A stretch of 64,000 nt of DNA from a candidate division CSSED10-310 bacterium. GTDB lineage: Bacteria > CSSED10-310. A program made the translations under genes and the position numbers. Positions 1-64,000 of the stretch are shown in pieces (positions within the stretch are counted from its first letter, which is position 1; each line of letters opens with the position of its first letter). Location of the stretch: positions 24,649 to 88,648 of the forward strand of contig JAFGEQ010000006.1 in assembly GCA_016931515.1 (NCBI GenBank), written 5' to 3'. The notes under the pieces were generated by a model. That model did not search any database. It was not told the DNA's origin and was given only the letters and a program-made list of their open reading frames with translations.

Positions 1-2
1 TC

Positions 3-461
3 AATCCAGAGAGCAGTCTGGATTCAACACCCTTCTGTTCATGCGGTTATTCCCTGGGATGCGGAGTTGATATCAAAGAGTCCCTGCCCTCGGGAGCAGT
101 TTATCTGGATCTTATCCAGTATTGTTTATCTATCCTTCAAAAGCTTATCAATGACTTTGACTGGAAAGCCCATGACCTATCGAACGAACTCCGGAGGAAA
201 CTAATATTTTTGAGAGATATGGAGCCAGGGGATCCATCACTAGTTTGCACATTCAGCACTGTTCTGGACGATGATGTCGTCATATTTTTCAATCAGATCG
301 ATTCAACCATTCGACATCCTATCAGATTATCCTGTAACGAATTGTTCTCGAATTTCAAGGATCGGACACTGACAGCGGGCGATGCGCGATGTCATATCCT
401 TAAATGGCTGAAAAATATTGAGAAATTAGCTGATGGTGATTGGGTCCACTTCATCGACTGA
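3..461 (+). CDS. hypothetical protein, 5'-truncated by the window edge
   Basis: Frame 3 is open from the first base to the stop at 461 (tail is ORF-track entry 210..461); no motif recognised. Confidence 0.3.
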   Translation, partial: NPESSLDSTPFCSCGYSLGCGVDIKESLPSGAVYLDLIQYCLSILQKLINDFDWKAHDLSNELRRKLIFLRDMEPGDPSLVCTFSTVLDDDVVIFFNQIDSTIRHPIRLSCNELFSNFKDRTLTAGDARCHILKWLKNIEKLADGDWVHFID

Positions 462-1098
462 TAGTCTTCCTCTTGATTGTCTTTACAACGACTGTTTCCA
501 CCGGAACATCGACATATAGACCGCGCTTGTTTTCCGGATCCAGCAGTTTTTCACCGGTTGGAATAGCTGCGATCCTATCCACAATTTCCAAGCCTGCAAT
601 AACTTCCCCAAAAACGGCATATCCGTACCCTTCGACAGTATCATTGCGATGATCAAGTGAAGAGTTATCCTTCAAGTTAATGAAAAACTGAGTGGTAGCC
701 GAATCAATGACTCCGGTGCGAGCCATGGCGATGGTCCCACGCCGGTTCTTCAATCCGTTCCTGGCTTCGCTCTTTATTGCATCTTTTACCGGTTTAACCG
801 TGAATTCCGCTGTGAGTCCGCCGCCCTGGATAATAAAATCCCTTATGACTCTGTGAATGATCGTGTTGTCATAGAAACCTTCTTCGGCATAGCCAAGAAA
901 ATTTTGGACGGTCAATGGGGCTTTGTCGGCATACAATGCGAGTTCTATGGTTCCCTGGTTGGTATCGATGTCAACAACTTCGATCTTGCCCATTTCTTTC
1001 TCGAGCTGTACCAGCAGTGTCGAACTCGAATCCTGAGCCAAAGCGGTGTTCGGCACACAAAATATTATACAACTCAAAACCATCGCTGGAATTCGCAT
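451..1098 (-). CDS. peptidyl-prolyl cis-trans isomerase, cyclophilin type, secreted
   Basis: Cyclophilin signature FYDNTIIHRVIRDFIIQGGG; start moved to internal ATG (MRIPAMVLSCIIF...ALA signal peptide) preceded by GGGAGG RBS; track ORF extends to 1161. Confidence 0.8.
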   Translation of the reverse strand: MRIPAMVLSCIIFCVPNTALAQDSSSTLLVQLEKEMGKIEVVDIDTNQGTIELALYADKAPLTVQNFLGYAEEGFYDNTIIHRVIRDFIIQGGGLTAEFTVKPVKDAIKSEARNGLKNRRGTIAMARTGVIDSATTQFFINLKDNSSLDHRNDTVEGYGYAVFGEVIAGLEIVDRIAAIPTGEKLLDPENKRGLYVDVPVETVVVKTIKRKTISR

Positions 1099-1252
1099 GT
1101 TACCTCCCGATAAAAGACAGCCTGGTTCAAAGCAATTCAGCATTATTATATGCCACTCCATGACTGTTTTCCAGAAAATGCTGTACCATTATTCTGCCAT
1201 ATGTCTATCCTGTTAAAATCACTGTTATGTCGGCACTCTGGAAAATTCCAGG

Positions 1253-1283
1253 TTGACAGTAACTGAGGAAAGCATGATATAGA
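1253..1283 (+). promoter_or_regulatory. candidate sigma70-type promoter for infA (TTGACA, 19-nt spacer, TG-extended TATAGA)
   Basis: TTGACA at 1253-1258 and TGaTATAGA at 1275-1283 in the divergent ppi/infA intergenic region; spacer long, by-eye call. Confidence 0.25.
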
Positions 1284-1412
1284 GTGTTGATTCCGGGCAA
1301 GAAACCGGGGTAGTATGAAAATATTCGGAGTATTTGCTCCGTCGGCGAGTCAATAAAGGAGGTTTAATGAAACGAATCGAAAAGACCGGATCATGCGATA
1401 CTGAGGTATCCA

Positions 1413-1631
1413 ATGGCTAAAGAAGACCTGATTCTTGGACAGGGTCGCGTCACAAAAGTTCTTGCGGGAGGTTTTTACGAAGTGGAGACTGAATCAGGGC
1501 ACATAATAATGGCGCGAATCTCAGGTCGCATGCGATCGAATAATATCCGGATTGTGCTGGGCGATTATGTCACTGTTGGAGTCTCGATGCATGATCCCAC
1601 AAAAGGCCTGATAACATATCGGGCAAAGTGA
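1413..1631 (+). CDS. infA: translation initiation factor IF-1
   Basis: 72 aa, S1-like fold sequence MAKEDLI..GRV..L..G.F.VE.E.GH...A.ISG.MR.N.IRI..GD.V closely matches IF-1. Confidence 0.9.
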   Translation: MAKEDLILGQGRVTKVLAGGFYEVETESGHIIMARISGRMRSNNIRIVLGDYVTVGVSMHDPTKGLITYRAK

Positions 1632-1644
1632 AACAGCACTCGAA

Positions 1645-1959
1645 ATGAGAGATCCCTCCGACAAGCTGAAATCTGTTGTCGTCTACCTTGAGTTTGATCA
1701 ACGGTTGCAATCTCTGACCGGAGTGAGTCGGACATCCATAGAGGTCACCGAAGGCACTCCCTTTATAATGCTGCTGCAGGCAGTATTGGAAAGTTATCCC
1801 GATATCATTCATCAGTACGCGTTCTCTTCTATTGGATTTGAGGTCAATGGGAAAACACCAAATCCATATTTTCTTCTAAGTGCTCACGATGTTGTTACGC
1901 TGGGTATCCAAAGCGAAGACGAGAGGATGGAAGGAATGAATGGGATATATTATCAATAG
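1645..1959 (+). CDS. hypothetical protein (104 aa)
   Basis: ORF immediately downstream of infA in the same orientation; no motif recognised. Confidence 0.35.
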   Translation: MRDPSDKLKSVVVYLEFDQRLQSLTGVSRTSIEVTEGTPFIMLLQAVLESYPDIIHQYAFSSIGFEVNGKTPNPYFLLSAHDVVTLGIQSEDERMEGMNGIYYQ

Positions 1960-1967
1960 GACTGAAT

Positions 1968-2399
1968 ATGAAGCGAATGATTGAAAACACGTTTTCCCGT
2001 CTGGAAAACTATAATTGTTTTGCTTGCGGTCCTGATCATCCTTTCGGGCTTCATATGGAATTTTACTTCGATGACGATGCTCGGACAATCACATCGACGA
2101 TTCGTCCCGGTGAGTTATTTGATGGTTTCCCCGGAATACTTCACGGTGGAATCCAGGCAACAATTCTTGATGAAGTTGCTTTTTGGGGAGTATGGGCACA
2201 GCATGGTAAGTGTGGCCTTACGTCGGGCCTTGAAATAGTATACCGCAAAAAATGTCCTTCCGACCAAATGCTGGAAGTCGCGGGTATTGTTGGCGAGATT
2301 GAACGCCGGCTTGTAACTGTTGATGCTGTTCTAAGGCATCACGAATCACATACTGTCTATACAACCGCCACGGTGCGTTATTTCATTACCAAAAGCTGA
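1968..2399 (+). CDS. PaaI-family hotdog-fold thioesterase
   Basis: CFACGPDHPFGL ... GILHGG ... motif pattern typical of PaaI/4HBT-type thioesterases; 143 aa. Confidence 0.7.
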   Translation: MKRMIENTFSRLENYNCFACGPDHPFGLHMEFYFDDDARTITSTIRPGELFDGFPGILHGGIQATILDEVAFWGVWAQHGKCGLTSGLEIVYRKKCPSDQMLEVAGIVGEIERRLVTVDAVLRHHESHTVYTTATVRYFITKS

Positions 2400-2455
2400 T
2401 ACCGAAAAACAACTCTCTAGCATTCTGATATCAAGAACGCTATGATGACTACCCG

Positions 2456-3040
2456 ATGAACAAGTCGGTTCCAAATCATCATCTACGAAAACTTATTGGG
2501 TTCTGGGTGTTGATTTTCCTGTTATCGATCCCTTGTCTCGCAAGTCAGGATGCAGATCCCCGGATAAAACAATTTCGGGTTCTTCGGCAAGGTGACGAAT
2601 TCCTGGTATCGGCGATGCTGACAGATGCTTTTCCACCGGAGATCGAGGATCGTATCCAATCAGGGGTCCCTACTACCTATGAATTTTACATTTTCCTAAA
2701 AAAAGTCCGCTGGTTTTGGGATAATAAAATTCTTGCTCATGCGCTTTATCACCATACCGTCACATATGACACGATCCTGGAAACTTATCATATCATCATC
2801 AAGCGAGAAGGTGTTGATGAACAGATACTGGATTATAAAACCAGAGATATCGAGGATATGCATAAGATGATGTCGATGTTCAATGGTGTTCTGGACTATC
2901 CCTATTCTGATATATCCTATGATTCTCTTTACTATGTATCCATAATGGCGAGTTTGAAAACACGACAGGTACCTGCTCCATGGAACCTGTTTTTATCCGA
3001 TGGCTTTAAAACGCGGACAAATCGTAAGTATTTCCCTTAG
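2456..3040 (+). CDS. DUF4390-like periplasmic protein preceding the histidine kinase
   Basis: 194 aa, N-terminal signal/TM (LIGFWVLIFLLSIPCLA), positioned directly upstream of an NtrY-like kinase as DUF4390 proteins typically are; family assignment from memory. Confidence 0.4.
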   Translation: MNKSVPNHHLRKLIGFWVLIFLLSIPCLASQDADPRIKQFRVLRQGDEFLVSAMLTDAFPPEIEDRIQSGVPTTYEFYIFLKKVRWFWDNKILAHALYHHTVTYDTILETYHIIIKREGVDEQILDYKTRDIEDMHKMMSMFNGVLDYPYSDISYDSLYYVSIMASLKTRQVPAPWNLFLSDGFKTRTNRKYFP

Positions 3041-3064
3041 ATCTATCCGCGATCAGGGGAATTG

Positions 3065-5344
3065 ATGAACCCGACGCATCGTTCCAGCACAGTCGATCAG
3101 CCAGCGGGAACACCTGTATCCAAACACAAATCCATCAGCCGGAGACGACGTAGAAATCTGATCCTGGGTGCTTGTGCACTGGTTATCATGCTCCCCCTCA
3201 TTTTTGCTCAATATTCGCTGGTGGAGGAAACAGCTCCAATAGTACTCGCAATTCTGAACGTCAATATCATCATCTTATTGTTTTTGATCTTCATGATTCT
3301 GCGAAATCTTATCAAGCTTTATGTCGAGCATAGTCAAAAACAAGCAGGATCCCGATTTAGAAACAAACTTGTTCTGGCATTTACAACGCTTACTTTTGTT
3401 CCTTCGCTTCTTCTGGTTTTTGCGGGATCCAATCTGATCACGTCCTCGATTAAGAGTTGGTTCGACCCCCAGGTTCAGCATTTTCTGGATGACGTGATTG
3501 ACGTCGCACGTGTCTCTCTGGATATGTACAAATCGATTTGTATCGAAACCAGTCACGATATCATTTCATCACTTCGGGTTGATTCATCCGGTGTTTATCT
3601 TAAAGAAAGTAAACTCGAAAGCTCTTCCATCGCCGAGACGATACTGGAACGATTCCCGGTCGATATAGCGCTAATTGTTGATCGAGACGCTCAAGAAATA
3701 AGTCGAGCCTCTTCTCCTGATATTCCTTCAGAGGCTCATTTAAATGTCTCCGGGCAGTTTATCAATAGAGTGTTAAATGGTGAGTCATCGAGCATGGTGT
3801 CATCGTTGGGATCAGGAGATATCATGTATTATGGCTTTGCACTTTATGAGGAAAAATCGATCACTGTGGAAGCAGCGGTCATCATCGGCATGCGAATCAG
3901 AGGTGACCTCTCCGAAAGAATTTCCAATATCAGGAGTAACTACGAGAAGTATCTTCAGCAAAAACAATCCATAAGACCTTCCCAGGGGTTGTATTTATCT
4001 ATTTTCATTATGATATCTTTGACTGTGCTTTTCGCCGCATTATGGATTTCTTTTTATTTTGCCCGTCAGATTTCATTCCCGATATCCCATCTATCACATG
4101 CTACATTGGAAGTAGCAAAAGGTAATTATGATTACCATCTTGATATACCGGCCCTTGATGAACTTGGAGATCTTGTTCGGTCCTTTAACTCAATGACCGA
4201 TGAACTCCGAAACAACCGGAATGTGATCGAGAAAACAACGTTCGCCCTCCACCAGAGAAACCGGGAAATCGAAACCCGGCGAAACGAACTTGAAGTGATT
4301 CTCAGCACTATAAAATCCGGCGTTATCGCTCTGGACGTCGACGGGTATATCCGCGTAATCAACTCAGCAGCCTGTGGATTTCTTAATTTGTCATCAAGAG
4401 AGATTATTCACAAGACATATTCAGCCGCGCTCCATCAGAGTTATCTGAAACCTTTCGTAGATATTCTGGAACGAATGTATGTCGATCGATATAAGGTTTT
4501 TCAAAACGAGATCCAGCTTGAAACGGGATCCAGGCTGTCGACTTTCTCGATCAATGTTACACCATTGTACGGTGGCAAAGAGGATTTCAATGGGGTTGTC
4601 GTCGTGATGAACGACCTGACTCAGCTTCTGAGAATTCAGCGAATTGTAGCGTGGCGGGAGGTAGCGAAACGTCTGGCGCATGAAATCAAGAATCCGTTGA
4701 CACCCATTCAATTGAACACACAGAGAATGCAAAAAAAGTTTCGAGAACAAGCCGCGGATTTCCCAACGGTTTTCGAAACATCTACTGAGAGTATAATTGA
4801 GGAGGTCTCCGGATTGCGCAGTATGTTGAACGAATTTTCACAGTTGGCCCAGATGCCGGAGGCAATTTTAACACCGGGTGATATCCATGAAACAATCTCC
4901 CAAGTAGTCGCTTTATATGCAGGCAGACAGGAAATCGAAATGGAGATGGTTTTTGCTGACGATGTGCCCCAGATTATGTTTGACAAAGCTCAAATCAAGC
5001 GAGTTTTCATAAACCTGATTGACAATGCGATCCATGCCATGAACGGTTTGGGAAAGGTCGTAATTAAAACTTCATACGACAGAATCATCGAGAAGGTCAG
5101 GATTGAAGTTATAGATACGGGCGCCGGGGTTCCCAGCCAGGAAAAAAACAAATTGTTCATGCCATATTTCTCAACTAAGCGGGACGGTTCCGGACTGGGG
5201 TTAACAATATGCAGTCGAATTATCACAGATCATGACGGCAGTATTCGCGTAACGGACAACGAACCGAAAGGAGCCCGTTTTATTATTGAGCTGCCTGTGT
5301 TATCGTCTTGTGGATCACTGTCACCTGGATCGGGAGTTGCCTGA
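3065..5344 (+). CDS. ntrY: sensor histidine kinase, NtrY-like (TM-HAMP-PAS-HisKA-HATPase)
   Basis: N-terminal TM helices, HAMP-like segment, PAS-like segment, H-box HEIKNPLTPIQL, HATPase motifs (DNAIHAM, DTGAGV, GSGLGL); ATG at 3065 preferred over TTG at 3062. Confidence 0.8.
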   Translation: MNPTHRSSTVDQPAGTPVSKHKSISRRRRRNLILGACALVIMLPLIFAQYSLVEETAPIVLAILNVNIIILLFLIFMILRNLIKLYVEHSQKQAGSRFRNKLVLAFTTLTFVPSLLLVFAGSNLITSSIKSWFDPQVQHFLDDVIDVARVSLDMYKSICIETSHDIISSLRVDSSGVYLKESKLESSSIAETILERFPVDIALIVDRDAQEISRASSPDIPSEAHLNVSGQFINRVLNGESSSMVSSLGSGDIMYYGFALYEEKSITVEAAVIIGMRIRGDLSERISNIRSNYEKYLQQKQSIRPSQGLYLSIFIMISLTVLFAALWISFYFARQISFPISHLSHATLEVAKGNYDYHLDIPALDELGDLVRSFNSMTDELRNNRNVIEKTTFALHQRNREIETRRNELEVILSTIKSGVIALDVDGYIRVINSAACGFLNLSSREIIHKTYSAALHQSYLKPFVDILERMYVDRYKVFQNEIQLETGSRLSTFSINVTPLYGGKEDFNGVVVVMNDLTQLLRIQRIVAWREVAKRLAHEIKNPLTPIQLNTQRMQKKFREQAADFPTVFETSTESIIEEVSGLRSMLNEFSQLAQMPEAILTPGDIHETISQVVALYAGRQEIEMEMVFADDVPQIMFDKAQIKRVFINLIDNAIHAMNGLGKVVIKTSYDRIIEKVRIEVIDTGAGVPSQEKNKLFMPYFSTKRDGSGLGLTICSRIITDHDGSIRVTDNEPKGARFIIELPVLSSCGSLSPGSGVA

Positions 5345-5346
5345 TT

Positions 5347-6768
5347 ATGCCCGGGGAAAAAATTCTAATAATCGATGATGAAGCTCGAGTTGTAGAAGCG
5401 ATCCGTGCTGTTCTGGAAGATGATGGATATGTTGTAATGTCTGCATCTTCCGGAGAATCAGCATTGGAAAACTTGGATCGGGATTTGCCGGACCTTGTAT
5501 TGCTTGATATCTGGCTGAAGGGAATCGATGGATTGGAGACCTTGGCGAGGATCCGCGAAACAGCTCCGGATCTGGGTGTAATTATGATTTCAGGGCACGG
5601 AACGATCGAGAGTGCCATCAAGGCGACTCGTCTGGGAGCTCTTAATTTTATAGAAAAGCCTTTATCTCTAGATAAATTGCTACTGGAAGTCCGACAAGCA
5701 ATCAAGCAGACAGCACTTGAACGGGAAAACCGGGATCTCAGAAAGCAGGTTAGCCAGCGTCACCGGATCATCGGACAGGGACGCAGCATGCAATCGATCT
5801 TAAAAAGGATTGAGGTTGCGGCGCCCAGCAATGCCCGGGTACTCATTTCCGGGGAGAGTGGTACCGGCAAAGAACTGGTAGCCCGTGAGATACACAGATC
5901 ATCAAACCGATCCACAAGAAGCTTTATTGAAGTGAATTGTGCTGCCATTCCTGAAGACCTGATAGAATCCGAGTTGTTCGGGCATGAAAAAGGCGCTTTT
6001 ACACATGCCATCAACAGAAAACGAGGAAAATTTGAACTGGCGCATGGGGGGACTCTATTTCTTGATGAAGTGGGTGACATGAGCTTAAAAACACAGGCGA
6101 AAGTACTTAGAGTTCTGGAAGAAGGGCGTATCGAGCGAGTTGGGGGCCACCAGTGTATTCCGGTGGATGTAAGGGTGATAGCTGCCAGTAACAAAAATCT
6201 ACAGCATGAAATCAGGGAGAACAGGTTTCGGGAGGACTTGTTTTACCGGTTGAATGTCATTCCTATCGATCTTCCGCCTTTAAGGGAAAGATCGGATGAT
6301 ATCCCCGATTTGATCCGGTATTTTCTAGATTTTTTCTGTTCAGAGTATGGAAAACCTTTGAAAACAATCAGTACGGATGCGATGAAAAACCTGGAATCCT
6401 ATTCCTGGCCGGGTAACATCCGGGAATTAAGAAATGAAGTTGAGAGACTGGTGATAATGACTGGATCAGTAGAAATCGGCACGGATGATCTTCGGCCTGA
6501 GCTCAGCGGGATGTCCGGCCACTCATTATCAGGACTACCCTCGTCCGGTTTGAATTTGAGGGATGCAAGAGACCAATTTGAGAGACAATACATCCTCCAA
6601 AATCTTGTGAAAACCGGTTGGAATGTGACTCAATGCGCTGATATTCTGGGAATAGAACGATCGAATCTGCACCGGAAAATGAAGCAATTGGGAATCCCGA
6701 GTTCCGGCGATTCCAGAACAAACCAGATTGGTGGGAGAGCGAGACATGTCAAACGTGGCAGCGAATAG
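5347..6768 (+). CDS. ntrX: sigma54-dependent response regulator, NtrX/NtrC family
   Basis: Receiver domain (ILIIDDE, D in LLDIWL), AAA+ sigma54-interaction domain (GESGTGKE, GAFTHA-like, ESELFGHEKGAF), C-terminal Fis-type HTH; ATG 5347 overlaps the kinase stop (ATGA... arrangement). Confidence 0.85.
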   Translation: MPGEKILIIDDEARVVEAIRAVLEDDGYVVMSASSGESALENLDRDLPDLVLLDIWLKGIDGLETLARIRETAPDLGVIMISGHGTIESAIKATRLGALNFIEKPLSLDKLLLEVRQAIKQTALERENRDLRKQVSQRHRIIGQGRSMQSILKRIEVAAPSNARVLISGESGTGKELVAREIHRSSNRSTRSFIEVNCAAIPEDLIESELFGHEKGAFTHAINRKRGKFELAHGGTLFLDEVGDMSLKTQAKVLRVLEEGRIERVGGHQCIPVDVRVIAASNKNLQHEIRENRFREDLFYRLNVIPIDLPPLRERSDDIPDLIRYFLDFFCSEYGKPLKTISTDAMKNLESYSWPGNIRELRNEVERLVIMTGSVEIGTDDLRPELSGMSGHSLSGLPSSGLNLRDARDQFERQYILQNLVKTGWNVTQCADILGIERSNLHRKMKQLGIPSSGDSRTNQIGGRARHVKRGSE

Positions 6769-7297
6769 AATCATCATGACAGCCAGGGATATTGACCGGA
6801 TACTATCCCGCTTCGCTTACGAGATTCTTGAGCGTTTTCCGGATCGGGATAACCTGGCAGTCGTAGGTATTCAGACAGGAGGAGCGCATCTTGGTCGTCG
6901 TCTGGTTCAGAAACTCGAAAAACTCGAGAAGCGCTCATTTTCATTTGGCATCCTGGACATCACTCTATACCGAGATGATCTGGCTCTAGAGAAAGACCAA
7001 CCGATCGTCAGGAAAACGGATATCTCTTTTGAATTGAATCAACGGGATATCGTTCTCATTGATGATGTTTTATATACCGGCCGAACAGTACGAGCGGCAT
7101 TGGATGCACTTATTGATTTTGGGCGACCCAGACGAATTGCACTTGCTGTGATAGTTGACCGGGGATTGCGGGAATTTCCGATCAGACCGGATTTTATCGG
7201 GAAAGAGATCCAAACAATACCTGAGGAAACCGTTCGTGTCAGGCTGACAGAAGAAGGTGAACCGGTGGACCAGGTTGTACTTTTAAAGGAGGATTAA
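6746..7297 (+). CDS. pyrR: bifunctional pyrimidine operon regulator / uracil phosphoribosyltransferase PyrR
   Basis: PRTase motif VLIDDVLYTGRT and overall PyrR-like sequence; start ATG 6746 lies inside the 3' end of ntrX. Confidence 0.85.
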   Translation: MSNVAANRIIMTARDIDRILSRFAYEILERFPDRDNLAVVGIQTGGAHLGRRLVQKLEKLEKRSFSFGILDITLYRDDLALEKDQPIVRKTDISFELNQRDIVLIDDVLYTGRTVRAALDALIDFGRPRRIALAVIVDRGLREFPIRPDFIGKEIQTIPEETVRVRLTEEGEPVDQVVLLKED

Positions 7298-7300
7298 GCA

Positions 7301-8239
7301 TTGCAGCTTCAAAGTAAGGATCTATTGGGTCTTGAAGGAGTAACGAAGAAGGAGATATCTCTTATTCTGGATACGGCTGAATCGTTCCGCGAAGTATCGG
7401 AAAGATCCATCAAAAAAGTACCCACTCTGCGCGGCCGTACGATTATCAATTTTTTTCACGAACCCAGTACGCGAACACGCATATCTTTCGAAATTGCGGC
7501 CAAGCGCCTGTCAGCGGATGGAATAAATTTTTCGACATCCGGCTCAAGTTTTTCAAAAGGTGAAACCCTGGTGGACACAGTAAAAAATCTCGAAGCGATG
7601 CAAGCGGATGTGATCGTTATGCGACATGGTATTCCGGGAGCACCGCATCTGATTGCCCGAAATCTTGATGCCGCTGTTATCAATGCGGGGGATGGCGCTC
7701 ATGAGCACCCGACCCAGGCATTATTGGACATGTTCACTATCCGACGACATTTGGGCAAATTGGATGGTCTGACGGTCGTTATAGTTGGTGATATAGCCTT
7801 CAGTCGTGTGGTCCGATCAAACATCTATGGTCTGACAACGATGGGAGCACGGGTTATCGTTGTTGGACCCCCAACGTTGATTCCCGTCGAGATCAGCCGA
7901 ATGGGGATTGAAGTATTGTATAATATCGATGAAGCAATCCCTCAAGCCGACATCATAATGATTCTCCGGATTCAGCTTGAACGCCAGGGAAAAGTGTTTT
8001 TACCATCACTCAGGGAGTATGCGAGATTGTATTCGCTGACGCCGGAACGAATGAAGATAGCCAAAAAAGATGTGCTGGTCATGCATCCCGGTCCGATAAA
8101 TAGAGGTGTTGAGATTGACCCGAGAATTGCCGATGGGGATCACTCCGTGATTTTGGAACAGGTATCCAACGGAGTAGCCGTACGGATGGCGTTGCTGTTT
8201 CTGCTTGCAGGACGAAAAGAATTCAATAAAAGTGAATAA
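7301..8239 (+). CDS. pyrB: aspartate carbamoyltransferase catalytic subunit
   Basis: STRTR carbamoyl-phosphate binding motif ([14 protein letters not shown]), HPxQ; TTG start 7301 with AAAGGAGG RBS 7 nt upstream. Confidence 0.9.
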
Positions 8240-8258
8240 TGTGTGAAAGGTGGTGGTC

Positions 8259-9545
8259 ATGCAGGATATTATTTTAAAGAATGGCAGAATTATCGATCCG
8301 ACACAGGATCTGGATGATCAAACCGATCTTCTGATTCGAGATGGGCGGATTGAGCATATCGGAATATTGAATGATGGGATTCCTGAGGGTGCGACTGTTA
8401 TTGATATTGATGGAAAGTGGTGCGTACCCGGATTGGTGGACATGCATGTCCACCTAAGGGAGCCCGGCAGGGAAGATAAGGAAACTATCCAGACAGGCAC
8501 GATGGCGGCTGTTGCCGGAGGATTTACTGCGGTTGCCTGCATGCCCAATACAAACCCTGTTAACGATTCCGCGGCTGTAACACGTTTTATCATGGAGAAA
8601 GCCCGGAGTGCACCGGCTGTGGTTTATCCGATTGCAGCAGTAACACGGGGGCTTGAAGGAATTCAATTGACAGAGATGGTTGAACTGCACGAAGCCGGGG
8701 CAGTAGCTTTTTCCGATGACGGTCATTGTATCATGAATGCCGACAATCTCAGGCGTGCCCTGGACTACGTTAAAATTTTCGGCGGTCTGATCATCGATCA
8801 CTGTGAAGACCCGGTGATATCAAAAGGAGGCGTCATGAGGGAAGGATTCATCTGTACGACCCTCGGATTCCCGCCGATTCCATCGCTTGCGGAAGAACTG
8901 ATGGTAGCCAGAGATATCCGGATTGCAGAATACACTGGCAGTGCGATTCACATCGCCCACGTTTCAAGCCGCGAGAGTGTACGACTGATCCGTGACGCAA
9001 AAAACCGGGGAATAAGAGTATCGGCCGAAGTGACTCCTCATCATTTATTTCTGACTGATGAAGCGGTCAAGACGTTTGATACGAACACCAAGATGAATCC
9101 ACCGCTTGGAACTGAAGAGGATCGAGAAATTCTAGAGGAGGCAGTAATTTCTGGCGTTATCGACTGTATCGCGACCGATCATGCACCACATACAGACACA
9201 GAAAAACAAGTAGAATACAGCTTGGCTCCAAACGGCATTATCGGATTGGAAACAGCCTTGCCGCTGGTTATGACGCGTCTAGTTCACACTCGAAAAATGA
9301 ACCCGTCGCAGATGATTCGTTCGATGAGCACCAACCCGTCGAGATTACTGGGAATCGAAGGTGGGAGTTTACTGAAGGGTGCGCCCGCCCACATCACGGT
9401 AATTGATCCGGATCGATTGTGGATGGTCGATCCGATGCGGTTCTATTCAAAATCCCAGAATACACCATTCGGCGGACTGAGTCTCAGGGGTTCATGTAAT
9501 CTGACGCTGGTTCACGGAAAAATCGCATTTCAATCCTCGAATTAG
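8259..9545 (+). CDS. pyrC: dihydroorotase
   Basis: Amidohydrolase metal-binding DMHVHLREPG and downstream HxH/D motifs; ATG 8259 chosen (track ORF begins at GTG 8250). Confidence 0.85.
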   Translation: MQDIILKNGRIIDPTQDLDDQTDLLIRDGRIEHIGILNDGIPEGATVIDIDGKWCVPGLVDMHVHLREPGREDKETIQTGTMAAVAGGFTAVACMPNTNPVNDSAAVTRFIMEKARSAPAVVYPIAAVTRGLEGIQLTEMVELHEAGAVAFSDDGHCIMNADNLRRALDYVKIFGGLIIDHCEDPVISKGGVMREGFICTTLGFPPIPSLAEELMVARDIRIAEYTGSAIHIAHVSSRESVRLIRDAKNRGIRVSAEVTPHHLFLTDEAVKTFDTNTKMNPPLGTEEDREILEEAVISGVIDCIATDHAPHTDTEKQVEYSLAPNGIIGLETALPLVMTRLVHTRKMNPSQMIRSMSTNPSRLLGIEGGSLLKGAPAHITVIDPDRLWMVDPMRFYSKSQNTPFGGLSLRGSCNLTLVHGKIAFQSSN

Positions 9546-9706
9546 ACGAGAGGTTGGATATTGGTGGAGAAGGATCTCGGTAAGTAATCGAACCCTCAAA
9601 CTGTTACCAAATACCTCATATTGGCGCATCCCAGGATAATGATGCCACGCCGGATGGAGCTTTGCATCTGGTATATTTTTTGCTTTAAGATTGGAAGACA
9701 GTTTGA

Positions 9707-10495
9707 ATGTGGACACAAGGCACGATCAGACGAGATCAAGGATTGGAGGGCGCCTTGAATTTAAAATACTCCCATGGTTTTTCTCTGGTTGAGTTACTGG
9801 CTGTCATCGGAATTTTTCTGGTCTTATCCACAATTTCGATTATTGCGTGGGACTCGTTTGGACCCCTGATGATACTGCAAGGTGCGGCTGAAGGACTCGG
9901 GGATACTCTTGAACTGTGTATGCACAAAGCTCTGGCTCAAAAAAATGAGTTTTTTGTAATGATCAACTATAGAGAGCGCTTGTATCGAACAAATGACAAT
10001 ATCACTCTCCAGTTCCCCGCCAATTCATATGTGGCAGTCAATGATGATGGCTGGTTGCCGACCAACACGAATAAGACGCGCAGATACAATCATCACTCAC
10101 GGTTTGATGGCGATAAACCGGAGTATCGGGAGGAGTATGTTCCTGATGCTGGTGATTACGCTAACAAATGGCGAGATAATAACATGATTGAGTCTCGAGA
10201 AATCTTTAAGGGACCGTTACGGATAGGACGTGGAATATTTTTTCAGCCGCCGACGGATGTCCGTGATGCCCCTGTTAGAATCGTTTTAAGCTATCGAAAA
10301 CCATTTATGTACTGGCATGGTCAGAATGTTCCCGTCAACCGTCCTGTTTACGAAGCGGAACGCCGCGAGGATGCCGCCTATTTATATTTATCGGACCATC
10401 GGTACCGACCTGGAGATGACACTAAAGATAATAAAGCACATCTTCGGGTCATTCGCATCATAGAACAAAAGGTCGATGTATATCGACCTATCTAA
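9707..10495 (+). CDS. type IV prepilin-like protein (N-terminal cleavage/methylation motif)
   Basis: Leader then G|FSLVELLAVIGIFLVL with Glu at +5 and hydrophobic helix = class III (prepilin peptidase) signal. Confidence 0.7.
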   Translation: MWTQGTIRRDQGLEGALNLKYSHGFSLVELLAVIGIFLVLSTISIIAWDSFGPLMILQGAAEGLGDTLELCMHKALAQKNEFFVMINYRERLYRTNDNITLQFPANSYVAVNDDGWLPTNTNKTRRYNHHSRFDGDKPEYREEYVPDAGDYANKWRDNNMIESREIFKGPLRIGRGIFFQPPTDVRDAPVRIVLSYRKPFMYWHGQNVPVNRPVYEAERREDAAYLYLSDHRYRPGDDTKDNKAHLRVIRIIEQKVDVYRPI

Positions 10496-10523
10496 AAATC
10501 AGAGTGCTGAAAGGGGATCGGTC

Positions 10524-13328
10524 ATGAGTCTTTGTATAAACAAAGGAAATCGTCACGCCGGCTTTTCGCTTGTCGAAATGCTGATATCTATGGTGGTTTT
10601 CAGTGTTGTCATGGGAATTATCTATTCCTTCCTCCTCCAGACAAAAAAGGACCTTTCCGAAGCGGAAGTCGAACTCGATTTAACGGATAATGCGCAATCC
10701 GCTATCAATGCGTTGCGCAAAGATCTATACCAGATAGGGATTGGCCGCGATACTGAGAAAACACAACCCCAGATATTACGCGCAGGTATGTTCGATCTGA
10801 TTTTCGTCGCTGATCTGGATCGTGAAGTCCGCTCCACCGATAAACGATACGGGAGTCCGGATCCCAATCTTCCGATGTCCTTCTCGCCTGGATCTCCGTT
10901 CTTACCAATCTATTTTTTATTCGATCCCGGTATACCAGAACTTTTTCGCTTTACAGGATGGGATCCGAGTTTGAGTTACGGTTATAACAACCTGGGTGCA
11001 GAAGTCGTCCGTTACTCGTTAGATTGCAACGGTGATAATGTAATCAGCAGTTTGGATCTGGAAGATAATATCGAGATGGACGGAGCCAGGGAACAGACGA
11101 TCAACCCGAATGATTTCTGGCTTTTCAAGGAATGGTGGGGATGCTATAACTCCTCCGGAGTCTATATCAACCAGCACTCCGGACGACATCCGGTCGCCTT
11201 CAATATAAAAGGTATGTTTTATAAACCCACTGGAGGAACACCATCGGGGACAAACAGTCGTTTCATTTACCCCGACGGGAGTTATCCGAAAATACTGTTT
11301 ACTTATTGGGGCCATTTTTGGAATTCCATTACTGATCATGATGATCCGGGAGATCCTGATTGGCCTGGTGAACCACTGGATTTATGGGGTGATTTCGGGT
11401 TGCAAAATCCGATCCAGATCAATCAACCGATAACCCCCGGCGTTGACGGCTCCAGAGACGGCGTTTTAGATATGAACGAAATCAACGAGATGATGAGCAA
11501 TCCCAATAAATCGGAAATCAATCTCCTATACCTTGCCGGTATAACTGGCCGATGTGCTGAAAGTCTTACGGGGGATGAGAATGGGAACGGTATCCCGGGT
11601 GAGTATAGGATTGACCAGTTTATTCGGCGTATCGGTGTCACTCTGGTTGTTGAGGCAGATTCTCCAAACCCCAAATCACCTAATCTTGAGCGGTCCAATA
11701 TGACTAATCCCAGTGCTCCTGGATATTACTATTACAAAGACTACGAGGTATCGATACAGATTAACCCGAGAAATCTGATCTATTCCGGATCTCCACTTGT
11801 TGATATGGGTCAGATGACACCTACGCCGATTCCGCCGACATCAACACCGCTACCCCCTACCAACACTCCTGATCCTTCAATCCCAACCAACACACCAACC
11901 AACACACACACACCGGACCCGATGGCAACACCAACAGCGACTCCTGATCAACTTGGTTTCGATAAGGATGATGGTGAAGTTGTGATCGGCGGTCTTAATT
12001 ATATTTATGGTTTATCCATCGATCGGATGGCTCCATCTGTTTCTGAAATTTGCGCATTGACCAATAGTTCGACCTATCTTGCCTTGTTCGGATATCCAGT
12101 GACCCAGGTTGAACCTGCTAATTTCTGTGATTTGCCGGGATCTTTTGATCCTTGGAATGACGTTGTCATGTCGAATAATGCGAACGGAGGTCTGTCGAAT
12201 CTGTTTTATTACAAGCATAATACTGAATCCAGCGTCAACGGATTCTCAACCCTTCATTCTACATCAGTCGGCTACGATCCATCTGACCGGATCACCTGTT
12301 TCGCAACCGGCAATATTGGACCATTTGGTTATGTTCCGGATGAATATGACGAAGTTGTCGTGGCCTATCATCGATACAATGGAGCTCCTACCGAAAAAAC
12401 CCTGATCGAAGTCATGGCACTAAACTATAACTGTGGTGATTTGATTTCAGTCAGCAATCCACCTCCCCTGTCACTCGACACCAATCGAATCATTAAAGAT
12501 ATGCTGATTGCGGATTTTGACGGTGATGGTATCGGGGAGCTTGTCACAATGACCAGTCATTTCGGCACTGAGGGTGTCTCCCAAATTCGCTATTATCCGG
12601 ATATCTTTAACCAGGGTTGGTCAACATACCATGAGTTCCCGATTTTGAATTTTGGCACGAATGTCCAATGCGCCAAGCTTGTTGCAGATACTGTCTACAC
12701 CGGAAATGCTAAACCTATAGAACCTGACCTTATCATCGTAGGAGAAAATGGACGATTTGCAGTGATTACGAATCGCCGTAGCGGTACCGTATCACCCAAT
12801 CCATTTAACACGACCATCCGATACAGTACATCAGATGCATTTGATCGTTTCTCAACAGTAACCGGTGCAGTCGTATATGACTCAAATAATTTAAGCAGTG
12901 TATATGAGCCGGTCATGGCCATCAGTGGAAATAGTGATGTATCCGATAACGTACAACTTGTACATTACCAGATGACTGATATCGCAACATCTACGATCCC
13001 GTTGGCGAATTGTTCCGGATCAATCTGGCCGACACCCGGTGAGATAATCTCAACCAAAGGAATGAGCTATGTTCCGGTATTCGGGACGGTCAATTCTGAC
13101 ACTTATCTGGTCATCCCGGTCAATGTGGGTGGTATTGATTATGCAACCTTTATAAAGAACCCTGTATTAAGCAGCGGTCCTGTATTCGATCCATCTGTCT
13201 CCTGTCAGTTGGAGCTCTACTCTGTCATTGGAGGAATCAACTGCATTACATCAACGCGGAATGAGTTATCTGGAGATCTTGGAACGATGCCGACACCCAC
13301 AGTTTTACCAGCGACACCAACGCCTTAA
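10524..13328 (+). CDS. giant type IV pilin-like protein (~935 aa) with FG-GAP-like and Ca-binding-like motifs and Pro/Thr linkers
   Basis: ATG 10524 preceded by AAAGGGGA RBS; N-terminus NKGNRHAG|FSLVEMLISMVVFSVVMGIIYSF prepilin motif; DFDGDGIGE FG-GAP-like loop; PT-rich linker near 11818-11948; C-terminal PTPTVLPATPTP. Confidence 0.65.
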   Translation: MSLCINKGNRHAGFSLVEMLISMVVFSVVMGIIYSFLLQTKKDLSEAEVELDLTDNAQSAINALRKDLYQIGIGRDTEKTQPQILRAGMFDLIFVADLDREVRSTDKRYGSPDPNLPMSFSPGSPFLPIYFLFDPGIPELFRFTGWDPSLSYGYNNLGAEVVRYSLDCNGDNVISSLDLEDNIEMDGAREQTINPNDFWLFKEWWGCYNSSGVYINQHSGRHPVAFNIKGMFYKPTGGTPSGTNSRFIYPDGSYPKILFTYWGHFWNSITDHDDPGDPDWPGEPLDLWGDFGLQNPIQINQPITPGVDGSRDGVLDMNEINEMMSNPNKSEINLLYLAGITGRCAESLTGDENGNGIPGEYRIDQFIRRIGVTLVVEADSPNPKSPNLERSNMTNPSAPGYYYYKDYEVSIQINPRNLIYSGSPLVDMGQMTPTPIPPTSTPLPPTNTPDPSIPTNTPTNTHTPDPMATPTATPDQLGFDKDDGEVVIGGLNYIYGLSIDRMAPSVSEICALTNSSTYLALFGYPVTQVEPANFCDLPGSFDPWNDVVMSNNANGGLSNLFYYKHNTESSVNGFSTLHSTSVGYDPSDRITCFATGNIGPFGYVPDEYDEVVVAYHRYNGAPTEKTLIEVMALNYNCGDLISVSNPPPLSLDTNRIIKDMLIADFDGDGIGELVTMTSHFGTEGVSQIRYYPDIFNQGWSTYHEFPILNFGTNVQCAKLVADTVYTGNAKPIEPDLIIVGENGRFAVITNRRSGTVSPNPFNTTIRYSTSDAFDRFSTVTGAVVYDSNNLSSVYEPVMAISGNSDVSDNVQLVHYQMTDIATSTIPLANCSGSIWPTPGEIISTKGMSYVPVFGTVNSDTYLVIPVNVGGIDYATFIKNPVLSSGPVFDPSVSCQLELYSVIGGINCITSTRNELSGDLGTMPTPTVLPATPTP

Positions 13329-13354
13329 ACAGCCACGCGGCAGATAAAAACAAT

Positions 13355-13384
13355 AAAGCCACATTCTTTAAAGAACGTGGCTTT
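13355..13384. terminator. bidirectional intrinsic terminator (near-perfect 15+15 palindrome)
   Basis: aaagccacattcttt|aaagaacgtggcttt flanked by A-run upstream and T-run downstream, between convergent ends of the pilin gene (+) and the minus-strand operon. Confidence 0.5.
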
Positions 13385-13397
13385 ATTGTTGAATCGC

Positions 13398-13898
13398 TTA
13401 CCCGAGTTTGTAACCGATCTTTCTCAAAAAGAGCATTCTCTCTTGAGCATCTGTTTCGGTTTCAATCCCGAGCGGTTGAAACCCATCCAAAACACCCAGA
13501 ATACCCCTCTGCTCATGATCGTTCGATGCAACCACAACCGTAGTCGGATTAGCTGTGGCACAGAAGATCCGGCACACTTCAGGTATCATTTTTATCGTAT
13601 TTAGTATGTTCACCGGGAAACCCGAATCGATAAAAATCAGGAAAGAATGCCCGGCTCCGATTATTGCAGAATTGGAAACGGCGATGTCCTTTAAAGTTTC
13701 ATCATTCCCAGATACTCTAATCAATCTGGGTCCGCTGGCTTCACAGAATGCAGCTCCAAACTTCATCCCCGGATTTGTCTGAATAATCGCTTCATGAAGG
13801 TCTTCTATCGTTTTTATGAAATGGGCCATACCCAGGATGAAGTTCAGTCCTTTCGGATTGTTTATTTCTATGTATTCCAACTTCATATTAGCCTCCAT
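13398..13898 (-). CDS. small conserved protein, adenosine-specific-kinase-like family (tentative)
   Basis: 166 aa; motifs GMAHFIKTIEDLHEAI, FCEASGPRLIR, CATANP resemble the PF04008-type family as I remember it; not verified. Confidence 0.35.
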   Translation of the reverse strand: MEANMKLEYIEINNPKGLNFILGMAHFIKTIEDLHEAIIQTNPGMKFGAAFCEASGPRLIRVSGNDETLKDIAVSNSAIIGAGHSFLIFIDSGFPVNILNTIKMIPEVCRIFCATANPTTVVVASNDHEQRGILGVLDGFQPLGIETETDAQERMLFLRKIGYKLG

Positions 13899-13916
13899 CG
13901 ATTATTCTTCCTGATA

Positions 13917-16900
13917 CTATGGATGTGGATCAAAATATAGCACCGCACCTTTATTTCCGTCGCCAGTATCAACGCGTTCACCACCGGTGTGGCTCAAGAA
14001 AACGACTTCTTCATCCCCCATTTCGCCTATATCGATCCCACCCAGTGCATCGACGCCCAAGCCCGTATCATATGTGTTCTTTAATTCTCCATCTCTCGTA
14101 ATTTCCAATACAAAACCATTACCGCGACAGGCGACATACAAATGGTCATACTTCACCGAGTAAGCAATACCGATGGGGTTGTTCAAATACGCATAAGTAA
14201 AACAAACCACCGATTGAAGGCCACTGCCGTCGACAACCGACAACGTTTCAGATGTGCCGACCGGTCCAGATGGTTTCATCCTGACACGGGTTATATTTCC
14301 AGCTTCCGGATCGGTAATGAACAGGTAACCTGAGCCAGGATCAGCGTCTTCAGATAGTGGAACAAACTCGATTCCCATTGGCGTATCAACACCAGTGAAT
14401 GCCACATAGGGACCATCGTCGAGATCGATTCCATAAACCAATCCTCGATCAGAATGCGATGCGAAAATCAAGCGACTCATATAGGAGGGATCATCGGGCG
14501 CCAGACCCGCATCAACAATGCCGCTGATTCCAACCAGCCCGACCCCTGCTCCCCAGTACCCCGCATAGGTTCCGAATCCACGGGCTCCTCCGTTATCGGC
14601 ACCCAGCGTGCTGCTCTGCTGAGCAAAATCTTCCGCATGATTGTCCGTGTCGATACCATTCGGTACCCGTGCGACAGATTCGTTCGCGATGCTGTCTGCA
14701 TCACCGTTCTCCCCCGGCTCCGGCGCTCCGTTTCCATCACCGTCTCCTGCAGGATCGTCCCCGATTTCAACATCGTCAATGATAGAACTTGCTGTGTCGC
14801 GCAGAATGAAATAGCAGTCGTTATTATTAGAGCCAACTGGATTCCCAACCACCAGATAGGAACCGGGAAGGAAGTTCGTCACGCTGGCAGAGGTTGGATA
14901 AACGATTTCCGTACCACTGCCGCTGCCTATCACGTGCGTTTCAGGTGTTGTGTCGATCATTTCCAATGTCCATCCAGTCAGATCCAGCGTTTGACCCGAT
15001 GTGTTGTACAGCTCAATCCACTCATCAGATGTCGTGATAGCTCCCGAACCCGGTGTATCACTGAATGGTATTCCATCGCCACCCTCAGAATCATTCCAAT
15101 CCTGCTGGGGATCGACAACCACTTCATTGATTACTATCTTCCCGAGTCCTGTAGTGAAATTTATCTCAAAATCAGGACCGGTACTGCCGTCACAGTCTCC
15201 ATCAAGCCCATGGCCACTGGTGTCCGTGATAGCGGACGTTAATGTGACCGTATAGGTTTCCTCAGAAGCTAGCCGATCTCCGGGTTGAAATAGCACAACC
15301 GTGTTTCCGGAAGTAAACATGAAGTTACCGGTAACAGCGCCATCGGGGCCCACCATCAAAAACGACGTTGTGTTAACGGTACTGGGGAGAATCGCCTCTG
15401 TAAAATGGATCGTTACTCCCGTATTGACCGATACGTTCTGATCACCATCGGTTGGATCGCTTTCAAAAACGCATGGAGGAGTTCTATCGTCACCTCCAGT
15501 TCGGAATTCGGCAATAAATGGATCCAGCGGAAGCCCCTGTGTCTGATCCAGCGAATTGCCCGCAAGGTCCGTTACATCTGTCGTTACAGTCAATCGGTAA
15601 TCGGTATCTTCATCCAAATCAGTCTCAGGACTTAAAGAAATACTTGTATTCCCGGGATTCAGAGTAATTACTGAAAGAACATGGTCATCGGGGAATGCGA
15701 CCGGAACCAGATAGACTGAAGCGCTTGTTACTGTAGATGAATTAACCTGTTTAGAAAAATTCATGTAAATCTGAGTGTTAATACTAATTCCCGTGTCCCC
15801 CGATTCCGGATAGGATGATGTCACGTAGAGCCGGTCTCCTCCAGCAGCAACTTGTGTGCAATAACGCCCTCCCGGAAGGCCATCCCCGTCTCCGTCCAAA
15901 GTAACGCCTTGCAAATCCGTCAGTGTATCTTCAACACACACAGTATAATAACCTTCCGAAAACCCGGTTGACGCACTGAAGTTCATCTGAACACCGGAGG
16001 GCCAGGTAATGGTTCCGGATACTTGCCGATTCTGGCTGTCGACGACACTGAGGTATACGCCTGTCAGACTGGAAGGATCGATCTCCTTCGTGAAGATGAT
16101 CGTAAGCAGATCACCGGAAATACTTGCTGACGCTACTTGTGGAGGCTGCGTACTTGAGGCTCCGGTACTGAAATGACTCACGAAAGCATCCGGTAAACCA
16201 CCGGGAATCTGATCCAAAGGATTTCCCGTCAGATCCTGAACTCTGTAATTGACTTCAACCGTATAGGTAATATCAGCCTGCAGTTGTTCCCTCGGAACAA
16301 ACGTTGCCATCATCAAACCCGTATCCACATGGATGTCACCACTGATTTTATTCCCATCCGGTTCCATCACCAGGAAAGCGGTCGTGGATACAGTGGATGC
16401 TTTTACGGGCTCGGAAAAGCCGATCTCTATCAGAGTGTCTACCGATACGAAGGTTGATCCATCGGCCGGGCGCACCCAGACGACACGGGGACTGCCATAT
16501 CCAACAGTAAAAATGCTATTGAAATCATCCGGTCCCGGACTGCGCAGATCGCCATCGAGTGAAACGCCATCCTGATCCGTTATATCTTTATCCAATACTA
16601 TTTCGTAACGGGTCTTCTCAGTCAAATCACTCGAATAAACAAATTCAACTCTTTTATAATCGTTCGAAAATGAAAATGAGCCAGTAGGTGCTTTGGGATA
16701 GGGTGATTGGGGGCTATAGTCAACCTGCACTTCGAACGTTGAGGATGTGACCGTCGATGGATCGACCGGTGACGAAAATTCGACAGCAATCACCGGATGG
16801 TGCGACACACCTTCCGCACCGTCTTCCGGGGTCACGGATGTAACAATAAACCCGTAGTCAGTCATTCCAAAGATACCGGATCCAGCCGGCCCGGGAACGG

Positions 16901-17399
16901 GTTCACCCGCCTTGCCGGAGTGGCCGTTGGGTTCTTTCGTCGGATTCGGATCCGTCACTGCAATGCTTCCAAGACCCTGGTCGTCATTGGCAATCCAGAC
17001 AAACGGTCCGAGAAATGCAACATCATAAGGATTTGAAACAGCCGGTAATCCAAATTGATCCGTTAATCCGCCATGACTATAAATATCTATGTTTCCCGAA
17101 TGAGGATTTACCTGAGTAATTGTGTTCGCAAATTCACCGATTGTTCCTCGATTGGCAACCAGGAGATTGCCGACGCTGAGAACGCTGCCCTGACCGCTCC
17201 CATCGGAATCTTTCCCTGCTATAAATTCGATCCCCCATGGGAAATTCAAATTGGACGCGACAATCTCAGGTGCGACAAGAATAGTGTTTTTATCCTGATC
17301 AAAGGAATTCTCAATTTTATCTTCGCAACCAACCAAGATCATTCCCAGAGCGAGAACAAGGCATACATTTACGGTCATCCATTTCATAATCAACCTCAT
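13917..17399 (-). CDS. giant surface lipoprotein with repeated Ig-like (SbsA/Big_5-type) domains, a lamin-tail domain and beta-propeller-like termini
   Basis: Lipobox LVGC after signal peptide; repeated P..G...V.....I...FS..V....V....F.L units; LTD-like block GKIVINEVVVD...DEWIELYN...GWTLEM (approx 14700-15150); NHL/propeller-like C-terminus. Confidence 0.65.
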   Translation of the reverse strand: MRLIMKWMTVNVCLVLALGMILVGCEDKIENSFDQDKNTILVAPEIVASNLNFPWGIEFIAGKDSDGSGQGSVLSVGNLLVANRGTIGEFANTITQVNPHSGNIDIYSHGGLTDQFGLPAVSNPYDVAFLGPFVWIANDDQGLGSIAVTDPNPTKEPNGHSGKAGEPVPGPAGSGIFGMTDYGFIVTSVTPEDGAEGVSHHPVIAVEFSSPVDPSTVTSSTFEVQVDYSPQSPYPKAPTGSFSFSNDYKRVEFVYSSDLTEKTRYEIVLDKDITDQDGVSLDGDLRSPGPDDFNSIFTVGYGSPRVVWVRPADGSTFVSVDTLIEIGFSEPVKASTVSTTAFLVMEPDGNKISGDIHVDTGLMMATFVPREQLQADITYTVEVNYRVQDLTGNPLDQIPGGLPDAFVSHFSTGASSTQPPQVASASISGDLLTIIFTKEIDPSSLTGVYLSVVDSQNRQVSGTITWPSGVQMNFSASTGFSEGYYTVCVEDTLTDLQGVTLDGDGDGLPGGRYCTQVAAGGDRLYVTSSYPESGDTGISINTQIYMNFSKQVNSSTVTSASVYLVPVAFPDDHVLSVITLNPGNTSISLSPETDLDEDTDYRLTVTTDVTDLAGNSLDQTQGLPLDPFIAEFRTGGDDRTPPCVFESDPTDGDQNVSVNTGVTIHFTEAILPSTVNTTSFLMVGPDGAVTGNFMFTSGNTVVLFQPGDRLASEETYTVTLTSAITDTSGHGLDGDCDGSTGPDFEINFTTGLGKIVINEVVVDPQQDWNDSEGGDGIPFSDTPGSGAITTSDEWIELYNTSGQTLDLTGWTLEMIDTTPETHVIGSGSGTEIVYPTSASVTNFLPGSYLVVGNPVGSNNNDCYFILRDTASSIIDDVEIGDDPAGDGDGNGAPEPGENGDADSIANESVARVPNGIDTDNHAEDFAQQSSTLGADNGGARGFGTYAGYWGAGVGLVGISGIVDAGLAPDDPSYMSRLIFASHSDRGLVYGIDLDDGPYVAFTGVDTPMGIEFVPLSEDADPGSGYLFITDPEAGNITRVRMKPSGPVGTSETLSVVDGSGLQSVVCFTYAYLNNPIGIAYSVKYDHLYVACRGNGFVLEITRDGELKNTYDTGLGVDALGGIDIGEMGDEEVVFLSHTGGERVDTGDGNKGAVLYFDPHP

Positions 17400-18331
17400 T
17401 CCACAGCGGCCATTGCTGCTGTTTCCCTGGAGCGGGCAAGGGCTTCAGAAAAAAAGCCTCCTGTCAGACCATCTATTGCGGCTGTCAATTCCTGAATCTG
17501 TAATTCTCTTTTTACCTTGACAGTAATTGATACTTCCGGTTGGAGGATCATCTCTACCTGCAGTGCGCGACGGTCATAATACAATTCTGTCACATCCTCG
17601 ATCACACTCTGCCTAAATTTCACTTGTTTCTCGGTTTCCGAGCTCACTCTCAAAATATCATTGCTGAAGCAGTAATCCTGGAGTTTCCATCTGAACCTCA
17701 ACTGATAATCGAAATCATCATCGGTGCCCCGCTTCCAGGTTTCCTTGTCCGGACCGACCGTCGTGGTTCCTCCTGATATGCTGATCGTATTCGTACGCGT
17801 ATAATCTCTGTCATCGTCCGTATCGTGTCCGAGAGTGAATTGAACGGAATCGGGCCAAAGTCCTTTCTCCTTCGCCTTCTGCCGCCACTGGGCAAACCGT
17901 TCGCCATCAATTTCAGCAAAGCGGATTGCAGCTATCTGTACATCGCGGATGGATGGTTCCAGATCGAAAGAAGCGAGAATTTCATCAACCGATGGCAGGG
18001 GTGTAGCAGTTGGTTGGGATTCTTCCGGCACATCTTGCTTTGATATAACATCCACAACAGGATCGGGATCGGATAGGGAGATAAGATCCTTCAATCTTTC
18101 CAGTGTCTTATCGCCTATTTTAGGTACATTACCGAGTTCATCCAAGGACTGAAATGGTCCATTGGTGTTGCGATAATCGATGATCAATTGCGCCAGTCCC
18201 GGACCTATGCCCGGTAATGTCTGCAATTCCATGTTCGTTGCGGTGTTGATATTCACCGGTGTGCTATCCAGTGCCTGACAAGCCGCTGCAACAACCAATA
18301 AATATGCAATCGAACTCAGTAGCTTTTTCAT
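17396..18331 (-). CDS. ComEA-like helix-hairpin-helix protein fused to a C-terminal domain of unknown function
   Basis: Signal peptide, then VNINTATNMELQTLPGIGPGLAQLIIDYRNTNGPFQSLDELGNVPKIGDKTLERL (ComEA HhH signature), then ~200 aa unknown; 4-bp overlap with downstream gene. Confidence 0.6.
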   Translation of the reverse strand: MKKLLSSIAYLLVVAAACQALDSTPVNINTATNMELQTLPGIGPGLAQLIIDYRNTNGPFQSLDELGNVPKIGDKTLERLKDLISLSDPDPVVDVISKQDVPEESQPTATPLPSVDEILASFDLEPSIRDVQIAAIRFAEIDGERFAQWRQKAKEKGLWPDSVQFTLGHDTDDDRDYTRTNTISISGGTTTVGPDKETWKRGTDDDFDYQLRFRWKLQDYCFSNDILRVSSETEKQVKFRQSVIEDVTELYYDRRALQVEMILQPEVSITVKVKRELQIQELTAAIDGLTGGFFSEALARSRETAAMAAVE

Positions 18332-18354
18332 TTTTCTTCTCTCCTTAACACGCT

Positions 18355-20175
18355 TCAGTATCGCAGTCCCTTCTGGAACAGAGTGTCAAATTGAAAACCG
18401 GTTAACGCATTGATCTGCGCCTCTATCTCTTGTATATTCAGAACCATATCAATCGTACGACCCGGATTGCCGGACGTGCTTAACTCCATGTACAACCGCC
18501 CCAGTTTGTTATACTTATCTCGAATATCCACCAACATTTTGTTCCGACGTCGAACCTCGCTTCTCAATCGTTTCGACATCGATACATCACTCCGGTCAAA
18601 ACAATAAAAGCGAGGACTCCACGAGAGACTCAATCTCACATCAAAGGGATCATTCTGCCAAAGATCATATCTTTCGTTCACCGGTCCAGTGTAGGCTTTT
18701 CCACCGGATATCCAGACTTCGGGATTGCGGGTGTAATTTGTTCTCCGAATTGCCATTGAGGTGAGACAAAACTCGACTTTGGGAAACCAAATCCTGTTGA
18801 GTGACCCGTTATACCAGTTCCGATCCCGAGCAATATCTATTTGTGCATGACGCATCGAAGCCCTGATTACGTCATTCAGGGTCGGATATTCATCAGGCAG
18901 AAAAGTCGCGATCATCGGGTCGAAAGACATGCCCGTTTGATCAGAGAGCATAAAAATGCCGGTCGCTGTTGCAATCCATATCTCTTCCGGACGCGTTGGA
19001 TTCAGCGCCAGTTCACGCACGTTATACTCAGATAAACCCGGATTATGGAATTGACCTTCTCCCGTTAGTGAGTTCCAAAAATACAATCCCCTGTTCGTTG
19101 CAAGAATTGTCGTGTTCAATGAAACGAGAAGATCCTGGATTCTTACTCCACTGATCTCTTCCTCCGATACCTCTGAGAATTCATGATCCTTTGTGATCCG
19201 ATACAAACCGGTTGGACCCCCAAGATATATCTCATTCTGTGACGAGAGATTGATCATCTGTGCCTGAATGGGTGGCTGCAGTACTCTTATATTCTCCAAA
19301 ACGGCGTGGTTTAAACTGGCAATAATGACACTGCTTTCCGTAATGGCGACAATGACACGTCCGTTTATTCGATCCGTCTCCAGATCGAGCATCCGTCCCT
19401 GATCCAAAACACCCTCAACAACATCGAATGTTAATCCATGATCGTTCGATATAAGCAATTTTCCATTCTGAAGGATCAGAACATCTCCTTCAGGTGCAAT
19501 CACACAGACCCGAGTGATCCCTGTGTTCGCAGGTCCTGCGTTAGCCGGCAACTCCTCCCAACGATGCCCCGAATCCATCGATCGATATAATCCTCGATCC
19601 GTCACCAGATACGCATACCTCGGATCCGTGGAGTCCCAGCGGACCTGGCGGATCACAACCTGTATTTCTTCAATAAAATCCGGATCCTCATCACCAATAT
19701 CCACTTCCTCATCAGTGTCGGTGTCAGGTTCCTCTAAAAGACCCAGATCAATCAGTCTTTCCCTGAGTTCCTCATCCGACAGATCATCAATCTCCTCCTC
19801 CTCGTCGAGTACTCCCCTGTAATACAAATCGTCGACATCATAATCGTCCCGATCGAAATTCGTGGAGATATCTGATTCCTGGTCATCCTGATCAGGTTCT
19901 TCAATGTAATCTTCCTCATCATCAACAAAAGAGCCGGTACGAAACACTGCCCGCCAGGATCGTCCATTGTTTTCAGACAAGTAAACAGTTCTTTCTGTTG
20001 CACATAATATATGCCGACCCGAGTCATCCAGATCAATAGAAATCAAATTCAAATCAAGCATTCCGCCCGATTGATCGATCCATTTTCTCTGGAGAAACTC
20101 CGGTTCAAGTCCAGAAAAAGCAGATGCTTTCAGGAATAAAACAAACAAACCGATGAGGAATTGAGTCCGGATCAC
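18355..20175 (-). CDS. secreted BNR/Asp-box repeat protein with a long acidic insertion
   Basis: Signal peptide MIRTQFLIGLFVLFLKASA (GTG start); Asp-box-like SENNGRSW, SMDSGHRW, SNDHGLTF; ~90-aa D/E-rich segment. Confidence 0.5.
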   Translation of the reverse strand: MIRTQFLIGLFVLFLKASAFSGLEPEFLQRKWIDQSGGMLDLNLISIDLDDSGRHILCATERTVYLSENNGRSWRAVFRTGSFVDDEEDYIEEPDQDDQESDISTNFDRDDYDVDDLYYRGVLDEEEEIDDLSDEELRERLIDLGLLEEPDTDTDEEVDIGDEDPDFIEEIQVVIRQVRWDSTDPRYAYLVTDRGLYRSMDSGHRWEELPANAGPANTGITRVCVIAPEGDVLILQNGKLLISNDHGLTFDVVEGVLDQGRMLDLETDRINGRVIVAITESSVIIASLNHAVLENIRVLQPPIQAQMINLSSQNEIYLGGPTGLYRITKDHEFSEVSEEEISGVRIQDLLVSLNTTILATNRGLYFWNSLTGEGQFHNPGLSEYNVRELALNPTRPEEIWIATATGIFMLSDQTGMSFDPMIATFLPDEYPTLNDVIRASMRHAQIDIARDRNWYNGSLNRIWFPKVEFCLTSMAIRRTNYTRNPEVWISGGKAYTGPVNERYDLWQNDPFDVRLSLSWSPRFYCFDRSDVSMSKRLRSEVRRRNKMLVDIRDKYNKLGRLYMELSTSGNPGRTIDMVLNIQEIEAQINALTGFQFDTLFQKGLRY

Positions 20176-20224
20176 TTTACTGTCATCCTAAAAATATCTT
20201 ATTTCAGCCGAAAGAGCCTTCTGC

Positions 20225-20253
20225 AAAGTATCAGACTCTGAAATGAGGGTCAA
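20225..20253 (-). promoter_or_regulatory. candidate sigma70-type promoter for the secreted-protein operon (TTGACC-17-TACTTT on minus strand)
   Basis: Minus-strand TTGACC (20248-20253) and TACTTT (20225-20230) with 17-nt spacer, ~50 nt upstream of GTG 20175. Confidence 0.3.
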
Positions 20254-20265
20254 TAATCGAGCCGT

Positions 20266-20577
20266 TTAACAAATGCGTTTCACTTTGAAACAGTTCTCCA
20301 AAACCCATTCGATAATCATTTTGAGTTCCTCATGGGAGGAGATTCCGAAATGAGTATTAAAAATGACTTCTTCGAGTTCTTGGACAATTATTTCGTACAG
20401 TTTTAACACAGGTTCATCTATCAGAGAATATTCGCTGAAGGAGATATATGTCATCTGCTGGTCACTGATTCGTTTCAGAGCAAGCAAGGCATAAGCACCA
20501 AGATTCTCCCGCCTGTAATCGGCAATAAGACAAACAATCCGGGTTTTCAGCTCACCCAAATCCTCAGTCATAGACAA
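20266..20577 (-). CDS. hypothetical protein (103 aa)
   Basis: ORF whose start overlaps the 3' end of the upstream nucleotidyltransferase gene by 10 nt; no motif recognised. Confidence 0.35.
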   Translation of the reverse strand: MSMTEDLGELKTRIVCLIADYRRENLGAYALLALKRISDQQMTYISFSEYSLIDEPVLKLYEIIVQELEEVIFNTHFGISSHEELKMIIEWVLENCFKVKRIC

Positions 20578-23500
20578 CCACGCGACTGTTCCAGAAGATA
20601 TCGACCTATTGTATCGATAGCTTGTCGAGCTCGATATCGATGTCCCCGATAGCTGTTGATCAGACGCGGTGCGGACCCTCCGCTTCCATCGCCTTCCATA
20701 GAATCAATCCCCATCTGTTCTGACACGCGAATCAATTGATCGCGTAACATATCATCCTCCGTTGAAAAACTTAAATAGTACAAATCTTTAAATGTTCGAA
20801 GAAATTTATACACCCGTTCGAGAGTTTTAAATTCCGAAGCCAATTCCGGCAAAGCGTTGATCAGTGTCTGAAATGTTCTCCAGATATCTGATTCGCGATT
20901 GCCAATAAATGCCTGGCCGGCCTGCAGAATCATCTGGATATCCCTTAATCCACCCGGATTCTCTTTCACATTGACTGTATGACTTTTTATCTTTGAGGAG
21001 GTAATACGGCGATCCTCTATTTCGTTGAGTAGCGAAGCGATAAATCGATGCGGGTTCGCGAATAGCTTTTTTTCAAGCAGCCTTGTCAGTACTCTGTCGA
21101 AAGACTGGCTTCCAACTAAAAGCCGGGCGCCTAGCAACTGAGTCCAATCAATAAAATCGGACTCCTCAGGTATCTCAAATTTCGCTTCAAGTTGATCCAT
21201 CGGAATGATAAATGAGTTAAAAATCTCGGCAAAACGATGGTGTGTCAGCACGCCCTGCTTGTTTAACTCCCTGTTGATGTCATTAATCAACGAGGATGCG
21301 TATCGAATGAACTCTCGTTCTGAAATTCCGCAGATAACGAACAGATCGATGTCATTTTCAAACGCTTCTTCCCTTGCATACCCCCCTGTACAGAAAATTG
21401 CGATCGGCTGGTCGTCTTCATCCTGCGCCCTGAATTCGAATTGGTATTCTCCACGCGTATCGATTTGCCATTGTGCTGCGCGATAGAGCCAACGGAAATA
21501 GCGTCTGAAAAATGAATGGTACATCCGGTAGAATGATTCGAGATCATCCGGACGATTCAACACTTCCAGACCACAGCGGCAAAACCCGAACTGGTAAAAA
21601 ACGGCAAGTCGTTCCTTCAACTCTTGAGGATTCGATGCATCCGACAGTTCCGCCCACTGTAATTGTCTGACCCTGTCAAGATAGGCCATGTCATCGATAT
21701 GAGATACAATTTCCGGCCGGATCTCCACGACCTTCGAAAAAAAACGCCGGTAATTATTCGAGGACAATTCCAGAACCCGGCAGAGAATTTTGAATTGTCC
21801 CTGCAGTTTTTGAAAATCCTTGCTTGTATCATCGATTTTTTCAACTTCCCGGCTCACGTCGGATAACTGCTGTTGATCGAGATTGATCAGGAAGTGAGTA
21901 ACAATTGACGGATTGGACGGCAACATCTCAACAAGTTCCCGAACCCGATGGAGATCGGTTTTAAAAAGCTCCAGAAGCCATATATTGAGTGCGCGTGAAT
22001 AGTCTACTTCCGTGAATCCGTGAACATGACGGTTAAACAATACCGCCATGCTGATCATCGAATCCATATCGAATGCAATCATCCTGATCAATCTGCGGAA
22101 CGTATAAAGCCTGTGATGAATAGATAACTTCTCAATTGATTCTACTAATTGTGCCAGCCGACGCCCCTTGTCGCCCTCCATGGACTGCAGAATATCATCC
22201 CAGTACCGCGTACCCTTGAATTGCTTGATAGCAAAAAATAAGTTCCGAACCAGGCTGTCAGTCCATTTTATAGCCAATTCCGGCGGCTTTTTATTATTCA
22301 TCAGATCATTGAAAACCGTTATTTTTTTCAGATGGCTGTCCACCTTACTCATCACCTGGCCGCTCAATTCACACAAGAGGTTCAGATTTTCGTAGTAGTG
22401 AACCAACAGACGAGGACCCGGGCGGATAGGTCCCAGGGATTCGAATCCCATAACTTCAGCAACTGCATCCAGATTTTCCATGATGACGGGATCGGTTGTA
22501 TCAAATCGATCATCAATAGAAATCAAGAGTTGATAAAGGTAAAAAAACATCTCGCAGAAATTGAATGAGCTCTGTAATGCCTCGTAGAGTTTTCGAGATC
22601 CCGGATCCCGGTTGACCAGGATATCCAGCGTATCACGGGATCCGTGTTCATGAATTCCGTAGATTGTTTTTAGAAGACTCATGGAATTATGTATCAAGCG
22701 GAGAGCATCATTTTTCGGGCTTGCCCACTGAGGATCGATTTTCCGCTGCATTTGCCTCTGGACTTCTCCCATCAATCCACGGAGATATGCTTCATGGAGA
22801 TAGCGCGCATCCGGGTTGTAATAAAACTTGTTTATGACAACTTCTTCCAGACGCCTGACAGGTTGCTTGTCACCCAGCAGGTATTCATTCGCAAGTAATT
22901 CCGAAATTAGGATGTAATTACTGATATCTCGTTTCAGATAACGTTGAAAATCAACAGTTGAAGTCAGGTATGAGTTCGTTGTGACAAGTTCCGCTAGATA
23001 GAAATGCATTTTTGTTGAGTATTTAAGAAATTCGGCTGCTACCTGGCTGATAATCGTATTCCATTGGTTTTTATCGATGCCCGGCGAGATAAAAACACCA
23101 ACATCAAGGTCCTCTTGATCCATGATCATACCGACATTACAGATTGCTATCCCGTTCATCGGCAAATCCTCTGCGAATACATGGATAAGTACACTGATGT
23201 AATTGGAGATCAAACTGCGGCGCTGGATGCGAAGACGTGAAAGAATCTGTCGGTAAACATGAGTCCTGTCCTTTTCCGATCTCGATTCCCGTCGAAGAGA
23301 TTCTATACTTATAAAATGAAGATGAAGCATCTGGAGACCGAAGTAGGTTCCAATGAACTGACGCATTTCCTTCGGCGTATCTGCTACCCGAGCGACAGCA
23401 GTCATCTGGCTTTTGTAATTATAAGATTTACGCCACAGATGAACCTTTCCGGCCATTCCCCGCTCTTCCAATCTTTGCCGCAATGCCGGGGCATTCTGTT

Positions 23501-23603
23501 CAACCAATTGCTTGTATTTTTGAAAATGATTTGAGAGACGCTCCAGACCACTGGAAAGCTCGTCAAACGATTCGATCAAGCTCTCGCCTTCGGATTTCAG
23601 CAT
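20568..23603 (-). CDS. GlnE-like bifunctional nucleotidyltransferase (two NT domains; glutamine synthetase adenylyltransferase family, tentative)
   Basis: Canonical NT motif CTGGYAREEAFENDIDLFVI plus degenerate N-terminal copy NVGMIMDQEDLDVGVF, each followed by helical region; GGLRDIQM motif; 1011 aa matches GlnE size. Confidence 0.45.
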   Translation of the reverse strand: MLKSEGESLIESFDELSSGLERLSNHFQKYKQLVEQNAPALRQRLEERGMAGKVHLWRKSYNYKSQMTAVARVADTPKEMRQFIGTYFGLQMLHLHFISIESLRRESRSEKDRTHVYRQILSRLRIQRRSLISNYISVLIHVFAEDLPMNGIAICNVGMIMDQEDLDVGVFISPGIDKNQWNTIISQVAAEFLKYSTKMHFYLAELVTTNSYLTSTVDFQRYLKRDISNYILISELLANEYLLGDKQPVRRLEEVVINKFYYNPDARYLHEAYLRGLMGEVQRQMQRKIDPQWASPKNDALRLIHNSMSLLKTIYGIHEHGSRDTLDILVNRDPGSRKLYEALQSSFNFCEMFFYLYQLLISIDDRFDTTDPVIMENLDAVAEVMGFESLGPIRPGPRLLVHYYENLNLLCELSGQVMSKVDSHLKKITVFNDLMNNKKPPELAIKWTDSLVRNLFFAIKQFKGTRYWDDILQSMEGDKGRRLAQLVESIEKLSIHHRLYTFRRLIRMIAFDMDSMISMAVLFNRHVHGFTEVDYSRALNIWLLELFKTDLHRVRELVEMLPSNPSIVTHFLINLDQQQLSDVSREVEKIDDTSKDFQKLQGQFKILCRVLELSSNNYRRFFSKVVEIRPEIVSHIDDMAYLDRVRQLQWAELSDASNPQELKERLAVFYQFGFCRCGLEVLNRPDDLESFYRMYHSFFRRYFRWLYRAAQWQIDTRGEYQFEFRAQDEDDQPIAIFCTGGYAREEAFENDIDLFVICGISEREFIRYASSLINDINRELNKQGVLTHHRFAEIFNSFIIPMDQLEAKFEIPEESDFIDWTQLLGARLLVGSQSFDRVLTRLLEKKLFANPHRFIASLLNEIEDRRITSSKIKSHTVNVKENPGGLRDIQMILQAGQAFIGNRESDIWRTFQTLINALPELASEFKTLERVYKFLRTFKDLYYLSFSTEDDMLRDQLIRVSEQMGIDSMEGDGSGGSAPRLINSYRGHRYRARQAIDTIGRYLLEQSRGCL

Positions 23604-23629
23604 ATGACAGAGTCTCCATTAAATTTGAT

Positions 23630-24373
23630 CTACAAACCCAGTCCCCCGTCTACACCTAAAATGTTGCCGGTAACATAGGCAGCGGCATCGCTCAGGAGGA
23701 AGATAACCGCATCGGCAACATCCGAAGGTTTTCCTGCTCTTCCTGCTGGAATTTTGGTGAGCCATTCTTCGCGAGCCTTTTCCGGAATAGCGCGTGTCAT
23801 ATCTGTTTCGATGAATCCGGGAGCGATAGCGTTAACAGTGATATTATACCTGGCGAGCTCGAGTGCCAGAGTTTTCGTCAATCCGATTACACCAGCTTTG
23901 GAGGCGGAATAATTCGCCTGGCCGGGATTCCCGTTGGCTGCGACACTTGACAGGTTAATAATTCGACCGGCGGACGATTTTCTGATCAGGGCAGTGCAAT
24001 ACCGGGTCATCAAATACGTTCCAGTTAGATTTACGTTGATAACTGATTGCCACTGTTCGAAACTCATCCGCATAAACAGATTGTCTCGAGTTATTCCGGC
24101 ATTGTTCACCAGCGCGTCCAGAGCATCGAATTCTGTTTTAACTGAATTCACCAATTCCTTGACTTGATCCTCGTTGGACACATCGCAAGCCTTGATAGTG
24201 ATGTCACCAGGAACATCTTTTAGAGACTCCCGGGCACTCTCAAGATCCTCCATTCTCAGATCCACCATCACTACCCGAGCTCCTTCCTGGAGACATTGAC
24301 GAGTGATGGCAAGACCAATGCCTCGTGCTGCACCAGTCACTATAACAATACGTCCCGATAGTTTTTTCATCAT
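23630..24373 (-). CDS. fabG: 3-oxoacyl-[acyl-carrier-protein] reductase (SDR family)
   Basis: TGAARGIG Rossmann motif, YSASKAG catalytic motif; start moved to internal ATG (MMKKLSGRIVIVTG) preceded by AAAGGAG RBS. Confidence 0.75.
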   Translation of the reverse strand: MMKKLSGRIVIVTGAARGIGLAITRQCLQEGARVVMVDLRMEDLESARESLKDVPGDITIKACDVSNEDQVKELVNSVKTEFDALDALVNNAGITRDNLFMRMSFEQWQSVINVNLTGTYLMTRYCTALIRKSSAGRIINLSSVAANGNPGQANYSASKAGVIGLTKTLALELARYNITVNAIAPGFIETDMTRAIPEKAREEWLTKIPAGRAGKPSDVADAVIFLLSDAAAYVTGNILGVDGGLGL

Positions 24374-24479
24374 CGCACTCCTTTCTAGATACAAGTGTTT
24401 ACTATCATAATAGAAATCCGACTGCTTATCTAACACGAATTTCAACCGTTGATCCATCCTCCGGTTTTCAGCCTGTTTC

Positions 24480-24508
24480 TTGACAATGAAATAATTCAGG
24501 TTTAAGTT
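24480..24508 (+). promoter_or_regulatory. candidate sigma70-type promoter for the yceD-rpmF-plsX-fabD-acpP operon (TTGACA-17-TAAGTT)
   Basis: Perfect -35 TTGACA at 24480-24485, 17-nt spacer, weaker -10 TAAGTT at 24503-24508, 34 nt upstream of ATG 24542. Confidence 0.35.
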
Positions 24509-24541
24509 AGGCGACTCACCCGGAAAAGAGGGTGGGGATCC

Positions 24542-25090
24542 ATGGATGAGGAGCTGGGTACGTTGGATTACAAGAAGATATTTTTAAATGAAATACCTGT
24601 CGACGGTCTTGTTGTAAACGTCCGTATGACAGCGGAAGAACTGGATATGGAATTTGATGGATGCACTCTGTCGGGTGAGATCGAATTCAAAGGACTGCTT
24701 CAGCGATTTTCCGACCGTTATCTCCTTTCAGGTCAGTTAATCGGCCAGTGGTTGTATCAGTGTGATCGATGCCTGACTCCGTTCCTTTACCCTGTAAAAT
24801 GCGATGTTTTAATGCATTATGTTGAATTACGATCAACCGGGTATGACGCTGCTGCAGTCATTGATCCGGAGATCGAAGAGCCGGAGGAACTGGTTACCGA
24901 TCATATAAATCTTCATCAAGCACTGGTTGAACAGATGATTTTACAAATTCCCATGAAGGCATTATGCTCGGAGAACTGCAAAGGACTCTGTCCTCAGTGC
25001 GGCGAGAATTTGAATATCCGGCAATGTGACTGTCATCAAACTGATATTGATCCCAGGTTAATAAAATTAAAAAATTTATTGGAAAAGTGA
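24542..25090 (+). CDS. yceD: YceD/DUF177 family protein (23S rRNA accumulation protein)
   Basis: Cys cluster CDRC...CPQCGENLNIRQCDC and conserved position immediately upstream of rpmF-plsX. Confidence 0.75.
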   Translation: MDEELGTLDYKKIFLNEIPVDGLVVNVRMTAEELDMEFDGCTLSGEIEFKGLLQRFSDRYLLSGQLIGQWLYQCDRCLTPFLYPVKCDVLMHYVELRSTGYDAAAVIDPEIEEPEELVTDHINLHQALVEQMILQIPMKALCSENCKGLCPQCGENLNIRQCDCHQTDIDPRLIKLKNLLEK

Positions 25091-25099
25091 GGAATCCAG

Positions 25100-25282
25100 A
25101 TGCCCGTACCAAAAAGACATAAAACACATTCTAAAGTTAAAATGGGAAGAGCAAACAAAGGGTTGAAAGAAATTGGCATGTCAATTTGTCCGAATTGCCA
25201 GGAACCCAAGCTGCCGCATCGCGTCTGCCCGAGTTGCGGATATTACGGAACCAAGCAGGTACTCGAGATCAAGGAAGAATAA
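25100..25282 (+). CDS. rpmF: 50S ribosomal protein L32
   Basis: 60 aa, MPVPKRHKTHSKVKMGRANKG..., Cys pairs CPNC/CPSC. Confidence 0.9.
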   Translation: MPVPKRHKTHSKVKMGRANKGLKEIGMSICPNCQEPKLPHRVCPSCGYYGTKQVLEIKEE

Positions 25283-25302
25283 ACAACCCGGATGTCGAGC
25301 TC

Positions 25303-26295
25303 TTGACTAAGCCCGTGGAAATTATCCTTGATACGCTCGGTTCCGAGCGTGGAATTGAAGAAGCCGTTGCTGCCGGATACCGATTTTCTAAGCAGAGCGG
25401 TGTCAGGATTTGCCTTGTCGGAAATAATATACATATTTCGAACCTGCTGAGAACCCGGTTCACAGATCCCGTGAGTATCCGAATCGTCGATGCCAGAGAG
25501 TCTGTTTCGATGGCCGAGAATGCCGAGGCGGCATTGGATGAAAAAGCGGATGCATCGATTCGCATTGCCATGCGTGAGGTATCCGCTGACAGTGCCGTGA
25601 TAACCCCGGGTCACACAGGTGCTGCAGTATTGGCAGCTAAAGAATGTTTGGGGCTGGTATCTGGAGTCCGACGGGCTTGCCTTTGCCAGATTTTGCCGTC
25701 CCGCATGGATAGCAAACAGGTCATTTTTGCAGACGCTGGCGCTTCCCTGAACGCCACGCCTGCGGATATCTGCCGTTTCGCTATCCTTGCAAGAATCGCT
25801 GCGATGAAACTGCTGGATGTCTCTAATCCCAGCATCGGTCTTTTGAATATAGGGGCTGAACCGGGCAAGGGTGATCCAGTCCTCCGGGAAACCCATGCGA
25901 TTATGGAGAAACACTTGCCGGGTTTTAGGGGCAACATCGAGGGTGATGATATATGGAATGCATCGGTAGATATTGTGATTACAAACGGCATCACCGGGAA
26001 TATCCTGCTGAAATCAGCCGAGGGATTAGCCTCTATGATTTTCAATGGAATATCTCAATTATTCAGCGGAACGGACATTGATCGTCTGCAGACTTTCGCA
26101 GCGAGATTTCGATCCTGTACGTATGGAGGAGCCGTCTTGCTTGGAGTGAACGGCACCTGTATTGTAACGCACGGACGAGCATCAAGCGAAGACATGATTG
26201 CCGCTTCAGAACTCGCGGTCCGATGTTTGAATAGCGAGCTGAGAGAGGCCATCTTGAACAATAGGGATTTGTTGATGATTCCGGATGTTCCATAA
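25303..26295 (+). CDS. plsX: phosphate acyltransferase PlsX
   Basis: PlsX-like sequence and synteny after rpmF; start uncertain (TTG 25303 or GTG 25315; track ORF start 25186 overlaps rpmF and is unlikely). Confidence 0.7.
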   Translation: MTKPVEIILDTLGSERGIEEAVAAGYRFSKQSGVRICLVGNNIHISNLLRTRFTDPVSIRIVDARESVSMAENAEAALDEKADASIRIAMREVSADSAVITPGHTGAAVLAAKECLGLVSGVRRACLCQILPSRMDSKQVIFADAGASLNATPADICRFAILARIAAMKLLDVSNPSIGLLNIGAEPGKGDPVLRETHAIMEKHLPGFRGNIEGDDIWNASVDIVITNGITGNILLKSAEGLASMIFNGISQLFSGTDIDRLQTFAARFRSCTYGGAVLLGVNGTCIVTHGRASSEDMIAASELAVRCLNSELREAILNNRDLLMIPDVP

Positions 26296-26316
26296 CCGGA
26301 CGGAGGATTTACGAGT

Positions 26317-27261
26317 ATGAAGACAGCAATTTTGTTTCCCGGGCAGGGCGCGCAAACCGCGGGCATGGGTTACGATGTTTTCAATCAATTCCCCTCGGCG
26401 ACATCCATCTATCAAGCAGCAGATAAAGCACTCGGTTTTTCAATCTCGTCGTTGTGTTTCAATGGGCCTCAAGAGCAATTAAATCTGACAGCCAACACGC
26501 AGCCTGCCCTCCTTGTAACATCCGCTGCTCTTTCAACCGTTTTGTTTGAGCACGTGTCTCTGGATGTACAATGCGTTGCCGGGCACAGTTTAGGCCAATA
26601 TACTGCACTCTGGTTTGCTGGAGCTCTTGATCTGCCCACTGCTGTTCAGATGGTACGACTGCGCGGACAGGTGATGCAATCTGCTACGCCTGAAGGTGTT
26701 GGAGCGATGGCTGCGATTATGGGAATAGACAGCGAGGTCATTGAGGAAGTTTGTTGTTTAGCAGCCGGGTCGCAGGTTCTTTCAGCTGCAAATTTCAATG
26801 GACCCGGCCAGACAGTGATTTCAGGGAACCGGGAAGCCGTTGAACGGGCTGTCAACCTGGCGAAGGAAAAGGGAGCCAGAAAAAGCATTCTTCTTCCTGT
26901 CAGCGCTCCATTCCACTGCCCTCTTATGCAACCAGCAGCGGATAAGATGGCGGAAGCACTCGGAGTGGCAACCGTTTCAGACATGAAGCATTGCGTCATC
27001 TGTAACGTTACTGCCCGGCCCATACCCAATGAACCGAGTGCAATTCGCGATGCGCTGGTTCAGCAGGTTACCGCTCCCGTTCAGTGGGAAAAATCGATCA
27101 AATCGATGGCGGACACCGGGGTTGAGCTTTTTGTTGAGATCGGTCCAGGAAATGTGCTGACTAATCTGGCCAAACGGATATCCCCTGATATCAAACGCTT
27201 TTCGATATCAAACCTGGGGGATATCAAGAATTTTATTGCTTTTCTGTCTGATGAAATTTAG
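26317..27261 (+). CDS. fabD: malonyl-CoA:ACP transacylase
   Basis: Active-site GHSLGQYTAL, FPGQGAQ N-terminal motif. Confidence 0.9.
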   Translation: MKTAILFPGQGAQTAGMGYDVFNQFPSATSIYQAADKALGFSISSLCFNGPQEQLNLTANTQPALLVTSAALSTVLFEHVSLDVQCVAGHSLGQYTALWFAGALDLPTAVQMVRLRGQVMQSATPEGVGAMAAIMGIDSEVIEEVCCLAAGSQVLSAANFNGPGQTVISGNREAVERAVNLAKEKGARKSILLPVSAPFHCPLMQPAADKMAEALGVATVSDMKHCVICNVTARPIPNEPSAIRDALVQQVTAPVQWEKSIKSMADTGVELFVEIGPGNVLTNLAKRISPDIKRFSISNLGDIKNFIAFLSDEI

Positions 27262-27304
27262 AATGACGCGTAACGCGCGAGGAAAAATGTAAGGAGAAAT
27301 TGAA

Positions 27305-27541
27305 ATGACGATTGAAGAAAGGGTTATTAAAGTCGTTGCCGATCAGTTAGGTGTTGAATTGGCTGAAGTGACTCCGGAAGCATCTTTCACTGATGATCTG
27401 GGAGCTGATTCTTTGGATACCGTCGAACTGGTTATGGCTTTTGAAGAAGAATTCGATGTTGACATTCCGGATGAAGACGCGGAGAAGATGAACGTAGTAA
27501 AGGATGCGATCAATTACCTGAAAGGGAAACTGAGCGAATAG
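27305..27541 (+). CDS. acpP: acyl carrier protein
   Basis: 78 aa, phosphopantetheine attachment motif [20 protein letters not shown]. Confidence 0.9.
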
Positions 27542-27629
27542 GTCCTTTGATGGGCTCTTGACATGACGAACTGCTAATCCTACCGGTGATTAATCGGCGT
27601 CGAGCCAGTCACCGGTTTGATCTGTACAG

Positions 27630-28103
27630 ATGGGATATTATTCGATTAAAACAAACAGCGCGGGCGAAACGCGCCGGTTGGGAGCGATTCTGGGAGGGTT
27701 CCTGCTGCCTGGGGATTGTATTCCGTTGCTTGGGGAGATGGGAAGTGGCAAAACCTGTTTTGTTCAAGGTGTCGCAGAAGGATTGGGGGTATCAAATGAC
27801 ACAATCATCTGTAGCCCATCGTTCACGTTGATTAACCAGTATTCCGGGCGGATTCCCTTGTATCATATTGATCTTTTTCGTCTTAATTCGTGCCGGGATC
27901 TGGAAGATCTGGAGATTATCGATCTGATTCATGGAGACGGTGTAACGATGATCGAATGGCCGCAGATTGTTCTACCTGGACTTCCCGAGATCATATTACG
28001 AATTGAATTTAATTGGGACATGACATCGGAAACAACACGAATCATATCTTTCATATCGGATACAGATCGTTTTGATGCTCTGGTCGGAGCGCTGCATGAT
28101 TAA
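27630..28103 (+). CDS. tsaE: tRNA threonylcarbamoyladenosine biosynthesis ATPase TsaE
   Basis: P-loop LLGEMGSGKT, ~155 aa, directly upstream of tsaD. Confidence 0.8.
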   Translation: MGYYSIKTNSAGETRRLGAILGGFLLPGDCIPLLGEMGSGKTCFVQGVAEGLGVSNDTIICSPSFTLINQYSGRIPLYHIDLFRLNSCRDLEDLEIIDLIHGDGVTMIEWPQIVLPGLPEIILRIEFNWDMTSETTRIISFISDTDRFDALVGALHD

Positions 28104-29103
28104 CATTCTTGGCATCGAATCTTCGTGTGACGATTCATCGGTTGCAATTGTCGGCGACGGGGTGAATATTCTTGGCAACGTCGTTGCAAACCAGGAAGCC
28201 TATCATAAGAAGTATGGAGGGATAGTTCCAGAGATAGCAGCCAGGAAACACATGGAGCATATGCTGCCGGTCCTGGACCATTGTTTCAACGAATCAGGGC
28301 TGACAATAGATGATATTGATGCTATCGCAGTCACTCATAGACCCGGTCTGGTCGGATCGCTGATTGTTGGTCTGACTGTTGCGAAAACACTCGCCTATAT
28401 TCATCAAAAACCTTTGATCGGTATTCACCATATAGAAGCTCATGCATATGCTGCCTGCCTTGCGGGTCTAAAATATGGGACACCGCATGTTGCACTGGTT
28501 GCTTCCGGGGGCCATACATCACTATTACGCATGTCTGAAGAAGGACGGATGGCGTTGATTGGTCAAACTTTGGACGATGCTGCCGGTGAGGCTTTTGATA
28601 AGGTTTCCAAGCTACTTGGTTTTGGATATCCAGGCGGTCCGGTGATCGATCGGATGGCGGCTGAATGCAATCATACGGGAATTGAATTTCCAAGACCAAT
28701 GTTATCCAGTCCTGACTTCAATTTCAGTTTTTCCGGTTTAAAAACAGCGGTGATGTATCATCGGAAAAAGCATTCGGAATCCTCCTCTGAGCAAATCGCA
28801 ACCGCTTTCCAAGAAGCCGTCGTGGATGTTCTTGTCTCAAAATCTTTGCAGGCAACCCAAAAACTGGGACTCAACACGTTAAGCGTAGTCGGAGGTGTTG
28901 CCGCCAACAGCGCACTTCGCAGGAAGTTCAAAGAAATTTGTGATAAGAGAGGACTCTCTCTATTCATCCCCCCGTCTCGACTTTGCACCGATAACGCCGC
29001 CATGGTTGCGGGTCTCGGTTATCAGAAATATATCCGGAACCTGTTAGATCCATTGACTTTAGGGGTGTGTTCCCATTCTGGAATGATTCTCCAGAAAATG
29101 TAA
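28096..29103 (+). CDS. tsaD: tRNA N6-adenosine threonylcarbamoyltransferase TsaD (Kae1/Gcp)
   Basis: MINILGIESSCDDSSVAIV N-terminus, HH metal motif (GIHHIEAHAY); ATG 28096 overlaps tsaE 3' end. Confidence 0.9.
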   Translation: MINILGIESSCDDSSVAIVGDGVNILGNVVANQEAYHKKYGGIVPEIAARKHMEHMLPVLDHCFNESGLTIDDIDAIAVTHRPGLVGSLIVGLTVAKTLAYIHQKPLIGIHHIEAHAYAACLAGLKYGTPHVALVASGGHTSLLRMSEEGRMALIGQTLDDAAGEAFDKVSKLLGFGYPGGPVIDRMAAECNHTGIEFPRPMLSSPDFNFSFSGLKTAVMYHRKKHSESSSEQIATAFQEAVVDVLVSKSLQATQKLGLNTLSVVGGVAANSALRRKFKEICDKRGLSLFIPPSRLCTDNAAMVAGLGYQKYIRNLLDPLTLGVCSHSGMILQKM

Positions 29104-29126
29104 CAAACGCTGTATCTCTCTTCAGT

Positions 29127-29150
29127 AACCGTCAAATACTCACGGTTTTT
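29127..29150 (+). terminator. candidate intrinsic terminator after tsaD
   Basis: AACCGT-caaatactc-ACGGTT hairpin followed by TTTTT; short stem, by-eye. Confidence 0.3.
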
Positions 29151-29327
29151 CCTACATTTTGTCAATAAATACAATTATATACAAAAGCAATACATGTTTT
29201 TTACAGTCCCGAGGGATCTCTCCACTTGACACTTTCCCCGTTTTTTTATCGTCATAATCAATTTCGAAAAAATTAAATGAGCAACAAATCCTTTTATTAT
29301 TTGGGAGTTACAGATCAGTCCCTTAAA

Positions 29328-29342
29328 TGGCACATGGATTGC
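29328..29342 (+). promoter_or_regulatory. sigma54 (RpoN) -24/-12 promoter element upstream of comEA-ssb
   Basis: TGGCAC-ATGGA-TTGC: GG and GC separated by 10 nt exactly as in the TGGCAC-N5-TTGC consensus; 38 nt upstream of TTG start 29380, followed by AAAGGAGG RBS at 29364-29371. Confidence 0.55.
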
Positions 29343-29379
29343 CTAAGAAATTGTCGATGTCAGAAAGGAGGCGAATAAT

Positions 29380-29739
29380 TTGGCGACTCGTTGGACACTA
29401 TCTCTCGTAGCTTTTGTAATCATGATTTCATTACCATCGATCCTTTGGAACGCACCATCACCTATCGATCTTAATCAAGCGACTCAAACACAGTTAGAAC
29501 TAATTCCTGGGATCGGACCCGCGACTGCGTCTCGGATTATTCTGGAACGAAACCGGCGAGGAGGATTCCGGACTGTGAATGATTTGCTGAAGATTCGGGG
29601 AATCGGTCGAAAGACTCTGAGAAAAATTGAGAAATATCTGATCATTGAGAGGAATAATCTTCCGGACGTCAAGCCGGAGGTTGTAGATCAGGAAGTAACA
29701 ACGGGAAAGTATCAACCATTTAAAAGGAGATCGTTATGA
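29380..29739 (+). CDS. comEA: ComEA-family helix-hairpin-helix DNA-binding protein
   Basis: Signal/TM anchor then LNQATQTQLELIPGIGPATASRIILERNRRGGFRTVNDLLKIRGIGRKTLRKI; TTG start. Confidence 0.75.
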   Translation: MATRWTLSLVAFVIMISLPSILWNAPSPIDLNQATQTQLELIPGIGPATASRIILERNRRGGFRTVNDLLKIRGIGRKTLRKIEKYLIIERNNLPDVKPEVVDQEVTTGKYQPFKRRSL

Positions 29740-30086
29740 TAAATTCAGTCACAATTATAGGGCGACTCGGTCAGGATCCGGAACTGCGAACGACGGAGAA
29801 TGGAACGAGCATGGTCAATTTCAGTCTGGCGCACAATGAGATACGCCTGGTTAACGGCAACCGGGAAACAACACCACACTGGTTTAAATGCATCGCATTC
29901 GGATCACTTGCTCAACTATGCGTCGAATACCTTCACAAGGGATCCCGGATCGGTGTTTCAGGAAGCTTGAAGCAGCGAAATTGGGAAGCTGATGATGGTA
30001 ACAAGCGAAGTTTGGTAGAAATCCTTGTGAAGGACATCGAATTCCTTTCTTCGAATCGCAGCAACGGCACTGATGATGAAAGCTGA
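29736..30086 (+). CDS. ssb: single-stranded DNA-binding protein
   Basis: OB-fold SSB N-terminus MINSVTIIGRLGQDPELRTTENGTSMVNFSLA; short (116 aa) with acidic C-terminal tail DDES; ATGA overlap with comEA. Confidence 0.8.
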   Translation: MINSVTIIGRLGQDPELRTTENGTSMVNFSLAHNEIRLVNGNRETTPHWFKCIAFGSLAQLCVEYLHKGSRIGVSGSLKQRNWEADDGNKRSLVEILVKDIEFLSSNRSNGTDDES

Positions 30087-30100
30087 TTAATTGGTATGTA

Positions 30101-30152
30101 GGAAGCTCCCGGATCGTCAATGTCTTCACTTCACCTTATTCCGGGAGTTTCC
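30101..30152. terminator. inverted repeat between convergent ssb and uvrD ends (possible bidirectional terminator or binding site)
   Basis: 13-nt arms ggaagctcccgga / tccgggagtttcc (1 mismatch) separated by 26 nt; loop is long for a canonical terminator. Confidence 0.25.
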
Positions 30153-30160
30153 TTTCTGGT

Positions 30161-32296
30161 TCAATGCATTCGTGTCAGGTTGGCGGGACCGGCAAGAATT
30201 TTTTTCGGCCCAAATCGATCGAATCGAATTGTCAGACGAGCCTGGGGACCCGAGCCAATACAATGAAGAACGGTTCCCAATCCCCAACTGGGATGCCGAA
30301 TTCTATCTCCGGTTTTATAGTCGGATCGCAGCGACAATTCCGTTACTGGGGATTTAAAATTTCTTTCCATGGTCATGCTTTGGTCTTCGATGCATTTGTC
30401 CGGTATCTCCGCCAAGAAACGGGATGCCTGCTGCTGAATCGGACGCCCATATAAAAAGCGTTGCCGAGCCGCAAACAGGAATAATTTTTCCATGGCTCGT
30501 GTCATTCCAACATAGAGAAGACGTCGTTCCTCCTCTATTTCAGCCGGATCAAGGGATGTGTCCGATCGTATCAACGGACAGAGGTTTTCTTCAATCCCCG
30601 TGATGAACACAACGGGGAATTCAAGACCTTTAGCATTGTGCAGTGTCATTAATTGAACGAGATCCCTTTTCTGCTCGGTCTGATCATCATCCGATTCACT
30701 GTAAAGCGAAAGATAATCTGCAAAATCAGCCAACCGGCTCTCTTCACGATCCGAAAACTCTGCTACAGTGTTTTCAAATTCTTCAATGATCTCGAGTGAT
30801 GTTCTTGCTTCGGTTGACATCTCCGATTCGAACATCTCCCGATAACCCGTCACATCGATCATGTAATCAATGAACTCATTCGCCCGATGTGTGCGCTCAA
30901 AATGAATCAAATCTAAAATCAATTCGTGAAATTTAAGAATATTTTTCAGTTTGTTATCCGTCAATAAACCACTGTCTGATATGCTTTCAATTGTTGAAAA
31001 CAAATCGAGATTTCTCTTCAGCGCTTCCTTTTCAAGGATCTCGATAGTTGTTTTTCCGATGCCCCTCCGAGGTACGTTAATGATCCGCCGACAAGCTCCT
31101 GAATCAAAGGGATTTAAAACCAACCGCATGTATGCGAGCAAATCTTTAACTTCCTTTCGTTTAAAAAAACTGATGTTGCCCACTACACGATACGGAATCT
31201 GAAAACTGTGCATAATTTCTTCAAGTAATCTGGATTGAGCATTGATTCGGTAAAAAATTGCCATTTCACCAAACTTTCTGCCCTTTTTCTCTACCAATGA
31301 TGTGATTTGTCGGCCTACCGCCTCCGCTTCAGATCGATCAGTCGGCCAGATTGTCCGGATAATCAGATCGCCGTCTTTCTGCTCCGTCCAAAGGTTTTTA
31401 GGATTTCGATGGATGTTGTGACTCATCAATGCCGAGGCAGCAGACAATATTACCTGCGTCGAACGATAATTCTGTTCAAGCTTGATCACTTTGGCTCCAG
31501 GAAAATCACGCGCGAAATTAAGAATGTTTGAGACTTCAGCGCCACGCCAACGGTAAATTGATTGATCGTCATCACCCACCGCCATGATATTCCGATACCT
31601 CTGGCCGAGGAGTTGCACCCATTCGTACTGAGCCGAATTTGTATCCTGGTATTCATCTATCATGATGTATCGGTATCGGTTTTGGTATTTTTCCAGAATG
31701 GCGGGTTCCTGGCGAAACAGCATGACTGATTTGATGATCAGATCATCAAAATCAAGAGCATGATCTGCCCGAAGTCCTCGTTCATAGATTTCGTAGACAT
31801 CCGCTACTGTCTGGAGAAAGGGGTTACCGGAAGCATTTTCTTTCATGGAAGATGGGGATTCAAACCGGTTCTTTGCTTTACTGATAGCAGTAATCAGTTG
31901 TTTACCGGTGATTTTATCAGGATTGACACCCGATTCCGCCATTGCCTTTTTAATACGAGCTACCTGATCAGCTTCATCTGCGATTGTAAAATTGGCATGA
32001 ACCTGAAGGTGTTGATGTTCGACCCGGAGAATTTTTGCACAAATAGAGTGAAATGTACCGATCGTCAATCGGACTTCAGGTCCGGCCATCGAATGGATTC
32101 GCTCCTTCATCTCATTGGCGGCCTTGTTAGTGAACGTTATCGCGAGTATCTGCCAAGCCGGCACACCGGCAAAACAGATTAAATGATTTATCCTATTGAC
32201 AATAACCCGAGTCTTTCCGCTCCCGGCACCCGCTAGAACCAGGATCGGACCATCTTTATGTTTGACAGCGATTTCCTGCTGATGATTAAGAATCAT
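30161..32296 (-). CDS. ATP-dependent DNA helicase, UvrD/PcrA/Rep family
   Basis: Walker A AGAGSGKT near N-terminus, 711 aa, SF1 helicase motifs along the length. Confidence 0.85.
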   Translation of the reverse strand: MILNHQQEIAVKHKDGPILVLAGAGSGKTRVIVNRINHLICFAGVPAWQILAITFTNKAANEMKERIHSMAGPEVRLTIGTFHSICAKILRVEHQHLQVHANFTIADEADQVARIKKAMAESGVNPDKITGKQLITAISKAKNRFESPSSMKENASGNPFLQTVADVYEIYERGLRADHALDFDDLIIKSVMLFRQEPAILEKYQNRYRYIMIDEYQDTNSAQYEWVQLLGQRYRNIMAVGDDDQSIYRWRGAEVSNILNFARDFPGAKVIKLEQNYRSTQVILSAASALMSHNIHRNPKNLWTEQKDGDLIIRTIWPTDRSEAEAVGRQITSLVEKKGRKFGEMAIFYRINAQSRLLEEIMHSFQIPYRVVGNISFFKRKEVKDLLAYMRLVLNPFDSGACRRIINVPRRGIGKTTIEILEKEALKRNLDLFSTIESISDSGLLTDNKLKNILKFHELILDLIHFERTHRANEFIDYMIDVTGYREMFESEMSTEARTSLEIIEEFENTVAEFSDREESRLADFADYLSLYSESDDDQTEQKRDLVQLMTLHNAKGLEFPVVFITGIEENLCPLIRSDTSLDPAEIEEERRLLYVGMTRAMEKLFLFAARQRFLYGRPIQQQASRFLAEIPDKCIEDQSMTMERNFKSPVTELSLRSDYKTGDRIRHPSWGLGTVLHCIGSGPQARLTIRFDRFGPKKILAGPANLTRMH

Positions 32297-32336
32297 TCCT
32301 TGTTTCCATCAAATGATTACAGTTTTAGGATTTGGA

Positions 32337-33170
32337 TTAATCGAGGTAATTGGAACCCAGCAGGTCTTTCAGAAGTTCCTGATTAACTGTTTCCAATTCA
32401 ATATCAATGGCATCCGTTTCCGATGCAGGACCCGCGAGTAAAACGGTGACATTGTCCGGAGCGCCCCTGTCTAGTGTTGTTTGGATATAGCCTTTGACTG
32501 CCTGCTCAATGTCTTTCTCATACATGCCGAACTCTTCGCATAATTCCCAGTCCTCCATCACACCGCTCAATCCATCCGTGCAGAGCAGGAATACATCATT
32601 GAGATGAATTGGTACAACAAGCGTGTCAACCAGAATATCCTCGGAACCGCCCAACGCCCGGGTAATCACATTTTTCAACGTGTAGAATTCCGCATCTCTT
32701 TGCGATATCTGATGTTGATCCAGCATCTCTTGAATCTGAGTGTGATCCTTTGTAAGTTGCGTGATCTCTCCATTTGAAATTCGATAAATCCGGGAATCTC
32801 CAACATGGCAGATAATGCCATACCCCCCGACAATCTTCATCATATCGATCGTGGTTCCCATTCCAAACAACTCCGGGCGGTCTTCGGCAATCTTATACAA
32901 CTCTGAATTCGCACAGATAACAGCTGATCGACACATCTCCTGGTGAATCAAAATCATATCATCAATATCTTGATCCTCCGTATCGATGGGTACTTGCTTG
33001 GCAAGGAAATCGAGTATAGCCCTAATGGCAAGACGACTTGCCAAATCCCCTGCCTGATGCCCACCCATCCCATCGGCAACAATAAACATGGCTCGTTCTC
33101 GATCAATATGAAACGCGTCCTGATTGACCGATCTCTTGCATCCGATATCTGTTTGTCCAAATGCTTCCAT
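32337..33170 (-). CDS. PP2C-family Ser/Thr protein phosphatase
   Basis: FIVADGMGGHQAGDLAS metal-binding motif, CTDGL motif; 277 aa. Confidence 0.85.
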   Translation of the reverse strand: MEAFGQTDIGCKRSVNQDAFHIDRERAMFIVADGMGGHQAGDLASRLAIRAILDFLAKQVPIDTEDQDIDDMILIHQEMCRSAVICANSELYKIAEDRPELFGMGTTIDMMKIVGGYGIICHVGDSRIYRISNGEITQLTKDHTQIQEMLDQHQISQRDAEFYTLKNVITRALGGSEDILVDTLVVPIHLNDVFLLCTDGLSGVMEDWELCEEFGMYEKDIEQAVKGYIQTTLDRGAPDNVTVLLAGPASETDAIDIELETVNQELLKDLLGSNYLD

Positions 33171-33182
33171 GTCGTCTCCATG

Positions 33183-36100
33183 TCAATCGTCAAAGAGAAA
33201 TTCGTTACCTGACGGTATCATTATACCCATAGATTTCATTTTTTGAAACAGTGTTTGTCGTGAAACTCCCAGTATTTCCGCTGAACGCATAATGTTCGCG
33301 TTACAATGATGCAAAACCCGCCTGATATAATCCACCTGTACTTTCGCACTAACTTCTGCCAGAGTTTTATTAAATGAAGACGAAGAACTCTGTATCCATA
33401 CCTGCAAATCATCTCTGTCGATCACTTGACCGTCCTCTGAATAATTTACTGCGATCTCCATTGTGTTCTGTAATTCCCGGACATTTCCAGACCAATATCG
33501 TATCCGCAACCATTCGATCGCCCGATCACTCAGAGACAGATTCCGCCGTCCGATTAGTTTGCTGAACTCGTTCAGAAAGCTCTCCGCCAATATGCCAATA
33601 TCCTCCAGCCTGTCCCGCAAAGCAGGTGCTTCCAAAGAAATAACAACCAATCTATAGTACAGATCCTGTCGAAATCTATTCTGTTCGATCTCCAGGCGCA
33701 AATCTTTATGTGTGGCTGAAATAATCCTGATATCAACCGGAATATCCACATCTGATCCGACCGGTCGGATGCTTCGCTCCTGGATCGCTCTTAAAAGTTT
33801 TGCCTGGACAATTAGTGGAAGATCCGCAACCTCATCCAGAAACAGTGTTCCCCTGTCTGCTGCCAGAAATACTCCTTTTCTGGATCTGTCTGCTCCAGTG
33901 AATGCTCCTTTACAATGCCCAAACAGTTCACTTTCGACCAACGTCTCCGGACTGGTCGAGCAATTGAACGCAATAAACGGTCGATTTCGGCGTTGACCAC
34001 AAAAATGGATGGCGCGAGCTATCAATTCCTTACCTGTTCCAGTCTCACCTACAATATGAACCGTTGTTGGGCTATCAGCCAATTCACGAATTTTCTGTTT
34101 TAATCTTCGAATTACCTGCGATTGGCCGAGAATTCGATCTGCATAATCCCGGGACGGTGGTAACAATGCATGATTGTCTTTCATCATTCTCTGTTTAAAC
34201 ACTTGCCGACTGAATGCGATCGGTTTTATCAGGTGCTCAACACTCATTTTCAAATCACTGATATTCATATTTCCGGGAATCGAATCTGCTTTTTTCAACA
34301 GCAAGAAACCCCTTTCCGATACCACCTTTGGAAAACGGAAAGCGATCCATGAACCAATTTCGATTGATCCAGATCCGTCACTATCTCTTCCACGGCCAAT
34401 CCTGCCCAAAATGAATCGCTGCTCCTGCAATCCGGGTGCCTCACCCCAGGCATCACGCCAATTCCAGCGATCTTCCGCTTCTATCAGGTAACAACCTGAA
34501 GAAACACCCGTCAGTGAATGTAGTTTTTCTTTTATATAGTGATTATGACTCTCGAACGATTCCGCGTCGAAAATTGCGTCAGTAAACGTGTGAATCTCAT
34601 TTTGAGGTACTACCCCTGTGTTGTTACTCTCCGGCCGGCTTTTCAGAAGCATTTTGACCGCCATAGACCATCGACATTCATCTCCTATTCGTTCCGCCAG
34701 GGTAACCAGTTTTGTCATTTTTCCAGTCTCCCTTGAAAGATCCGGTTCTTCAGTAATCATCGAATCCATCAGATGGTCCCAGACAAGTTGACCCTGTCTT
34801 AGAAATTCGGCTTGTTCAATTGTTGGTCGAGGAATTCGATGAGTATCTATCCCTGATGGTAACCAGGGATTCTCGCGATACGCTATTTCATAAAGTGATT
34901 TTAGAACAGAATGCTCTGTTTTCACGTATCGTCGAGTTCGCCATACAGGATCATCCATAATTCGGTCGATTCGTGTCATCAATTCGGCGGGAATCGAAGC
35001 AGGCGTTCGGAATAGTTCCCTGAGATATTGAACACTTACCGCTGGTTGATTTAGTTTTCCAGCCACAACAGCGCCCCCCAAAGCAGCAATTGCGAATCGA
35101 AAGTGCCCGGTTTGACCACTCGTTTCACGAAAGAGGCGATCAATATAATTCGCGGCCTGATTGATTTTTCCATCGTCCAACAGCATGTCAAGACGATGGA
35201 GTGCCAACATGCTATGCAATGCGTCGCGGTAACCTCTTTTTAACAGATTATCGACTAATCTCAGACATCGTGCTTCTCGTACCGTGTTGCCATTCATTCC
35301 GTGCATCCGGGCGATATCCATCATGATATGGGCACCAAGGGTTCGATTTGTCTGCCGTTCGATTGTTCGAAGAGCATACTGGAACAGGTCGCGAGATTGA
35401 TTTATATCTCCTCCAAGCAATGCCTGCCTGCCTAAAAGCCACAGGTTTTCAGCGTGTGTGGCATCATCGAGTTGGTTGTCAGAACAGAGTTTGTTGATGA
35501 TCACACTCGCTAAGGATTCCTGCCCCAGTTCCTGACAACGGACAACCGCCATAACTACCAGAGGCCGCAGATCGGAGTGTTCGATATCCTGGTTACTCAA
35601 TTGCCAGAGATTGCATAACAGTGGAAATGAAGCATCAATACGAGCTTTGATCCTCAGCAGCAATATACGTGATTGGTAGGCGAGCGAAGAGGTCGAATCC
35701 GAAGGGAACATTTCAATCGATCGCTGAATTTTTTCCAAAGCAATCAGATAGTTTCCGCGAAGATAATCGAATTCAGCCATTTTCAATTGAATCGGCTTTG
35801 GCACTGATTCCGGCCAGGTTTCGTTACACAGGCAGAAAATTCCTTCGGCTGAGACATCGTCCACCTGAAGAAAAGCGCAGTCCAACGCTTCCACGGCGCA
35901 CTCAACAGCTTCCGGCGCTCCCAGTTTCAAAGCAGCCCAGGCTTTTGATCGCGATCGTTCGTGGAATGGTATAGCAATTGTTTTATCCGAAATTATATTG
36001 AATAATTTTCTATAGATTGCCTGCCTGCGTTCGAGGGGCGTATCCTCAATCAACTGATTCATAAATTTATGGGAATGAAAAATATATCCGTCACCAGGTA

Positions 36101-36266
36101 TATGTCTCAACAAGCTCCGGTTGACGAGTTTGCCTATAACATTAATAATACCTCTCTCCGGGTGCCGCAACATTTTCGTCAGAAGATCCGGGTCGAAAGG
36201 CTGAATCAGATGAGCAGCTGTTTGCAATAAATTTGTTTCGAATGATGTCAGCGTCCGTGTATCCAT
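33183..36266 (-). CDS. sigma54-dependent transcriptional activator with ~600-aa N-terminal sensory region
   Basis: AAA+ sigma54-interaction domain (GETGTGKELIARAIH, ESELFGHCKGAFTGA), C-terminal Fis-type HTH; long N-terminal region with no named motif. Confidence 0.8.
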   Translation of the reverse strand: MDTRTLTSFETNLLQTAAHLIQPFDPDLLTKMLRHPERGIINVIGKLVNRSLLRHIPGDGYIFHSHKFMNQLIEDTPLERRQAIYRKLFNIISDKTIAIPFHERSRSKAWAALKLGAPEAVECAVEALDCAFLQVDDVSAEGIFCLCNETWPESVPKPIQLKMAEFDYLRGNYLIALEKIQRSIEMFPSDSTSSLAYQSRILLLRIKARIDASFPLLCNLWQLSNQDIEHSDLRPLVVMAVVRCQELGQESLASVIINKLCSDNQLDDATHAENLWLLGRQALLGGDINQSRDLFQYALRTIERQTNRTLGAHIMMDIARMHGMNGNTVREARCLRLVDNLLKRGYRDALHSMLALHRLDMLLDDGKINQAANYIDRLFRETSGQTGHFRFAIAALGGAVVAGKLNQPAVSVQYLRELFRTPASIPAELMTRIDRIMDDPVWRTRRYVKTEHSVLKSLYEIAYRENPWLPSGIDTHRIPRPTIEQAEFLRQGQLVWDHLMDSMITEEPDLSRETGKMTKLVTLAERIGDECRWSMAVKMLLKSRPESNNTGVVPQNEIHTFTDAIFDAESFESHNHYIKEKLHSLTGVSSGCYLIEAEDRWNWRDAWGEAPGLQEQRFILGRIGRGRDSDGSGSIEIGSWIAFRFPKVVSERGFLLLKKADSIPGNMNISDLKMSVEHLIKPIAFSRQVFKQRMMKDNHALLPPSRDYADRILGQSQVIRRLKQKIRELADSPTTVHIVGETGTGKELIARAIHFCGQRRNRPFIAFNCSTSPETLVESELFGHCKGAFTGADRSRKGVFLAADRGTLFLDEVADLPLIVQAKLLRAIQERSIRPVGSDVDIPVDIRIISATHKDLRLEIEQNRFRQDLYYRLVVISLEAPALRDRLEDIGILAESFLNEFSKLIGRRNLSLSDRAIEWLRIRYWSGNVRELQNTMEIAVNYSEDGQVIDRDDLQVWIQSSSSSFNKTLAEVSAKVQVDYIRRVLHHCNANIMRSAEILGVSRQTLFQKMKSMGIMIPSGNEFLFDD

Positions 36267-36276
36267 CGTGTGAGAT

Positions 36277-36738
36277 CTATTTGTTTTTGGATTTCAGAAG
36301 TGCACGTAACTCATCATAAAATTGTTGAAAATCCTTAAACTGCCGGTATACGGACGCAAATCTGACATAAGCGATCTCATCGAGATCCTTGATTCGTTTG
36401 ATCACATACTCACCTATCTGCTGAGTCGAAATTTCTCTGTCTTCCGAAGCATGAAGCATCTGCTCAACTTCATCTACAAGCCCTTCTATGTCGAGCTGTT
36501 TTACCGGTCGTTTCTCGAATGCCTTGTTAAGTCCACGGAATAATTTTCCTCGATCAAACCGCTCACGCCGTCCATCCTTCTTGACGACCATATAGTGCAA
36601 CTCTTCGATTTCCTCATACGAAGTAAATCGTCTGTGGCAATTCAAACACTCGCGCCGTCGTCGGACACTTTCACCATCTCTGGCAGGTCTCGAGTCCACA
36701 ACCTTGTCTTCCAGATGACCACAAAAAGGACATTTCAT
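36277..36738 (-). CDS. nrdR: transcriptional repressor NrdR
   Basis: N-terminal zinc ribbon MKCPFCG...CLNC and ATP-cone; start set at the MKCPFC ATG (track ORF extends to GTG 36765). Confidence 0.9.
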   Translation of the reverse strand: MKCPFCGHLEDKVVDSRPARDGESVRRRRECLNCHRRFTSYEEIEELHYMVVKKDGRRERFDRGKLFRGLNKAFEKRPVKQLDIEGLVDEVEQMLHASEDREISTQQIGEYVIKRIKDLDEIAYVRFASVYRQFKDFQQFYDELRALLKSKNK

Positions 36739-36761
36739 TGGTAACCAACCTCCTGAATCGT

Positions 36762-37223
36762 TCACTCCTTCACTGAAAACTGACGTATAATGATATCGGC
36801 CTGATCCATCATCTCCTTCGCCAATTCGTCCTGATACCCTTCCGAAAAAACAACTTTCTTTATACCTGCATTAATAAGCATCTTGATGCAAACAATACAA
36901 GGCATCGTTGTACAGTACAGTGTGCCTCCTTTGATGGACGAACCGTGAACCGCTGCCTGGATGATGGCATTCTGTTCGGCGTGCAAACCACGGCATAACT
37001 CATGTCTCTGGCCGCTTGGTACAGCAAGTTGCTCTCGAAGGCAGCCTCCCTGCTGGCTACAATGACGAATTCCGGATGGAACACCATTGTAACCGGTTGC
37101 AAGAATCTGATTTTCCTTGACAATAACCGCTCCAACTTTTCGTCGAAGGCAGGTGGACCGTCTGGCAATCAAATAAACGATCTCCATAAAATATTCATCC
37201 CAAGTCGGTCGGCTGTCATTCAC
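36762..37223 (-). CDS. dCMP / deoxycytidylate deaminase (CMP/dCMP deaminase zinc-binding family)
   Basis: HAEQNAI and PCxxC ([13 protein letters not shown]) zinc motifs, N-terminal RPTWDEYFM. Confidence 0.8.
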
Positions 37224-37683
37224 AAGTCGCCTCCTCGTCAGCCGATACGATTTCTAACGCCAGCATCTTGCCAACTCTTCTGCAATGCCGCCCTCCCTCA
37301 AAAGGAGTGTCCAGAAAAACGTCCATTATCATGAGGGCCAAATCCGGTCCCACCACCCTGCTCCCAAACGTCAAAATATTGGCATCGTTATGTGCCCGGG
37401 CCATTTTTGCGGAATAGGGTTCCGATACGGTCACTGCTCGAATACCATGGGTTTTATTGGCAGAGATAGCCATACCTAATCCAGTTCCACAGATCAGGAC
37501 ACCCAATTGCGCTTCACCGGTCGAGACGGAAGCGGCCACTTTGGAGGCATAATCCGGATAGTCGACAGATTCGGCGGAGAATGTCCCGTGATCCAGAATG
37601 TCAATCCCGCGTTGATCCAGCCGCTTAACAATGATCGGTTTGAGTTCAAATCCAGCGTGATCACATCCAAATGCAATTTTCAC
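37216..37683 (-). CDS. rpiB: ribose-5-phosphate isomerase B
   Basis: [16 protein letters not shown]-terminus typical of RpiB/LacAB family. Confidence 0.85.
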
Positions 37684-38618
37684 TATTTACACTCTCCTTT
37701 ACAATTTTGCTGAAAAAACGTTATCGCCTGATCCCGGTCAATTTTCATCTGTCGGATCAGGGATTCCCTGGAAGCGAAGACAATTTCCGGACGCAACCGA
37801 GTGATAAGATCAACTGTAATGATCCGATCATACAGTGGCTGATCCCACCCGATGAGATGGGTTTCCAACCACAGGGTCTGACCGTTGAAAGTCGGTGATC
37901 GGCCGATATAGGAGATGGAAGGCTTCCAGTCATCATCGATACTGGTTCTGGATACAAACACTCCCGGCGGCGGCAGAACTCGTCCCGGCAAAGCCATATT
38001 GGCTGTTGGAAATCCCAGCTGTTGACCCCGGCCGGCACCATGTAAAACGAGGCCGGTAAAGAACAAGCCATGACCCAGCAAATGCCTGGCCCGGGATAGA
38101 TCTCCCTCTTCGATCATACGTCTGATGCGGGTGCTTGAGACCGGAGAATCCCCCTCATACACATGCGATTCGACCGCAACATCTACTCCGGATTTCTTCC
38201 CTAACAGTTTCAATGTCCCAGGATTGCCTTTTCGATCATGGCCGAATTGATGATCTTCTCCAACGATCATAAACTGGGTTTTCAAACGATTGATCAGGAC
38301 ATCGCTCCAGAACTGCTCCGGCTCCATCGCTGCCATCTCCTCTGTGAACGGCAACTGAATCAGGTAATCAACTCCAACATCTTTCAGGATTCTTTCCATC
38401 TCAGCAAGATCACAAATTCTTGGAACCTTTTTTTCCGGATAAAAAAAATCAAGTGGATGCGGATCAAAAGTGAGGATGACACTTGTCAAATGTTTACTCC
38501 GGGCTGTTGACACCAATCGATTTATAAGTTTCATATGCCCTATATGAAGTCCATCAAAATTTCCCGAAGTAATTGCCGTGCCTTTTTTAAAAACAGGAAT
38601 TGAAGAGGAGATCCGCAT
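37683..38618 (-). CDS. ribF: bifunctional riboflavin kinase / FMN adenylyltransferase
   Basis: Nucleotidyltransferase motif GNFDGLHIGH and C-terminal riboflavin kinase region. Confidence 0.85.
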   Translation of the reverse strand: MRISSSIPVFKKGTAITSGNFDGLHIGHMKLINRLVSTARSKHLTSVILTFDPHPLDFFYPEKKVPRICDLAEMERILKDVGVDYLIQLPFTEEMAAMEPEQFWSDVLINRLKTQFMIVGEDHQFGHDRKGNPGTLKLLGKKSGVDVAVESHVYEGDSPVSSTRIRRMIEEGDLSRARHLLGHGLFFTGLVLHGAGRGQQLGFPTANMALPGRVLPPPGVFVSRTSIDDDWKPSISYIGRSPTFNGQTLWLETHLIGWDQPLYDRIITVDLITRLRPEIVFASRESLIRQMKIDRDQAITFFQQNCKGECK

Positions 38619-38788
38619 TGGTTACACCTTTCCCAACAGATTGCCGAAAATCCTAGCGGGGAGATCATTGACTGTCAATGCAGGTTTGGCGTGGACAGTT
38701 GATTGGGGAAACTTTACAATTGTTTTTGCGTGTTTGACTCGGTTTCTTTTTGAGGAGTATGCTTGACTGCGTTGTGGGAGGACATTTG

Positions 38789-39247
38789 ATGAACCGGTAT
38801 TTCGCGTCCATTGTGCTTTTTACACTGGCTGCTGTCCCAGTCTGGGGAATGTCTCAGTATAACAAGGATGACATTACCATCCCTCCCGAAAACTACATTG
38901 TAGAGATTGTGGACATTGATGGAGTCATCACCCGCGGTGAAAATGTGACTTACGATGACCAGACCCTTGTTAGTGGCACGAGGGGTTCAACGGAGGTTTT
39001 TATTCCGTTCGAACGCATTCAATCGATTGATTTGACGAATAATGAAGATGTTATAACCAGAGAGTTAAAGGACATCAAGGTGAACATCTTGCTGAATGAC
39101 GGATCAAGCTTGGAAATAAATGGAAAGTGCCATAAAGAACTTACTGGCGAATCCGATTTTGGGCGTTTCCGAATCCGTCTGGATCACATCCGGCGAGTAT
39201 CTATTTTAGAGAAAAAACAATCTCCGGTTGGTGTAGAAATGCAATAA
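38789..39247 (+). CDS. hypothetical secreted protein
   Basis: ATG 38789 with GGGAGGA RBS; signal peptide MNRYFASIVLFTLAAVPVWG; no motif recognised. Confidence 0.4.
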   Translation: MNRYFASIVLFTLAAVPVWGMSQYNKDDITIPPENYIVEIVDIDGVITRGENVTYDDQTLVSGTRGSTEVFIPFERIQSIDLTNNEDVITRELKDIKVNILLNDGSSLEINGKCHKELTGESDFGRFRIRLDHIRRVSILEKKQSPVGVEMQ

Positions 39248-39254
39248 GAATAAT

Positions 39255-40355
39255 TTAATTTGTTGCTGCGTGGTCCAGGACTATCTGGATTATTGCATCC
39301 ATTTCATGTTGAGTTAATGCCGGAAAAACCGGGATTGCCAATGAATGGGCGGCCGCCCTCTCTGCATGAGGAAAATCGCCGCGCTGATAACCCAATTCCC
39401 GGAAACAAGGCTGGAGAGGCAAAGGTAGCGGATAATACACTGCACAGCCAATTGATGCTTCATTCATTCTGTCCCGGAGTTCATCTCTGTTCTCGACCTG
39501 AATAACATACTGGTTATAAACACTTTCAGCATTGGGATGTATGGTTGGAGTCTGAATGGTAGTATTGCTGAATGCCTCGTTATAGTATGCCGCATGTCTG
39601 CGACGCTGATCCGTCCACTCATCCAGATATGGGAGCATTACCTGCAAAACAGCCGCTTGCAGTGTATCCAGTCGCGAATTATAGCCGACCTCTTCATGCA
39701 TATAGGTTTTCTTCGCTCCATGAACCCTGAGGGATCTGCATCGTTCCGCAATATCCTGCCGGCTGGTTAGAATCATTCCGCCATCACCGAACCCACCCAG
39801 ATTTTTCGATGGAAAAAAACTGATGCAAGCAGCAGAACCCCAAGTTCCGGTTGGTTTTCCCTTCCAGCGTGCACCCAGCGATTGGGCAGAATCCTCAATT
39901 ACAGGGATCTGACCTGCAATATCCAGAATAGCTTCCATCTCCGCCATCTGCCCGAACAGGTGAACCGGTAAAATTGCTTTTGTACGCGCAGTTATATTCT
40001 GCGCCAGGTATTGCGGATCCAGATTGTAAGTCTTGGGATTGATATCGATGAAAACAGGACGAGCGCCAACATGCCAGACAGCACCTGCGGTTGCATAGAA
40101 CGAGTATGCGGAAGTTATAACTTCATCGCCTTTCTTGACGCCGGCAGCTCTTAAAGCAAGTATCAGAGCATCACTCCCTGACGCGCATCCTATTGCATGA
40201 GACACAGTCGTATACCGAGCGATTTGTTCCTCGAATGCGACAACTTCGGGTCCGAGAATAAATCGTGTTGAATCAATGACGTTTGCGATCGCCTCGTTGA
40301 TTGCGTGCCGAATCGGCAGCAGCTGTCTTTTGAGATCAAGTAATGGTATCGGCAT
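39255..40355 (-). CDS. DegT/DnrJ/EryC1/StrS-family sugar aminotransferase (PLP-dependent)
   Basis: Fold-type I aminotransferase with SFFPSKNLGGFGDGG PLP-lysine motif; second ATG (MPIPLLDLKRQL) preferred, track ORF extends to 40373. Confidence 0.75.
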   Translation of the reverse strand: MPIPLLDLKRQLLPIRHAINEAIANVIDSTRFILGPEVVAFEEQIARYTTVSHAIGCASGSDALILALRAAGVKKGDEVITSAYSFYATAGAVWHVGARPVFIDINPKTYNLDPQYLAQNITARTKAILPVHLFGQMAEMEAILDIAGQIPVIEDSAQSLGARWKGKPTGTWGSAACISFFPSKNLGGFGDGGMILTSRQDIAERCRSLRVHGAKKTYMHEEVGYNSRLDTLQAAVLQVMLPYLDEWTDQRRRHAAYYNEAFSNTTIQTPTIHPNAESVYNQYVIQVENRDELRDRMNEASIGCAVYYPLPLPLQPCFRELGYQRGDFPHAERAAAHSLAIPVFPALTQHEMDAIIQIVLDHAATN

Positions 40356-40533
40356 ATTCCCCTTTCCTTTCATGAAAGCTGCAATAGTATATGCAGTCAG
40401 GTCGTGTCGTGCAATGGTTCCAGATCAATTTTCTATACTTGATGCCGGTGTCCGGTCATGATTGAATCAGACAGTCCGAATTGATTCCCGGAGAGGCAGT
40501 CCGATATAAGTATTTAGAAAGGAGCGTTCGAGA

Positions 40534-41091
40534 ATGCAGGATTTGTTGCTTCATGTGTGCTGCGCCCCCTGCAGTACCCATCCTTTAGAGGTGCTGTCGA
40601 CCGAATTCAATGTCGTTGCCTTCTTTTTCAATCCGAATATTTACCCGCCGGCCGAATACAGACTCCGGGAGAAAGAAGCAATGGACTATTTTAGTGCCAT
40701 GAAAATACAAAACATCATTCCGCCCTATGACCGTGGGGATTGGTTAAATCATGTCAGGATGCATGCGGAAAATCCGGAGGGATCGAATCGTTGCAAACTT
40801 TGTTTTGAGTTCCGCCTCAGGAAAACAGCGGAGATCGCTTCAGGAATGAACATTGGTTTTTTTTCAACAACCTTGACCATCGGCCCCAATAAACCGTCAC
40901 ATGTGATCTTTCCAATTGGTGAAACCCTCGCGATTGAGCACGGACTGATCTTCGTTGCTCGGGATTTTAAGAAACACGATGGATTCAAGAAATCTTGTGA
41001 TCTCTCTAAAGCTGCAGGAATGTATCGTCAAAATTATTGCGGGTGCGAGTATTCATTCAGAGATCGCCGCATCAGGAATGCCGATTACTGA
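40534..41091 (+). CDS. queH: epoxyqueuosine reductase QueH (DUF208)
   Basis: HVCCAPCS signature near N-terminus and conserved Cys pattern; AAAGGAG RBS. Confidence 0.7.
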   Translation: MQDLLLHVCCAPCSTHPLEVLSTEFNVVAFFFNPNIYPPAEYRLREKEAMDYFSAMKIQNIIPPYDRGDWLNHVRMHAENPEGSNRCKLCFEFRLRKTAEIASGMNIGFFSTTLTIGPNKPSHVIFPIGETLAIEHGLIFVARDFKKHDGFKKSCDLSKAAGMYRQNYCGCEYSFRDRRIRNADY

Positions 41092-42121
41092 TGATTGATT
41101 GGATACTTCTTAAGAATACATCATTTTCAACGGGTTGGCCGACGGTAACCCGGAGATGGGATTCCAGACCTTGGATCTTACACATATTCCGGAGCCTTAT
41201 GCCCTCCTTTAGCAACATCTCATATATTTCCTTCGGATTTGGAAGCTTCATCAGAATAAAATTGGCATTTGAAGCATAGGTTTGAATTCCGAATGACTCC
41301 AAGGTTTTCAACATTCGGTTTCTTTCATTTACAATTGTACGAACCCTGTCTGTCAGACATGGCCGGATGAGATTGTAGTTATCTGCAACAACCAGTTGCA
41401 TATGAGATAGGTGATAAGGTGCCGTGACAAGACTTTCATATCGCCGGATCATTTCTGGGTGACCAGCCAATATCCCCAATCTGATGCCTGCCAGCATCGT
41501 TTTGGAGAACGATCGGCCAATCGCAAGGTTGGGATACTTGGACATACTATGAACCATAGTAATACCTGAGAAATCGACATAGGCTTCATCTACAAACACC
41601 ATAGCGCGGGTATCAAGAGCGTGAAGGATAATTGTTTCAGATGTCAAGGTACCGGTGGGGTTGTTGGGGTTGGCGATTAGAATCAAATCCTGATCTGAAA
41701 AGAATGAGGGTTCGATCATATACTTGGGACCGATTTGCCGGAACTCCATGGCGGTACCCGCCAACCAGGCGGCATGATGCAACATCGGATAAGTAGGAAG
41801 ACAAACCAGAGCCCGACGACCGGGACCGCCTGCCAGAAAATGGATGCCCTGAATTGCTCCATCACATCCTGCCGTCAGAGCAAACCAGTCAGGCGGTATT
41901 CCAATCACAGTTGCGAGATTCTTTTTAACACTCAGGTATCCGGCTGGCTGCGGATAACGAGACCACGCCATTGATCTTAGCCGTTCCGATAATTCCCATT
42001 TCAATTCATCCGGCAGATCCCAAGGGGATTCATTTTGATCCATTTTAAACCGGCAGGGACCATCCGCAACCGGAAATGGATCTCCGTCAGGCAGCGGCTG
42101 TCTAAGATAATTCAATCCCAT
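41072..42121 (-). CDS. histidinol-phosphate aminotransferase-like class II aminotransferase
   Basis: NESPW, PNNPTG, DEAY, SFSK...GIRLG (PLP lysine) motifs typical of HisC/CobD family. Confidence 0.65.
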   Translation of the reverse strand: MGLNYLRQPLPDGDPFPVADGPCRFKMDQNESPWDLPDELKWELSERLRSMAWSRYPQPAGYLSVKKNLATVIGIPPDWFALTAGCDGAIQGIHFLAGGPGRRALVCLPTYPMLHHAAWLAGTAMEFRQIGPKYMIEPSFFSDQDLILIANPNNPTGTLTSETIILHALDTRAMVFVDEAYVDFSGITMVHSMSKYPNLAIGRSFSKTMLAGIRLGILAGHPEMIRRYESLVTAPYHLSHMQLVVADNYNLIRPCLTDRVRTIVNERNRMLKTLESFGIQTYASNANFILMKLPNPKEIYEMLLKEGIRLRNMCKIQGLESHLRVTVGQPVENDVFLRSIQSIISNRHS

Positions 42122-42133
42122 GCCCTGGAACGA

Positions 42134-43486
42134 TCAGGTCGCTGAAACCGTCAAATCATCAAAAGCGATCCAAGGTACAGAATATCGTCCGAAGAGAGTG
42201 TCTTCAGAATAGACATCAGATGACATACTCCGAAAGTTATTCTTCATGATTTCAAACACATTCCCGGCGATCATCACATCTTTAACGCGCCCGATAATCT
42301 CCCCATGTTCAATTTTGTATCCCAGGGCAACGCTCATGGAGAATTCGCCGTTGAGATTGTTACCCTGACCGGCACCCATCAGATCATCAATTATGATGCC
42401 TTCCTCTATCGATTCTATGAGTTTATCTCGAGGCAAATCGCCAGGATTGATGACGAAATTGGATGGCCAGGGATTGGGTTGGGCATCGATACTGAAACCT
42501 GTATATAGCGATGATTTTTTAAATCCATTCCCTGATGATTGCTTTCCTGATTTATAGGCTGTCTGCAGGTCGTACAGAAAGCCTTTCAAAACACCCTTTT
42601 CAATAAGCGGTTTCCGATAGGCTGGAACCCCTTCGTCGTCTGCGGGGCAGGAACCGGGCAGACCGGGAATTGTTGGATCATCTGATAAACAGATTCGCGG
42701 ATCAATCACGCGTTCACCGATTTTATCGGATAGCAGGGACAGCTTACGCGCAGCGAGTTCGCCGTTCAAACCATAGAACAAAGGAACAAATAGACCCCGG
42801 AATCCAAGACTTGTAAACAACACAGTCATTTTTTTAGTTTGCATGGGAGATACATTGCCGCAGTGTTTGAATCGCCAAACCGCCATTTCCGCCATCTCCT
42901 TAGGAGCCATGGTCAGGTTTGTAAATGTCCGCGTGTCTTCCAACTCAGCTCGATCAGATGGGAGCATTAGAAGCACATTTAGAAATGACTGGTGAATGGT
43001 TTTTTCGTAACTGACACATCCCCCCCCAGAATTCATTATCGAAATCTTGTGTATTTCCCGTGATACTTCCGCTTCGATATTTACGTCGGGAAATGAGTTC
43101 TTCACCGTATCGACCATTTCCTCCCCAGTAAGAACAATATCCTTCAGAGAGAGCCCTTCGACTCTCTCATCATAAAATGCTCCCTTTCCATAATTCTTAC
43201 AGACTGATGGGAAGGTCATGTCAGTTTCCGGGCCGAATGATGCGGATTCAAGTGCGCGCTGCACCAATCCGTCAACCTCATCCGGGTGCGTGGTTGAAGA
43301 AAAACCGAGCCGTCCATTGACAATGACCCTCAGTCCGGTGGATACCGACTGTTCGCCTTCAAGAGCATTTAATTTTCCACCAAGGAAGCAAGCCGGTGAT
43401 GCATCTTTTTCGATACGATACACTTCCGCTTTTTGTGAATGTTTATTTGCAAGATCCAAAATTCGTTCCATCTTACCGGCCTCCAA
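42134..43486 (-). CDS. pmbA: TldD/PmbA-family metalloprotease subunit (PmbA-like, lacks HExxxH)
   Basis: TldD/PmbA fold with characteristic C-terminal region; paired with an adjacent HExxxH-containing paralog. Confidence 0.7.
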   Translation of the reverse strand: MEAGKMERILDLANKHSQKAEVYRIEKDASPACFLGGKLNALEGEQSVSTGLRVIVNGRLGFSSTTHPDEVDGLVQRALESASFGPETDMTFPSVCKNYGKGAFYDERVEGLSLKDIVLTGEEMVDTVKNSFPDVNIEAEVSREIHKISIMNSGGGCVSYEKTIHQSFLNVLLMLPSDRAELEDTRTFTNLTMAPKEMAEMAVWRFKHCGNVSPMQTKKMTVLFTSLGFRGLFVPLFYGLNGELAARKLSLLSDKIGERVIDPRICLSDDPTIPGLPGSCPADDEGVPAYRKPLIEKGVLKGFLYDLQTAYKSGKQSSGNGFKKSSLYTGFSIDAQPNPWPSNFVINPGDLPRDKLIESIEEGIIIDDLMGAGQGNNLNGEFSMSVALGYKIEHGEIIGRVKDVMIAGNVFEIMKNNFRSMSSDVYSEDTLFGRYSVPWIAFDDLTVSAT

Positions 43487-44852
43487 TCAATACATTTTGT
43501 ATACGGATGTGCGGGCTACCCATCGACACGCTCAGTGGATATTGCATTCTCGCACCGACACTTTTTCCACAACCTCCGGACCGTGAACGCTGGAGATCAT
43601 TTCCGACCATATCAATGTCCTTTAATGTTTCGAAAACATTGCCTGACAGGGTCAAATCACGTATCCAACCTCCCAGTTTTCCGTTTTTAATCACGCGTGC
43701 ACGTTCAGCCGAGAATGTAAACAGACCTTTTGATGTGTTACCACTGCCGCCACCCACGACATACAGTCCATCAGAAATCCCTTCGAGCATCTGCTCGAAA
43801 CTATGCGGACCCGGTGCAATAAACGTGTTCGACATTCTGCAAATGGGCGAGAATCGGTAGTTGATGGTTCTTGCATTTCCCGTAGGTTGCTCTCCCATCG
43901 CAGCGGCAGTATCACGAGTATGAAGACGCCCGGCGAGTTTTCCTTCACGAATGAGGTAAGTCATTGATGATGGTACACCTTCATCGTCATATTTAAAGGA
44001 TCCCCGTTCATCGGTCAGAGTGCCGCCATCCAGAACGCTGAAATGATCTTGCCCGAATCTTGTTCCGAGTGTCATCTGGTTGAGCAGTTTTTGATTATCG
44101 GTAACATTATCGGCTTCTGAGAGGTGACCAAACGCCTCATGAATGAATACCCCGGATAATCTCGGGTCCAAGATAACCGTATAGCGACCGCCTTCAACCG
44201 GCTTTGCCTTGACAAGATCCGAAACATCACGGCAGAGATCATCCAGTGTCATTTCCGCCTGGGCGATATCGTTCCATGATTTCCGCGTACCAAACCCGGA
44301 ATAGATCGACTGAACGACGTTCTCATGCCGTCCTATGGCACTCACTCCGCCGGCTCCCCAAAACCCGTGCATTTTGATACATGTGCCTTCGCTGTTCGCA
44401 TAAAAAATCCGTCGTTCATCTTCAACATAGTTCGCGCCTGACGAAATTACTGTTGGGCTGGATTTTAAAATTGAATTGGACATCCGACGAAACAACGCGA
44501 CTTTCTCCTCAAGGCTGACATTCCGGGGGTCATCCTTGGGATCGATGGTCAGTTCAACCGAATCTTCCACCGGGTTGACCGGTGCCAATCTAACGGATCC
44601 TTTTCCTGCAGCGACAGCTCGCTCTTCCGCTGCTCGGACAAATTCCCTGAGTTTGTCTGGATTATTAAAACTGACGAATCCCCAGGAACCATTGATTAAC
44701 GCCCGAACATAGCCACCATAGTCTCTTGTTGATTGCGCTTTTTTCAAATCCTTACCGGAAAAACTGACTCCGGCTTTTGCTGTATCTTCCAGGCGAATTT
44801 CCACAAAATCCGCTCTGGATTCGGCCACTGCCTGCTTCAAAATAGATTTCAT
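43473..44852 (-). CDS. tldD: TldD/PmbA-family metalloprotease subunit (TldD-like, HExxxH present)
   Basis: HEAFGHLSEAD metal-binding motif, Gly-rich C-terminus typical of TldD. Confidence 0.75.
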   Translation of the reverse strand: MKSILKQAVAESRADFVEIRLEDTAKAGVSFSGKDLKKAQSTRDYGGYVRALINGSWGFVSFNNPDKLREFVRAAEERAVAAGKGSVRLAPVNPVEDSVELTIDPKDDPRNVSLEEKVALFRRMSNSILKSSPTVISSGANYVEDERRIFYANSEGTCIKMHGFWGAGGVSAIGRHENVVQSIYSGFGTRKSWNDIAQAEMTLDDLCRDVSDLVKAKPVEGGRYTVILDPRLSGVFIHEAFGHLSEADNVTDNQKLLNQMTLGTRFGQDHFSVLDGGTLTDERGSFKYDDEGVPSSMTYLIREGKLAGRLHTRDTAAAMGEQPTGNARTINYRFSPICRMSNTFIAPGPHSFEQMLEGISDGLYVVGGGSGNTSKGLFTFSAERARVIKNGKLGGWIRDLTLSGNVFETLKDIDMVGNDLQRSRSGGCGKSVGARMQYPLSVSMGSPHIRIQNVLIGGR

Positions 44853-44927
44853 CTGTTCATTCTCCCTTCACTCCGCTTCAGCCGTCCGTATTCACAACCC
44901 CAAGACATTCTCAGCCTATTATCGTAA

Positions 44928-45692
44928 TCATAATTCAGGTTTTTTATCAAACATCATGATGGTCATCGAATCAGCAGTTGTTCCGGAACCAGTGCTATCC
45001 CCGGTTTCCACCATTGTCAACCAGTCAGGCAAACCCAAAGCCCAACCAAATTCTGCAACTGCACCCGAAATATTCACATGCGGTTCACTCAGTATTTTCC
45101 TGATTCGCGCGGTTGTTGATAAACCGGTAATTTTGTGAAGCAAGCGAGGTAATTCCTGATTCAGTACAGGCCGTGGAAGATCGAGTTGTCCCCCGGAGAT
45201 TCTGGATCGATAGTGCTGCTCGATGCGCGGATCCGAACTGACCGTCCGAGTTGAACGGTCACGGATACGGGATTCAAGCAATTCCAGGCCGCGGACACCC
45301 AGTTGTTTCAGTTTTGCCTGTTCGAATGTATCAAGCTGCGTCGATGATCCGGATGCGTATTCAGAAGAAATTTCCCATTGATAGGAACCGATGTAATCGT
45401 TGCCGTTAAATGCGGTAAATCTCCATGCTGATTGGGTATCAACGGATAAAGCCAGCACGAACGACTGAAGCCGGTGAGCAATATCGGACGCCATATCCAC
45501 AGTCTTCTCCGGTATATTGATCAGACTGATCCAGCGCTCGGAATTCATGATGATTCGGATATCCCATACGAGTGTATCTAAATGTGATGTCCACCGACTG
45601 ACTGGCGCCAATCCCCTGCAGGCAGCCATATCGATCAATGCTTCCTGAACCTGTTTCTTCTGTCGATCCAGAATATGAACGCTTTCCAGCAT
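44928..45692 (-). CDS. hypothetical protein (254 aa)
   Basis: ORF divergent from the first GT-C-like membrane protein; no motif recognised. Confidence 0.35.
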   Translation of the reverse strand: MLESVHILDRQKKQVQEALIDMAACRGLAPVSRWTSHLDTLVWDIRIIMNSERWISLINIPEKTVDMASDIAHRLQSFVLALSVDTQSAWRFTAFNGNDYIGSYQWEISSEYASGSSTQLDTFEQAKLKQLGVRGLELLESRIRDRSTRTVSSDPRIEQHYRSRISGGQLDLPRPVLNQELPRLLHKITGLSTTARIRKILSEPHVNISGAVAEFGWALGLPDWLTMVETGDSTGSGTTADSMTIMMFDKKPEL

Positions 45693-45756
45693 GAGTCACC
45701 TCCTGTGCGATTCTTTCCACTTGAGCGCCGGGACAGTCTGCCTGTAGAATAGAATC

Positions 45757-47988
45757 ATGTCTCGTCTGAACTCCGGGCTCATTTCACTTGTTACTATTAT
45801 GCTGTTCGCAGCTGCCTTTTCAAAGGGATTGATCTGTGTTTTTACAAATCCGCCCTGGCAGGCTGCCGATGAGCCCATGCATCTTGAAGCCGCACTGATT
45901 ACAGGGGCGAGTTTCCCGACGTCATTTCCCCCTGACGAGACAACGGATCCGAGTTTTCAGGCACCCATTCTGCAGGTAATGAGCAACCATCGTTTTTTTC
46001 AGCGAATCGGGATACCTGAACCCATGCCTCTGCCAAAATTTTTCCGGGAAACCGTTTTTATAAGGGATGCGCCATCCAAACTCGGCCGCCAGCCTCTATT
46101 CTACCTCATCACAGGGTTGCCGGTTCATTGGATGACTTCAGGTATACTTGAAGCGCTCTATCTGTGCAGAATTATCAATCTCCTGGTGACACTTCTAGGA
46201 GCATTCTGCCTCTACATCATCTTGGGTCGACTCTACCCCGCAGCACCTCTTATCAGATTAATGGGATTGTTTTTCCTGATCACTCAACCCCTGTTCTGGC
46301 AGATGGGTTCTTCCATGACACCGGACGCGTGGAAGTTCCTGCTGATGTCGATTGGTTTTCTGTGTGTCATCGCCAGGCCGACGTCCGGATCCCGGCTGTT
46401 ATATAATCTGATTTGCATATCCTGGTTCATGGCAGTTGCTGCAACCAGTTGGACGTTGGTCCCACTGGCAGTTGTCATCTCAACTGGATTTCTACCCAAA
46501 GATTCCAACCGGTCGATTTCATCCAATCTGAAAAGGCGTATCGTCCCGCTTGCTTTTCTTGTCGCAGCCGTTCTGATTGCGTTCCTCATCTCCGATCGAA
46601 CTCTGATCTATCACGAGATGAAGCATATCGTGACAGCATTTCAAGGGCTTCCCGCAAAATCTTCAAACATCAAAACCATCGTTCAAACACTGTTTCAAAC
46701 ATACTGGACAGGATTCGGATGGTTATCCATTCCCACTAACCTCTCAACACTCCTGTTATTCAGTCTCGTCTCATCCATTGGATTCGCCGGATTGATCCGT
46801 TATTTTTGCGGCGTACGATTCAAGGGTGACTCCGATCCAATCAGGCGTATTGTAATTGTATTTTGTGTGTTGGGAGCCGGAATGGTAATTTTCCGCGCAT
46901 TATCAGATGAACCTTCCATCCAGGGCCGCTACTTTTTCCCGATACTTCCGGGCATCCTGATTGCCGGTACCAGGGGATTGTTTCTGATCCGCTCCCCTAT
47001 GATCCGCCGTGTATTCCTTTTTATTGCGGTCCTCTGCGGATTCCTTGGAGATATTGCCGCAAATACGTCCGGATGGATGCTGTTTCAACATTACGGGTAC
47101 CAGGCGATCAGTGATCCCGTCCAGGCAATGGCTCATCTGAGATGGGTCGATTCATACCCGACACGTCATGTTCTTGATTCCAGGGATCCCCAATCATCAG
47201 CATTTTTCTATAAGGGCTGGTATCCGCCGGAACCCGGAAACACTCATCGGTGGATGATGAAAGAATCGGAAACTCTCTTACCATTTGTTTCTACTCAGAA
47301 CGCTCTGATGCGAATGGAGATCAACCCATTCCTGAGTTCAGAGCAGTCTGAGATGTCTATTCAGGTTTCATTGAATGGACAGATTTTAGAAAGCAAAGAG
47401 ATTCAACCAGGATGGCGGACTTACACATTTTTTGTCAGTCAGAACGAATGGGTGGGAGGTTTGAACCGATTAGGAATATCAGCACACAACGTTGGAAGTC
47501 CATCCGATTCCGGGGAGAATTCGGACAGGCGATTCCTGTCAATCGCATTACGGAGAATTGATATTATTCCGTTGATTTACACAGGGGGCATTGATGAGAT
47601 TTTTTCCGGGTGGTTCTTTACTCCGGATATGCAAGCCCGATTGCATTTAAATGCCGGTGATCGGATAGAGGTTCTATCCGACGAAACCGGTGATTTCTTT
47701 TTTTCAACATCCGTTGACGGTCAACGATATTGGACAGAGTTAACTCCCGGAGAACAGTTCGAGTTCGATACAGCGTTCAGAATCTCCCGGATCGAGTTCG
47801 ATCAGGCCAGACCGAATCAAGCGGTCGAAATTTTTCGTTCGTTTCAGCAATCGATTGGAATGCTGCCGGAGGGGTTAAGCGACGTGTACTTTCATCTTTA
47901 TTTATTTGCTGTCTGGCTGCTCATATACAGCATATCCGTCGTTTTTTTATTAGTAGCTTATGCATATTCCAGACGCTTGACCCTTTGA
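45757..47988 (+). CDS. GT-C-fold polytopic membrane protein (PMT/ArnT-like putative glycosyltransferase) with C-terminal soluble domain
   Basis: Multiple TM helices in first ~430 aa, DEP motif in first predicted loop (AADEPMHLEAA) analogous to the DE motif of ArnT/PMT enzymes; family assignment tentative. Confidence 0.5.
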   Translation: MSRLNSGLISLVTIMLFAAAFSKGLICVFTNPPWQAADEPMHLEAALITGASFPTSFPPDETTDPSFQAPILQVMSNHRFFQRIGIPEPMPLPKFFRETVFIRDAPSKLGRQPLFYLITGLPVHWMTSGILEALYLCRIINLLVTLLGAFCLYIILGRLYPAAPLIRLMGLFFLITQPLFWQMGSSMTPDAWKFLLMSIGFLCVIARPTSGSRLLYNLICISWFMAVAATSWTLVPLAVVISTGFLPKDSNRSISSNLKRRIVPLAFLVAAVLIAFLISDRTLIYHEMKHIVTAFQGLPAKSSNIKTIVQTLFQTYWTGFGWLSIPTNLSTLLLFSLVSSIGFAGLIRYFCGVRFKGDSDPIRRIVIVFCVLGAGMVIFRALSDEPSIQGRYFFPILPGILIAGTRGLFLIRSPMIRRVFLFIAVLCGFLGDIAANTSGWMLFQHYGYQAISDPVQAMAHLRWVDSYPTRHVLDSRDPQSSAFFYKGWYPPEPGNTHRWMMKESETLLPFVSTQNALMRMEINPFLSSEQSEMSIQVSLNGQILESKEIQPGWRTYTFFVSQNEWVGGLNRLGISAHNVGSPSDSGENSDRRFLSIALRRIDIIPLIYTGGIDEIFSGWFFTPDMQARLHLNAGDRIEVLSDETGDFFFSTSVDGQRYWTELTPGEQFEFDTAFRISRIEFDQARPNQAVEIFRSFQQSIGMLPEGLSDVYFHLYLFAVWLLIYSISVVFLLVAYAYSRRLTL

Positions 47989-48089
47989 GTGTTGAATGCT
48001 AGTGTTGGCTGCCTGAGTTTAGTGGGCTTAATTCAGACGAATTTGCCTGATGTGCAAGTATACCGGGTTGATAGGTAAGGAGAGGTAAA

Positions 48090-50396
48090 GTGAGAAATTT
48101 ATCTTTTGTCCTGCTTGCAGTGATGATTGCACTGCTGATTGGCTGCTCAGAGGGTGAGCGGGGACCCAAAGAATTCGATGTTCAGATTACTACCCAAAAA
48201 CTCGAAGACGGTCAGATATCTTTCAGTGCTGAAGTCGATGAAACAGTGAAGGGTGCATTAACCTATCAGTGGGATTTTGGAGATGCTACCACTTCTCCTT
48301 TAATTTCTCCGGTTCATCAATACACTGAATCAGGTCTTTTCCCGGTTACGGTTTCCGTAGTGGACTCCGAAGGCAACTTCGGTTCGGATCATCTCTTCTG
48401 TCGCAATGGTTTGACGATCGTTATCTGGATTCCCTGGGTTGCTATCATTGGATTATTGCTTGCACTTGTTTTTTATGTATGGATCAGGAAGCTTCCGGTC
48501 GGAACCGAGAAGATGAGGGAACTTTCCGAGCATATCCATCGTGGTTCGATGGTGTTCCTTAAACGAGAAAGCAGCTACCTGTACCGGTTTATCATAATCG
48601 TGTTTATTCTCCTTCTTTTTATTGGTTATCGCACGGCATTAGCGTTTTTGGGCGGCGCGATCTGTTCGATGCTGGCTGGATTGATCGGGATGATCGCTGC
48701 TACCCGCGCGAATGTTCGTACGGCTGAAGCGGCGCGTTCAGAGGGTTTATCACGAGCCCTTTTCGTGGCTTTCCTAGGCGGGGAAGTCATGGGCCTTTCG
48801 GTCGCGTCCCTGGGATTGCTTGGAGTGAGTCTGATCTTCCTGGTATTCGGCGATCCCAATCATTTCCAATACATCAGCGGATTCGCCATGGGAGCGAGTT
48901 CGATTGCTCTATTTGCCAGGGTTGGCGGAGGAATCTACACAAAGACAGCGGATGTAGGGGCAGATCTGGTTGGTAAGATCGAAGCAGGCATTCCGGAAGA
49001 TGATCCACGGAATCCGGGAGTTATCGCGGATAATGTCGGCGATAATGTCGGCGATGTTGCCGGAATGGGTGCAGATATTTTTGAGTCATACGTTGGATCT
49101 ATTGTTGCGACAGTAGCTCTGGGTGCAACAATGATCGCCAATGCCTATCAATATATGTTGTATCCGCTCGTGGTTGCCATGTTGGGTCTAATCGCTTCAA
49201 TCATTGGATTCGCTTCGATGAGGTTGTTCACTCATAAAGGTCCGGCGGCAGTGTTACGACTCTCGACCTATGTAGCCGCAGGTATCATGATAGTGACGTC
49301 TTTTTTCGCAGCCGTTTTCATGCTGGGGACAGGAAATGGTTTTCTGATCTGGCTGGCAATGGTTTTTGGATGTCTTTGCGGTGTTCTGATCGGTTTGATT
49401 ACTGAGTATTACACGTCGGGGAAACCCATCCGCACGATCGCCAAAAACTCCGAAACCGGTGCAGCAACAAATATTATCACCGGTCTGGCGGTAGGAATGG
49501 AATCCGTTGTTTTACCAGTTCTCACAATATGCATTGCAATTCTCATCGCATATTGGCTTGGTGGTCTGTATGGGATAGGAATCGCTGCAGTCGGGATGCT
49601 CGCGACCACCGGTATTACAATGAGTGTCGATGCATATGGACCCATTGCGGATAATGCCGGGGGAATTTCAGAGATGGCAGGTCTTGGACCCGATGTACGC
49701 AAGATTACCGACAGTCTGGATTCCCTGGGAAACACGACTGCTGCAATCGGCAAAGGGTTTGCGATCGGCAGCGCCGCTCTTACTGCTCTGGCTATGTTTT
49801 CAGCTTATACGCAGGCAGTTGTGATCAATATCAGTGATTTCAGCATCAACATCATGGACCCGATCGTTGTAACAGGTCTTTTTATAGGCGGCATGTTGCC
49901 TTTCTTCCTTGCCTCGAAAACAATGACCTCGGTGGGACGGGCAGCGAACAAAATGATTTCGGAGATCAGACGACAATTCAAAGAAATCCCTGGACTGATG
50001 GAAGGCACTTCGGAGCCCGATTTTGAACGTTGCATTGATATTTCGACCCAGAGTGCACTCCACGAAATGGTAATCCCGGGAGTAACGGCAGTACTCGCGC
50101 CTGTTTTGATCGGATGGATACTCGGTCCGGAGGCACTTGGTGGGGCGTTGGCGGGGGCAACGATAACAGGAGTGCTTCTGGCTCTGATGATGGCCAATGG
50201 CGGCGGTGCCTGGGATAATGCCAAGAAGTGGATAGAGGAAGGCAATCTGGGCGGAAAAGGTTCCGAAGCTCATAAAGCGGCAATAGTCGGTGACACGGTT
50301 GGAGATCCGTTCAAAGACACATCGGGGCCTGCCATGAATATCCTGATCAAATTAATGAGTGTCGTTTCGCTGGTCATCGCTCCGCTATTCGGTTAA
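48090..50396 (+). CDS. hppA: membrane-bound proton/sodium-translocating pyrophosphatase with N-terminal lipoprotein signal and PKD domain
   Basis: [22 protein letters not shown] and other H+-PPase signatures; GTG start with AAGGAGAGG RBS; residues ~1-20 signal with lipobox LIGC; residues ~25-110 PKD-like ([11 protein letters not shown]...[21 protein letters not shown]). Confidence 0.85.
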
Positions 50397-50442
50397 CGGG
50401 TGCCAAGACGCCAGGTTCCAGGATGATCGGATCAGCAGACGC

Positions 50443-51564
50443 ATGACACACACAATCTTCTACATTACACCTTCCGTGGAGTTGCTTGGAGCTCGCATCA
50501 GTCTGGTAGAATTGCTGCGTCACCTGGATCGAACACGGTATCGTCCGGTGGTTATTTGTCATCGATATGGTCCATTGATTGATAAGTTGAAGGAGATAAA
50601 CGTTGAGACTCGGATCGTTCGGTTTGGTAATTGGCGAAAACCAAAATACTGGCCGCTGATCCCTTTCGCGATAAGAGAACTAGTGGCACTTGGCAAAATT
50701 GAAAAAGCAGCGCTTTTTCACAGCAATGAATTCTGGTCGTTTCCTTACGCACGTTTAGCAGCCAATCGCCTGGGTATTCCCGCTTTTTCACATTTCCGCT
50801 GCAGCCGGACACCTCAACAGATTCCTCCCAGAAAAATCAAAAATTATTTGCTGCCCAAAGCGGATATGTTGATCGCTGTTTCCAGGGCTCAGCAGCGACT
50901 ATTTCGGGATTTTCCTGAGATGGCGGATCGAATTACAGTCATTCATAACGGAGTGGATCTTGAGCAGTTCGAACGAGCTGACGGAATTGGTTTCAGGCGT
51001 GAAATCGGAATGAATTCCGATGGACATCTGTTTGGTATCGTCGGTCCGGTCAGTCCTCATAAAGGCATTGAAGAGTTTATCCGTTCAGCAAAGATCATTT
51101 GCGACGCACTTCCCAACGCACATTTTGCGGTGGTCGGTCCTGAACGTCCACATGCATTTGCCGATACAATGCAAACTCTCGCCCAATCATTAAATATCGA
51201 AAAGAACGTGGTTTTCACTGGTTTTCGGATGGATATCCCGCAAATCATGTCGGCGTTTGATGTGCTGATCACACCATCCAGAGTAGAAGCGTTCGGACGG
51301 GTTATCCTCGAAGCGATGTCTGCAGGTACTCCAGTAGTGGCATCGCAGGTTGGAGGAATTCCAGAGATAATCGATCGACCTGAAATTGGCGTTTTAGTAC
51401 CACCGGAATCCCCTGAGAAACTGGCCGCAGCGGTATTGAGTCTAATTGCCGATCCGGAGAAAAAAAAGCGTATGATTGAGATCGCACGCGAACATGTCCG
51501 GAAGAATTTCACGATTGCCAGGCACACACGACAAGTGGAGCAAATTTACGAAAAATTTTTATAA
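50443..51564 (+). CDS. glycosyltransferase, GT4 family (group 1)
   Basis: GT-B C-terminal domain motifs, EAMSAGTPVVASQVGGIPEII; ATG 50443 chosen. Confidence 0.8.
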   Translation: MTHTIFYITPSVELLGARISLVELLRHLDRTRYRPVVICHRYGPLIDKLKEINVETRIVRFGNWRKPKYWPLIPFAIRELVALGKIEKAALFHSNEFWSFPYARLAANRLGIPAFSHFRCSRTPQQIPPRKIKNYLLPKADMLIAVSRAQQRLFRDFPEMADRITVIHNGVDLEQFERADGIGFRREIGMNSDGHLFGIVGPVSPHKGIEEFIRSAKIICDALPNAHFAVVGPERPHAFADTMQTLAQSLNIEKNVVFTGFRMDIPQIMSAFDVLITPSRVEAFGRVILEAMSAGTPVVASQVGGIPEIIDRPEIGVLVPPESPEKLAAAVLSLIADPEKKKRMIEIAREHVRKNFTIARHTRQVEQIYEKFL

Positions 51565-51651
51565 AAAACCTAGCTGAGAGTCGTTTTTACTCAGGAATGA
51601 TTGATTTTGCCTCCTTGATCGCATTACCTTATTAATTTGGCGAGGATGATT

Positions 51652-53808
51652 ATGTCCCAGATAGATGCGATAATTGAGGGCTACAAGGCATATTCGAACA
51701 ATCCGGAAGCCGAGGAAAGAATCCGGTTGGCTTATCAGATTGCCCGTGACGCGCATGCCGGTCAATTTCGTAAATCCGGTGAACCATACATTGTTCATCC
51801 GCTTGCAGTTGCACAAATACTGGTTGAGCTGAAAATGGATTCCGCATGTATTTGTGCTGCACTTCTCCATGATACGATTGAAGACACGGATATAGAACTG
51901 GAAACGATCCGGCAACAACTGGGACGAGAAATCGCTGTAATGGTCGATGCACTGACAAAGATCAAGACAAATGCCCTGGCTGAAAAAATTCACAAGGAGC
52001 AGGAACGTGCCGACACGATGCGGAAAATTGTTCTCGGAATGGCAAAAAACGTTCGTGTGATTATCGTCAAACTGGCGGATCGATGGAACAATGTACGAAC
52101 ACTTCAATTTATGAGCCTGGAAAAGCGGAAGCAGATTGCGCGGGAAACGATGGCCATCTATGCACCGATTGCTGATAGACTGGGGCTGTCCATTATTCGG
52201 CGGGACCTTGAGGATCAATCATTCAGTCATCTTGATCCGAAAAACTACCAGACCTACCAGCGGCGACTGGCGACGAGTAAAAGTTTTCTGGAGAACGACA
52301 TTAATGATCTGAAGCTTCAGGCAGAGGAAATTCTGGCTCGCCATGGTTTGAAGGTACGTATTTATGAGCGGTTCAAAACGGCCTTTTCACTGTATCAACG
52401 AGCCCTGCAAAAACTCCCTGCCCACATGCTTCATCTCGCGGTAATTACGACCTCCGATCTATCCTGCTATCAAGCACTGGGCATTCTGCACGAGAACTAC
52501 CGTCCGTTACCCGGAACAACAATAAAGGATTACATCGCAATTCCGCGGACGAACGGATATCAGGCTTTGCACACCTATGTTCTTTTCCGTGAGAATGTTT
52601 ACCCTATACAAATCCGGTCTGAAAAAATGGAGCAGGTAGCGATGTATGGGATTCTGCAGAGCGGAAATGAGAGCAGTCGTTCCCGATATCGCACCTGGAT
52701 AAAGCGTCTCAAAGAGCTGGTCCAGGATGAGGCGGATGCCAGGGATCTGATGAAGGGAATCGAAGATCTTGCAGCGCAGGATAAAATCTATGTTTGTACG
52801 CCACAGGGAGATTACCTGGGGTTCCCCCGTGATGCTGTTGTGTTGGATTTTGCATATCGAATTCACACGGACATTGGACACCGCTGTCAAGGTGCATTGA
52901 TGGATGAAAGACCCGCTGGAATTTTCGATAAGCTTGTTGATGGAGCCATGGTGGAAATTATTCATTCCGATGAGTATCAGATTCGCCCTGATTGGCTGGA
53001 TAATGTCAGGACACCCAGAAGTCGAACGGCCATAAGGAACTGGATCGAAACACGCAAACGAATCCGCAGTCGGGAATTCGGTGAACGATTACTGAATCTG
53101 GAGTTGGAGCGTCAGAAAATCGATTTGAGGAATCTGATCATGCAGGCGCGATTCGCCAGCATTCTGCAAGATATGAATGTTGCCGACACTGACGAGTTGT
53201 TTTTCAAAGTTGGAAGAGGAATTATTACAATAAAGACCGCCATGAAAAGCCTTCTCGATGAAGAGGAATACCGAAAATATACATCGCGAGGAACATCCCA
53301 GGTTTCGCGACTCTTCAGTTACTTTCTCAGTCGACCTAAAGTTGATGATGTTTTTGAGATAACGGATATCCACGATCCTTATCTGAAGTTTTCTCAATGC
53401 TGTAATCCATTGCACGGCGAAGAGATTGTCGGAATTTTATCCATTCAACACGGTCTCTCCGTTCACAGGATGGATTGTCCGCAATTAAAAACGCATCAAC
53501 GTGAAGATCTTCAATTGATTAAACTGGTCTGGAATACCGAAGACACTCGTCAGTCTCCTATTACTTTCAGACTGGTATGCAATAAAAAGGACGGGGTGCC
53601 ATCAACTATCTTTAACACACTGGAATCACATGAGGTTATTATACGCCACTTTCAACTCTGGCCGGAAGAAACTCAGATACTGATTCTCGTCGAGGTTATG
53701 TCCAACAGTGCGCAATACTCGGAACGAATTCAATCCATTCTTCAATCCATCAAAGGTGTTGAAAAAGTCATTCGTACCCAGTCTTTCGTGAAAGGCAAAC
53801 GGCCATGA
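51652..53808 (+). CDS. rel: bifunctional (p)ppGpp synthetase/hydrolase, RelA/SpoT family
   Basis: HD domain (HPLAVAQIL...LHDTIEDT), synthetase domain, TGS and ACT regions; ATG 51652 chosen (GAGG 6 nt upstream). Confidence 0.85.
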   Translation: MSQIDAIIEGYKAYSNNPEAEERIRLAYQIARDAHAGQFRKSGEPYIVHPLAVAQILVELKMDSACICAALLHDTIEDTDIELETIRQQLGREIAVMVDALTKIKTNALAEKIHKEQERADTMRKIVLGMAKNVRVIIVKLADRWNNVRTLQFMSLEKRKQIARETMAIYAPIADRLGLSIIRRDLEDQSFSHLDPKNYQTYQRRLATSKSFLENDINDLKLQAEEILARHGLKVRIYERFKTAFSLYQRALQKLPAHMLHLAVITTSDLSCYQALGILHENYRPLPGTTIKDYIAIPRTNGYQALHTYVLFRENVYPIQIRSEKMEQVAMYGILQSGNESSRSRYRTWIKRLKELVQDEADARDLMKGIEDLAAQDKIYVCTPQGDYLGFPRDAVVLDFAYRIHTDIGHRCQGALMDERPAGIFDKLVDGAMVEIIHSDEYQIRPDWLDNVRTPRSRTAIRNWIETRKRIRSREFGERLLNLELERQKIDLRNLIMQARFASILQDMNVADTDELFFKVGRGIITIKTAMKSLLDEEEYRKYTSRGTSQVSRLFSYFLSRPKVDDVFEITDIHDPYLKFSQCCNPLHGEEIVGILSIQHGLSVHRMDCPQLKTHQREDLQLIKLVWNTEDTRQSPITFRLVCNKKDGVPSTIFNTLESHEVIIRHFQLWPEETQILILVEVMSNSAQYSERIQSILQSIKGVEKVIRTQSFVKGKRP

Positions 53809-54653
53809 TAGATTCTCTCGGTCCAGAGCAACTCTCCTCTCTCTGCTCTGCGGCGCAACCGATTGTCCGAGAGGCCGGTAATCTAGTAACCGATTATTTC
53901 AACTCCCCTTTGGCCATTGAATATAAAAGTCGATTCGACATGGTCACCGAAGCGGACAAGGCATCCGAACGCTTCATTATCAATGCTCTTAATCAGTTAA
54001 CTCCTGGAATACCGATCATTGCGGAAGAATCTTCAGGAGAATTGGATGGAAGCGTTTTCCCGAATTCCTGGGTATGGGTCCTGGATCCCCTGGATGGAAC
54101 CACTAATTTTGCCCATGGTTTTCCTCATTTCGCTATTTCACTGGCCCTCCTCCATTCCGGTCATCCCCGGCTGGGTCTGGTGTATGATCCGTTGAAAGAA
54201 GAAATGTTTACGTCCGTTATGAACCAGGGATGCTTTCTGAATAATGTTATAGTGGCAGTGTCAGGCACCCGATCGCTCGAACGGAGTCTTATCGCGACCG
54301 GTTTCCCATATCGCGTGCGAGAGCTGAAACAAAACAATCTGATGGAATTTTGTGCTTTTCGTCTGGAATGCCAGGGGATAAGACGATTTGGTGCAGCGGC
54401 ATTGGATCTGGCCTATGTCGCAGCAGGCAGGCTGGACGGTTTCTGGGAACGATGGTTAAAACCATGGGATACTGCTGCAGGTATTCTGATGGTCGATGAA
54501 GCGGGTGGTTGTGTGAGTCGTTTTGACGGATCCGAATATTCTGTCCTTGATCCCGATATTGTCGCCTCCAATAACCTAATACACGCGATGATGCGGAATG
54601 TTCTGAACCAACCACTACCTGATTTGCCCCAATTTCCCCGGCTCGCAACATGA
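53805..54653 (+). CDS. inositol monophosphatase family protein (SuhB/CysQ-like)
   Basis: WVLDPLDGTTNFAHGFP and EESSGE motifs; ATGA overlap with rel. Confidence 0.8.
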   Translation: MIDSLGPEQLSSLCSAAQPIVREAGNLVTDYFNSPLAIEYKSRFDMVTEADKASERFIINALNQLTPGIPIIAEESSGELDGSVFPNSWVWVLDPLDGTTNFAHGFPHFAISLALLHSGHPRLGLVYDPLKEEMFTSVMNQGCFLNNVIVAVSGTRSLERSLIATGFPYRVRELKQNNLMEFCAFRLECQGIRRFGAAALDLAYVAAGRLDGFWERWLKPWDTAAGILMVDEAGGCVSRFDGSEYSVLDPDIVASNNLIHAMMRNVLNQPLPDLPQFPRLAT

Positions 54654-57600
54654 CGGCACACCGACACATATGTATGCGCATGATTCATCTTTCAGGTAAA
54701 CTTCTGAATCTGCTCGTTTTTCGAACCGTCCTGAGCCTTCCTTTTTTCTCCGGACATCTCTCGCCCCAATTCGCTTCGCTGTATTTGTATCTAATTCCGA
54801 TTGTCCTGGCTCTTCAGAGTCTTCTAGTGACTGCAATCCCTTCAACGAAAGCCCGGAAATATTGGTATGCGGACTCATTAACGATTATTGGAGTTGAACT
54901 GAGTACGCTCCTGATATTGGGATTCGCAGCCCGTAATTATCTGCTTCCGATGACCGGTTTGTTAATTGTTGTTATGACCTTTTTCCGTTCGCTGATACTT
55001 ATCGGATACATCGCGATGCTTCCCCACCAATCCGTTTCAGTTTTGCGGCGATCCGTATATCTGTCACTCGCGATTTGCCTTTTACTATCACCGCTGTCCT
55101 CCTGGAGAGAGATCAACCGCCCTCTTATGGGCGATGAACCATACTACCTGCTGATCGCATACAGTATCCTCCACGATCATGATATTGATCTGGTTAATAA
55201 TTACCGAAACGGAGATTCTTTAACATTTACGGATCAGCGATTGGAACCTCAGACTTTTGATAATTGGCGAAACGGCCGACTGATGTCACGACATCCGCCA
55301 ATGCTCCCAGTTTTTTTACTGCCTTCCTTCATTGTATTCGGTGTTCGAGGTGCCCTATTCTCACTAATACTTTTCACGGCATTATTGGCAGCAGGTTTGT
55401 ACAGATTGCTGACGCAATTCGATATATCTGACGATTTATCAGTGTGGATTTCTGCAATGACCGTTCTAACCGCACCCATGATCTTTTACTCCCAGGTTCT
55501 TTTCACCGAACTTCCAGCTGCCACGCTGGCTGTTATCACAGTATCCTGTGTATTGGATCTTAATCAGCGCAAGCGCTATCCCATTCTGCTTGCGTTAATC
55601 TGTACACTTGCAGCAACAGCGCTGAAAACGCGTTTTGCTTTGCTTTGCTTTGCACCACTGATTGTCAGCCTTGTTCTGAATATCAAATTGCGCCGCAGAC
55701 GATGGGGTTGGTTCGCCCTGGTTGGCCTATTACTGGTACTAATCGCCATCATTAATTCGACTTATTACGGATCACCACTTGGTCGTTATGTTCTATCTGA
55801 ATTAACTCGGCTTACGAATTGGAGGCTTTTCCGCGGTTTGCTTGGGACTCTTTTCGATCAACAATATGGATTGCTCCCGATAAATCCCATATTCGTTTTT
55901 GCGATTCCGGGAATGTTTTTTCTTTATAAATCAACCGGTTTGCCCAGGTTCCTGATATGGATTTCCGCCTGGTTGCCCACTTTTTTATTAATCGCTCTTT
56001 ATGCGGAGTTAACAGGAGGCATCTGTCCGAAAGGACGATTTCTCGTGGCGTGGGTGCCCTTTCTCGCAGTCCCCATCGCTTTTAGTCTATTTAATTTAAG
56101 AGGGTTTTTCTGGCGGAGTATAATCAGTGCCTCTCTTATCGCAACCTTACTGAACGTGTTCATCCAGCAGATTGATCCGAAATTACAGATTGTCTATCCT
56201 GGATCCTCTGACGGATTCCTTTCACGCATAAGTGGAATCCTCGGGATGGATTTAATCGGATGTATCCCGTCGTTTGACCGGGTTGAAGAGGGTTTGCTGC
56301 GGAGTGGACTCATCGCGTTTTTTGCAATCATGTGTCTCACGGTATTGGCGATCAGATACGGAGTCCGACCGTGTGCATCTTCTGAGCATTCATTACGGCA
56401 AAGAGGTTCCTTATCGTTTATCGTATTGGTGTTCCTGTCGATTTGTTCTTTGAGTGCTCTATGTCTGTTCCCTTTACAATCTCCATGGATGCATCCGGAG
56501 GATCCGGTATTCTCCACAACTGGCTCAGCCAGAGTTTTCTGGGAAGAACCTCGAAATTGGGATGATTGGAGTATTCGAACCGCATCACCGTACAGAAGCG
56601 GCATCCGGCTGCACCAAAACGACTCGCTGTTACGTGCGATCCGGCTCCGGTACCCGATCAGTGCATTGGATTCAGCGGCTGCGCTTGAGATTATTGCCAG
56701 AGGGAGTTATCCCGGACCGGAGATGCCGATTTTGGAAGTGGGTGTGGGTGATCATATACTGGGACACGTGACAGTGAAATCCAACGAATTCGAATCCTAC
56801 GTGGTCCCCTGGCCATATGGAGCATTGGATATACTTCCTCCCCTACGGTTAAAACATAGTGATTCAAGTGCAGGTGGCACTTATATTGATATCGATAAAA
56901 TCCGTCTTAGAAAATGGGAGGAGCCTTGGCCGATTATGCCCCCTAAACGGGATGATCCTTTTCCAATCTCATTTGGATCACTGACTGTACAGACAATAGA
57001 CCTTTCACCTGAGCCGGTACAACAAGGATATCCGTTTTCGATCAGCGCAAAGGTTGTTTTTGAAAATGAGACCCCACAACCGGATTTGGGTCTCCTGTTC
57101 ATCAGCGACACACGAGCTTATATCACTCCTCTTCAAAATCTTCGGTCAGAGGAACAGGTCGATTACACAATCACGATTCCTCCTCAATTTGGCAGCGGTA
57201 TATTTGAAGTGCTGGCTCAGGCCAGAGATCCCGATTCCGGTCAGTTCATTGCACCGGAAGGAACTCATTTTTTCAGGTGTGGGAAAAGAGCGTGGCTAGG
57301 CCGTATTATAGTTGATCCGGGACCTGTAGTTTCACAGGACAACTGGATCGAACGAATATCCGCAAAAACAGCGATTCCAGCCAATCATATTATACAGATT
57401 GACCGGAGTTGGCATCTATCGCGAAATTCCGATGTTGCGATTAAACTGGATCAGGAGATATCGGCCAATGGTCTGGTTCTGATCAGTAACATCTCATCTG
57501 TCTTTGAAGAGATACCATGGGACACATTCATCGGAATCATCGAGTTAGATAGCACTGAAAGCAACGTGGAATATCAGATTCAATTGGGAAAAGAGACAGC

Positions 57601-57844
57601 GGAAGCCATGTATGAATTTGGTGGCAAAGAAGTGCGTCTGGCTCATCCTCAGGCTCCGATTATTGAACGACAACCCAAGATCATTCACTGGCCGGTCGAG
57701 TTTGAGGGCATATCCTATAACGAAGTGATCTATTACTCCCGACTGGATTGGGGCAGGGATCTGCCAATTCGTGAAATCAGAGTCCGATCCCTAGATTTTC
57801 CTGGTGTCTGGAATACGTATGCTTTAGCATTGGTTCTACCATGA
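54650..57844 (+). CDS. giant GT-C-fold membrane protein (PMT/ArnT-like) with ~500-aa C-terminal extracytoplasmic domain
   Basis: ~12 TM helices; loop motif GDEPYYLLIAYSILHDHDIDLVNNY approx 55130-55200; ATGA overlap with upstream IMPase gene. Confidence 0.5.
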   Translation: MTAHRHICMRMIHLSGKLLNLLVFRTVLSLPFFSGHLSPQFASLYLYLIPIVLALQSLLVTAIPSTKARKYWYADSLTIIGVELSTLLILGFAARNYLLPMTGLLIVVMTFFRSLILIGYIAMLPHQSVSVLRRSVYLSLAICLLLSPLSSWREINRPLMGDEPYYLLIAYSILHDHDIDLVNNYRNGDSLTFTDQRLEPQTFDNWRNGRLMSRHPPMLPVFLLPSFIVFGVRGALFSLILFTALLAAGLYRLLTQFDISDDLSVWISAMTVLTAPMIFYSQVLFTELPAATLAVITVSCVLDLNQRKRYPILLALICTLAATALKTRFALLCFAPLIVSLVLNIKLRRRRWGWFALVGLLLVLIAIINSTYYGSPLGRYVLSELTRLTNWRLFRGLLGTLFDQQYGLLPINPIFVFAIPGMFFLYKSTGLPRFLIWISAWLPTFLLIALYAELTGGICPKGRFLVAWVPFLAVPIAFSLFNLRGFFWRSIISASLIATLLNVFIQQIDPKLQIVYPGSSDGFLSRISGILGMDLIGCIPSFDRVEEGLLRSGLIAFFAIMCLTVLAIRYGVRPCASSEHSLRQRGSLSFIVLVFLSICSLSALCLFPLQSPWMHPEDPVFSTTGSARVFWEEPRNWDDWSIRTASPYRSGIRLHQNDSLLRAIRLRYPISALDSAAALEIIARGSYPGPEMPILEVGVGDHILGHVTVKSNEFESYVVPWPYGALDILPPLRLKHSDSSAGGTYIDIDKIRLRKWEEPWPIMPPKRDDPFPISFGSLTVQTIDLSPEPVQQGYPFSISAKVVFENETPQPDLGLLFISDTRAYITPLQNLRSEEQVDYTITIPPQFGSGIFEVLAQARDPDSGQFIAPEGTHFFRCGKRAWLGRIIVDPGPVVSQDNWIERISAKTAIPANHIIQIDRSWHLSRNSDVAIKLDQEISANGLVLISNISSVFEEIPWDTFIGIIELDSTESNVEYQIQLGKETAEAMYEFGGKEVRLAHPQAPIIERQPKIIHWPVEFEGISYNEVIYYSRLDWGRDLPIREIRVRSLDFPGVWNTYALALVLP

Positions 57845-60800
57845 CGGTCGATTCAAACTGCAGATTTTTAAGACTTCTTGCAGCATCAATAGCGCATGTT
57901 ATTGCTGCAATTGTTCTGTTTTTGACTCTGAAAGTTATTAATCTATCACAGATTACTTCTACGTCTTTATGGGCTCACATGCTGACATGGCGCTACCCTC
58001 TACTCCTGGCAACATCTTCCATTCTGATTCTTTTCGTGAGTCGAAACTTAACCCGGGACCGACGGAATCTTATCATCAGGTTTGATACGGGTGTTTATGC
58101 ATTGACGCCAGTGGTTGTGATTCTGCATTCTATGGCTCCCTATAGCGGCGATCCGCAACTACTTTTCGGAAGTCTTTATGGGGGAGTTTTCATCTTAAAG
58201 TCCGTATTGATCGGTATCACGCTGCTGATTTCACAGCGCAAACGCCCCGTCACAGCCTCAATGTTATTCCTGATCATGTTATGGTTCTTCGGATTTGTCG
58301 GACTCTGGTATGGTCCCGTCCATCACATTCATGGCGATGAACCTCATTACCTACTGATGACTCACAGTATTGTTCATGATGGTGATCTTAATCTGATCAA
58401 CCAGTATCAGGAAAAAACGTATCTTACCTATCGATTGGATGAACTTCAGCCCAAAATATCAGATATCAAGGAACCAACGAAAATTTACTCAAGAGGACTT
58501 GGTGCTACCTTTCCGATGCTTCTGGCACCGGCATATGCATTGGGAGGCCTGCCCGGCACCCAGTTCTTCATAATTCTCTGCTCTACATTGCTTATCGTAC
58601 AGCTTTATCTGTTGTTGATGAGATGTGTACCGGATTCGCAACTCGCCCTGCTATCTGTTTTACTCATTGCAACAAGCAATCCTGTCTTGACTTACTCTTC
58701 CCTGATCTACCCGGATATTCCGGCCGCCTTATGCATCGTCATCGCTCTAAGAGTTCTGCAGACCCACCCGTTATCACAGGCCGGCAGATCGGTTCCGACT
58801 TGGATTTTTCTTCTTTCGGCAGCCTTGTTATTCCTTAAATTCAGGTATTTTATTCCTGTCATCCTTCTAATGATTCCAGTTCTAAATCGCGAATGCCGAA
58901 AAATGCGAAATGGTATCTCTCTCCTGATTGCACTTCTGTTGCTTGCGGGAACATATGTTATCGGAGATAGATGGTTCTTGGACGGCGACCTTTTTTCCAA
59001 CCGATTCGGCGGCATTGCTCAAATAAAAAATTATCTGCCGGGGATGCAGAGTCTGAAGGTTCTGCCGGGGTTACTGCTTGATCAAGAGAGTGGATTTATG
59101 TTCCACGCGCCGCTGTATTTTTTAATAATAGCCGGTATATCGCTATACAGGGGTCCGCGAAACAGCCTTTACTGGTTCAGTGTTCTTGGAATTCCGATGA
59201 CTGCAATTTCCCTGTTCGGTCACTTCGCTTGGCACTGCCTGCCAACTCCTCCCTTGCGGTATATGCTTCCCGTTCTTCCACCCACGGCTTTCCTTCTGGC
59301 GTCAGCATTGAAGAACTGGAAAAATCGCAGTTTTGTTTTCCGCACACTGTCCGCTGCATGCATTGTTTCATCATGGCTGACAGCCGGTATCCATTTCATA
59401 ATGCCGGATTGGCAGAATAATCTCGCCGATGGATCAGCCCGGTTTCTTGAAGCGCTGGCCACTGCCATCCGAATACCAGTTCCTCTTTTTTTCCCGTCCG
59501 CCATCCGACCCGGAACAGCATTATGGGTCTGGTTGATACTGATGATACCCTGCCTGATTATTCTGACCGCTCCTTTTGCACGGGATGCCCGGAAGAGTCC
59601 AGGTTATTTTCAGCCGTCGGTTATGATCACGATTCTTCTGGGAGTAGCAGTCATTTATTGCGGCACGATGAGTCATGCGGTTGTCAGGACGTACCATCCT
59701 GAAGACAGATGGTGGAATCAGCCCGATGGCGGCACTTATTTTCCGGAGAACCGTGATCCGTTCTTCCACCAGGAAATCTCTTACGGATGGCAACTCCGCT
59801 CCGGTGAATCATTGAGAATTCCACTTCGAATCAAGGATACCAGAGCGACAGGGATTATTCGATGTCGACTCATTGATTCGTGGAGACCTCATCAGTTAAC
59901 GATTAAACTGTCGGATCAATCGACCGAAAGAATCAATGTTACTTCGAAACACTGGACAGAATACGCTTTTAAGATTCCTCCGGACGCGCATTTGAATACC
60001 ATCGATATTGCTTCAATCGGGAAGGGCGAACATGCTGTTGCCATTGATTCGGTCACAATCGTCAAGCGGTCGGACGCGCTCTTCTCCCTATGGAACAATT
60101 TAGCTGCACTCAGCCGCAGGGCTAAATGTCATCGATTCACCATGGCTTGTGACTACAGATCGATGCTGGTCGCTGATGGGGACCCCTGGTACGAAGTGGC
60201 ATCACGATTCCGACCCGGGGCTAGGCCGAGGGTATCTCGCGCAGCGGAAGCGGATCCATTGCCACCGGGTTTTTTGAATCAGATCTTTCAGGATGCGGTG
60301 AATGCCGGTTGGGACTCTGCATCTCATATTGAAAAGCTGTTCCAATTCTCTTTTTGCAGCGAGCTTCAAGGAGAGTCACTTCGCGACTACGCAATAAACG
60401 GTTTACTGACGGCACATCAACCGGCTGTTTTTCTATTAATCACACTGGCTGAAAAATACCCTGACGATGAAACAATTCAGTTTTATCTACCGATCGCGTA
60501 TTACTTGCGGGGAAACACCTACAAAGCGGTAGACATGCTGGATACTTTGTTAATTACGGGAAAATATTATCCGATGCAACTGACAAAACCCGCCTCTCAT
60601 CTAGAAGTATCGAATCCATTGTATTCCCTCTTTAGCGATCTGGAAAACGATCCTGAATATATAGAGATCGCTCGGATGGTAAATAACCGTCATTTGGCTA
60701 AAAGTATTCAGTGCTATCATAATGGGGCTATTCGAGAAGCAGCGCTTTACTTTGACGACTACTATCTTTCGGATTTTGGTATTTTCATGGAAAGTGTTCC

Positions 60801-61167
60801 GGACATTTCACAGGAATATATTTCCACCGTGTTCGGATATGCATCGCGTATTCATACAATCCATGTGCGGCAATTGGTAGAAGAGGCTCTTGAAGCTCAC
60901 CACCCGAAGATCGCCTATGCAGCGGCCACATATGGATTACGCATGAAACCCAAAGATCCGGAACTTCGTTTTGGCGAGGCAAGGGCGTTGTTCCATGAGA
61001 GAGATTTTATTCAAGCCCGGCAGATATGCCTTGAAAATTCAAGTTTGTATCTGGATGATGATCGTTCAAGGTGGTTGCTGGAACAGATCATGATACACAT
61101 GAAACAAGAGGGCGATCGACTGGGAGGGAAAAGCGATAGCAAGCCGGGAAGCAGAGTCATTTCATAA
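57841..61167 (+). CDS. giant GT-C-fold membrane protein, paralog of the preceding gene, with C-terminal TPR-like helical domain
   Basis: Loop motif GDEPHYLLMTHSIVHDGDLNLINQY approx 58333-58410, clearly paralogous to upstream gene; ATGA overlap. Confidence 0.5.
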   Translation: MTVDSNCRFLRLLAASIAHVIAAIVLFLTLKVINLSQITSTSLWAHMLTWRYPLLLATSSILILFVSRNLTRDRRNLIIRFDTGVYALTPVVVILHSMAPYSGDPQLLFGSLYGGVFILKSVLIGITLLISQRKRPVTASMLFLIMLWFFGFVGLWYGPVHHIHGDEPHYLLMTHSIVHDGDLNLINQYQEKTYLTYRLDELQPKISDIKEPTKIYSRGLGATFPMLLAPAYALGGLPGTQFFIILCSTLLIVQLYLLLMRCVPDSQLALLSVLLIATSNPVLTYSSLIYPDIPAALCIVIALRVLQTHPLSQAGRSVPTWIFLLSAALLFLKFRYFIPVILLMIPVLNRECRKMRNGISLLIALLLLAGTYVIGDRWFLDGDLFSNRFGGIAQIKNYLPGMQSLKVLPGLLLDQESGFMFHAPLYFLIIAGISLYRGPRNSLYWFSVLGIPMTAISLFGHFAWHCLPTPPLRYMLPVLPPTAFLLASALKNWKNRSFVFRTLSAACIVSSWLTAGIHFIMPDWQNNLADGSARFLEALATAIRIPVPLFFPSAIRPGTALWVWLILMIPCLIILTAPFARDARKSPGYFQPSVMITILLGVAVIYCGTMSHAVVRTYHPEDRWWNQPDGGTYFPENRDPFFHQEISYGWQLRSGESLRIPLRIKDTRATGIIRCRLIDSWRPHQLTIKLSDQSTERINVTSKHWTEYAFKIPPDAHLNTIDIASIGKGEHAVAIDSVTIVKRSDALFSLWNNLAALSRRAKCHRFTMACDYRSMLVADGDPWYEVASRFRPGARPRVSRAAEADPLPPGFLNQIFQDAVNAGWDSASHIEKLFQFSFCSELQGESLRDYAINGLLTAHQPAVFLLITLAEKYPDDETIQFYLPIAYYLRGNTYKAVDMLDTLLITGKYYPMQLTKPASHLEVSNPLYSLFSDLENDPEYIEIARMVNNRHLAKSIQCYHNGAIREAALYFDDYYLSDFGIFMESVPDISQEYISTVFGYASRIHTIHVRQLVEEALEAHHPKIAYAAATYGLRMKPKDPELRFGEARALFHERDFIQARQICLENSSLYLDDDRSRWLLEQIMIHMKQEGDRLGGKSDSKPGSRVIS

Positions 61168-61187
61168 CACACTGATGGATCGGGAAG

Positions 61188-62822
61188 ATGGATTATTTTG
61201 AGCTGAAAAAATCTGTTGAGTGCCTTCATAGTATATTAACCGGCGCACATCTGATGAATGTATTTCAGCCTGAAACCCGATGTATGAATTTTATAATCAG
61301 GACACGGTTCAAGACCTCAGGGGATCGAATTCTGCAATGTGAATGCATGAATCAGAAAGCCGGTATATTCCTGCTTGAAGACACGCGTCAAGGTGACCAG
61401 GCTGCTACACTATTGGCTCGTTCCTTCCGGAAAAAAATGGTTGGCGCCACTATCCAGTCGATCGAGATGCCTTTTCCTGACCGGGTAGTCATGATCCGGT
61501 TTTCGTTAGCGGAATGGAGAAATGATAGAGAATTATGGATTGAGCTATATGGATCCAGAAGCAACATCACATTGGTTGATACATCCTCGCGCGTTATTCT
61601 CGATTGCCTGAGTAAATTTCCTGAAAACACACAGAAACACCCTCTGCGCATGCCGGGGCGACTGTTCGTGAGCGCATGGGAACACTCCGGACACCGGGTG
61701 CAGCCATTACAGGATTTGGTGCGTGTTCCAGATTTGTGGCCGAATGATCCCCAAACAGAAACCGTTGCTGCCAGGCTTAGATCCGGATTCGCTCCAATGA
61801 CGCCTGAATTAAGCAGAACTTTAGCCGGCATCAAGATAGCAGAAGGAACAGGTGCCGCGATAAATCACCTCCGTACCTTCTTCAATGGGATCGAAACACT
61901 TTTTTGTTCAAATCACGATGATGCAATAAAATATTTGATATCTTTAAGTCATCGACAATCTGATCACAATGCGGAAGAACGTCTGGCAAAGAACGTTAAC
62001 CGGCTTGCGAAAATAATCTCCACAGCGCAGCGCAATTGCGAAAAGAAAATAAATGCGCTGGAAATGGATCTGTCGCACATTCCCGATCCGACCACGCTTC
62101 GCAGAAGAGCCGATTTACTCGCTATCAATTTTCATTGTCTTCGTACCGGGATGGGACAAGTGGAGGTCGATGATATTTACGATTATCCTGTTTGTAAGTT
62201 AACGATTGAACTGGATCCGGAGAAGAATCCGAGTGATAATTTAAAGCTCTTGTTCAGGAAGGCTGCGAAAGCGGAACGTGCGGGGCCTCGTATTAAAGAG
62301 CGGTTGGCGATTTTGCGCAAAGAATGGACCTCTTTAGATTCATTGCTGGAAAAAATAAAAGCAATCGGATCACCGGATGAGTGCCGGGAGGTCGAAAAAC
62401 AGTTGAGGGCAACCGGTTTTTCACTGGAGCAATCGTTTCATAATCAACGGGATATCATGCTCACCGGCAAACCTTTCCTTCGCTTCACGTCACCGGACGG
62501 GTGGAGGGTCCTGGTCGGACGTAATGCCAGGGAGAACGATCTGTTGAGTTTTAAAGAATCGACACCGGAAGATTTTTGGCTTCATGCGCAGGGATATCAT
62601 GGGGCACATGTAATTATCCGCAATCCAGGAAAACAGGATATACTCCCGAGTAGAACGGTAGAGTTTGCTGCATCTCTTGCCGTACGTTTTTCCGGGGCAA
62701 GAGGAGAGAAAGCTGTGACTGTCATATGCACAAAGAGGAAATATGTCCGGCGAGTACCCGGAAACCGGCCGGGCCTTGTCAGGGTGACACGGCATGAAAC
62801 TGTGATGATCGACTCCGTTTGA
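61188..62822 (+). CDS. NFACT-family protein (RqcH/FbpA-like ribosome quality control / fibronectin-binding homolog)
   Basis: C-terminal NFACT-R/DUF814-like motif FWLHAQGYHGAHVIIRN; 544 aa. Confidence 0.55.
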   Translation: MDYFELKKSVECLHSILTGAHLMNVFQPETRCMNFIIRTRFKTSGDRILQCECMNQKAGIFLLEDTRQGDQAATLLARSFRKKMVGATIQSIEMPFPDRVVMIRFSLAEWRNDRELWIELYGSRSNITLVDTSSRVILDCLSKFPENTQKHPLRMPGRLFVSAWEHSGHRVQPLQDLVRVPDLWPNDPQTETVAARLRSGFAPMTPELSRTLAGIKIAEGTGAAINHLRTFFNGIETLFCSNHDDAIKYLISLSHRQSDHNAEERLAKNVNRLAKIISTAQRNCEKKINALEMDLSHIPDPTTLRRRADLLAINFHCLRTGMGQVEVDDIYDYPVCKLTIELDPEKNPSDNLKLLFRKAAKAERAGPRIKERLAILRKEWTSLDSLLEKIKAIGSPDECREVEKQLRATGFSLEQSFHNQRDIMLTGKPFLRFTSPDGWRVLVGRNARENDLLSFKESTPEDFWLHAQGYHGAHVIIRNPGKQDILPSRTVEFAASLAVRFSGARGEKAVTVICTKRKYVRRVPGNRPGLVRVTRHETVMIDSV

Positions 62823-62973
62823 TCTCCCGAGGAAATTTCATCGGAATGGAGTGTCTTTCTGATTTGCATTGCTCGGTGTTTTTTGTAATTATCGTTGACC
62901 GGTTATTGATCAGTTTCAAGCCTGGAAACAAAGTGTAAATAGCGAAATTCAACCGCAGGAAAGGGGCACAGAT

Positions 62974-64000
62974 ATGAAGATAGCAGTGATTGGTACGGGT
63001 TATGTTGGTTTGGTCTCTGGAGTTTGTTTTGCGGAGTGTGGGCACGATGTGATTTGCGTCGATAACAATCAACGGAAAATTGACAATCTGAAAAGTGGGA
63101 AAATCCCGATATTTGAGCCTGGATTGGATCAACTCGTCATAAAGAATTCCAATGAAAAACGGCTTCATTTTACAACTCAGATACCTGAGGCCGTACGGAT
63201 ATGTGACGTTATATTTATCGCTGTTGGAACGCCGCCCTTGCCTACAGGTGAAGCGGATCTGTCCTATATTGAAAATGTTGCTCGGCAGGTGGCTCAAGCC
63301 ATGACCGAATATAAAGTTATCGTGGAGAAGAGCACCGTTCCGGTAAAAACCGGCGAATGGGTCAAAAGAACAATTCGATTCAATTGTAAGAGTGGTGTTG
63401 AGTTTGATGTGGCATCAAATCCCGAGTTTCTTCGGGAGGGGTCTGCCATCGGTGATTTCCTGAAGCCGGACAGGATCGTTGTTGGCGTGGAATCTGAACG
63501 CGCTGCCGATCTGCTACGGGGTTGTTACCAGCCGATTATCGAACAATCGGTTTCATTTGATCTGGACAAGCAGGAAGTTATCCATCAACCCGCACAAGGA
63601 AACAGGGTGCCTTTTCTGGTTACTAACGTGAGTTCATCGGAACTGATCAAGCACGCATCAAATTCATTTCTTGCTTTAAAAATTTCGTACATCAACGCAG
63701 TTGCAAATTTCTGCGAACTTGCCGGTGCTGATGTCGAACAGGTTGCACGAGGAATGGGATTGGACAGCCGAATCGGTTCGAAATTTCTGGATGCAGGTGT
63801 AGGGTATGGCGGATCGTGTTTTCCAAAGGATGTCAGTGCATTTTTGGAGATATCCCGGGAACTGGGTTATGAGTTCGATCTTTTGGAGGAGGTCATCCGG
63901 ATCAATAAACTGCAGCGGGAGCTGTTTGTTCGCAAAGTCAAAAAAGCGATGTGGATCGTTAAGGATAAAACATTTGCTGTTCTTGGATTGTCTTTTAAAC
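62974..64000 (+). CDS. ugd: UDP-glucose 6-dehydrogenase (nucleotide-sugar dehydrogenase), 3'-truncated by window edge
   Basis: MKIAVIGTGYVGLVSGVCFAECGHDV Rossmann N-terminus, catalytic region GYGGSCFPKD; frame open to window end; not in ORF track because no stop. Confidence 0.8.
   Translation, partial: MKIAVIGTGYVGLVSGVCFAECGHDVICVDNNQRKIDNLKSGKIPIFEPGLDQLVIKNSNEKRLHFTTQIPEAVRICDVIFIAVGTPPLPTGEADLSYIENVARQVAQAMTEYKVIVEKSTVPVKTGEWVKRTIRFNCKSGVEFDVASNPEFLREGSAIGDFLKPDRIVVGVESERAADLLRGCYQPIIEQSVSFDLDKQEVIHQPAQGNRVPFLVTNVSSSELIKHASNSFLALKISYINAVANFCELAGADVEQVARGMGLDSRIGSKFLDAGVGYGGSCFPKDVSAFLEISRELGYEFDLLEEVIRINKLQRELFVRKVKKAMWIVKDKTFAVLGLSFK

Follow-up and report, generated by a model that had tools for sequence, protein, structure and literature searches.

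A Giant Modular Prepilin with a Predicted Beta-Propeller and Its Smaller Prepilin Partner in Candidate Phylum CSSED10-310

Modular Pilins and Tip Proteins

Modular pilins combine a pilin module, a linker, and a module that is not specific to type IV pili, and more than 1,200 of them have been listed, including architectures in which a pilin is joined to FG-GAP (Raynaud et al., 2021, PMC8179133). In Streptococcus sanguinis, PilB is a pilin fused to a vWA module and PilC a pilin fused to a lectin module, and the most extreme multi-domain case listed comprises 860 aa with 12 motif copies (PMC8179133). Modular pilins have been proposed as tip-exposed adhesins, and the large minor pilins CofB/TcpB (type IVb), ComZ (Thermus), and GspK are located at the filament tip, where they start assembly (summarised in PMC8179133). 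Minor pilins and PilY1 together form a tip/priming complex (PMC7541494).

The 64-kb stretch of DNA analysed here (the window), from an uncultured CSSED10-310 bacterium, carries two neighboring prepilin genes, A and C, the second of which has the three parts of a modular pilin as defined by Raynaud et al. (2021, PMC8179133). Gene C stands out by its size among the known modular pilins but represents no new kind of system. Gene C differs from described modular pilins in its carrier, an enlarged module of ~400 residues assigned to the J class on its predicted structure; in its linker, ~55 residues rich in Pro and Thr rather than a short loop; in its cargo, a complete 7-bladed propeller; in its length, 934 aa as opposed to the 860 aa above; and in its host, a diderm candidate phylum. 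Compared with the GspJ/XcpW/EpsJ pseudopilins and the Thermus pilin Tt1219 (PilW-equivalent class), the gene C product is five to six times larger, yields no sequence-level HMM match, and has no I or K partner in the window. With the PilY1/PilC tip adhesins it would share a large beta-propeller tied to a minor-pilin tip complex, calcium-type loops, and a presumed role in adhesion, and FG-GAP modules occur in PilY1 N-termini as well. PilY1, however, is not a pilin, and its propeller belongs to a separate family (PF05567/IPR008707), whereas the propeller of gene C is covalently fused to the putative J-type pilin. CofB/TcpB, ComZ, and GspK likewise consist of a pilin N-terminus with extra structural domains, but those domains (beta-repeat/beta-sandwich, beta-solenoid, alpha-domain) have no sequence or fold match in gene C.

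Prepilin Signals of Genes A and C

Gene A (9755-10495, plus strand; longest open reading frame 9707-10495) encodes a 246-aa prepilin weakly resembling GspH/FimT minor pilins. Its likely start is a TTG at 9755, to which a GGAGG ribosome-binding site at 9745-9749 and the leaders of its orthologues point. The leader reads MNLKYSHG/FSLVELL, with cleavage predicted ahead of the Phe at 9779, and the protein scores 23.6 bits against PF07963 (N_methyl; cutoff 21.2) and 20.9 bits against TIGR02532 (cutoff 16.3). Gene A is conserved over 12 loci at 38-62% identity, and G-1, F+1, and E+5 are invariant across the orthologues aligned (n = 6).

Gene C (10524-13328 with the stop codon, plus strand; longest open reading frame 10476-13328) encodes a modular prepilin of 934 aa from its likely ATG at 10524. 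It is identical (100%, full length) to NCBI protein P0001, labelled 'prepilin-type N-terminal cleavage/methylation domain-containing protein'. The class III signal (10524-10631, plus strand) comprises a 13-residue leader, with its Gly at 10560-10562, followed by FSLVEMLISMVVFSVVMGIIYSF; the cleavage region reads MSLCINKGNRHAG/FSLVEML, with Glu at +5 and a hydrophobic alpha1N segment, and the AlphaFold2 (AF2) model has a helix over residues 16-68. Scores are 32.4 bits against PF07963 (cutoff 21.2) and 24.6 bits against TIGR02532 (cutoff 16.3), and G13, F14, S15, L16, and E18 are invariant in an alignment of 21 sequences. A six-frame motif scan of the 64 kb finds real class III signals in genes A and C only. 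The original prediction of tandem type IV prepilin-like genes, each with Gly-1, Phe+1, Glu+5, and a hydrophobic helix read from the sequence and the second a giant of ~935 aa, is thus borne out, with both proteins above the curated cutoffs of both models.

The family of gene C comprises 21 full-length clusters of 911-973 aa, N_methyl being present in 21/21. At ~930 aa it is restricted to CSSED10-310; remote relatives of 800-2000 aa occur elsewhere, and an exhaustive HMM search recovers hundreds of proteins in that size range with the same kind of N-terminus. The size of the pilin, earlier regarded as exceptional, loses that standing beside these proteins, the more than 1,200 modular pilins known, and the 860-aa case among them. 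The relatives share with gene C only the first ~100 residues, and no PDB relative is found by sequence past the alpha1 helix.

Such limited sharing suggests that pilin N-termini serve as reusable carriers, and lends weight to an alternative in which A and C are no part of a filament: the class III signal would only anchor an envelope protein in the membrane or tag it for export, and the propeller would act in the periplasm or on the cell surface. Precedents exist in the archaeal bindosome proteins and in the N_methyl proteins that have expanded in Planctomycetes and Verrucomicrobia. Also in line with it are the lack of nearby machinery, the missing I-like and K-like partners in the clade of the window, and a weak match of the gene C N-terminus to Verru_Chthon cassette protein C (TIGR02599; 29.3 bits). 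Gene C is not itself such a cassette protein, as the cutoff of that model is 256.5 bits and only residues 29-86 align. Glu+5 is required for filament assembly and not for anchoring, and its invariance argues against the alternative, as do the complete J-type globular fold predicted for the pilin module, the constant pairing of C with an H-type pilin, and the H-I-J-K gene order of some lineages; a role as mere anchor is considered unlikely.

Class of Gene A

Several GspH-type models match the gene A orthologues, all far below their cutoffs: GspH TIGR01708 (6/6 orthologues, best E 8.7e-5), PRK10506 (6/6, best E 3e-6), and XpsH (4/6), with mainly the N-terminal 65-85 residues aligned. The best full-length models are consistently GspH/PpdA/XpsH, also below threshold. 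Gene A therefore weakly resembles the GspH/FimT/FimU class, which is the closest to it by sequence. Matches to ComGE are confined to the alpha1 helix.

Domain Architecture of Gene C

Structure prediction, a step suggested by the original prediction, and fold searches divide the gene C protein into a pilin module, a disordered Pro/Thr linker, and a 7-bladed beta-propeller (AF2, mean pLDDT 74). The pilin module (10563-11783, plus strand; residues 14-420, of which ~250 are insertions) is modelled as a complete globular fold of the J type (GspJ/PilW class) and is more than a helix; this assignment is drawn from a medium-confidence model (pLDDT 66, pTM 0.71). Pfam T2SSJ and PilW and NCBIfam GspJ give no match at E <=1 in gene C or in the 21 family members. 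A GspH-like A and a GspJ-like C could also be pseudopilins of an endopilus resembling type II secretion, helping to expel large exoproteins, for example the products of the convergent operon next to them, an interpretation that is regarded as improbable.

Two conserved loops lie within the pilin module. The first, the EF-hand-like loop DCNGDNVISSLDLE (11022-11063, plus strand; residues 167-180), follows the family pattern D-x-N-x-D-x-x-I-x-x-x-D-x-E and may bind calcium; D167, D178, and E180 are invariant, and N169 and D171 are kept in at least 90% of the 21 sequences. Its residues 167-172, DCNGDN, are the D-x-N-G-D-N motif noted earlier. The second, an Asp/Asn-Gly loop DENGNGIPGEYRID (11574-11615, plus strand; residues 351-364), has D351, N353, and E360 invariant, with G354, N355, G356, and I357 kept in at least 90% of the same sequences. 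The linker (11784-11963, plus strand; residues ~421-480), with 16 Pro and 14 Thr in 60 residues, is found in every family member, and ~55 residues are disordered (pLDDT <50 over residues 421-477). Like the linker, the PT-rich C-terminal tail (13269-13325, plus strand; residues 916-934; pLDDT <50) had been recognised in the original prediction; its length differs among family members.

The propeller (11964-13268, plus strand; residues ~481-915; ~47 kDa) is predicted confidently with seven blades by AF2 and fold search. It has no specific relatives, integrin alpha chains being among many equally good 7-blade matches. The FG-GAP-like loop reported earlier is present as DFDGDGIGE (12513-12539, plus strand; residues 664-672), but it accounts for a single loop or blade, and the corresponding Pfam FG-GAP_3 repeat (residues 644-674) scores 16 bits against a threshold of 26.9. 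Hence, of the profiles expected of the two proteins, N_methyl and TIGR02532 are found in both, but FG-GAP in the large one stays below threshold. Within the family FG-GAP_3 matches 10/21 members (best E 3e-6) and FG-GAP 2/21, and the loop is degenerate in some, for example DFAGKGTEQ. A PilY1-like propeller was considered and rejected, as PF05567 gives no match and PilY1 is absent from the best 50-60 structural matches.

Promoter and Conservation of the Locus

Control of pilin genes by PilS/PilR and sigma-54 occurs in Pseudomonas, Myxococcus, and Geobacter, where the target is the major pilin. A putative sigma-54 promoter (-24/-12) of the sequence TGGTATATTTTTTGCT similarly lies ahead of pilin gene A (9669-9684, plus strand), but here the target would be the minor-pilin pair. 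The GG at -24 and the GC at -12 of this element are canonically spaced, and the pattern TGGTAY-N5-TTGCW has one match in 64 kb as against 0.08 expected by chance. It is found at the orthologous position in 12/12 distinct loci, and no other block of the intergenic region is invariant. A histidine kinase and sigma-54 activator of the NtrY/NtrX type (activator gene 5308-6768) are encoded 3 kb upstream of the promoter and gene A; an NtrYX-type pair directly adjoins gene A in loci L006 and L012 and is not upstream of it in L005, L009, and L010. The window encodes a second sigma-54 activator, of 1027 aa (33183-36266).

Every one of the 12 distinct CSSED10-310 loci retrieved has both A and C. Five of these also have a small gene B together with a PilX-like gene D of 650 aa, giving an order A-B-C-D that resembles H-I-J-K; the N-terminus of D has a transmembrane segment and an 'AESGIQYAL' motif at the GspK/PilX position. 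No known Pfam HMM matches B or D, and tblastn finds no homologue of either in the window. On a neighbor-joining tree of gene C the two-gene locus L007 is nested among four-gene loci, which implies at least one loss of B and D. A remote relative from Eisenbacteria has the gene order small pilin, giant FG-GAP pilin, PilX_N protein.

Machinery and a Possible Role at the Filament Tip

No pil/gsp machinery domain is found in window open reading frames of at least 150 aa or in a further 7 kb to the right, and no prepilin peptidase, assembly ATPase, platform protein, secretin, or major pilin is seen in the 64 kb plus 7 kb. Minor-pilin operons are commonly unlinked to the machinery, as is fimU-pilVWXY1E in Pseudomonas. 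Most of the genes for type IV pilus biogenesis have been reported in metagenome-assembled genomes (MAGs) of CSSED10-310 (PMC8248873), and three of these MAGs contain the A and C locus. The absence of machinery nearby, observed in the original prediction, accordingly stands as an observation but is unremarkable.

The explanation preferred here, and held to be moderately probable, is that A and C form a sigma-54-dependent operon of two minor type IV filament subunits whose machinery is encoded elsewhere in the genome. It is drawn from the passing prepilin HMM scores, the invariant G-1, F+1, and E+5, and the GspH/PpdA/XpsH models that fit A best; from a confident propeller on a disordered linker; from the retention of operon and promoter in 12 loci; from the A-B-C-D order of five sister loci and the Eisenbacteria order; from the pilus genes reported in CSSED10-310 MAGs; and from the tip complex of minor pilins with PilY1 (PMC7541494) and the tip exposure proposed for modular pilins (PMC8179133). 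Prepilin peptidase would cut after the Gly, with the hydrophobic alpha1N helices keeping A and C in the inner membrane until both end at the distal tip of the filament. There the linker-tethered propeller would be exposed for ligand binding or adhesion, a functional counterpart of the PilY1/PilC tip adhesin in covalent attachment to the pilin, and the conserved Asp/Asn loops would probably bind calcium and stabilise the modules. The earlier suggestion that so large a pilin is itself an adhesin or tip subunit fits this modular pilin, the body of which plausibly serves as a binding module displayed at the tip.

Some evidence counts against a minor-subunit role. The J class of C, taken from its model, lacks a sequence-level GspJ/PilW match, the class suggested for A comes from subthreshold matches mainly over N-terminal residues, and the window locus, lacking B (I-like) and D (K-like), cannot by itself supply a canonical I-J-K tip. 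That no machinery gene or major pilin is seen in the 64 kb plus 7 kb also counts here. The M. xanthus machine was jammed, possibly at the secretin, when PilW carried a bulky C-terminal tag (PMC7541494), and by that precedent the ~47-kDa propeller of C may be hard to export.

Gene C, with a predicted J-class tip pilin as carrier and a whole propeller as cargo, is a natural experiment on the passage of bulky cargo through a type IV filament machine, and it is relevant to the question of whether PilY1 can be replaced by a fused module. Its family, well defined and specific to one lineage, extends the modular pilins. For annotation, giants labelled 'prepilin-type domain-containing' become separable into J-type module, linker, and propeller, and the locus has a recognisable sigma-54 promoter.

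Neighboring Genes

Upstream of gene A lie pyrR/pyrB/pyrC, and downstream of gene C a convergent operon of proteins with Sec signals, in agreement with the neighbors named in the original prediction (pyr genes and secreted proteins). Because ComEA-type proteins are among the neighbors, a link of the A and C tip complex to the capture of extracellular DNA can be conceived. In a bolder form of the tip model, judged rather unlikely, a J-type minor pilin took over the tip-adhesin role in CSSED10-310, the propeller replaces PilY1, A and C suffice to prime and cap a type IV filament under sigma-54 control, and the complex might be tied to such DNA capture; an H-type pilin and a fused J-type pilin would then make a two-protein minimal tip complex in the clade of the window. 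That A and C serve as minor subunits of a competence pilus for DNA uptake, with the propeller and the ComEA-type neighbors capturing extracellular DNA in a common sigma-54 regulon, is very unlikely. The ComGE matches are limited to the alpha1 helix, neither A nor C shows an identified DNA-binding feature, sigma-54 controls broad regulons, the synteny of the ComEA-HhH gene belongs to a long conserved block, and no comEC, dprA, or pil gene is seen in the 64 kb plus 7 kb.

Two further candidates for pilus genes were rejected. A 311-aa neighbor considered as GspK has a Sec-type signal, and its subthreshold T2SSK/GspK matches sit on the ComEA-type HhH region. A supposed minor-pilin cluster at 33183-38618 (a large open reading frame after three of ~155 aa) encodes a sigma-54 activator, NrdR, dCMP deaminase, RpiB, and RibF. 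No Rfam RNA family is found in the window. A terminator scan places a hairpin with a 19-bp stem at 13349-13390, between gene C and the convergent adenosine kinase gene, and it likely serves both as a bidirectional terminator.

The gene pair and its signals

Two open reading frames had been predicted at 9707-13328, and both exist as stated. Gene A (9755-10495, + strand; 246 aa) likely starts at the TTG at 9755, judging from the DNA and from comparison with orthologue leaders. A GGAGG lies five bases 5' of this codon, and the leader would read MNLKYSHG, followed by FSLVELLAVIGIFLVL. Gene C (10524-13328, + strand) most likely starts at the ATG at 10524, giving a product of 934 residues with the leader MSLCINKGNRHAG, then FSLVEMLISMVVF. 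This product is 100% matched over its full length by an NCBI protein labelled 'prepilin-type N-terminal cleavage/methylation domain-containing protein'. The predicted prepilin nature of A and C is upheld by scores above the curated cutoffs of both Pfam N_methyl and TIGR02532, and a six-frame motif scan of the 64 kb revealed no further genuine class III signals. The locus has the same GC content as its surroundings and is thus native.

An invariant G-F-S-x-x-E and a DDDGW motif are common to six orthologues of A that are 39-51% identical to the window protein. Against GspH (TIGR01708, best E 8.7e-5) and the FimT/GspH-like PRK10506 (best E 3e-6) all six give subthreshold matches, and four of them do so against XpsH; PDB sequences gave no match to A outside the alpha1 helix. 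By these sequence comparisons, the H-class (GspH/FimT) of minor pilins is the best, though tentative, label for A. A less likely rival reading takes A and C as T2SS-type pseudopilins.

Architecture of the gene C product

Structure prediction shows a J-type (GspJ/PilW) fold, a linker and a propeller in C. Four regions stand out in the AlphaFold2 model built on a 21-sequence alignment (mean pLDDT 74), namely an N-terminal helix of 53 residues, a region rich in beta structure to approximately residue 420, a disordered stretch at residues 421-477 corresponding to the Pro/Thr linker, and an all-beta domain at residues 480-915 (pLDDT 80-90). The sequence motifs originally predicted for C are all present, namely DCNGDN (167-172), DFDGDGIGE (664-672), the Pro/Thr linker (~421-480) and a PT tail. 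Because just ~130-140 residues of the J-type pilin module align, the module contains ~250 residues of insertions. The J-class label applies at the level of fold only, since the T2SSJ and PilW HMMs match neither C nor its family at E up to 1. The most conserved motifs of the family fall in this pilin module and comprise FTYWGHF, WPGEPLDLWGDWG and two Asp loops. The module's EF-hand-like loop reads D167-x-N-x-D-x-x-I-x-x-x-D178-x-E180, and its second conserved loop DxNGNGIxGE.

Distribution and relation to known modular pilins

Full-length relatives of C form only 21 clusters among 5.8 billion clustered proteins (911-973 aa, 32-71% identity, N_methyl in all). Nine genomes of the GTDB species set have the full-length gene, the taxonomically named ones being 'candidate division CSSED10-310', and the family is specific to one phylum. 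Three of the CSSED10-310 MAGs reported to encode most of the type IV pilus genes (PMC8248873) bear the A-C locus (loci L008, L013 and L014). When 1.84 billion representatives were searched exhaustively with a profile, 21 proteins reached E<1e-30 and 87 reached E<1e-10. Remote relatives include proteins of 813-1917 aa that have the first ~480 residues in common, and hundreds of 800-2000-aa proteins match over the first ~100 residues only; the closer of the remote relatives carry N_methyl and no other Pfam domain. Giant J-like prepilins therefore constitute a sizeable unannotated population.

Modular pilins are a known kind, and the C protein is already labelled prepilin-type by NCBI. The catalogue of Raynaud et al. 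covers >1,200 modular pilins and 264 architectures, including the pilin and FG-GAP combination (IPR012902-IPR013517) and, as the most extreme multi-domain case, an 860-aa protein with 12 motif copies (PMC8179133). What is new here is the specific C family rather than the kind. Its features are a J-class carrier grown to ~400 residues, a long PT linker and full 7-bladed propeller, restriction to one phylum, an obligatory H-like pilin partner and a conserved sigma-54 promoter.

Neighborhood and operon variants

The neighborhood is kept in twelve distinct loci, all of which contain both A and C. Upstream lie DUF4390, an NtrY-like kinase and an NtrX-like sigma-54 activator, then pyrR, pyrB and pyrC; downstream, a convergent block encodes adenosine kinase, a 1160-aa Big_5/LTD protein, a ComEA-HhH protein, a BNR-like protein and a GlnD-like protein. 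Since this neighborhood includes housekeeping genes, adjacency alone tells little about function. The convergent operon (window 13917-20175, - strand) adjoins the pilin pair in all loci. Its 1160-aa protein has four Big_5 domains, a lamin-tail domain and an LVGC lipobox-like N-terminus. The operon further encodes a 606-aa acidic BNR/sortilin-like protein and a 311-aa Sec-signal protein whose N-terminus passes the ComEA HhH model (62.2 bits vs 53.1); weak T2SSK/GspK matches of the 311-aa protein were discounted, being confined to its HhH region.

Five loci (L001, L002/L015, L013, L014 and L016) additionally contain genes B and D. B, between A and C, encodes ~145 aa with an N-terminal transmembrane segment and without Glu+5 (L001 9526-9966; L002 9539-9973). 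D, 3' of C, encodes 650-673 aa, with '...ASYLAESGIQYAL...' after an initial transmembrane segment (L001 12908-14929; L002 12850-14805). Neither has a Pfam match, and D has no HMM match; the N-terminus of D may be read as PilX/GspK-like (PilX_N-like). These five loci thus have an H-I-J-K-like gene order. No B or D homologues were found in the window, and both genes are absent from its whole clade, all members of which are in the two-gene state in the NJ tree of C. The two-gene locus L007 is nested within the four-gene group, which implies at least one loss of B and D. A remote Candidatus Eisenbacteria layout, with a small N_methyl pilin, a giant N_methyl+SdrD_B+FG-GAP protein and a PilX_N protein, supports the view that such giants belong to minor-pilin operons. 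In this relative (L018), the giant prepilin at 3131-7306 has SdrD_B and three FG-GAP repeats, with the small N_methyl pilin 5' of it, and its ORF runs on, with PilX_N matched at residue 999, probably representing two genes, or else a pilin-PilX fusion.

In deeper-branching loci the interval from pyrC or NtrX to A contains a conserved small ORF of ~55-65 aa, whose single transmembrane segment reads ..LFxYTLxVLxLFFxVML.. (L001 ~8358-8520; L002 ~8360-8540; L006 8716-8910; L007 ~8690-8870). The window has a degenerate 3'-end remnant of it at ~9575-9615, then a conserved TGTTAC upstream of the sigma-54 site.

Regulation

TGGTATATTTTTTGCT at 9669-9684 matches the sigma-54 -24/-12 consensus and is the single match to TGGTAY-N5-TTGCW in the window (0.08 expected by chance). 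Every locus has it at the orthologous position, and it is the sole invariant block in an alignment of twelve upstream regions. Most loci have the NtrX-like gene upstream, directly adjacent in L006/L012; L005/L009/L010 do not have it there. Another candidate regulator of the window's sigma-54 promoters is a second activator of this class (33183-36266, - strand; 1027 aa), which has a PP2C phosphatase alongside and a 700-residue N-terminal region without a Pfam match. A 19-bp hairpin at 13349-13390 closes the A-C operon.

Between the sigma-54 site and A, a conserved sigma-70-like TTGACTT-N15-17-TGGTATA is found in L001 (~8730-8760), L002, L006, L007, L013, L014 and L016, which suggests dual promoters in these deeper-branching loci. 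The window's clade does not have it. Elsewhere in the window, a perfect sigma-54 consensus, TGGCACATGGATTGC (29328-29342), lies 38 bp 5' of a ComEA-like gene (29380-29739; 119 aa, transmembrane segment and HhH region, TIGR00426 43.6 bits vs cutoff 53.1), which is overlapped by a short ssb gene (29736-30086; 116 aa). To judge from its sequence, 29328-30086 appears to be a DNA-uptake-type gene pair driven by sigma-54, like the pilin pair of this window.

Assembly and possible function

The original prediction also remarked on the lack of pilus machinery nearby. No pil/gsp assembly domains were found in any ORF of >=150 aa in the window or in the 7 kb farther right. This is not unusual; in well-characterized bacteria the operon for minor pilins lies apart from pilBCD and pilMNOPQ. 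A less likely rival reading is that A and C belong to the envelope but to no filament, the pilin signal serving them as an anchor.

Both proteins carry class III signals, the A-C pair is conserved and so is its sigma-54 element. On the favored minor-pilin reading, PilD would process both A and C, which would become part of a type IV filament's initiation complex and, being incorporated there, would be located at the filament tip. In M. xanthus, minor pilins and PilY1 form the initiation complex and hence the filament tip (PMC7541494). The propeller of C would lie exposed and act as a binding module on a tether, in accord with the modular-pilin idea (PMC8179133). Two caveats apply: in the clade that has A and C alone, the locus lacks I-type and K-type partners, and a bulky tag on M. 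xanthus PilW blocked function, possibly at the secretin (PMC7541494), which bears on the export of C. It is a speculative and rather improbable extension that the fused propeller replaces PilY1, with H plus the fused J-type pilin making a minimal tip complex, possibly tied to DNA capture. An unlikely rival reading takes A and C as competence-pilus subunits.

Other genes in the window

A membrane H+-pyrophosphatase (48090-50396; PF03030, 890 bits) has an N-terminal PKD domain at residues 36-97, an unusual fusion. Two large overlapping ORFs (54650-61167), coding for 1064 and 1108 aa without any Pfam match, lie 3' of relA/spoT and a gene for inositol monophosphatase, and both are called as genes on a Logan contig.

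Follow-up and report, generated by a model that had tools for sequence, protein, structure and literature searches.

The question raised by this locus is what drives expression of a ComEA-like gene and the short single-stranded DNA-binding protein gene (ssb) that follows it in a member of the candidate phylum CSSED10-310, and whether the sequence TGGCACATGGATTGC in the gap ahead of the pair is a working sigma-54 promoter. We analysed the whole 64-kb stretch of DNA that contains the pair (hereafter the window; its features are collected in Table 1) along with a comparison set of 12 distinct orthologous loci from the phylum. The motif is best explained as a genuine sigma-54 (RpoN) promoter that would drive the ComEA-like gene and the translationally coupled ssb, a reading to which we assign a probability of roughly 0.8, because it is a unique, non-coding and correctly oriented consensus, because nine of its bases are invariant in 12 loci and because it is kept when the gene pair is inverted.

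Table 1. Location of the genes and of the observed or predicted regulatory features in the 64-kb window
Feature	Position	Strand	Remarks
NtrX-like protein, second sigma-54 activator	5308-6768		sigma-54 contact loop GAFTHA instead of GAFTGA
Second sigma-54-like motif TGGTATATTTTTTGC	9669-9683	+	74 nt upstream of TTG (9757), before the pilin-like gene pair
Pilin-like genes	9707-10495 and 10476-13328
tsaD	28072-29103		identified by Pfam
tsaD-comEA intergenic regulatory region	29104-29379	+	276 bp, AT-rich; tsaD stop at 29103, TTG at 29380
CTTGACA half-site	29225-29231	+	-103 from the motif; predicted remnant of the proximal dyad, candidate activator site
Degenerate IHF-like element TATTTGGGAGTTA	29298-29310	+	preceded by a T-rich tract; 3 mismatches to WATCAA-N4-TTR
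Sigma-54 -24/-12 core TGGCACATGGATTGC	29328-29342	+	GG at 29329-29330, GC at 29341-29342
Shine-Dalgarno site AAAGGAGG	29364-29371	+	GGAGG ends 8 nt upstream of the TTG
ComEA-like gene	29380-29739	+	119 aa; N-terminal hydrophobic export signal/anchor and HHH_3 DNA-binding domain
Short SSB gene	29736-30086	+	116 aa; start overlaps the comEA stop; Pfam SSB 111 bits
Weak terminator-like hairpin and T-run after ssb	30179-30203	+	inside convergent uvrD, at its 3' end
PP2C Ser/Thr phosphatase	32337-33170	-	adjoins the activator
Sigma-54 enhancer-binding protein	33183-36266	-	1027 aa; AAA+ with GETGTGK (740) and GAFTGA (787), C-terminal HTH_8

An exact sigma-54 consensus ahead of the ComEA-like gene

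The preliminary description of this DNA had reported an exact TGGCAC-N5-TTGC with correctly spaced GG and GC, and this was confirmed: TGGCACATGGATTGC matches the consensus at 10 of the 10 specified bases and its GG and GC lie exactly 10 nt apart. The motif is located in non-coding DNA on the strand of the gene, 52 nt upstream of the TTG start of the ComEA-like gene, and from the usual spacing transcription is predicted to start at about 29353-29355. It is the single exact match on both strands of the 64 kb, where 0.09 would be expected, and at least one exact match arose in 8 of 100 dinucleotide shuffles of the window. With up to one mismatch allowed, six matches were found in the window against 3.7 expected, so that the exact match alone stands out. 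The uniqueness statistic derived from the window alone is modest. The intergenic DNA of the window amounts to only 3.9 kb, and the top two intergenic GG-N10-GC matches within it precede the ComEA-like and the pilin-like genes.

The surroundings of the core also proved to be as first described. The AT-rich gap of 276 bp before comEA has a GC content of 32-39% in comparison with ~46% for the window, and the syntenic relatives have a tsaD-comEA gap of similar length (257-295 bp). The ribosome-binding site proposed between the motif and the TTG was found as AAAGGAGG, and a GGAGG-type Shine-Dalgarno site is present in the relatives as well. A terminator scan downstream of tsaD found none, and a scan of the gap for sigma-70-type promoters gave none that coincides with the conserved elements. 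The conserved TTGACA half-sites of the gap were considered as sigma-70 -35 boxes and rejected, as neither the window nor the relatives have a -10 hexamer 16-18 nt from them and the promoter scan calls none there. The terminator-like hairpin after ssb is a low-confidence prediction because its stem is only 5 bp long.

Conservation of the motif in CSSED10-310 relatives

It is conservation in the relatives, and not the statistic from the window, that places the motif beyond chance. Across the orthologous loci the identity is 58-73% for TsaD, 45-59% for ComEA and 64-90% for SSB, and the remaining tsaD-comEA spacer is essentially unalignable. Within this spacer all 12 of the 12 loci share TGGCA and TTGC without change, giving the pattern TGGCA-Y-N5-TTGC; the nine core columns stand at 2.0 bits, there is no further invariant column between -125 and +50, and the five bases separating TGGCAY from TTGC are freely variable. 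The distance from the motif to the comEA start ranges from 48 to 63 nt with a mode of 52. The interpretation first put forward, of a sigma-54 promoter serving comEA-ssb, is therefore supported by conservation in every locus at a near-constant start distance; no comEA ortholog of the comparison set was found with the motif absent upstream. In the locus L120, comEA-ssb is inverted relative to the flanking genes and tsaD no longer lies upstream (gene order: activator, PP2C, uvrD, comEA, ssb), and the motif is kept there together with a perfect IHF-like site and two dyads.

On a wider scale, TGGCAY-N5-TTGC was found at 25 sites in the 745 kb of DNA examined, and at 17 of these a ComEA-like gene follows shortly downstream on that strand. 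Unrelated metagenome contigs of high GC content also have similar motifs upstream of ComEA-like genes. ComEA matches from the genome collection were set aside as uninformative on the promoter: they are distant (no more than 56% across the HHH domain) and lack synteny, and their few motif matches are within coding sequence, as in the locus L002, where the match encodes MAASLL.

These comparisons bear directly on the explanation that the match is functionless and arose by chance, in which case transcription of the pair would come from tsaD read-through or from a housekeeping promoter that escaped recognition. The shuffled windows that contained an exact match and the lack of a detected terminator after tsaD are in its favour, but a chance match is effectively refuted by the recurrence of the motif in 12 of 12 diverged loci, at a fixed start distance and in an otherwise unalignable spacer, and by its retention in the inverted locus without tsaD upstream; we regard this explanation as extremely improbable. 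The TGGCA-N6-TTGC block could instead be the site of another factor, such as a repressor or a different sigma factor, or an RNA element, that merely resembles the sigma-54 consensus. As TGGCA/TGCCA is partly self-complementary, one could imagine a DNA-binding dimer at this site, or a small hairpin. The invariant positions, however, are exactly those of the sigma-54 core with its GG-N10-GC spacing in all 12 loci, and the five variable bases between the blocks reveal no dyad and no covariation that would support pairing. That the gap contains a riboswitch or other RNA element was rejected, since the Rfam search gave no match at the gathering threshold and none at E up to 1, and the RNA fold of the gap was no better than that of shuffles (z = -0.10). 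The combination of dyad, IHF-like site, -24/-12 elements, short leader and strong Shine-Dalgarno site is moreover the classic sigma-54 arrangement, and sigma-54 activators are encoded nearby, which makes a look-alike site of this kind very improbable.

Upstream elements of the predicted promoter

The AT-rich DNA upstream of the motif had been suggested to suit bending or enhancer binding. This holds for most relatives, in which an IHF-like site and a dyad are present, but in the window both elements are degenerate. Among the first 10 relatives, seven have an element at -29 to -31 from the motif that matches WATCAA-N4-TTR with at most one mismatch, three of them perfectly, and an IHF-like site was also found in L120 (AATCAATAAATTA) and L123 (TTTCAAACGGTTA). 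The degenerate element of the window, with 3 mismatches, has the same offset.

Further upstream, L041 and L120 have full TGTCAAC-N4-GTTGACA dyads at -114 to -116, and seven loci have them at -204 to -211. Dyads at about -115 and/or about -205 are carried by 8 of the 12 loci, L040 showing one only at three mismatches. The window has no full dyad and a single half-site, and GTTGACA-like half-sites at -103 to -106 are shared by the window, L029, L033 and L039. With up to two mismatches the dyad occurs nine times in 143 kb of clade DNA, eight of them upstream of comEA, and not once in 636 kb of other loci. We used these dyad and positional counts in place of a presence/absence enrichment of 7-mers, which was uninformative because AT-rich words saturate it (null maximum 11-12 of 12). 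To our knowledge, TGTCAAC-N4-GTTGACA matches the site of no described activator.

The ComEA-like protein, the short SSB and the pilin-like genes

The protein encoded directly downstream of the motif contains the Pfam domain HHH_3 (64.5 bits, cut-off 27), and its nearest solved structures are the ComEA proteins 8dss (E 2.7e-13), 8dfk and 2duy. As it scores under both NCBIfam ComEA cut-offs (60.2 against 152.35 bits for TIGR01259 and 43.6 against 53.1 for TIGR00426), we refer to it as ComEA-like. Its hydrophobic N-terminus is conserved in eight orthologs. The TTG at 29380 is preferred as the probable start over the ATG at 29422 given in GenBank, because the N-terminal alignment with seven orthologs and the constant promoter distance of 52 nt fit it; the NCBI version of the protein has 105 aa.

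Housekeeping SSBs use a linker and a C-terminal tip. The short SSB of this locus consists of an OB fold only, ends in ...NRSNGTDDES and has neither a long linker nor an IPF tip, and its orthologs across the clade are 115-125 aa long and 64-90% identical. SsbB of Bacillus subtilis (3vdy, E 4.8e-13) ranks under many ordinary SSBs (best E 5e-25), and the likeness of the short SSB to SsbB is architectural only. As ssb does not directly follow comEA in L036 and L040, the pairing is not obligatory. If the genome had no SSB other than the 116-aa protein, it would be strange for its expression to depend strictly on sigma-54, and the gene would need a second promoter or transcripts reading through from tsaD.

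The pilin-like genes elsewhere in the window are preceded by TGGTATATTTTTTGC, the second-best intergenic GG-N10-GC match of the window, and translation from the TTG at 9757 gives the leader MNLKYSHG/FSLVELL. No TGTCAAC-type dyad was found upstream of these genes. The second motif may belong to the same regulon as the predicted comEA promoter.

The products of the pair, a ComEA-type protein and a tail-less SSB, and the sigma-54-like motif before the pilin-like genes suggest a switch-like, signal-dependent module for DNA uptake or DNA handling. The DNA-uptake-like function hinted at in the preliminary description is plausible on the strength of the export signal with a ComEA-type HHH domain, the short SSB and that second motif, but it is a function that we infer rather than observe. 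It is possible, though somewhat unlikely, that the sigma-54 promoter is real while the two genes have no part in natural transformation: the exported HHH protein could bind DNA outside the cell or in the periplasm in a role in biofilm, nutrition or the envelope, or the genes could form a DNA-repair neighbourhood with uvrD in which ssb encodes an ordinary SSB expressed from another promoter as well. Such roles would agree with the conservation of uvrD as a neighbour of comEA-ssb, with an SSB no nearer to B. subtilis SsbB than to ordinary SSBs, with the missed ComEA-specific cut-offs and with the loci in which comEA lacks an adjoining ssb; comEC, dprA and secretin genes were not seen in the 64-kb window either. 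They fit less well with an export signal joined to a single HHH_3 domain in ~100-120 aa, which is the architecture of the periplasmic ComEA of Gram-negative bacteria and whose closest structures are ComEA proteins, or with an SSB devoid of the housekeeping linker and tip and pilin-like genes that also follow a sigma-54-like motif. Type IV pilus genes have in addition been reported in published genome descriptions of the phylum CSSED10-310 (PMC8248873), which likewise speaks for a role in uptake.

Candidate activators and a proposed mechanism

Two sigma-54 activators had been noted in the window, the one of 1027 aa lying ~3.8 kb from comEA-ssb on the opposite strand, and Pfam bore this out. The 1027-aa protein contains a Walker A motif as well as GAFTGA, and no significant Pfam or PDB match was obtained for its N-terminal ~700 aa. 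Its ortholog adjoins PP2C-uvrD-comEA in L028, L031, L120 and L123/L124, and it stays beside uvrD-comEA despite the inversion in L120. The PP2C gene is next to the activator also in L028, L031, L120 and L123, and its product is a possible, if speculative, signalling partner. By its proximity, the 1027-aa protein is taken as the leading candidate for activating the comEA-ssb promoter. The HTH of the activator was compared between loci with and without dyads and was similar, with no informative difference. No rpoN was detected in the 64-kb window among the scanned ORFs of 100 aa or more; that the genome possesses one we infer from the two Sigma54_activat genes, one of which encodes GAFTGA.

A sigma-54-dependent comEA promoter could also be activated by another regulator. 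One candidate is a PilR-type response regulator that would act at the pilin promoter as well, and another is the NtrY/NtrX-like pair of a histidine kinase and a response-regulator activator (3062-6768), which lies 3 kb ahead of the pilin-like genes. The closeness of its gene speaks only weakly for the 1027-aa protein and, in the accessible parts of two reports, PilR-type two-component activators serve sigma-54-dependent pilin promoters elsewhere (PMC7170775, PMC6528607). Nevertheless, the NtrX-like protein has GAFTHA and not GAFTGA in its sigma-54 contact loop, the pilin-like genes have no TGTCAAC-type dyad upstream, and it is the 1027-aa activator that remains by uvrD-comEA after the inversion. 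We regard control by such another activator as quite possible, if doubtful.

With the 1027-aa protein as the preferred activator, sigma-54 RNA polymerase would form a closed complex at 29328-29342, which an enhancer-binding ATPase bound upstream would open, assisted by an IHF-type bend ~30 nt upstream of the motif, and transcription would begin near 29354. In most relatives the activator would bind to the TGTCAAC-N4-GTTGACA dyads at about -115 and about -205, of which the window has only the half-site at 29225-29231. The candidate ATPase would be this neighbouring protein (GAFTGA, HTH_8) with its PP2C partner, and the pair is predicted to encode an exported ComEA-type protein that binds dsDNA, together with a tail-less SSB.

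Relation to known regulatory systems

Upstream dyads, an IHF bend and TGGCAC-N5-TTGC characterise the classical IHF-assisted sigma-54 promoters nifH, glnHp2 and Pu. The predicted comEA promoter has the same modular layout and matches their core consensus exactly, but the regulated function differs, and in the window the IHF-like and dyad elements are decayed while the core is intact. The pilA gene of Pseudomonas has a sigma-54-dependent pilin promoter with a PilR-type activator and IHF. Like the sigma-54 promoters of type IV pilins, the region studied here combines a -24/-12 core, an upstream activator site and an intervening IHF-type site with a target in the surface machinery of pili and DNA uptake. 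Here, however, a ComEA-like DNA receptor and an SSB take the place of a pilin as the target, and unlike PilR-type proteins the candidate activator is no response regulator and bears an uncharacterised N-terminal region of ~700 aa. Further cases, as given in the accessible parts of the sources, are RpoN2-PilRX at the sigma-54-dependent type IV pilin promoter of Xanthomonas (PMC7170775) and RpoN, IHF and Npa at pilE of commensal Neisseria (PMC6528607).

The regulons of ComK, TfoX/QstR and Sxy/CRP-S resemble the present locus in placing a ComEA receptor and an SSB under a dedicated, non-housekeeping switch. ComK controls comEA and ssbB in Bacillus subtilis, and the competence regulon of Haemophilus is governed by Sxy/CRP-S. 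All three of these systems operate through sigma-70/sigma-A promoters with activators or through alternative sigma-70-family factors, whereas the switch proposed here would be sigma-54 with an ATP-dependent activator. In Vibrio cholerae, comEA is controlled by TfoX/QstR (PMC6237807).

Our literature search on comEA with sigma54, sigma-54 or RpoN found no paper that reports a sigma-54 promoter at comEA (in two papers that looked promising the match was to the author name Comeau), and a broad comparative survey of sigma-54 regulons makes no mention of competence, ComE or DNA uptake. The natural competence and twitching motility of Ralstonia solanacearum are rpoN1-dependent, according to the accessible part of the source (Ray et al. 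2015, cited in PMC4676750), which links sigma-54 genetically to natural competence in a Gram-negative bacterium. As far as that work is represented in the same part of PMC4676750, no sigma-54 promoter at comEA is described, and on our own reading the competence effect of rpoN1 is attributable to type IV pili.

Implications for CSSED10-310

The sigma-54 promoter is of a known type, and the new element is its comEA target. Sigma-54 promoters are silent without their activator and therefore mark functions that are switched on by a specific signal. The presence of such a predicted promoter upstream of genes for a DNA receptor and an SSB across the phylum suggests that uptake or handling of DNA is tightly gated in this uncultured group. 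We consider it rather unlikely, though worth stating, that CSSED10-310, and possibly several high-GC metagenome lineages, have natural DNA uptake governed by sigma-54, with an activator that carries a new ~700-aa sensor region and works with PP2C, with TGTCAAC-N4-GTTGACA enhancers and with a regulon that comprises ComEA, the tail-less SSB and also pilins. Competence would then follow a control logic other than those of ComK, ComX/SigH and TfoX/Sxy-CRP.

The core promoter, the IHF-like site, the dyad and the candidate activator constitute a testable cis-regulatory module for a heterologous host, and heterologous study is one of the few routes to regulation in organisms that cannot be grown. As the motif recurs before ComEA-like genes in unrelated high-GC contigs, the link between sigma-54 and these genes may be more general.

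Core motif and the downstream genes

The AT-rich gap between the tsaD stop codon and a TTG codon at 29380 (32-39% GC, as compared to ~46% for the whole window) was found to hold TGGCACATGGATTGC, and sequence reading and pattern counts showed that an exact sigma-54 consensus before comEA-ssb had been accurately described. It was the only exact TGGCAC-N5-TTGC match on either strand of the 64 kb (0.09 expected) and lies within the ~3.9 kb of intergenic DNA, on the same strand as the next gene. At least one exact match arose in 8 of 100 shuffled windows, and with one mismatch allowed the count was ordinary (6 vs 3.7 expected). This single-window statistic is suggestive, not compelling.

Features of the window discussed in the text
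Feature	Position	Strand	Remark
NtrY-like kinase and NtrX-like activator	3062-6768		activator at 5308-6768 (+)
Second sigma-54-like motif	9669-9683	+	TGGTATATTTTTTGC
Pilin-like proteins (two)	9707-10495; 10476-13328		
Big_5, lamin-tail and CopC-like domain protein, 1160 aa	13917-17399	-	
Second HHH_3 protein (ComEA-type), 311 aa	17396-18331	-	
tsaE	27630-28103		Pfam
tsaD	28072-29103		Pfam
Gap before comEA	29104-29379		276 bp
Dyad half-site	29225-29231		
IHF-like element	29298-29310		three mismatches
Sigma-54 core motif	29328-29342	+	TGGCACATGGATTGC
Shine-Dalgarno sequence	29364-29371		AAAGGAGG
HHH_3 protein (ComEA-like), 119 aa	29380-29739		Pfam
SSB, 116 aa	29736-30086		Pfam; start overlaps HHH_3 stop
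uvrD/pcrA	30161-32296	-	Pfam; convergent
PP2C phosphatase	32337-33170	-	Pfam
Sigma-54 activator, 1027 aa	33183-36266	-	Pfam
nrdR			Pfam
Adjacent dyad-like sites	47702-47736	+	TTTCAACATCCGTTGACG, GGTCAACGATATTGGACA
Membrane H+-pyrophosphatase	48090-50396	+	

The nearest solved structures to the HHH_3 protein, whose hydrophobic N-terminus is kept in its orthologs, are ComEA 8dss (E 2.7e-13), 8dfk and 2duy; as it fell under both NCBIfam ComEA cut-offs, 'ComEA-like' is the right label. GenBank starts this protein at ATG 29422 (105 aa, the NCBI version P0001). TTG 29380 fits better because of its strong Shine-Dalgarno sequence, the N-terminal alignment with a full hydrophobic N-terminus and the 52-nt promoter-to-start distance of the relatives. 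An identical protein was detected in one assembly contig of run SRR13394437, whose SSB is listed in NCBI nr under candidate division CSSED10-310 bacterium. The SSB comprises an OB fold and a short acidic end (...GTDDES), its sequence having neither a long linker nor an IPF tip, and resembles ordinary SSBs at least as closely as Bacillus subtilis SsbB. Two fetched loci (L121, 3672-4049; L122, 3019-3396) encode a short SSB with 70% identity to that of the window, set in a block of small unknown genes beside a resolvase and a DnaB helicase. These surroundings resemble those of a mobile element or phage, so the short SSB type may move horizontally.

Conservation across CSSED10-310

CSSED10-310 is a rare uncultured phylum described from Zodletone Spring in a genome announcement, has a GC content of 43 to 59% and is apparently a sister phylum to Acidobacteriota (PMC8248873). 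Tracing of ComEA-like and SSB homologs to their contigs, with two more loci from one metagenome scan, gave 12 distinct orthologous loci: the window and the fetched loci L028, L029, L031, L033, L036, L038, L039, L040, L041, L120 and L123. The order plsX-fabD-acpP-tsaE-tsaD, gap, comEA is common to 10 of them, and identities to the window are 58-73% for TsaD, 45-59% for ComEA and 64-90% for SSB. The preliminary description had made its reading depend on conservation of the motif upstream of comEA orthologs, and TGGCA-Y-N5-TTGC is present in all 12 loci, 48-63 nt ahead of the start codon (52 nt in eight). In an ungapped, motif-anchored comparison the nine bases of TGGCA and TTGC were invariant (2.0 bits each) and no other column from -125 to +50 was; a MAFFT alignment of eight of the intergenic gaps gave the same pattern.

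The most informative of these loci is L120, where the orientation of comEA-ssb is reversed with respect to both flanks (activator, PP2C, uvrD, a 386-nt gap, comEA, ssb) and tsaD is convergent. The motif is retained there, 63 nt ahead of the ATG, and the element therefore belongs to comEA and not to the end of tsaD. The putative promoter is likewise tied to comEA and not to ssb, since L036/L037 and L040 keep the motif with no ssb after comEA; uvrD directly follows comEA in L036/L037, and ~3 kb of other DNA separates the two in L040.

The five bases between the core blocks vary freely among the clade loci, which makes a symmetric protein site or a structured RNA less likely. Rfam returned no family at the gathering threshold or at E up to 1, and folding of the leader was not better than that of shuffles (z = -0.10). 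A sigma-70 scan gave no match coinciding with the conserved elements. No terminator was found after tsaD, so some read-through may occur. Phylogenetic footprinting strongly supports the interpretation as a sigma-54 promoter, to which we assign a probability of about 0.8.

Upstream elements

Seven of the first ten loci have WATCAA-N4-TTR with at most one mismatch 29 to 31 nt upstream of the motif, three of them perfect; both the consensus and the position are as expected of IHF sites in sigma-54 promoters. The site of L120 (AATCAATAAATTA) is perfect, and that of L123 reads TTTCAAACGGTTA. Further upstream, seven loci have a dyad TGTCAAC-N4-GTTGACA at -204 to -211 (L040 at three mismatches only), and L041 and L120 have one at -114 to -116, the inverted L120 keeping both dyads. 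The window, L029, L033 and L039 have GTTGACA-like half-sites at -103 to -106. With up to two mismatches, the 143 kb of clade DNA contained nine dyads, eight of them upstream of comEA, and the other 636 kb of fetched DNA contained none. Because of this position and specificity, we infer that the dyads are candidate activator binding sites; to our knowledge they match no described activator site. TTGACA half-sites were also considered as sigma-70 -35 boxes, and inspection revealed no -10 partner at workable spacing.

The bending or enhancer elements suggested earlier have candidate counterparts in most relatives, but the window itself is a weak case, with only its three-mismatch IHF-like element and one half-site as dyad remnant; its nearest relatives, L028 and L123, likewise have no good dyads. 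Within the 3' end of a DUF2142 gene, ~350 nt before the H+-pyrophosphatase gene, two dyad-like sites (TTTCAACATCCGTTGACG and GGTCAACGATATTGGACA) stand side by side; no other TGTCAAC-type dyad match in the window rises above chance level. The product of the pyrophosphatase gene has a PKD domain at its N-terminus (residues 36-97), followed by the H_PPase domain, a fusion that is unusual provided that its GTG start is correct.

Activators and pilin-like genes

Both sigma-54 activators attributed to the window were confirmed. The 1027-aa protein contains Walker A (GETGTGK), GAFTGA and a C-terminal HTH_8, and its first ~700 residues gave no significant match. As its ortholog adjoins PP2C-uvrD in every locus showing that side (L028, L031, the rearranged L120 and L123/L124), it is by proximity the leading candidate and would be the presumed activator of the comEA promoter; its HTH showed no informative difference between loci with and without dyads. 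In the NtrX-like response regulator, GAFTHA replaces the canonical GAFTGA of the sigma-54 contact loop, and this protein may depart from the usual mode of action on sigma-54.

The second sigma-54-like motif lies in the gap ahead of the two pilin-like genes, 74 nt before TTG 9757, which follows GGAGGG. Starting at this codon, likely the true start, yields a classic prepilin leader (MNLKYSHG|FSLVELL), and the candidate motif fits the hinted regulon of pilus and DNA uptake, a function that comEA-ssb may serve. The second HHH_3 gene, part of a long minus-strand gene string, lies directly upstream of and overlaps that of the 1160-aa protein, and the pair may represent another extracellular DNA-binding system.

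Occurrence outside the clade

TGGCAY-N5-TTGC occurred at 25 sites in 745 kb of non-redundant fetched DNA, 17 of them closely preceding a ComEA-like gene of the same strand. Eleven of these belong to the window and clade (L123, the twelfth clade locus, being outside this count), and the other six to non-syntenic high-GC (61-75%) metagenome contigs: L042, L043, L051, L052/L061, L090 and the doubtful L059. Contigs L065 and L077 carry a weaker CGGCAC-N5-TTGC. On the high-GC contigs the motif is in non-coding DNA, with 55-190 nt between it and the ATG of a ComEA-like protein that is small and exported, and no tsaD, ssb or uvrD is nearby. A background of ~0.005 per kb of strand (a rough estimate) predicts ~0.2 matches in the ~38 kb searched. 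Control of small ComEA-like genes by sigma-54 thus seems not to be confined to CSSED10-310.

The leaders of L042, L051, L065 and L077 share a hairpin, GGCGG-N5-7-CCGCC, downstream of the sigma-54-like motif and immediately before an AGGAGG ribosome-binding site; this hairpin may be a conserved means of translational control. In two Thermodesulfobacteriota MAGs (L005 1064, L008 4421), TGGCATAAA(G/A)GTTGC is conserved between the ComEA-like gene and the gene that follows it, ~200 nt beyond the former, and is possibly another sigma-54 promoter in a comEA neighbourhood.

Comparison with known systems

It is established that pilin genes can be controlled by sigma-54 together with PilR-type activators and IHF (PMC7170775, PMC6528607), and PMC4676750, citing Ray et al. 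2015, makes natural competence in Ralstonia dependent on rpoN1. Known comEA regulation follows other logics, as with TfoX/QstR in Vibrio cholerae (PMC6237807). Full-text literature searches for comEA with sigma54, sigma-54 or RpoN turned up no paper describing comEA under a sigma-54 promoter, and neither competence nor DNA uptake is mentioned in a wide-ranging comparative survey of such regulons. In all sequence features that could be tested the element is an ordinary sigma-54 promoter, and it is therefore a new target, with a new candidate enhancer, for a known promoter kind. The comEA sigma-54 promoter is well supported and apparently unreported, and it adds to known biology without overturning it.

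Follow-up and report, generated by a model that had tools for sequence, protein, structure and literature searches.

Three GT-C-fold membrane proteins of a candidate division CSSED10-310 bacterium as probable inner-membrane glycosyltransferases

The DNA analyzed here, called the window, is a stretch of 64,000 nucleotides from a candidate division CSSED10-310 bacterium (GCA_016931515.1, contig JAFGEQ010000006.1, 24,649 to 88,648). A sequence-only reading had picked out three open reading frames in it as GT-C-like polytopic membrane proteins that share an Asp-Glu-Pro (DEP) motif in an early loop. All three frames, named A, B and C below, were present where it placed them and encode polytopic membrane proteins, and translation confirmed a DEP motif at each site. 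The features discussed are listed here by position in the window.

9707-13328: pilin-like (N_methyl) genes, from a Pfam scan of the window
13917-17399: Ig-like protein (Big_5/LTD), from the same scan
45757..47988, + strand: protein A, 743 aa, DUF2142-family GT-C-fold membrane protein
45868..45876, + strand: D38-E39-P40 of A, first extracytoplasmic loop, putative catalytic acidic pair
50359..51564, + strand: GT4 (GT-B fold) cytoplasmic glycosyltransferase (Pfam Glycos_transf_1 2.9e-40, Glyco_transf_4 4.3e-21)
51637-53808, + strand: RelA/SpoT gene, between the GT4 gene and the inositol-monophosphatase-family gene
53805-54653, + strand: inositol-monophosphatase-family gene (IMPase), directly upstream of B
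54650..57844, + strand: protein B, 1064 aa, GT-C-fold membrane domain and beta-sandwich domains
55130..55204, + strand: putative catalytic-loop motif of B, G161-D-E-P-Y-Y-L...S172...D176-x-D178...N-N-Y185 (aa 161-185), at the start of the long loop after the fifth helix
55856..56038, + strand: other family-invariant residues of B, D403 ('FDQxxG' loop, nt 55856-55858) and R463 (nt 56036-56038)
57841..61167, + strand: protein C, 1108 aa, paralog of B by sequence, with GT-C membrane domain, beta-sandwich and TPR region
58333..58407, + strand: putative catalytic-loop motif of C, G165-D-E-P-H-Y-L...S176...D180-x-D182...N-Q-Y189 (aa 165-189)
60733..61140, + strand: TPR repeats of C (aa ~965-1100), from an ortholog profile against the PDB
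62974..64000, + strand: UDP-glucose/GDP-mannose dehydrogenase family gene, incomplete at the window end, translation starting MKIAVIGTGYVGLV

The GT4 and UDP-glucose dehydrogenase neighbors named by the sequence-only reading were both found. The GT4 protein scores under every NCBIfam equivalog cut-off, and its true start probably lies downstream of the listed GTG. It occupies the same position in the loci of three relatives (L001-L003), which also carry UDPG_MGDP_dh domains at the orthologous downstream position. ATGA stop/start overlaps join the RelA/SpoT gene, the IMPase gene and B, and the start of C overlaps the stop of B in another ATGA, so that these four genes probably form a single transcription unit. 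The RelA/SpoT-IMPase-B order and its overlaps recur in L001 and L003, the B-C pair is intact in all CSSED10-310 loci examined (L001-L003, L009 and L010), and relatives with a C ortholog of just 31-57% identity retain the complete gene order. The earlier suggestion of a surface glycosylation locus is weak and only partly borne out, although the gene order is conserved across phylum CSSED10-310. It is weakened by the housekeeping genes interleaved with the GT-C genes (membrane pyrophosphatase, RelA/SpoT, inositol-monophosphatase-family and NFACT/RqcH genes) and by a Pfam scan of the 44 larger open reading frames in the window that found no polyprenyl-phosphate sugar synthase, flippase or initiating transferase.

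Protein A consists of a membrane domain (aa ~1-445), beta-sandwich domains predicted to be periplasmic (aa ~455-684) and a C-terminal membrane helix (aa ~705-737). It belongs to Pfam family DUF2142 (PF09913), with a score of 58.1 bits against a cut-off of 30.1 and a match that pairs aa 24-399 with profile positions 4-394 of 395; a precomputed DUF2142 hit was available for five of nine A orthologs. The motif stretch of A reads NPPWQAADEPMHLEAA. A bare D-E-P tripeptide is not significant alone, and it is conservation that raises this motif above chance: N31, P32, P33, Q35, A37, D38 and E39 are invariant in the nine orthologs, down to 30% identity. The proline of A is not invariant, with DEV or DET in place of DEP in three of the nine. 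A further, unconserved DEP occurs in A at aa 384-386. A 703-aa gene call for A (P0163, start at Met41), which deletes helix 1 and the DE motif, was rejected because the first 40 residues are kept in all orthologs and lie within the DUF2142 model; the NCBI gene call is also 743 aa. The AF2 model of A has low confidence in the motif-bearing loop (aa 36-107).

No BLASTP similarity was detected between A and either B or C. A profile-profile comparison linked them with only 81% probability (E 1.2e-5), in a region limited to the final membrane helices and the first beta-sandwich, and aligned the invariant R391 of A ('QGRY') with R463 of B. A is therefore a superfamily relative of B and C and not a paralog in the usual sense. 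By sequence comparison B and C are ancient tandem paralogs, with 27% identity over 385 aa of the membrane domain only (BLASTP, E 8e-19), so that the paralogy first proposed for these proteins holds for this pair, A being related to it only at the superfamily level.

The motif stretches of B and C read GDEPYYLLIAYSILHDHDIDLVNNY and GDEPHYLLMTHSIVHDGDLNLINQY. The motif of C does not vary among 19 C orthologs, the most distant of them at 28% identity. Across 163 sequences of the B/C family, conservation is 95-99% at G-D-E-P, Y166, L167, S172, D176 and D178 (B numbering), and G161, D162, E163, P164, L167, S172, D176 and D178 show no variation in a set of 40 diverse members. D403 and R463 are likewise invariant or close to it (95-99%) in the family. 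Of the H-D-x-D and N-x-Y elements originally noted in B and C, D-x-D is conserved, whereas N-x-Y is only a majority consensus ('NNY'). C keeps all family-invariant residues (D166, E167, D180, D182, D414 and R473). A histidine conserved in the family (H215 in B) is leucine in the C clade, which could reflect a different donor or reduced activity.

Each protein has the large C-terminal non-membrane domain anticipated for it, and the one in C is TPR-like. In B the membrane domain (aa 1-609) is followed by about three beta-sandwich domains (aa ~612-1064, predicted periplasmic), while C has a membrane domain (aa ~1-611), one beta-sandwich (aa ~615-760) homologous to the first of B, and a C-terminal TPR-containing region. 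CBM36/CBM6/CBM35-like beta-sandwiches are the accessory domains of A and B. The TPR matches of C alone are weak (Pfam TPR_19/TPR_16) and become clearer in its orthologs, 19 of which yielded a profile matching PDB TPR proteins in 5 stretches at E 2.7e-20. In 174 of 252 family members the motif comes after five hydrophobic segments, an odd number that turns the loop outward given an N-terminus inside. Positive-inside counts agree with this orientation: for the N-terminal side versus the opposite side, crude hydropathy gives K+R totals of 17 against 8 for A and 24 against 9 for C, and model helices give about 11 against 2 in the short loops of B, although the hydropathy caller misses helices (14 in B versus about 17 in the model), making the topology only indicative. 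From these counts and fold analogy, the DE loop and accessory domains would face the periplasm.

A Foldseek fold search returned ArnT, ALG12 and AglB at probability 1.00. A, B and C are GT-C-fold proteins, each with a polytopic GT-C core, conserved acidic residues in the first long loop and the Asp-Glu motif in the catalytic-loop position; the GT-C-like nature first proposed for all three was borne out, as A passes the DUF2142 cut-off and C is homologous to B. An Asp-Glu motif in loop 1 is a GT-C hallmark and is essential in yeast Pmt1 (D77/E78) and ArnT (D55) (PMC8698208). An analysis of TMTC proteins aligned the acidic-pair position across ArnT, Pmt1 and EmbA, and described a conserved late arginine for Glyco_transf_22, STT3 and TMTC (PMC7801869). 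In the AF2 model of B, helix 163-176 follows membrane helix 131-156 (DSSP), an order that would place D162/E163 at the canonical GT-C active site.

Sequence searches returned little for B and C. B has no Pfam match at all, and C reached PMT (PF02366) only below threshold, at 16.3 bits where 22.7 are required (E 0.007), in a match limited to 85 residues. Neither matched PMT_2 (PF13231), Glyco_transf_22, Glyco_transf_39 or Glyco_transf_83, the models suggested in the sequence-only reading. When A, B, C and the B-family and C-ortholog alignments were compared with all PDB chains by sequence and profile, no GT-C enzyme was recovered, only chance hits and TPR proteins for C. The B/C-family profile gave a probability of 0.2% with E. 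coli ArnT (NC_000913), a single-sequence template too weak for this value to say much. The GT-C assignment of B and C therefore rests on predicted structure.

The B/C family comprises at least 19,317 clusters at 50% identity and has at least 565 loci in GTDB species-representative genomes; most of it comes from Acidobacteriota and allied uncultured phyla. It is characterized by five hydrophobic helices ahead of the catalytic loop, the GDEPxYL-x4-S-x3-DxD motif, an invariant late arginine and a CBM-like beta-sandwich; the TPR domain of C is an addition to these. No Pfam model describes the family, and in 40 diverse members the membrane domain was unmatched apart from the one sub-threshold PMT match. 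NCBIfam model NF047440 matched 37 of the 40 (best E-value 6.9e-19), as well as B at 58.3 bits (6.2e-16) and C at 21 bits (1.2e-4), all scores lying far below its 200-bit cut-off. One member is labelled 'Glycosyltransferase RgtA/B/C/D-like domain-containing' in UniRef.

In other phyla, most members of the family occur as single genes. Among 80 GTDB loci, about a quarter had a GT2 or GT4 gene within 3 kb of the family member, and in several it lay directly downstream on the same strand. These figures come from single-linkage clustering of neighbors, which had merged GT2 with GT4 and, via fused ORFs, an unrelated upstream membrane protein with the family; both were separated by hand. The GT2 genes beside family members in some other genomes are only suggestive of a polyprenyl-linked donor. 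No conserved neighborhood was found in four hand-picked loci outside CSSED10-310, and no recurrent pilin neighbor was seen in other phyla.

We consider it likely that A, B and C are inner-membrane GT-C glycosyltransferases. By analogy with other GT-C enzymes, each would most likely take a sugar from a polyprenyl-phosphate carrier at the periplasmic face. Sugar transfer would be carried out by the invariant Asp-Glu pair where the first long periplasmic loop begins, assisted by the invariant D-x-D, the later Asp and the late Arg, and the C-terminal periplasmic domains would hold the acceptor. For A and B the CBM-like beta-sandwiches suggest that the acceptor is a glycan or glycolipid, in the manner of Emb/AftD-type enzymes; for C the beta-sandwich and TPR region suggest a protein as partner or acceptor, in the manner of TMTC/TfpW-type enzymes. 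B and C, which would be co-transcribed and are predicted to have four extra membrane helices ahead of the canonical GT-C core, may act as a pair.

One elaboration of this scheme, which refines it without excluding it, is an obligate B-C heterodimer that would extend or decorate a polysaccharide or glycolipid of the envelope, with the CBM-like domains of B holding the growing glycan and the TPR region of C docking a partner. Their ATGA overlap implies translational coupling, the pair is conserved in every CSSED10-310 locus examined, both copies retain every invariant catalytic residue, and their C-terminal domains have diverged to different types. The adjacent EmbA-EmbB genes, whose products form a heterodimer, and the Pmt1-Pmt2 pair are precedents; PMTs are described as acting as dimers in PMC7759382. 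The single genes of most other-phylum members imply that a paralogous partner is not generally needed, and we regard an obligate heterodimer as possible rather than probable. Rather doubtful is a broader proposal in which B and C represent a distinct, undescribed GT-C family, defined by a four-helix N-terminal extension and the GDEPxYL-x4-S-x3-DxD loop, whose duplication in CSSED10-310 gave rise to an obligate B-C heterodimer that is co-transcribed with RelA/SpoT and IMPase and builds a major envelope glycoconjugate. A dedicated protein O-glycosylation locus, in which A, B and C, or at least the TPR-bearing C, modify the pilin-like proteins with PT linkers or the Ig-like protein, appears unlikely. 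Such candidate acceptors are encoded in the window, and a GT-C domain with a periplasmic TPR region is common to C, TfpW (bioRxiv 10.1101/2020.04.19.049825) and TMTC O-mannosyltransferases (PMC7801869). [quoted passage not shown] Instead of protein-binding repeats, A and B have CBM-like domains, and family members elsewhere lack a recurrent pilin neighbor. The sequence-only reading had offered the pilin or the Ig-like lipoprotein as acceptors, and no link was found to these genes, about 32-45 kb from A, B and C.

A GT-C fold could also serve without sugar transfer, as a scaffold like PIG-U/GAB1 of the GPI transamidase, a glycan polymerase or ligase, or a transporter. This is improbable: catalytic GT-C enzymes outscored PIG-U/GAB1 in both searches, and the acidic pair, DxD, further Asp and Arg are invariant across thousands of divergent sequences, as expected of an active site. 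Polymerization of lipid-linked repeats would, moreover, still be glycosyl transfer from a polyprenyl-linked donor. Most improbable is that the GT4-RelA/SpoT-IMPase-B-C string makes an inositol-containing glycolipid or glycoconjugate, by analogy with mycobacterial PIM synthesis, which uses GT4 enzymes on the cytoplasmic side and the GT-C enzyme PimE outside. The IMPase scored 200.6 against an equivalog cut-off of 332 and its family also covers SuhB, HisN and CysQ functions, the GT4 protein scored 116.6 against 462.5 for MshA, and the window showed neither an inositol-phosphate synthase nor a PI synthase. The adjacency of the genes from GT4 to C may also be just inherited gene order within one phylum.

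The observation of three GT-C-like membrane proteins is correct but fairly ordinary, and nothing in it challenges current ideas of GT-C function. The gain is in annotation: two proteins now labelled 'hypothetical' in a rare uncultured phylum can be annotated as GT-C-fold glycosyltransferases, and the same label extends to thousands of unlabelled relatives in soil and sediment Acidobacteriota, which are abundant, hard to culture and poorly known for their envelope glycans. With its very large size, no Pfam model and no studied member, the B/C family is a reasonable target for first characterization, and the defined catalytic motif is a target for mutagenesis.

Among known systems, ArnT (GT83) and Pmt1/2/4 (GT39) have no significant sequence match to B and C (PMT E 0.007 for C, none for B). 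The DE loop follows the fifth membrane helix in B and C but the first in ArnT and PMTs, and CBM-like sandwiches or TPR replace the MIR domain of PMTs. Mycobacterial EmbA/B/C, AftD and AftB likewise show no sequence similarity; their helices before the catalytic loop are differently arranged, and the DEP...DxD motif differs from the DDx of Emb proteins. C resembles TfpW and TMTC1-4 in architecture only, through a GT-C domain, an acidic pair in the first external loop and C-terminal TPR (bioRxiv 10.1101/2020.04.19.049825; PMC7801869). TfpW, a pilin D-arabinofuranosyltransferase, has 646 aa and 11 predicted helices, and its gene immediately follows pilA (bioRxiv 10.1101/2020.04.19.049825), whereas C has 1108 aa, a beta-sandwich between membrane domain and TPR, and no pilin neighbor. 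Sequence homology of the TMTC/TfpW type and linkage to an acceptor gene were not found for C, which has no Pfam match to DUF1736 (TMTC) and lies >44 kb from the nearest pilin-like gene.

Protein A is a full-length match to DUF2142, a family of polytopic proteins in cell-wall polysaccharide loci that includes the lactococcal WpsI/WpsJ candidates and has been proposed to act as extramembrane polymerase or GT-C transferase (PMC12599335, PMC9746298), functions that are hypothesized only (PMC12599335). It differs from these relatives in its extra ~230-aa beta-sandwich region and C-terminal membrane helix, and it belongs to a Gram-negative-type uncultured phylum and lies outside a polysaccharide gene cluster. 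For B, C and 37 of 40 family members, the sole curated sequence model that detects them is NF047440, the Leptospira LA_3751/LA_3752 putative glycosyltransferase, on which a literature search found no paper for LA_3751. Its match covers only aa 207-500 of B, excluding the DE loop and N-terminal helices, and on this sequence evidence NF047440 is a relative of B and C and not the same family. The consecutive tags LA_3751 and LA_3752 may mark neighboring genes, like B and C.

The window is part of a metagenome-assembled genome assigned to candidate phylum CSSED10-310, a rare and uncultured sister group of Acidobacteriota that is predicted to be Gram-negative (PMC8248873). Three large polytopic membrane proteins, A, B and C, had been flagged by the sequence-only reading as paralogs resembling GT-C enzymes, the membrane glycosyltransferases that depend on lipid-linked sugars. 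All three reading frames were confirmed at the claimed coordinates and lengths:

45757-47988, + strand: A, 743 aa
54650-57844, + strand: B, 1064 aa
57841-61167, + strand: C, 1108 aa

A is identical to NCBI MBN1878933.1, labeled 'DUF2142 domain-containing protein', and C to MBN1878939.1, while B equals MBN1878938.1 except for the start codon, the NCBI call (1056 aa) starting 8 codons inside the ORF used here. Both the B and C entries are labeled 'hypothetical protein'. A public gene call that starts A at Met41 (P0163, 703 aa, Logan; window 45877 versus 45757), at the cost of helix 1 and the Asp-Glu motif, was rejected: ortholog conservation and the DUF2142 model favor the 743-aa start.

Translation placed the Asp-Glu (DE) loop motif where it had been claimed in each protein: 'AADEPMH' at aa 36-42 of A, GDEPYYLLIAYSILHDHDIDLVNNY at aa 161-185 of B and GDEPHYLLMTHSIVHDGDLNLINQY at aa 165-189 of C. 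Since a lone DEP tripeptide could occur by chance, conservation was taken as the deciding evidence. Nine A orthologs (30-47% identity) keep N31, P32, P33, Q35, A37, D38 and E39 invariant, with P40 variable, and a second DEP in A (aa 384-386) is not conserved. B and C belong to a large family lacking a Pfam model, the B/C family, and among 163 of their relatives conservation is 95-99% at G-D-E-P, Y166, L167, S172, D176, D178, D403, G407, P413, R463 and P540 (B numbering); 12 of these positions were invariant in 40 diverse members sampled separately. In C and its orthologs, Leu replaces a His (B H215) that 83% of the family retains, and this may signal a changed donor or activity in one of the pair B and C. 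Residues 217-221 of C (window about 58489-58503) read 'S-R-G-L-G' invariantly in the C clade, the wider family having 'S-R-H-x-P'.

Asp-Glu in loop 1 is a hallmark of the GT-C fold that yeast Pmt1 (D77/E78), M. tuberculosis Pmt and ArnT (D55) require for function (PMC8698208). This acidic position can be aligned across ArnT, Pmt1, EmbA and the TMTCs, as can a conserved late Arg (PMC7801869). In the predicted structure of B, five membrane helices, the last reaching residue 156, are followed by a 60-residue loop that starts with G161-D-E-P; within it, two short helices (163-176, 182-192) and a hairpin lead up to the next membrane helix. As modeled, this is how GT-C enzymes arrange their first external loop, the one that bears the catalytic Asp. 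The invariant set of the B/C family (DE, a DxD ten residues on, 'SRH-P' closing the loop, D403 in a later loop, and R463) would make up a putative active site for a lipid-phosphate sugar and an acceptor. Positive-inside counts were 17 versus 8 for A and 24 versus 9 for C by crude hydropathy, and about 11 versus 2 for B using model helices and short loops only, and five hydrophobic segments precede the DE loop in 174 of 252 family members. These crude counts and the odd number of segments support a predicted location of the DE loop outside the cytoplasm, and the C-terminal domains are expected on that side of the membrane as well.

A covered the whole of Pfam DUF2142 at 58.1 bits (threshold 30.1) and by sequence is an ordinary member of that family. 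The Pfam scan gave no match for B and, for C, a PMT match below threshold (E 0.007) plus weak TPR matches. The lone curated model to detect both was NCBIfam NF047440, 'LA_3751/LA_3752 family putative glycosyltransferase', at 58 bits for B and 21 bits for C, with a cut-off of 200 bits far above both. No glycosyltransferases were among the matches when all PDB chains were searched by sequence and profile, and the B/C family profile gave no alignment to E. coli ArnT, a weak comparison because the ArnT template was a single sequence. The membrane domains of the 40 diverse members had no Pfam match; one of these proteins carries the UniRef label 'Glycosyltransferase RgtA/B/C/D-like domain-containing protein', indicating that automated pipelines occasionally pick up a PMT_2 resemblance. 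Listed with these results are Pmt2, PglB, STT3B, ALG9, AftB, GPI mannosyltransferase I, ALG3, AftD, GAB1, AftA and Pmt1; GAB1 is a GPI-transamidase subunit and not a transferase. The view of these proteins as GT-C-like enzymes with a putative catalytic DE loop is supported.

The claim of three paralogs holds for the tandem pair B and C, which are 27% identical over 385 residues (BLASTP, E 8e-19), in the membrane domain only. Their orthologs (35-48% identical to B, 28-57% to C) fall into two distinct series whose members share contigs, showing that the duplication predates the sampled diversity of the phylum. A had no BLASTP similarity to B or C, and a profile-profile alignment (81% probability, E 1.2e-5) covers the last membrane helices and first beta-sandwich, pairing invariant Arg391 of A ('QGRY') with invariant Arg463 of B. 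A is thus a superfamily relative, and 'three paralogs' is too strong.

When 1.84 billion cluster representatives were searched with a profile, 19,317 B/C-family proteins scored E <= 1e-3, of which 9,498 reached E <= 1e-10 and 3,294 reached E <= 1e-30. They are typically 690-940 aa long, so the common form is a GT-C domain with one or two sandwiches, B and C being long variants. A motif scan of GTDB species-representative genomes confirmed at least 565 loci; the matches listed are nearly all from metagenome-assembled genomes and include Thermoanaerobaculia, Vicinamibacterales, other Acidobacteriota, Methylomirabilota, FCPU426, KSB3, Chloroflexota and Acidimicrobiia. The branch of the GT-C superfamily to which B and C belong is huge and unstudied, and it has a recognizable motif and an unusual N-terminal extension.

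Neighbors were compared in 80 GTDB loci, with GT2, GT4 and an upstream membrane protein separated by hand. In roughly 7-10 of them a co-directional GT2 gene follows immediately downstream, and about a quarter have GT2 or GT4 no more than 3 kb away. The gene immediately upstream codes, in about 13 Acidobacteriota loci, for a membrane protein of some 570 aa that has no Pfam match. Involvement in glycan assembly would fit these counts, which define no pathway. The upstream polytopic protein (e.g. L062:4004-5716, L031:3839-5551, L041:2765-4471, L083:3656-5530, and about nine more Acidobacteriota loci) often has its stop touching or overlapping the family gene's start, and seems fused to it in L078:4486-7755 and in P0020 (1107 aa, family profile from residue 373). 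The upstream protein lacks a DEP motif, and BLASTP shows it no resemblance to A, B or C.

In the window, the gene order is A, membrane pyrophosphatase, GT4, RelA/SpoT, IMPase-family, B, C, NFACT/RqcH and UDP-glucose dehydrogenase. Features flanking A and C are:

44928-45692, - strand: ORF divergent from A, 254 aa; no Pfam or NCBIfam matches
48090-50396, + strand: membrane pyrophosphatase (Pfam H_PPase 1.6e-267; best NCBIfam models sodium-translocating)
61188-62822, + strand: NFACT/RqcH-like protein (ribosome-rescue or fibronectin-binding family), 544 aa, 20 bp 3' of C

ATGA stop/start overlaps at RelA/SpoT-IMPase, IMPase-B and B-C (window 51637-61167, + strand) indicate that these four genes probably form one transcript. 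The whole order, continuing to a TPR Ser/Thr kinase and FHA protein past the window, recurs in three further CSSED10-310 genomes, whose C orthologs are 54%, 32% and 31% identical. Gene order is therefore deeply conserved, yet glycan-related and housekeeping functions are mixed. The probable four-gene transcript would join the stringent-response enzyme RelA/SpoT to two putative envelope glycosyltransferases. The NFACT/RqcH-like gene follows C in all three other loci (L001-L003), and the ORF divergent from A has no hydrophobic segments and appears soluble. The pyrophosphatase, whose GTG start follows a good ribosome-binding site, carries about 110 extra N-terminal residues that include a lipoprotein-type signal ('LLIGC') as well as a PKD domain (E 7.7e-11); this PKD fusion, which looks unusual for a pyrophosphatase, recurs in L001 and L003 and is absent from L002.

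A surface glycosylation locus is not supported: housekeeping genes are intermixed, and a Pfam scan of the window's 44 larger ORFs found no polyprenyl-phosphate sugar synthase, flippase or initiating transferase. No CSSED10-310-type neighborhood surrounded family genes in four hand-picked loci from other phyla. The acceptors proposed earlier, a pilin or an Ig-like protein, correspond to:

9707-13328, + strand: two adjacent type IV pilin-like proteins (N-terminal methylation motif)
13917-17399, - strand: Big_5/LTD protein, 1160 aa, with four Big_5 Ig-like domains, a lamin-tail domain and a CopC-like region

One pilin-like protein is 950 aa, very long for its kind. These genes lie about 32-45 kb from A, B and C with unrelated genes intervening, and their role as acceptors is not supported; in contrast, tfpW is directly 3' of pilA (bioRxiv 10.1101/2020.04.19.049825).

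The C-terminal domains may offer a guide to candidate acceptors. In the models, A ends in about two beta domains and a final membrane helix and B in about three beta-sandwiches. C has one sandwich, an intervening region and TPR repeats (ortholog profile versus TPR proteins, E 2.7e-20). Emb and AftD enzymes combine a GT-C domain with CBMs, and by this analogy the candidate acceptor of A and B is more likely a glycan or glycolipid. TfpW and the TMTCs combine GT-C with TPR (bioRxiv 10.1101/2020.04.19.049825; PMC7801869), and by that analogy C would more likely act on or with a protein. We regard it as rather unlikely that B and C represent a distinct family whose CSSED10-310 copies heterodimerize to make an undescribed major envelope glycoconjugate. 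A new kind of mechanism is not implied; the B/C family differs from ArnT and PMT in having four extra N-terminal helices, whereas in those enzymes the motif comes right after helix 1.

Follow-up and report, generated by a model that had tools for sequence, protein, structure and literature searches.

A membrane pyrophosphatase with an N-terminal lipoprotein-type signal and PKD domain in candidate division CSSED10-310

One open reading frame in the 64,000-nucleotide stretch of CSSED10-310 DNA that was analysed (hereafter the window) encodes, at positions 48090-50396 of the + strand, a lipoprotein-type signal, a PKD domain and a complete 16-helix membrane pyrophosphatase in one frame, with zero stop codons between them in the translation. 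The same fusion was found in all of the 22 closest relatives (66-92% identity) after correction of mis-called starts and of one contig with indels, as would be expected from the single polypeptide proposed in the initial annotation. We consider it very probable that the product is a single polypeptide, namely a K+-dependent and probably Na+-pumping membrane pyrophosphatase extended at its N-terminus by an acquired exported module, a probably lipid-anchored PKD domain. The frame is single and conserved, both domains are identified, the start and the lipobox are conserved, the PKD frame is under selection and the carriers with a phylum name all belong to one phylum. The topology of the pump places the PKD domain in the periplasm; we infer that the N-terminus is cleaved and lipidated, and likewise which ion is transported and what the PKD domain does.

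The fused gene (768 amino acids, GTG start, according to the ORF list) extends from the start codon at 48090..48092 to a stop codon at 50394..50396, and all the features described here are on the + strand. Direct reading revealed a Shine-Dalgarno sequence, AAGGAGAGG, at 48077..48085, four bases 5' of the GTG. The elements described in the initial annotation were all confirmed at the positions it gave, far above chance. The exact window protein was absent from the records in an identity look-up, the closest relative (P0010) being 92% identical, and the NCBI nr database already contains full-length copies labelled "sodium-translocating pyrophosphatase". Scanning the window with Rfam and for tRNAs revealed no RNA genes, and a promoter and terminator scan around the fused gene gave signals at or below shuffle expectation.

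The GTG with a strong ribosome-binding site, proposed earlier as the start codon, was used as start in the eight orthologous loci (8/8), all of which have an AGGAGA core 5-9 nt 5' of it. The signal peptide (residues 1-18; 48090..48143) consists of an n-region with Arg2, a hydrophobic core of ~13-14 residues and the lipobox residues L-I-G, after which signal peptidase II is predicted to cut. The following TGC codon (48144..48146) encodes Cys19, the predicted lipid-modified residue 1 of the mature protein. The lipobox LIGC is therefore present as annotated, and Cys19 was an invariant column in the 20-sequence N-terminal alignment, where lipobox-compatible residues were found at -3 to -1 in 20/20 sequences and Ser or Gly at +2 in 19/20 (Arg in the remaining one). 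A PS51257-like lipoprotein pattern (PROSITE) was matched by the window protein and by 18/20 relatives, both failures corresponding to N-terminally truncated gene calls. Signal peptidase II cleavage and lipidation of Cys19 are thus predictions drawn from the N-terminal sequence pattern. Lipobox signals preceding a protein's own transmembrane helices, which result in an additional lipidated N-terminal Cys, occur in CyoA of E. coli (cytochrome bo3 subunit II), and in SpoIIIJ/YqjG (YidC homologues) and QoxA of Bacillus subtilis. These proteins belong to families unrelated to pyrophosphatases and are not known to carry a PKD domain after the lipidated Cys and ahead of the first helix.

Positions 48168..48410 (residues ~27-107) encode the PKD domain, an Ig-like beta-sandwich, together with a short YxRxG linker, as assigned by Pfam, PDB, AF2 and Foldseek. 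The profile check proposed in the initial annotation (PF00801/PF18911 for PKD, PF03030 for the pump) gave matches above the Pfam cut-off in every case. With the whole protein as query, PKD_4 (PF18911) was found at residues 36-97 (42.3 bits, cut-off 27) and PKD (PF00801) at residues 43-96 (27.3 bits, cut-off 23.5); when the N-terminus was scanned alone, the PF18911 score was 47.1 bits (E 2.6e-12). Residues 38-99 matched the PKD domains of the collagenases ColH and ColG in a PDB sequence search (E 9e-9 to 1e-4). The AF2 model showed strands at residues 31-37, 43-49, 58-62, 82-91 and 97-106 (pLDDT 77-85), and this predicted fold was compared with the PKD domains of PrtV and ColG (4l9d, 4aqo, 4jrw), yielding a Foldseek probability of 1.00 and TMt values (TM-score normalised to the target) of 0.72-0.81. 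A search with residues 1-135 retrieved 42,314 matches; the 150 listed among them were giant multi-PKD proteins with summed repeat scores, which confirms the PKD homology. The PKD domains of ColG/ColH from Clostridium histolyticum (4AQO, 2Y72, 4JRW, 4U6T) and PKD1 of PrtV from Vibrio cholerae (4L9D) share the Pfam families and the predicted beta-sandwich with the window protein. Those domains, however, are spacer or substrate-contact modules in soluble secreted enzymes, whereas the window protein has one PKD domain, which follows a lipobox and is attached to a polytopic ion pump at the pump's extracytoplasmic N-terminus.

The pyrophosphatase core (residues 110-768; 48417..50393) comprises 16 transmembrane helices, helix 1 corresponding to residues 110-134, as established with PF03030, NF001961, the alignment to TmPPase (4av3) and AF2. 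H_PPase (PF03030) was matched at residues 119-763 over the entire profile (1-645 of 645) with 889.9 bits (cut-off 29.7, E 1.6e-267). The Asp-rich motifs of the cytoplasmic catalytic loops are all present and formed invariant columns in a 26-sequence alignment. The AF2 model of the core (pLDDT 85) superposed on TmPPase 6qxa with a Foldseek TMt of 0.88 and an rmsd of 1.9 A, and the TMt values of the model against TmPPase and VrPPase ranged from 0.83 to 0.89. TmPPase, the K+-dependent Na+ pump of Thermotoga maritima (4AV3, 5LZQ, 6QXA), aligned along its chain 16-729 with query residues 111-767 (E 2.7e-168). Both proteins share the catalytic Asp-rich motifs, the gate residues D6.50, E6.53 and S6.54, Ala at 12.46 and Lys at 16.50; they differ at position 16.46, which is Asn in the window protein and Asp in TmPPase. 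TmPPase begins at helix 1, whereas the window protein has 110 more N-terminal residues (signal, lipobox Cys, PKD domain and linker).

Alanine at position 12.46 characterizes the K+-dependent subfamily and lysine the K+-independent one (PMC6882861). The residue at this position in the GNTT(A/K)A motif is Ala551 (49740..49742), with surroundings identical to those of TmPPase A495, as in K+-dependent enzymes. The ion-type meaning of a gate glutamate at 6.53 or at 6.57 was taken from PMC6882861 and PMC9408878. By alignment to TmPPase D243/E246, the gate glutamate of the window protein is Glu332 (49083..49085) at 6.53, a semi-conserved position that is of the Na+ type, unlike 6.57 or 5.43, with Gly336 at 6.57; the K+-dependent H+-PPase of Carboxydothermus hydrogenoformans likewise has Glu at 6.53 (Table 1 of PMC6882861). 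The Asn at 16.46, where TmPPase has Asp, also makes the specificity ambiguous. The NCBIfam equivalog models for "sodium-translocating pyrophosphatase" were passed (NF001961, 1023.5 bits against a cut-off of 926; NF001960, 944.1 against 546), and so was TIGR01104, "V-type H(+)-translocating" (819.8 against 651.9). Since this last model was passed too and all the PRK00733 sub-models in the output bear the same name, the "sodium-translocating" label discriminates poorly. Judging from these residues, the pump is K+-dependent with a Na+-type gate, and the exported ion is more likely to be Na+, with an ambiguous specificity. Hence, the term "H+-PPase" used in the initial annotation holds as the name of the Pfam family, but as an ion label it is probably imprecise, given the K+-dependent signature, the Na+-type gate glutamate and the NCBIfam sodium-translocating equivalog.

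The location of the PKD domain follows from the topology of the pump. Residue 7 of TmPPase aligned to query residue 111, and the AF2 model places helices 1-5 before the catalytic DVGADLVGK loop (residues 299-310). Because this loop is cytoplasmic and comes after helices 1-5, odd helices cross the membrane from outside to inside, which puts whatever precedes helix 1 on the extracytoplasmic side; with the orientation of helix 1 set in this way by the active-site loop, the PKD domain is periplasmic. A Gram-negative envelope is predicted for CSSED10-310 (PMC8248873), a rare and uncultured phylum. The suggestion that an N-out pump could carry an extracytoplasmic PKD domain fits both the TmPPase alignment and the AF2 helix order. 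The PKD domain would be periplasmic as well if the N-terminus were neither cleaved nor lipidated and formed an N-in "helix 0", for a total of 17 helices, the PKD domain then being a loop that links helix 0 to helix 1, and hence the comparative data fit this reading and the preferred one. Helix numbers of 15-17 have been recorded for membrane pyrophosphatases (PMC6882861, PMC10897367), and residues 4-17 are helical in the AF2 model, with low pLDDT. The hydrophobic core, however, has a length typical of a signal peptide and is short for a stable membrane span, and the invariant Cys with lipobox-compatible flanks and a small +2 residue is a pattern that an uncleaved anchor would not need. An uncleaved helix 0 is for these reasons very unlikely.

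The fusion was then considered in the light of the relatives. PF03030 and PF00801/PF18911 occur together in each of the 19 full-length homologues closest to the window protein (66-84% identity, 757-776 amino acids), which align continuously through lipobox, PKD domain and linker to helix 1, and the in-frame PKD domain with its fold signature persists down to 66% overall identity (about 33-39% in the N-terminal part). Three apparent exceptions were found, and they bear directly on whether the fusion is an annotation or assembly artefact, that is, whether the pump starts internally (at the TTG at 48411 or a similar codon) and the upstream 107 codons are read-through or a separate lipoprotein gene joined by a sequencing error. 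In two relatives (P0020 and P0021) PGAP had called the gene from internal ATGs, giving proteins of 680 and 668 amino acids that leave out the PKD domain, but their frames are open upstream and extend to ORFs of 805 and 792 amino acids that encode a signal, a lipobox (LLGCS or LGGCS) and then the PKD domain. In the third one (P0010, contig L001) the PKD sequence is present but out of frame with the pump, and the gene caller had split it into ORFs of 87 and 634 amino acids. The -1 and +1 indels responsible cancel each other, and the neighbouring DUF2142 gene is equally fragmented on this contig, which indicates assembly indels. In the Illumina-type assemblies examined, the PKD domain and the pump of an orthologue were never parted by a stop or encoded by separate genes.

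The internal TTG (Leu108; 48411..48413), suggested in the initial annotation as an alternative start, was rejected. Its codon is CTG in the closest orthologue (L001), Phe or Tyr occupies the position in 14 of the 22 relatives covering residue 108, and no purine-rich ribosome-binding site was found upstream of it. A start past helix 1, for its part, would flip the topology of the pump. The conserved start codon and Shine-Dalgarno sequence also argue against an artefact, as does the maintenance of one frame in seven independent assemblies despite saturated synonymous sites, with pN below pS in every pair. Taken with the corrected exceptions, this makes an artefact extremely improbable. The gene neighbourhood was conserved as a whole in seven loci, and the genes for a DUF2142 membrane protein and a GT4 glycosyltransferase were always adjacent.

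Constraint on the PKD region was assessed in seven genomes, where saturation of the synonymous sites restricts the comparison to pN against pS, without a reliable omega. The pN values were 0.37-0.50 and the pS values 0.62-0.90, pN was lower than pS in 21/21 pairs, and the PKD frame contained zero stops despite the saturation. The PKD signature WxFGDG...PxHxY...GxYxVxL...D..G was kept across 20 orthologues, with W61, F63, G64, D65, D92 and N96 invariant and P74 and H76 nearly so in the 20-sequence N-terminal alignment. Non-synonymous change was 3-4 times faster in the PKD region than in the pump core (pN about 0.45 against 0.15), and the PKD region of one orthologue (L002) contains an insertion of ~40 residues; the domain is therefore under modest constraint. 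Residue conservation in it goes no further than the generic family signature and gave no sequence hint of a particular ligand.

These data bear on whether the PKD domain is a tolerated passenger without a role in the pump, a lineage-specific accident that might have arisen, for instance, by capture of an upstream lipoprotein gene through loss of its stop codon. The restriction to one small lineage, the fast evolution, the insertion accepted in L002 and the limitation of conservation to generic signature residues would all be compatible with a passenger. In spite of this, the domain is in frame and retains its fold signature in every member of the lineage sampled, pN is consistently lower than pS, and one would expect decay or loss, in at least some genomes, of a useless exported domain placed before an essential N-out helix. 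We regard a mere passenger as unlikely.

In the preferred reading, translation would begin at the GTG at 48090 and the 18-residue signal peptide would carry the N-terminus through Sec. The ~80-residue PKD beta-sandwich would fold in the periplasm, Cys19 would be acylated by Lgt and signal peptidase II would cut before it, helix 1 of the pump (outside-to-inside) starting ~10 residues past the last PKD strand. The mature PKD domain would then be tethered twice to the periplasmic side of the cytoplasmic membrane, by its N-terminal lipid and by the C-terminal helix 1. It would lie beside the periplasmic opening of the pump, which has the canonical 16 helices in all other respects and would split cytoplasmic pyrophosphate and drive cation export. 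The PKD domain itself would serve as a non-catalytic periplasmic module for protein or glycan contact or for stabilization. It is quite unlikely that it goes further and acts as a functional periplasmic adaptor tying the pump to the envelope, or as a subunit bridge over the ion exit, with activity or localization following the state of the envelope; if so, it would have no known precedent as an accessory or regulatory domain among these "simplest" primary pumps. Candidate partners for such an adaptor are the glycan machinery of the adjacent DUF2142 and GT4 genes, or an outer-membrane or peptidoglycan component.

In a full-protein genome search, all of the full-length matches with a phylum name came from candidate division CSSED10-310 MAGs, and two more came from bacterial MAGs without a phylum label. 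Five loci (L004-L008) contain more than 140 open codons ahead of the PxGT loop. The fusion was not found in 75 other pyrophosphatase loci that were fetched (73 by automated frame check, two by tblastn coverage only). In 73 of these 75 the pump was located inside an open frame of 644-754 codons, and in the 42 where the PxGT loop was located it lies mostly 28-34 residues past the first possible start. Two loci with tblastn matches beginning at residues 18 and 46 (L018 and L060) were considered as distant fusions and discarded, both matches being joined tblastn pieces: a peptidyl-tRNA hydrolase gene lies upstream in L018, and L060 has a separate PKD-bearing gene of 782 amino acids 870 nt upstream of a normal 683-amino-acid pump. 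The fusion thus appears, from the loci compared, to be a clean lineage marker of CSSED10-310 MAGs and close relatives, with none outside them among the nearest pyrophosphatases examined.

No description of a PKD-pyrophosphatase architecture was found in the literature searched, reviews included, in agreement with the initial annotation, whose author knew of no such fusion. Membrane pyrophosphatases are called "single-domain" in reviews (PMC6882861, PMC10897367), which give a family range of 15-17 helices and 650-980 residues (PMC9408878, PMC6882861). The window protein has two domains, and the PKD-pump fusion is a so far undescribed exception to this textbook view. Extra sequence before helix 1 is tolerated in the 17-helix forms as it is in the window protein, but the additions in those forms are membrane helices according to the reviews, whereas here a folded extracytoplasmic domain has been added. 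Research treats membrane pyrophosphatases as the simplest of the primary ion pumps. A conserved ectodomain with a probable lipid anchor means that their N-out terminus can bear cargo. One may now ask what a periplasmic Ig-like module gives to an enzyme facing the cytoplasm, and the PKD ectodomain provides a natural handle for structural work or surface display. Start calling guided by family models had stripped the PKD domain from the protein in two deposited CSSED10-310 genomes, and similar fusions may therefore be under-counted elsewhere.

A single ORF spans positions 48090–50396 (+) of the window and encodes 768 aa. It starts with a GTG preceded, at a distance of four bases, by the strong ribosome-binding site AAGGAGAGG (48077–48085, +). 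The N-terminus of the protein contains one basic residue and an uncharged hydrophobic core of 13–14 residues, at the end of which lies the lipobox L-I-G-C with Cys19. Two Pfam PKD profiles matched the following block above their cut-offs (PKD_4, PF18911, residues 36–97, 42.3 bits against 27; PKD, PF00801, residues 43–96, 27.3 bits against 23.5), and the entire H_PPase profile (PF03030) matched residues 119–763 in the same frame (E 1.6e-267). A PDB sequence search assigned residues 38–99 to the PKD domains of the collagenases ColH and ColG, and residues 111–767 to the Thermotoga maritima pump (4av3). All the elements described in the initial annotation, namely start, lipobox signal, PKD block and in-frame pump, are present, far beyond chance.

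The N-termini of related pyrophosphatases were compared. In a collection of 5.8 billion proteins, PF03030 occurred together with PF00801/PF18911 in all 19 nearest full-length proteins (66–84% identity, 757–776 aa). Their alignment revealed conservation of the lipobox cysteine, followed by Gly-Pro, the PKD signature (WxFGD, PxHxY, GxYxV and DxxGNxGS) and a YxRxG linker that leads directly into helix 1. Three close relatives seemingly devoid of the PKD domain turned out not to be true exceptions. The deposited PGAP starts of P0020 (680 aa) and P0021 (668 aa) lie at internal ATGs, with loss of the signal peptide and the PKD domain; the upstream frame is open in both loci (L002, 2481–4898 of NCBI MAG JAFGJC010000267, 805-aa ORF; L003, 4629–7007 of JAFGLW010000013, 792-aa ORF), and the extended ORFs contain LLGCS or LGGCS and then PKD. 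Family-model-guided start calling appears to hide N-terminal fusions. P0010 (locus L001, ENA ERZ25039527 contig_100492), whose core shares 92% identity with the window protein, more than any other relative, retains the PKD sequence; −1 and +1 indels that cancel each other lie in the stretch 5599–6020, within the region coding for the PKD domain and helix 1. Since the adjoining DUF2142 gene of this contig is also broken, into three pieces, the indels probably reflect assembly errors and not a pseudogene. With the three cases explained by internal-ATG calls and indels, the fusion is encoded in 22 of 22 clade members.

The start site and the reading frame are also conserved. A GTG with an AGGAGA core 5–9 nt upstream was present in the eight orthologous loci. 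Across seven genomes the PKD frame contained no stop despite saturated synonymous sites (pS 0.62–0.90), and in each of the 21 pairs pN in the PKD region (0.37–0.50) was lower than pS; constraint on the pump core was stronger (pN 0.10–0.19). The proposed alternative, a pump starting at the internal TTG 48411, was ruled out, given that this codon (Leu108) reads CTG in the closest orthologue, that 14 of the 22 relatives covering the position have Phe or Tyr there, and that no ribosome-binding site precedes it in the window sequence. A pump initiated anywhere beyond helix 1 would have an inverted topology. This supports the initial interpretation: the fusion is real and forms one polypeptide.

The AF2 model (mean pLDDT 85, pTM 0.83) contained a low-confidence N-terminal helix at residues 4–17, five long strands within residues 31–106 (pLDDT 77–85) and helix 1 from residue 110, after which came the helix bundle typical of the family. 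Using Foldseek, the core was superimposed on the K+-dependent Na+-pumping pyrophosphatase of T. maritima (TmPPase) with TMt 0.88 and rmsd 1.9 Å, and the N-terminal domain on the solved PKD domains of the secreted hydrolases PrtV and ColG/ColH with TMt 0.72–0.81. The catalytic DVGADLVGK...EDDPRNP loop (residues 299–310), cytoplasmic in the family, lies between helices 5 and 6; therefore, odd-numbered helices run from outside to inside, which places the residues preceding helix 1 on the extracytoplasmic side, as had been anticipated for an N-out pump. The Arg and Lys cluster behind helix 1 agrees with this orientation. To reach the extracytoplasmic side, an N-terminal domain of ~90 residues requires a signal peptide; here this peptide terminates in a lipobox whose cysteine is invariant. 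A polytopic lipoprotein is the best-supported model, in which Lgt and signal peptidase II would process the N-terminus at the lipobox cysteine, and both ends of the PKD domain would be fastened at the outer leaflet, one by the acylated cysteine and the other by helix 1. Polytopic proteins made with a lipoprotein signal have precedents in CyoA, QoxA and SpoIIIJ. The main rival, an uncleaved N-terminal segment remaining as a "helix 0", would also leave the PKD domain in the periplasm, and is considered very improbable. The window protein is a membrane pyrophosphatase of two domains that probably has a lipid anchor.

Regarding the role of the PKD domain, its conserved residues constitute the generic signature of the fold. 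The domain evolves 3–4 times faster than the pump core, and in one genome a loop insertion of ~40 residues (RTVYSEEELRKEGVLQPDENLKNLSQIDLFSRLDANRLLNTEE, about 2690–2830 of L002) is tolerated between the WxFGD and PxHxY motifs. These features would suit a neutral passenger, although retention of the domain in every clade member sampled makes this unlikely. Tentatively, the domain is read as a module in the periplasm that makes contacts or stabilises the pump and may bind protein or glycan, as PKD domains of secreted hydrolases do.

The gate positions were assigned by residue-by-residue alignment to TmPPase. Asp329 (6.50), Ser333 (6.54) and Lys754 (16.50) coincide with those of TmPPase; Glu332 occupies 6.53, the gate position of the Na+ type, Gly336 is found at 6.57 (Glu in plant-type H+-PPases), Asn750 at 16.46 (Asp in TmPPase) and Ala551, indicative of K+ dependence, at 12.46. 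The NCBIfam model NF001961 "sodium-translocating pyrophosphatase" was passed with 1023.5 bits (cut-off 926). The name "H+-PPase" is adequate for the family, but not as a specificity. Na+ is the probable pumped ion, and no more than probable, since glutamate at 6.53 has also been recorded in a K+-dependent H+-PPase (PMC6882861 Table 1).

Membrane pyrophosphatases are reviewed as single-domain proteins of 15–17 helices (PMC6882861, PMC10897367). No paper combining membrane pyrophosphatase or H_PPase with PKD was found, and PKD fusions of the membrane enzymes go unmentioned in a review on microbial pyrophosphatases from 2024, in keeping with the suspicion that such fusions were undescribed. The full-length entries MBN1295896.1 and MCD4652630.1 (768 aa each) already stand in public databases under the name "sodium-translocating pyrophosphatase", and the precomputed Pfam matches of the public full-length proteins list both domains; the architecture is therefore in databases, without remark in the literature found. 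It is solid and undescribed, whereas the core enzyme is ordinary.

A tblastn scan with the full protein against one genome per species (185,579 species) yielded five loci (L004–L008) matching from residue 1–5 through to the end, three in candidate division CSSED10-310 MAGs (Zodletone Spring, soda-lake sediment) and two in other bacterial MAGs; L008 shares its contig with L003. [quoted passage not shown] No fused N-terminal domain was found in 75 other pyrophosphatase loci fetched (Latescibacterota, Gemmatimonadota, Aminicenantes, Planctomycetota and other groups). In 73 of them the open frame around the pump measured 644–754 codons, too short to accommodate an additional domain of PKD size fused at the N-terminus; this check rests on frame lengths, the first cytoplasmic-loop motif being located in 42 loci (in most, 28–34 residues past the first possible start) and not in the other 31. 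L082 and L083 were assessed by tblastn only, with matches beginning at query residues 108 and 114. Two loci resembling distant fusions were rejected as joined tblastn pieces. In a Deltaproteobacteria MAG (L060, JAUXGL010000051, 2510–10008), two genes for membrane pyrophosphatases are arranged tail to tail (5734–7785, +; 7789–10008, −), and ~870 nt upstream there is an independent 782-aa gene whose product ends in a PKD domain and membrane anchor; this unfused PKD-bearing envelope protein beside a pump may be a coincidence.

Gene order was strictly conserved between the window (42134–57844) and L001–L007, with protein identities down to 29%: two TldD/PmbA genes, a 254-aa ORF, a DUF2142 membrane protein, the PKD-pyrophosphatase, a GT4 glycosyltransferase, RelA/SpoT, an inositol monophosphatase and a large ORF. 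This shared neighbourhood assigns the window, almost certainly, to a CSSED10-310 genome. The pump may be functionally tied to the DUF2142 and GT4 genes on either side of it. The GT4 ORF as listed (50359–51564, +) overlaps the pyrophosphatase stop. Because its orthologues align only from residue 25–29, except in L001 (tblastn match from residue 2), its true start is probably the ATG near 50443, and the short intergenic gap thus left suggests co-transcription of both genes. Two large, adjacent, overlapping ORFs (54650–57844 and 57841–61167, +; 1064 and 1108 aa) had no Pfam match at E≤0.001; the 1064-aa ORF is kept at the same downstream position in five orthologous loci, with 38–45% identity.
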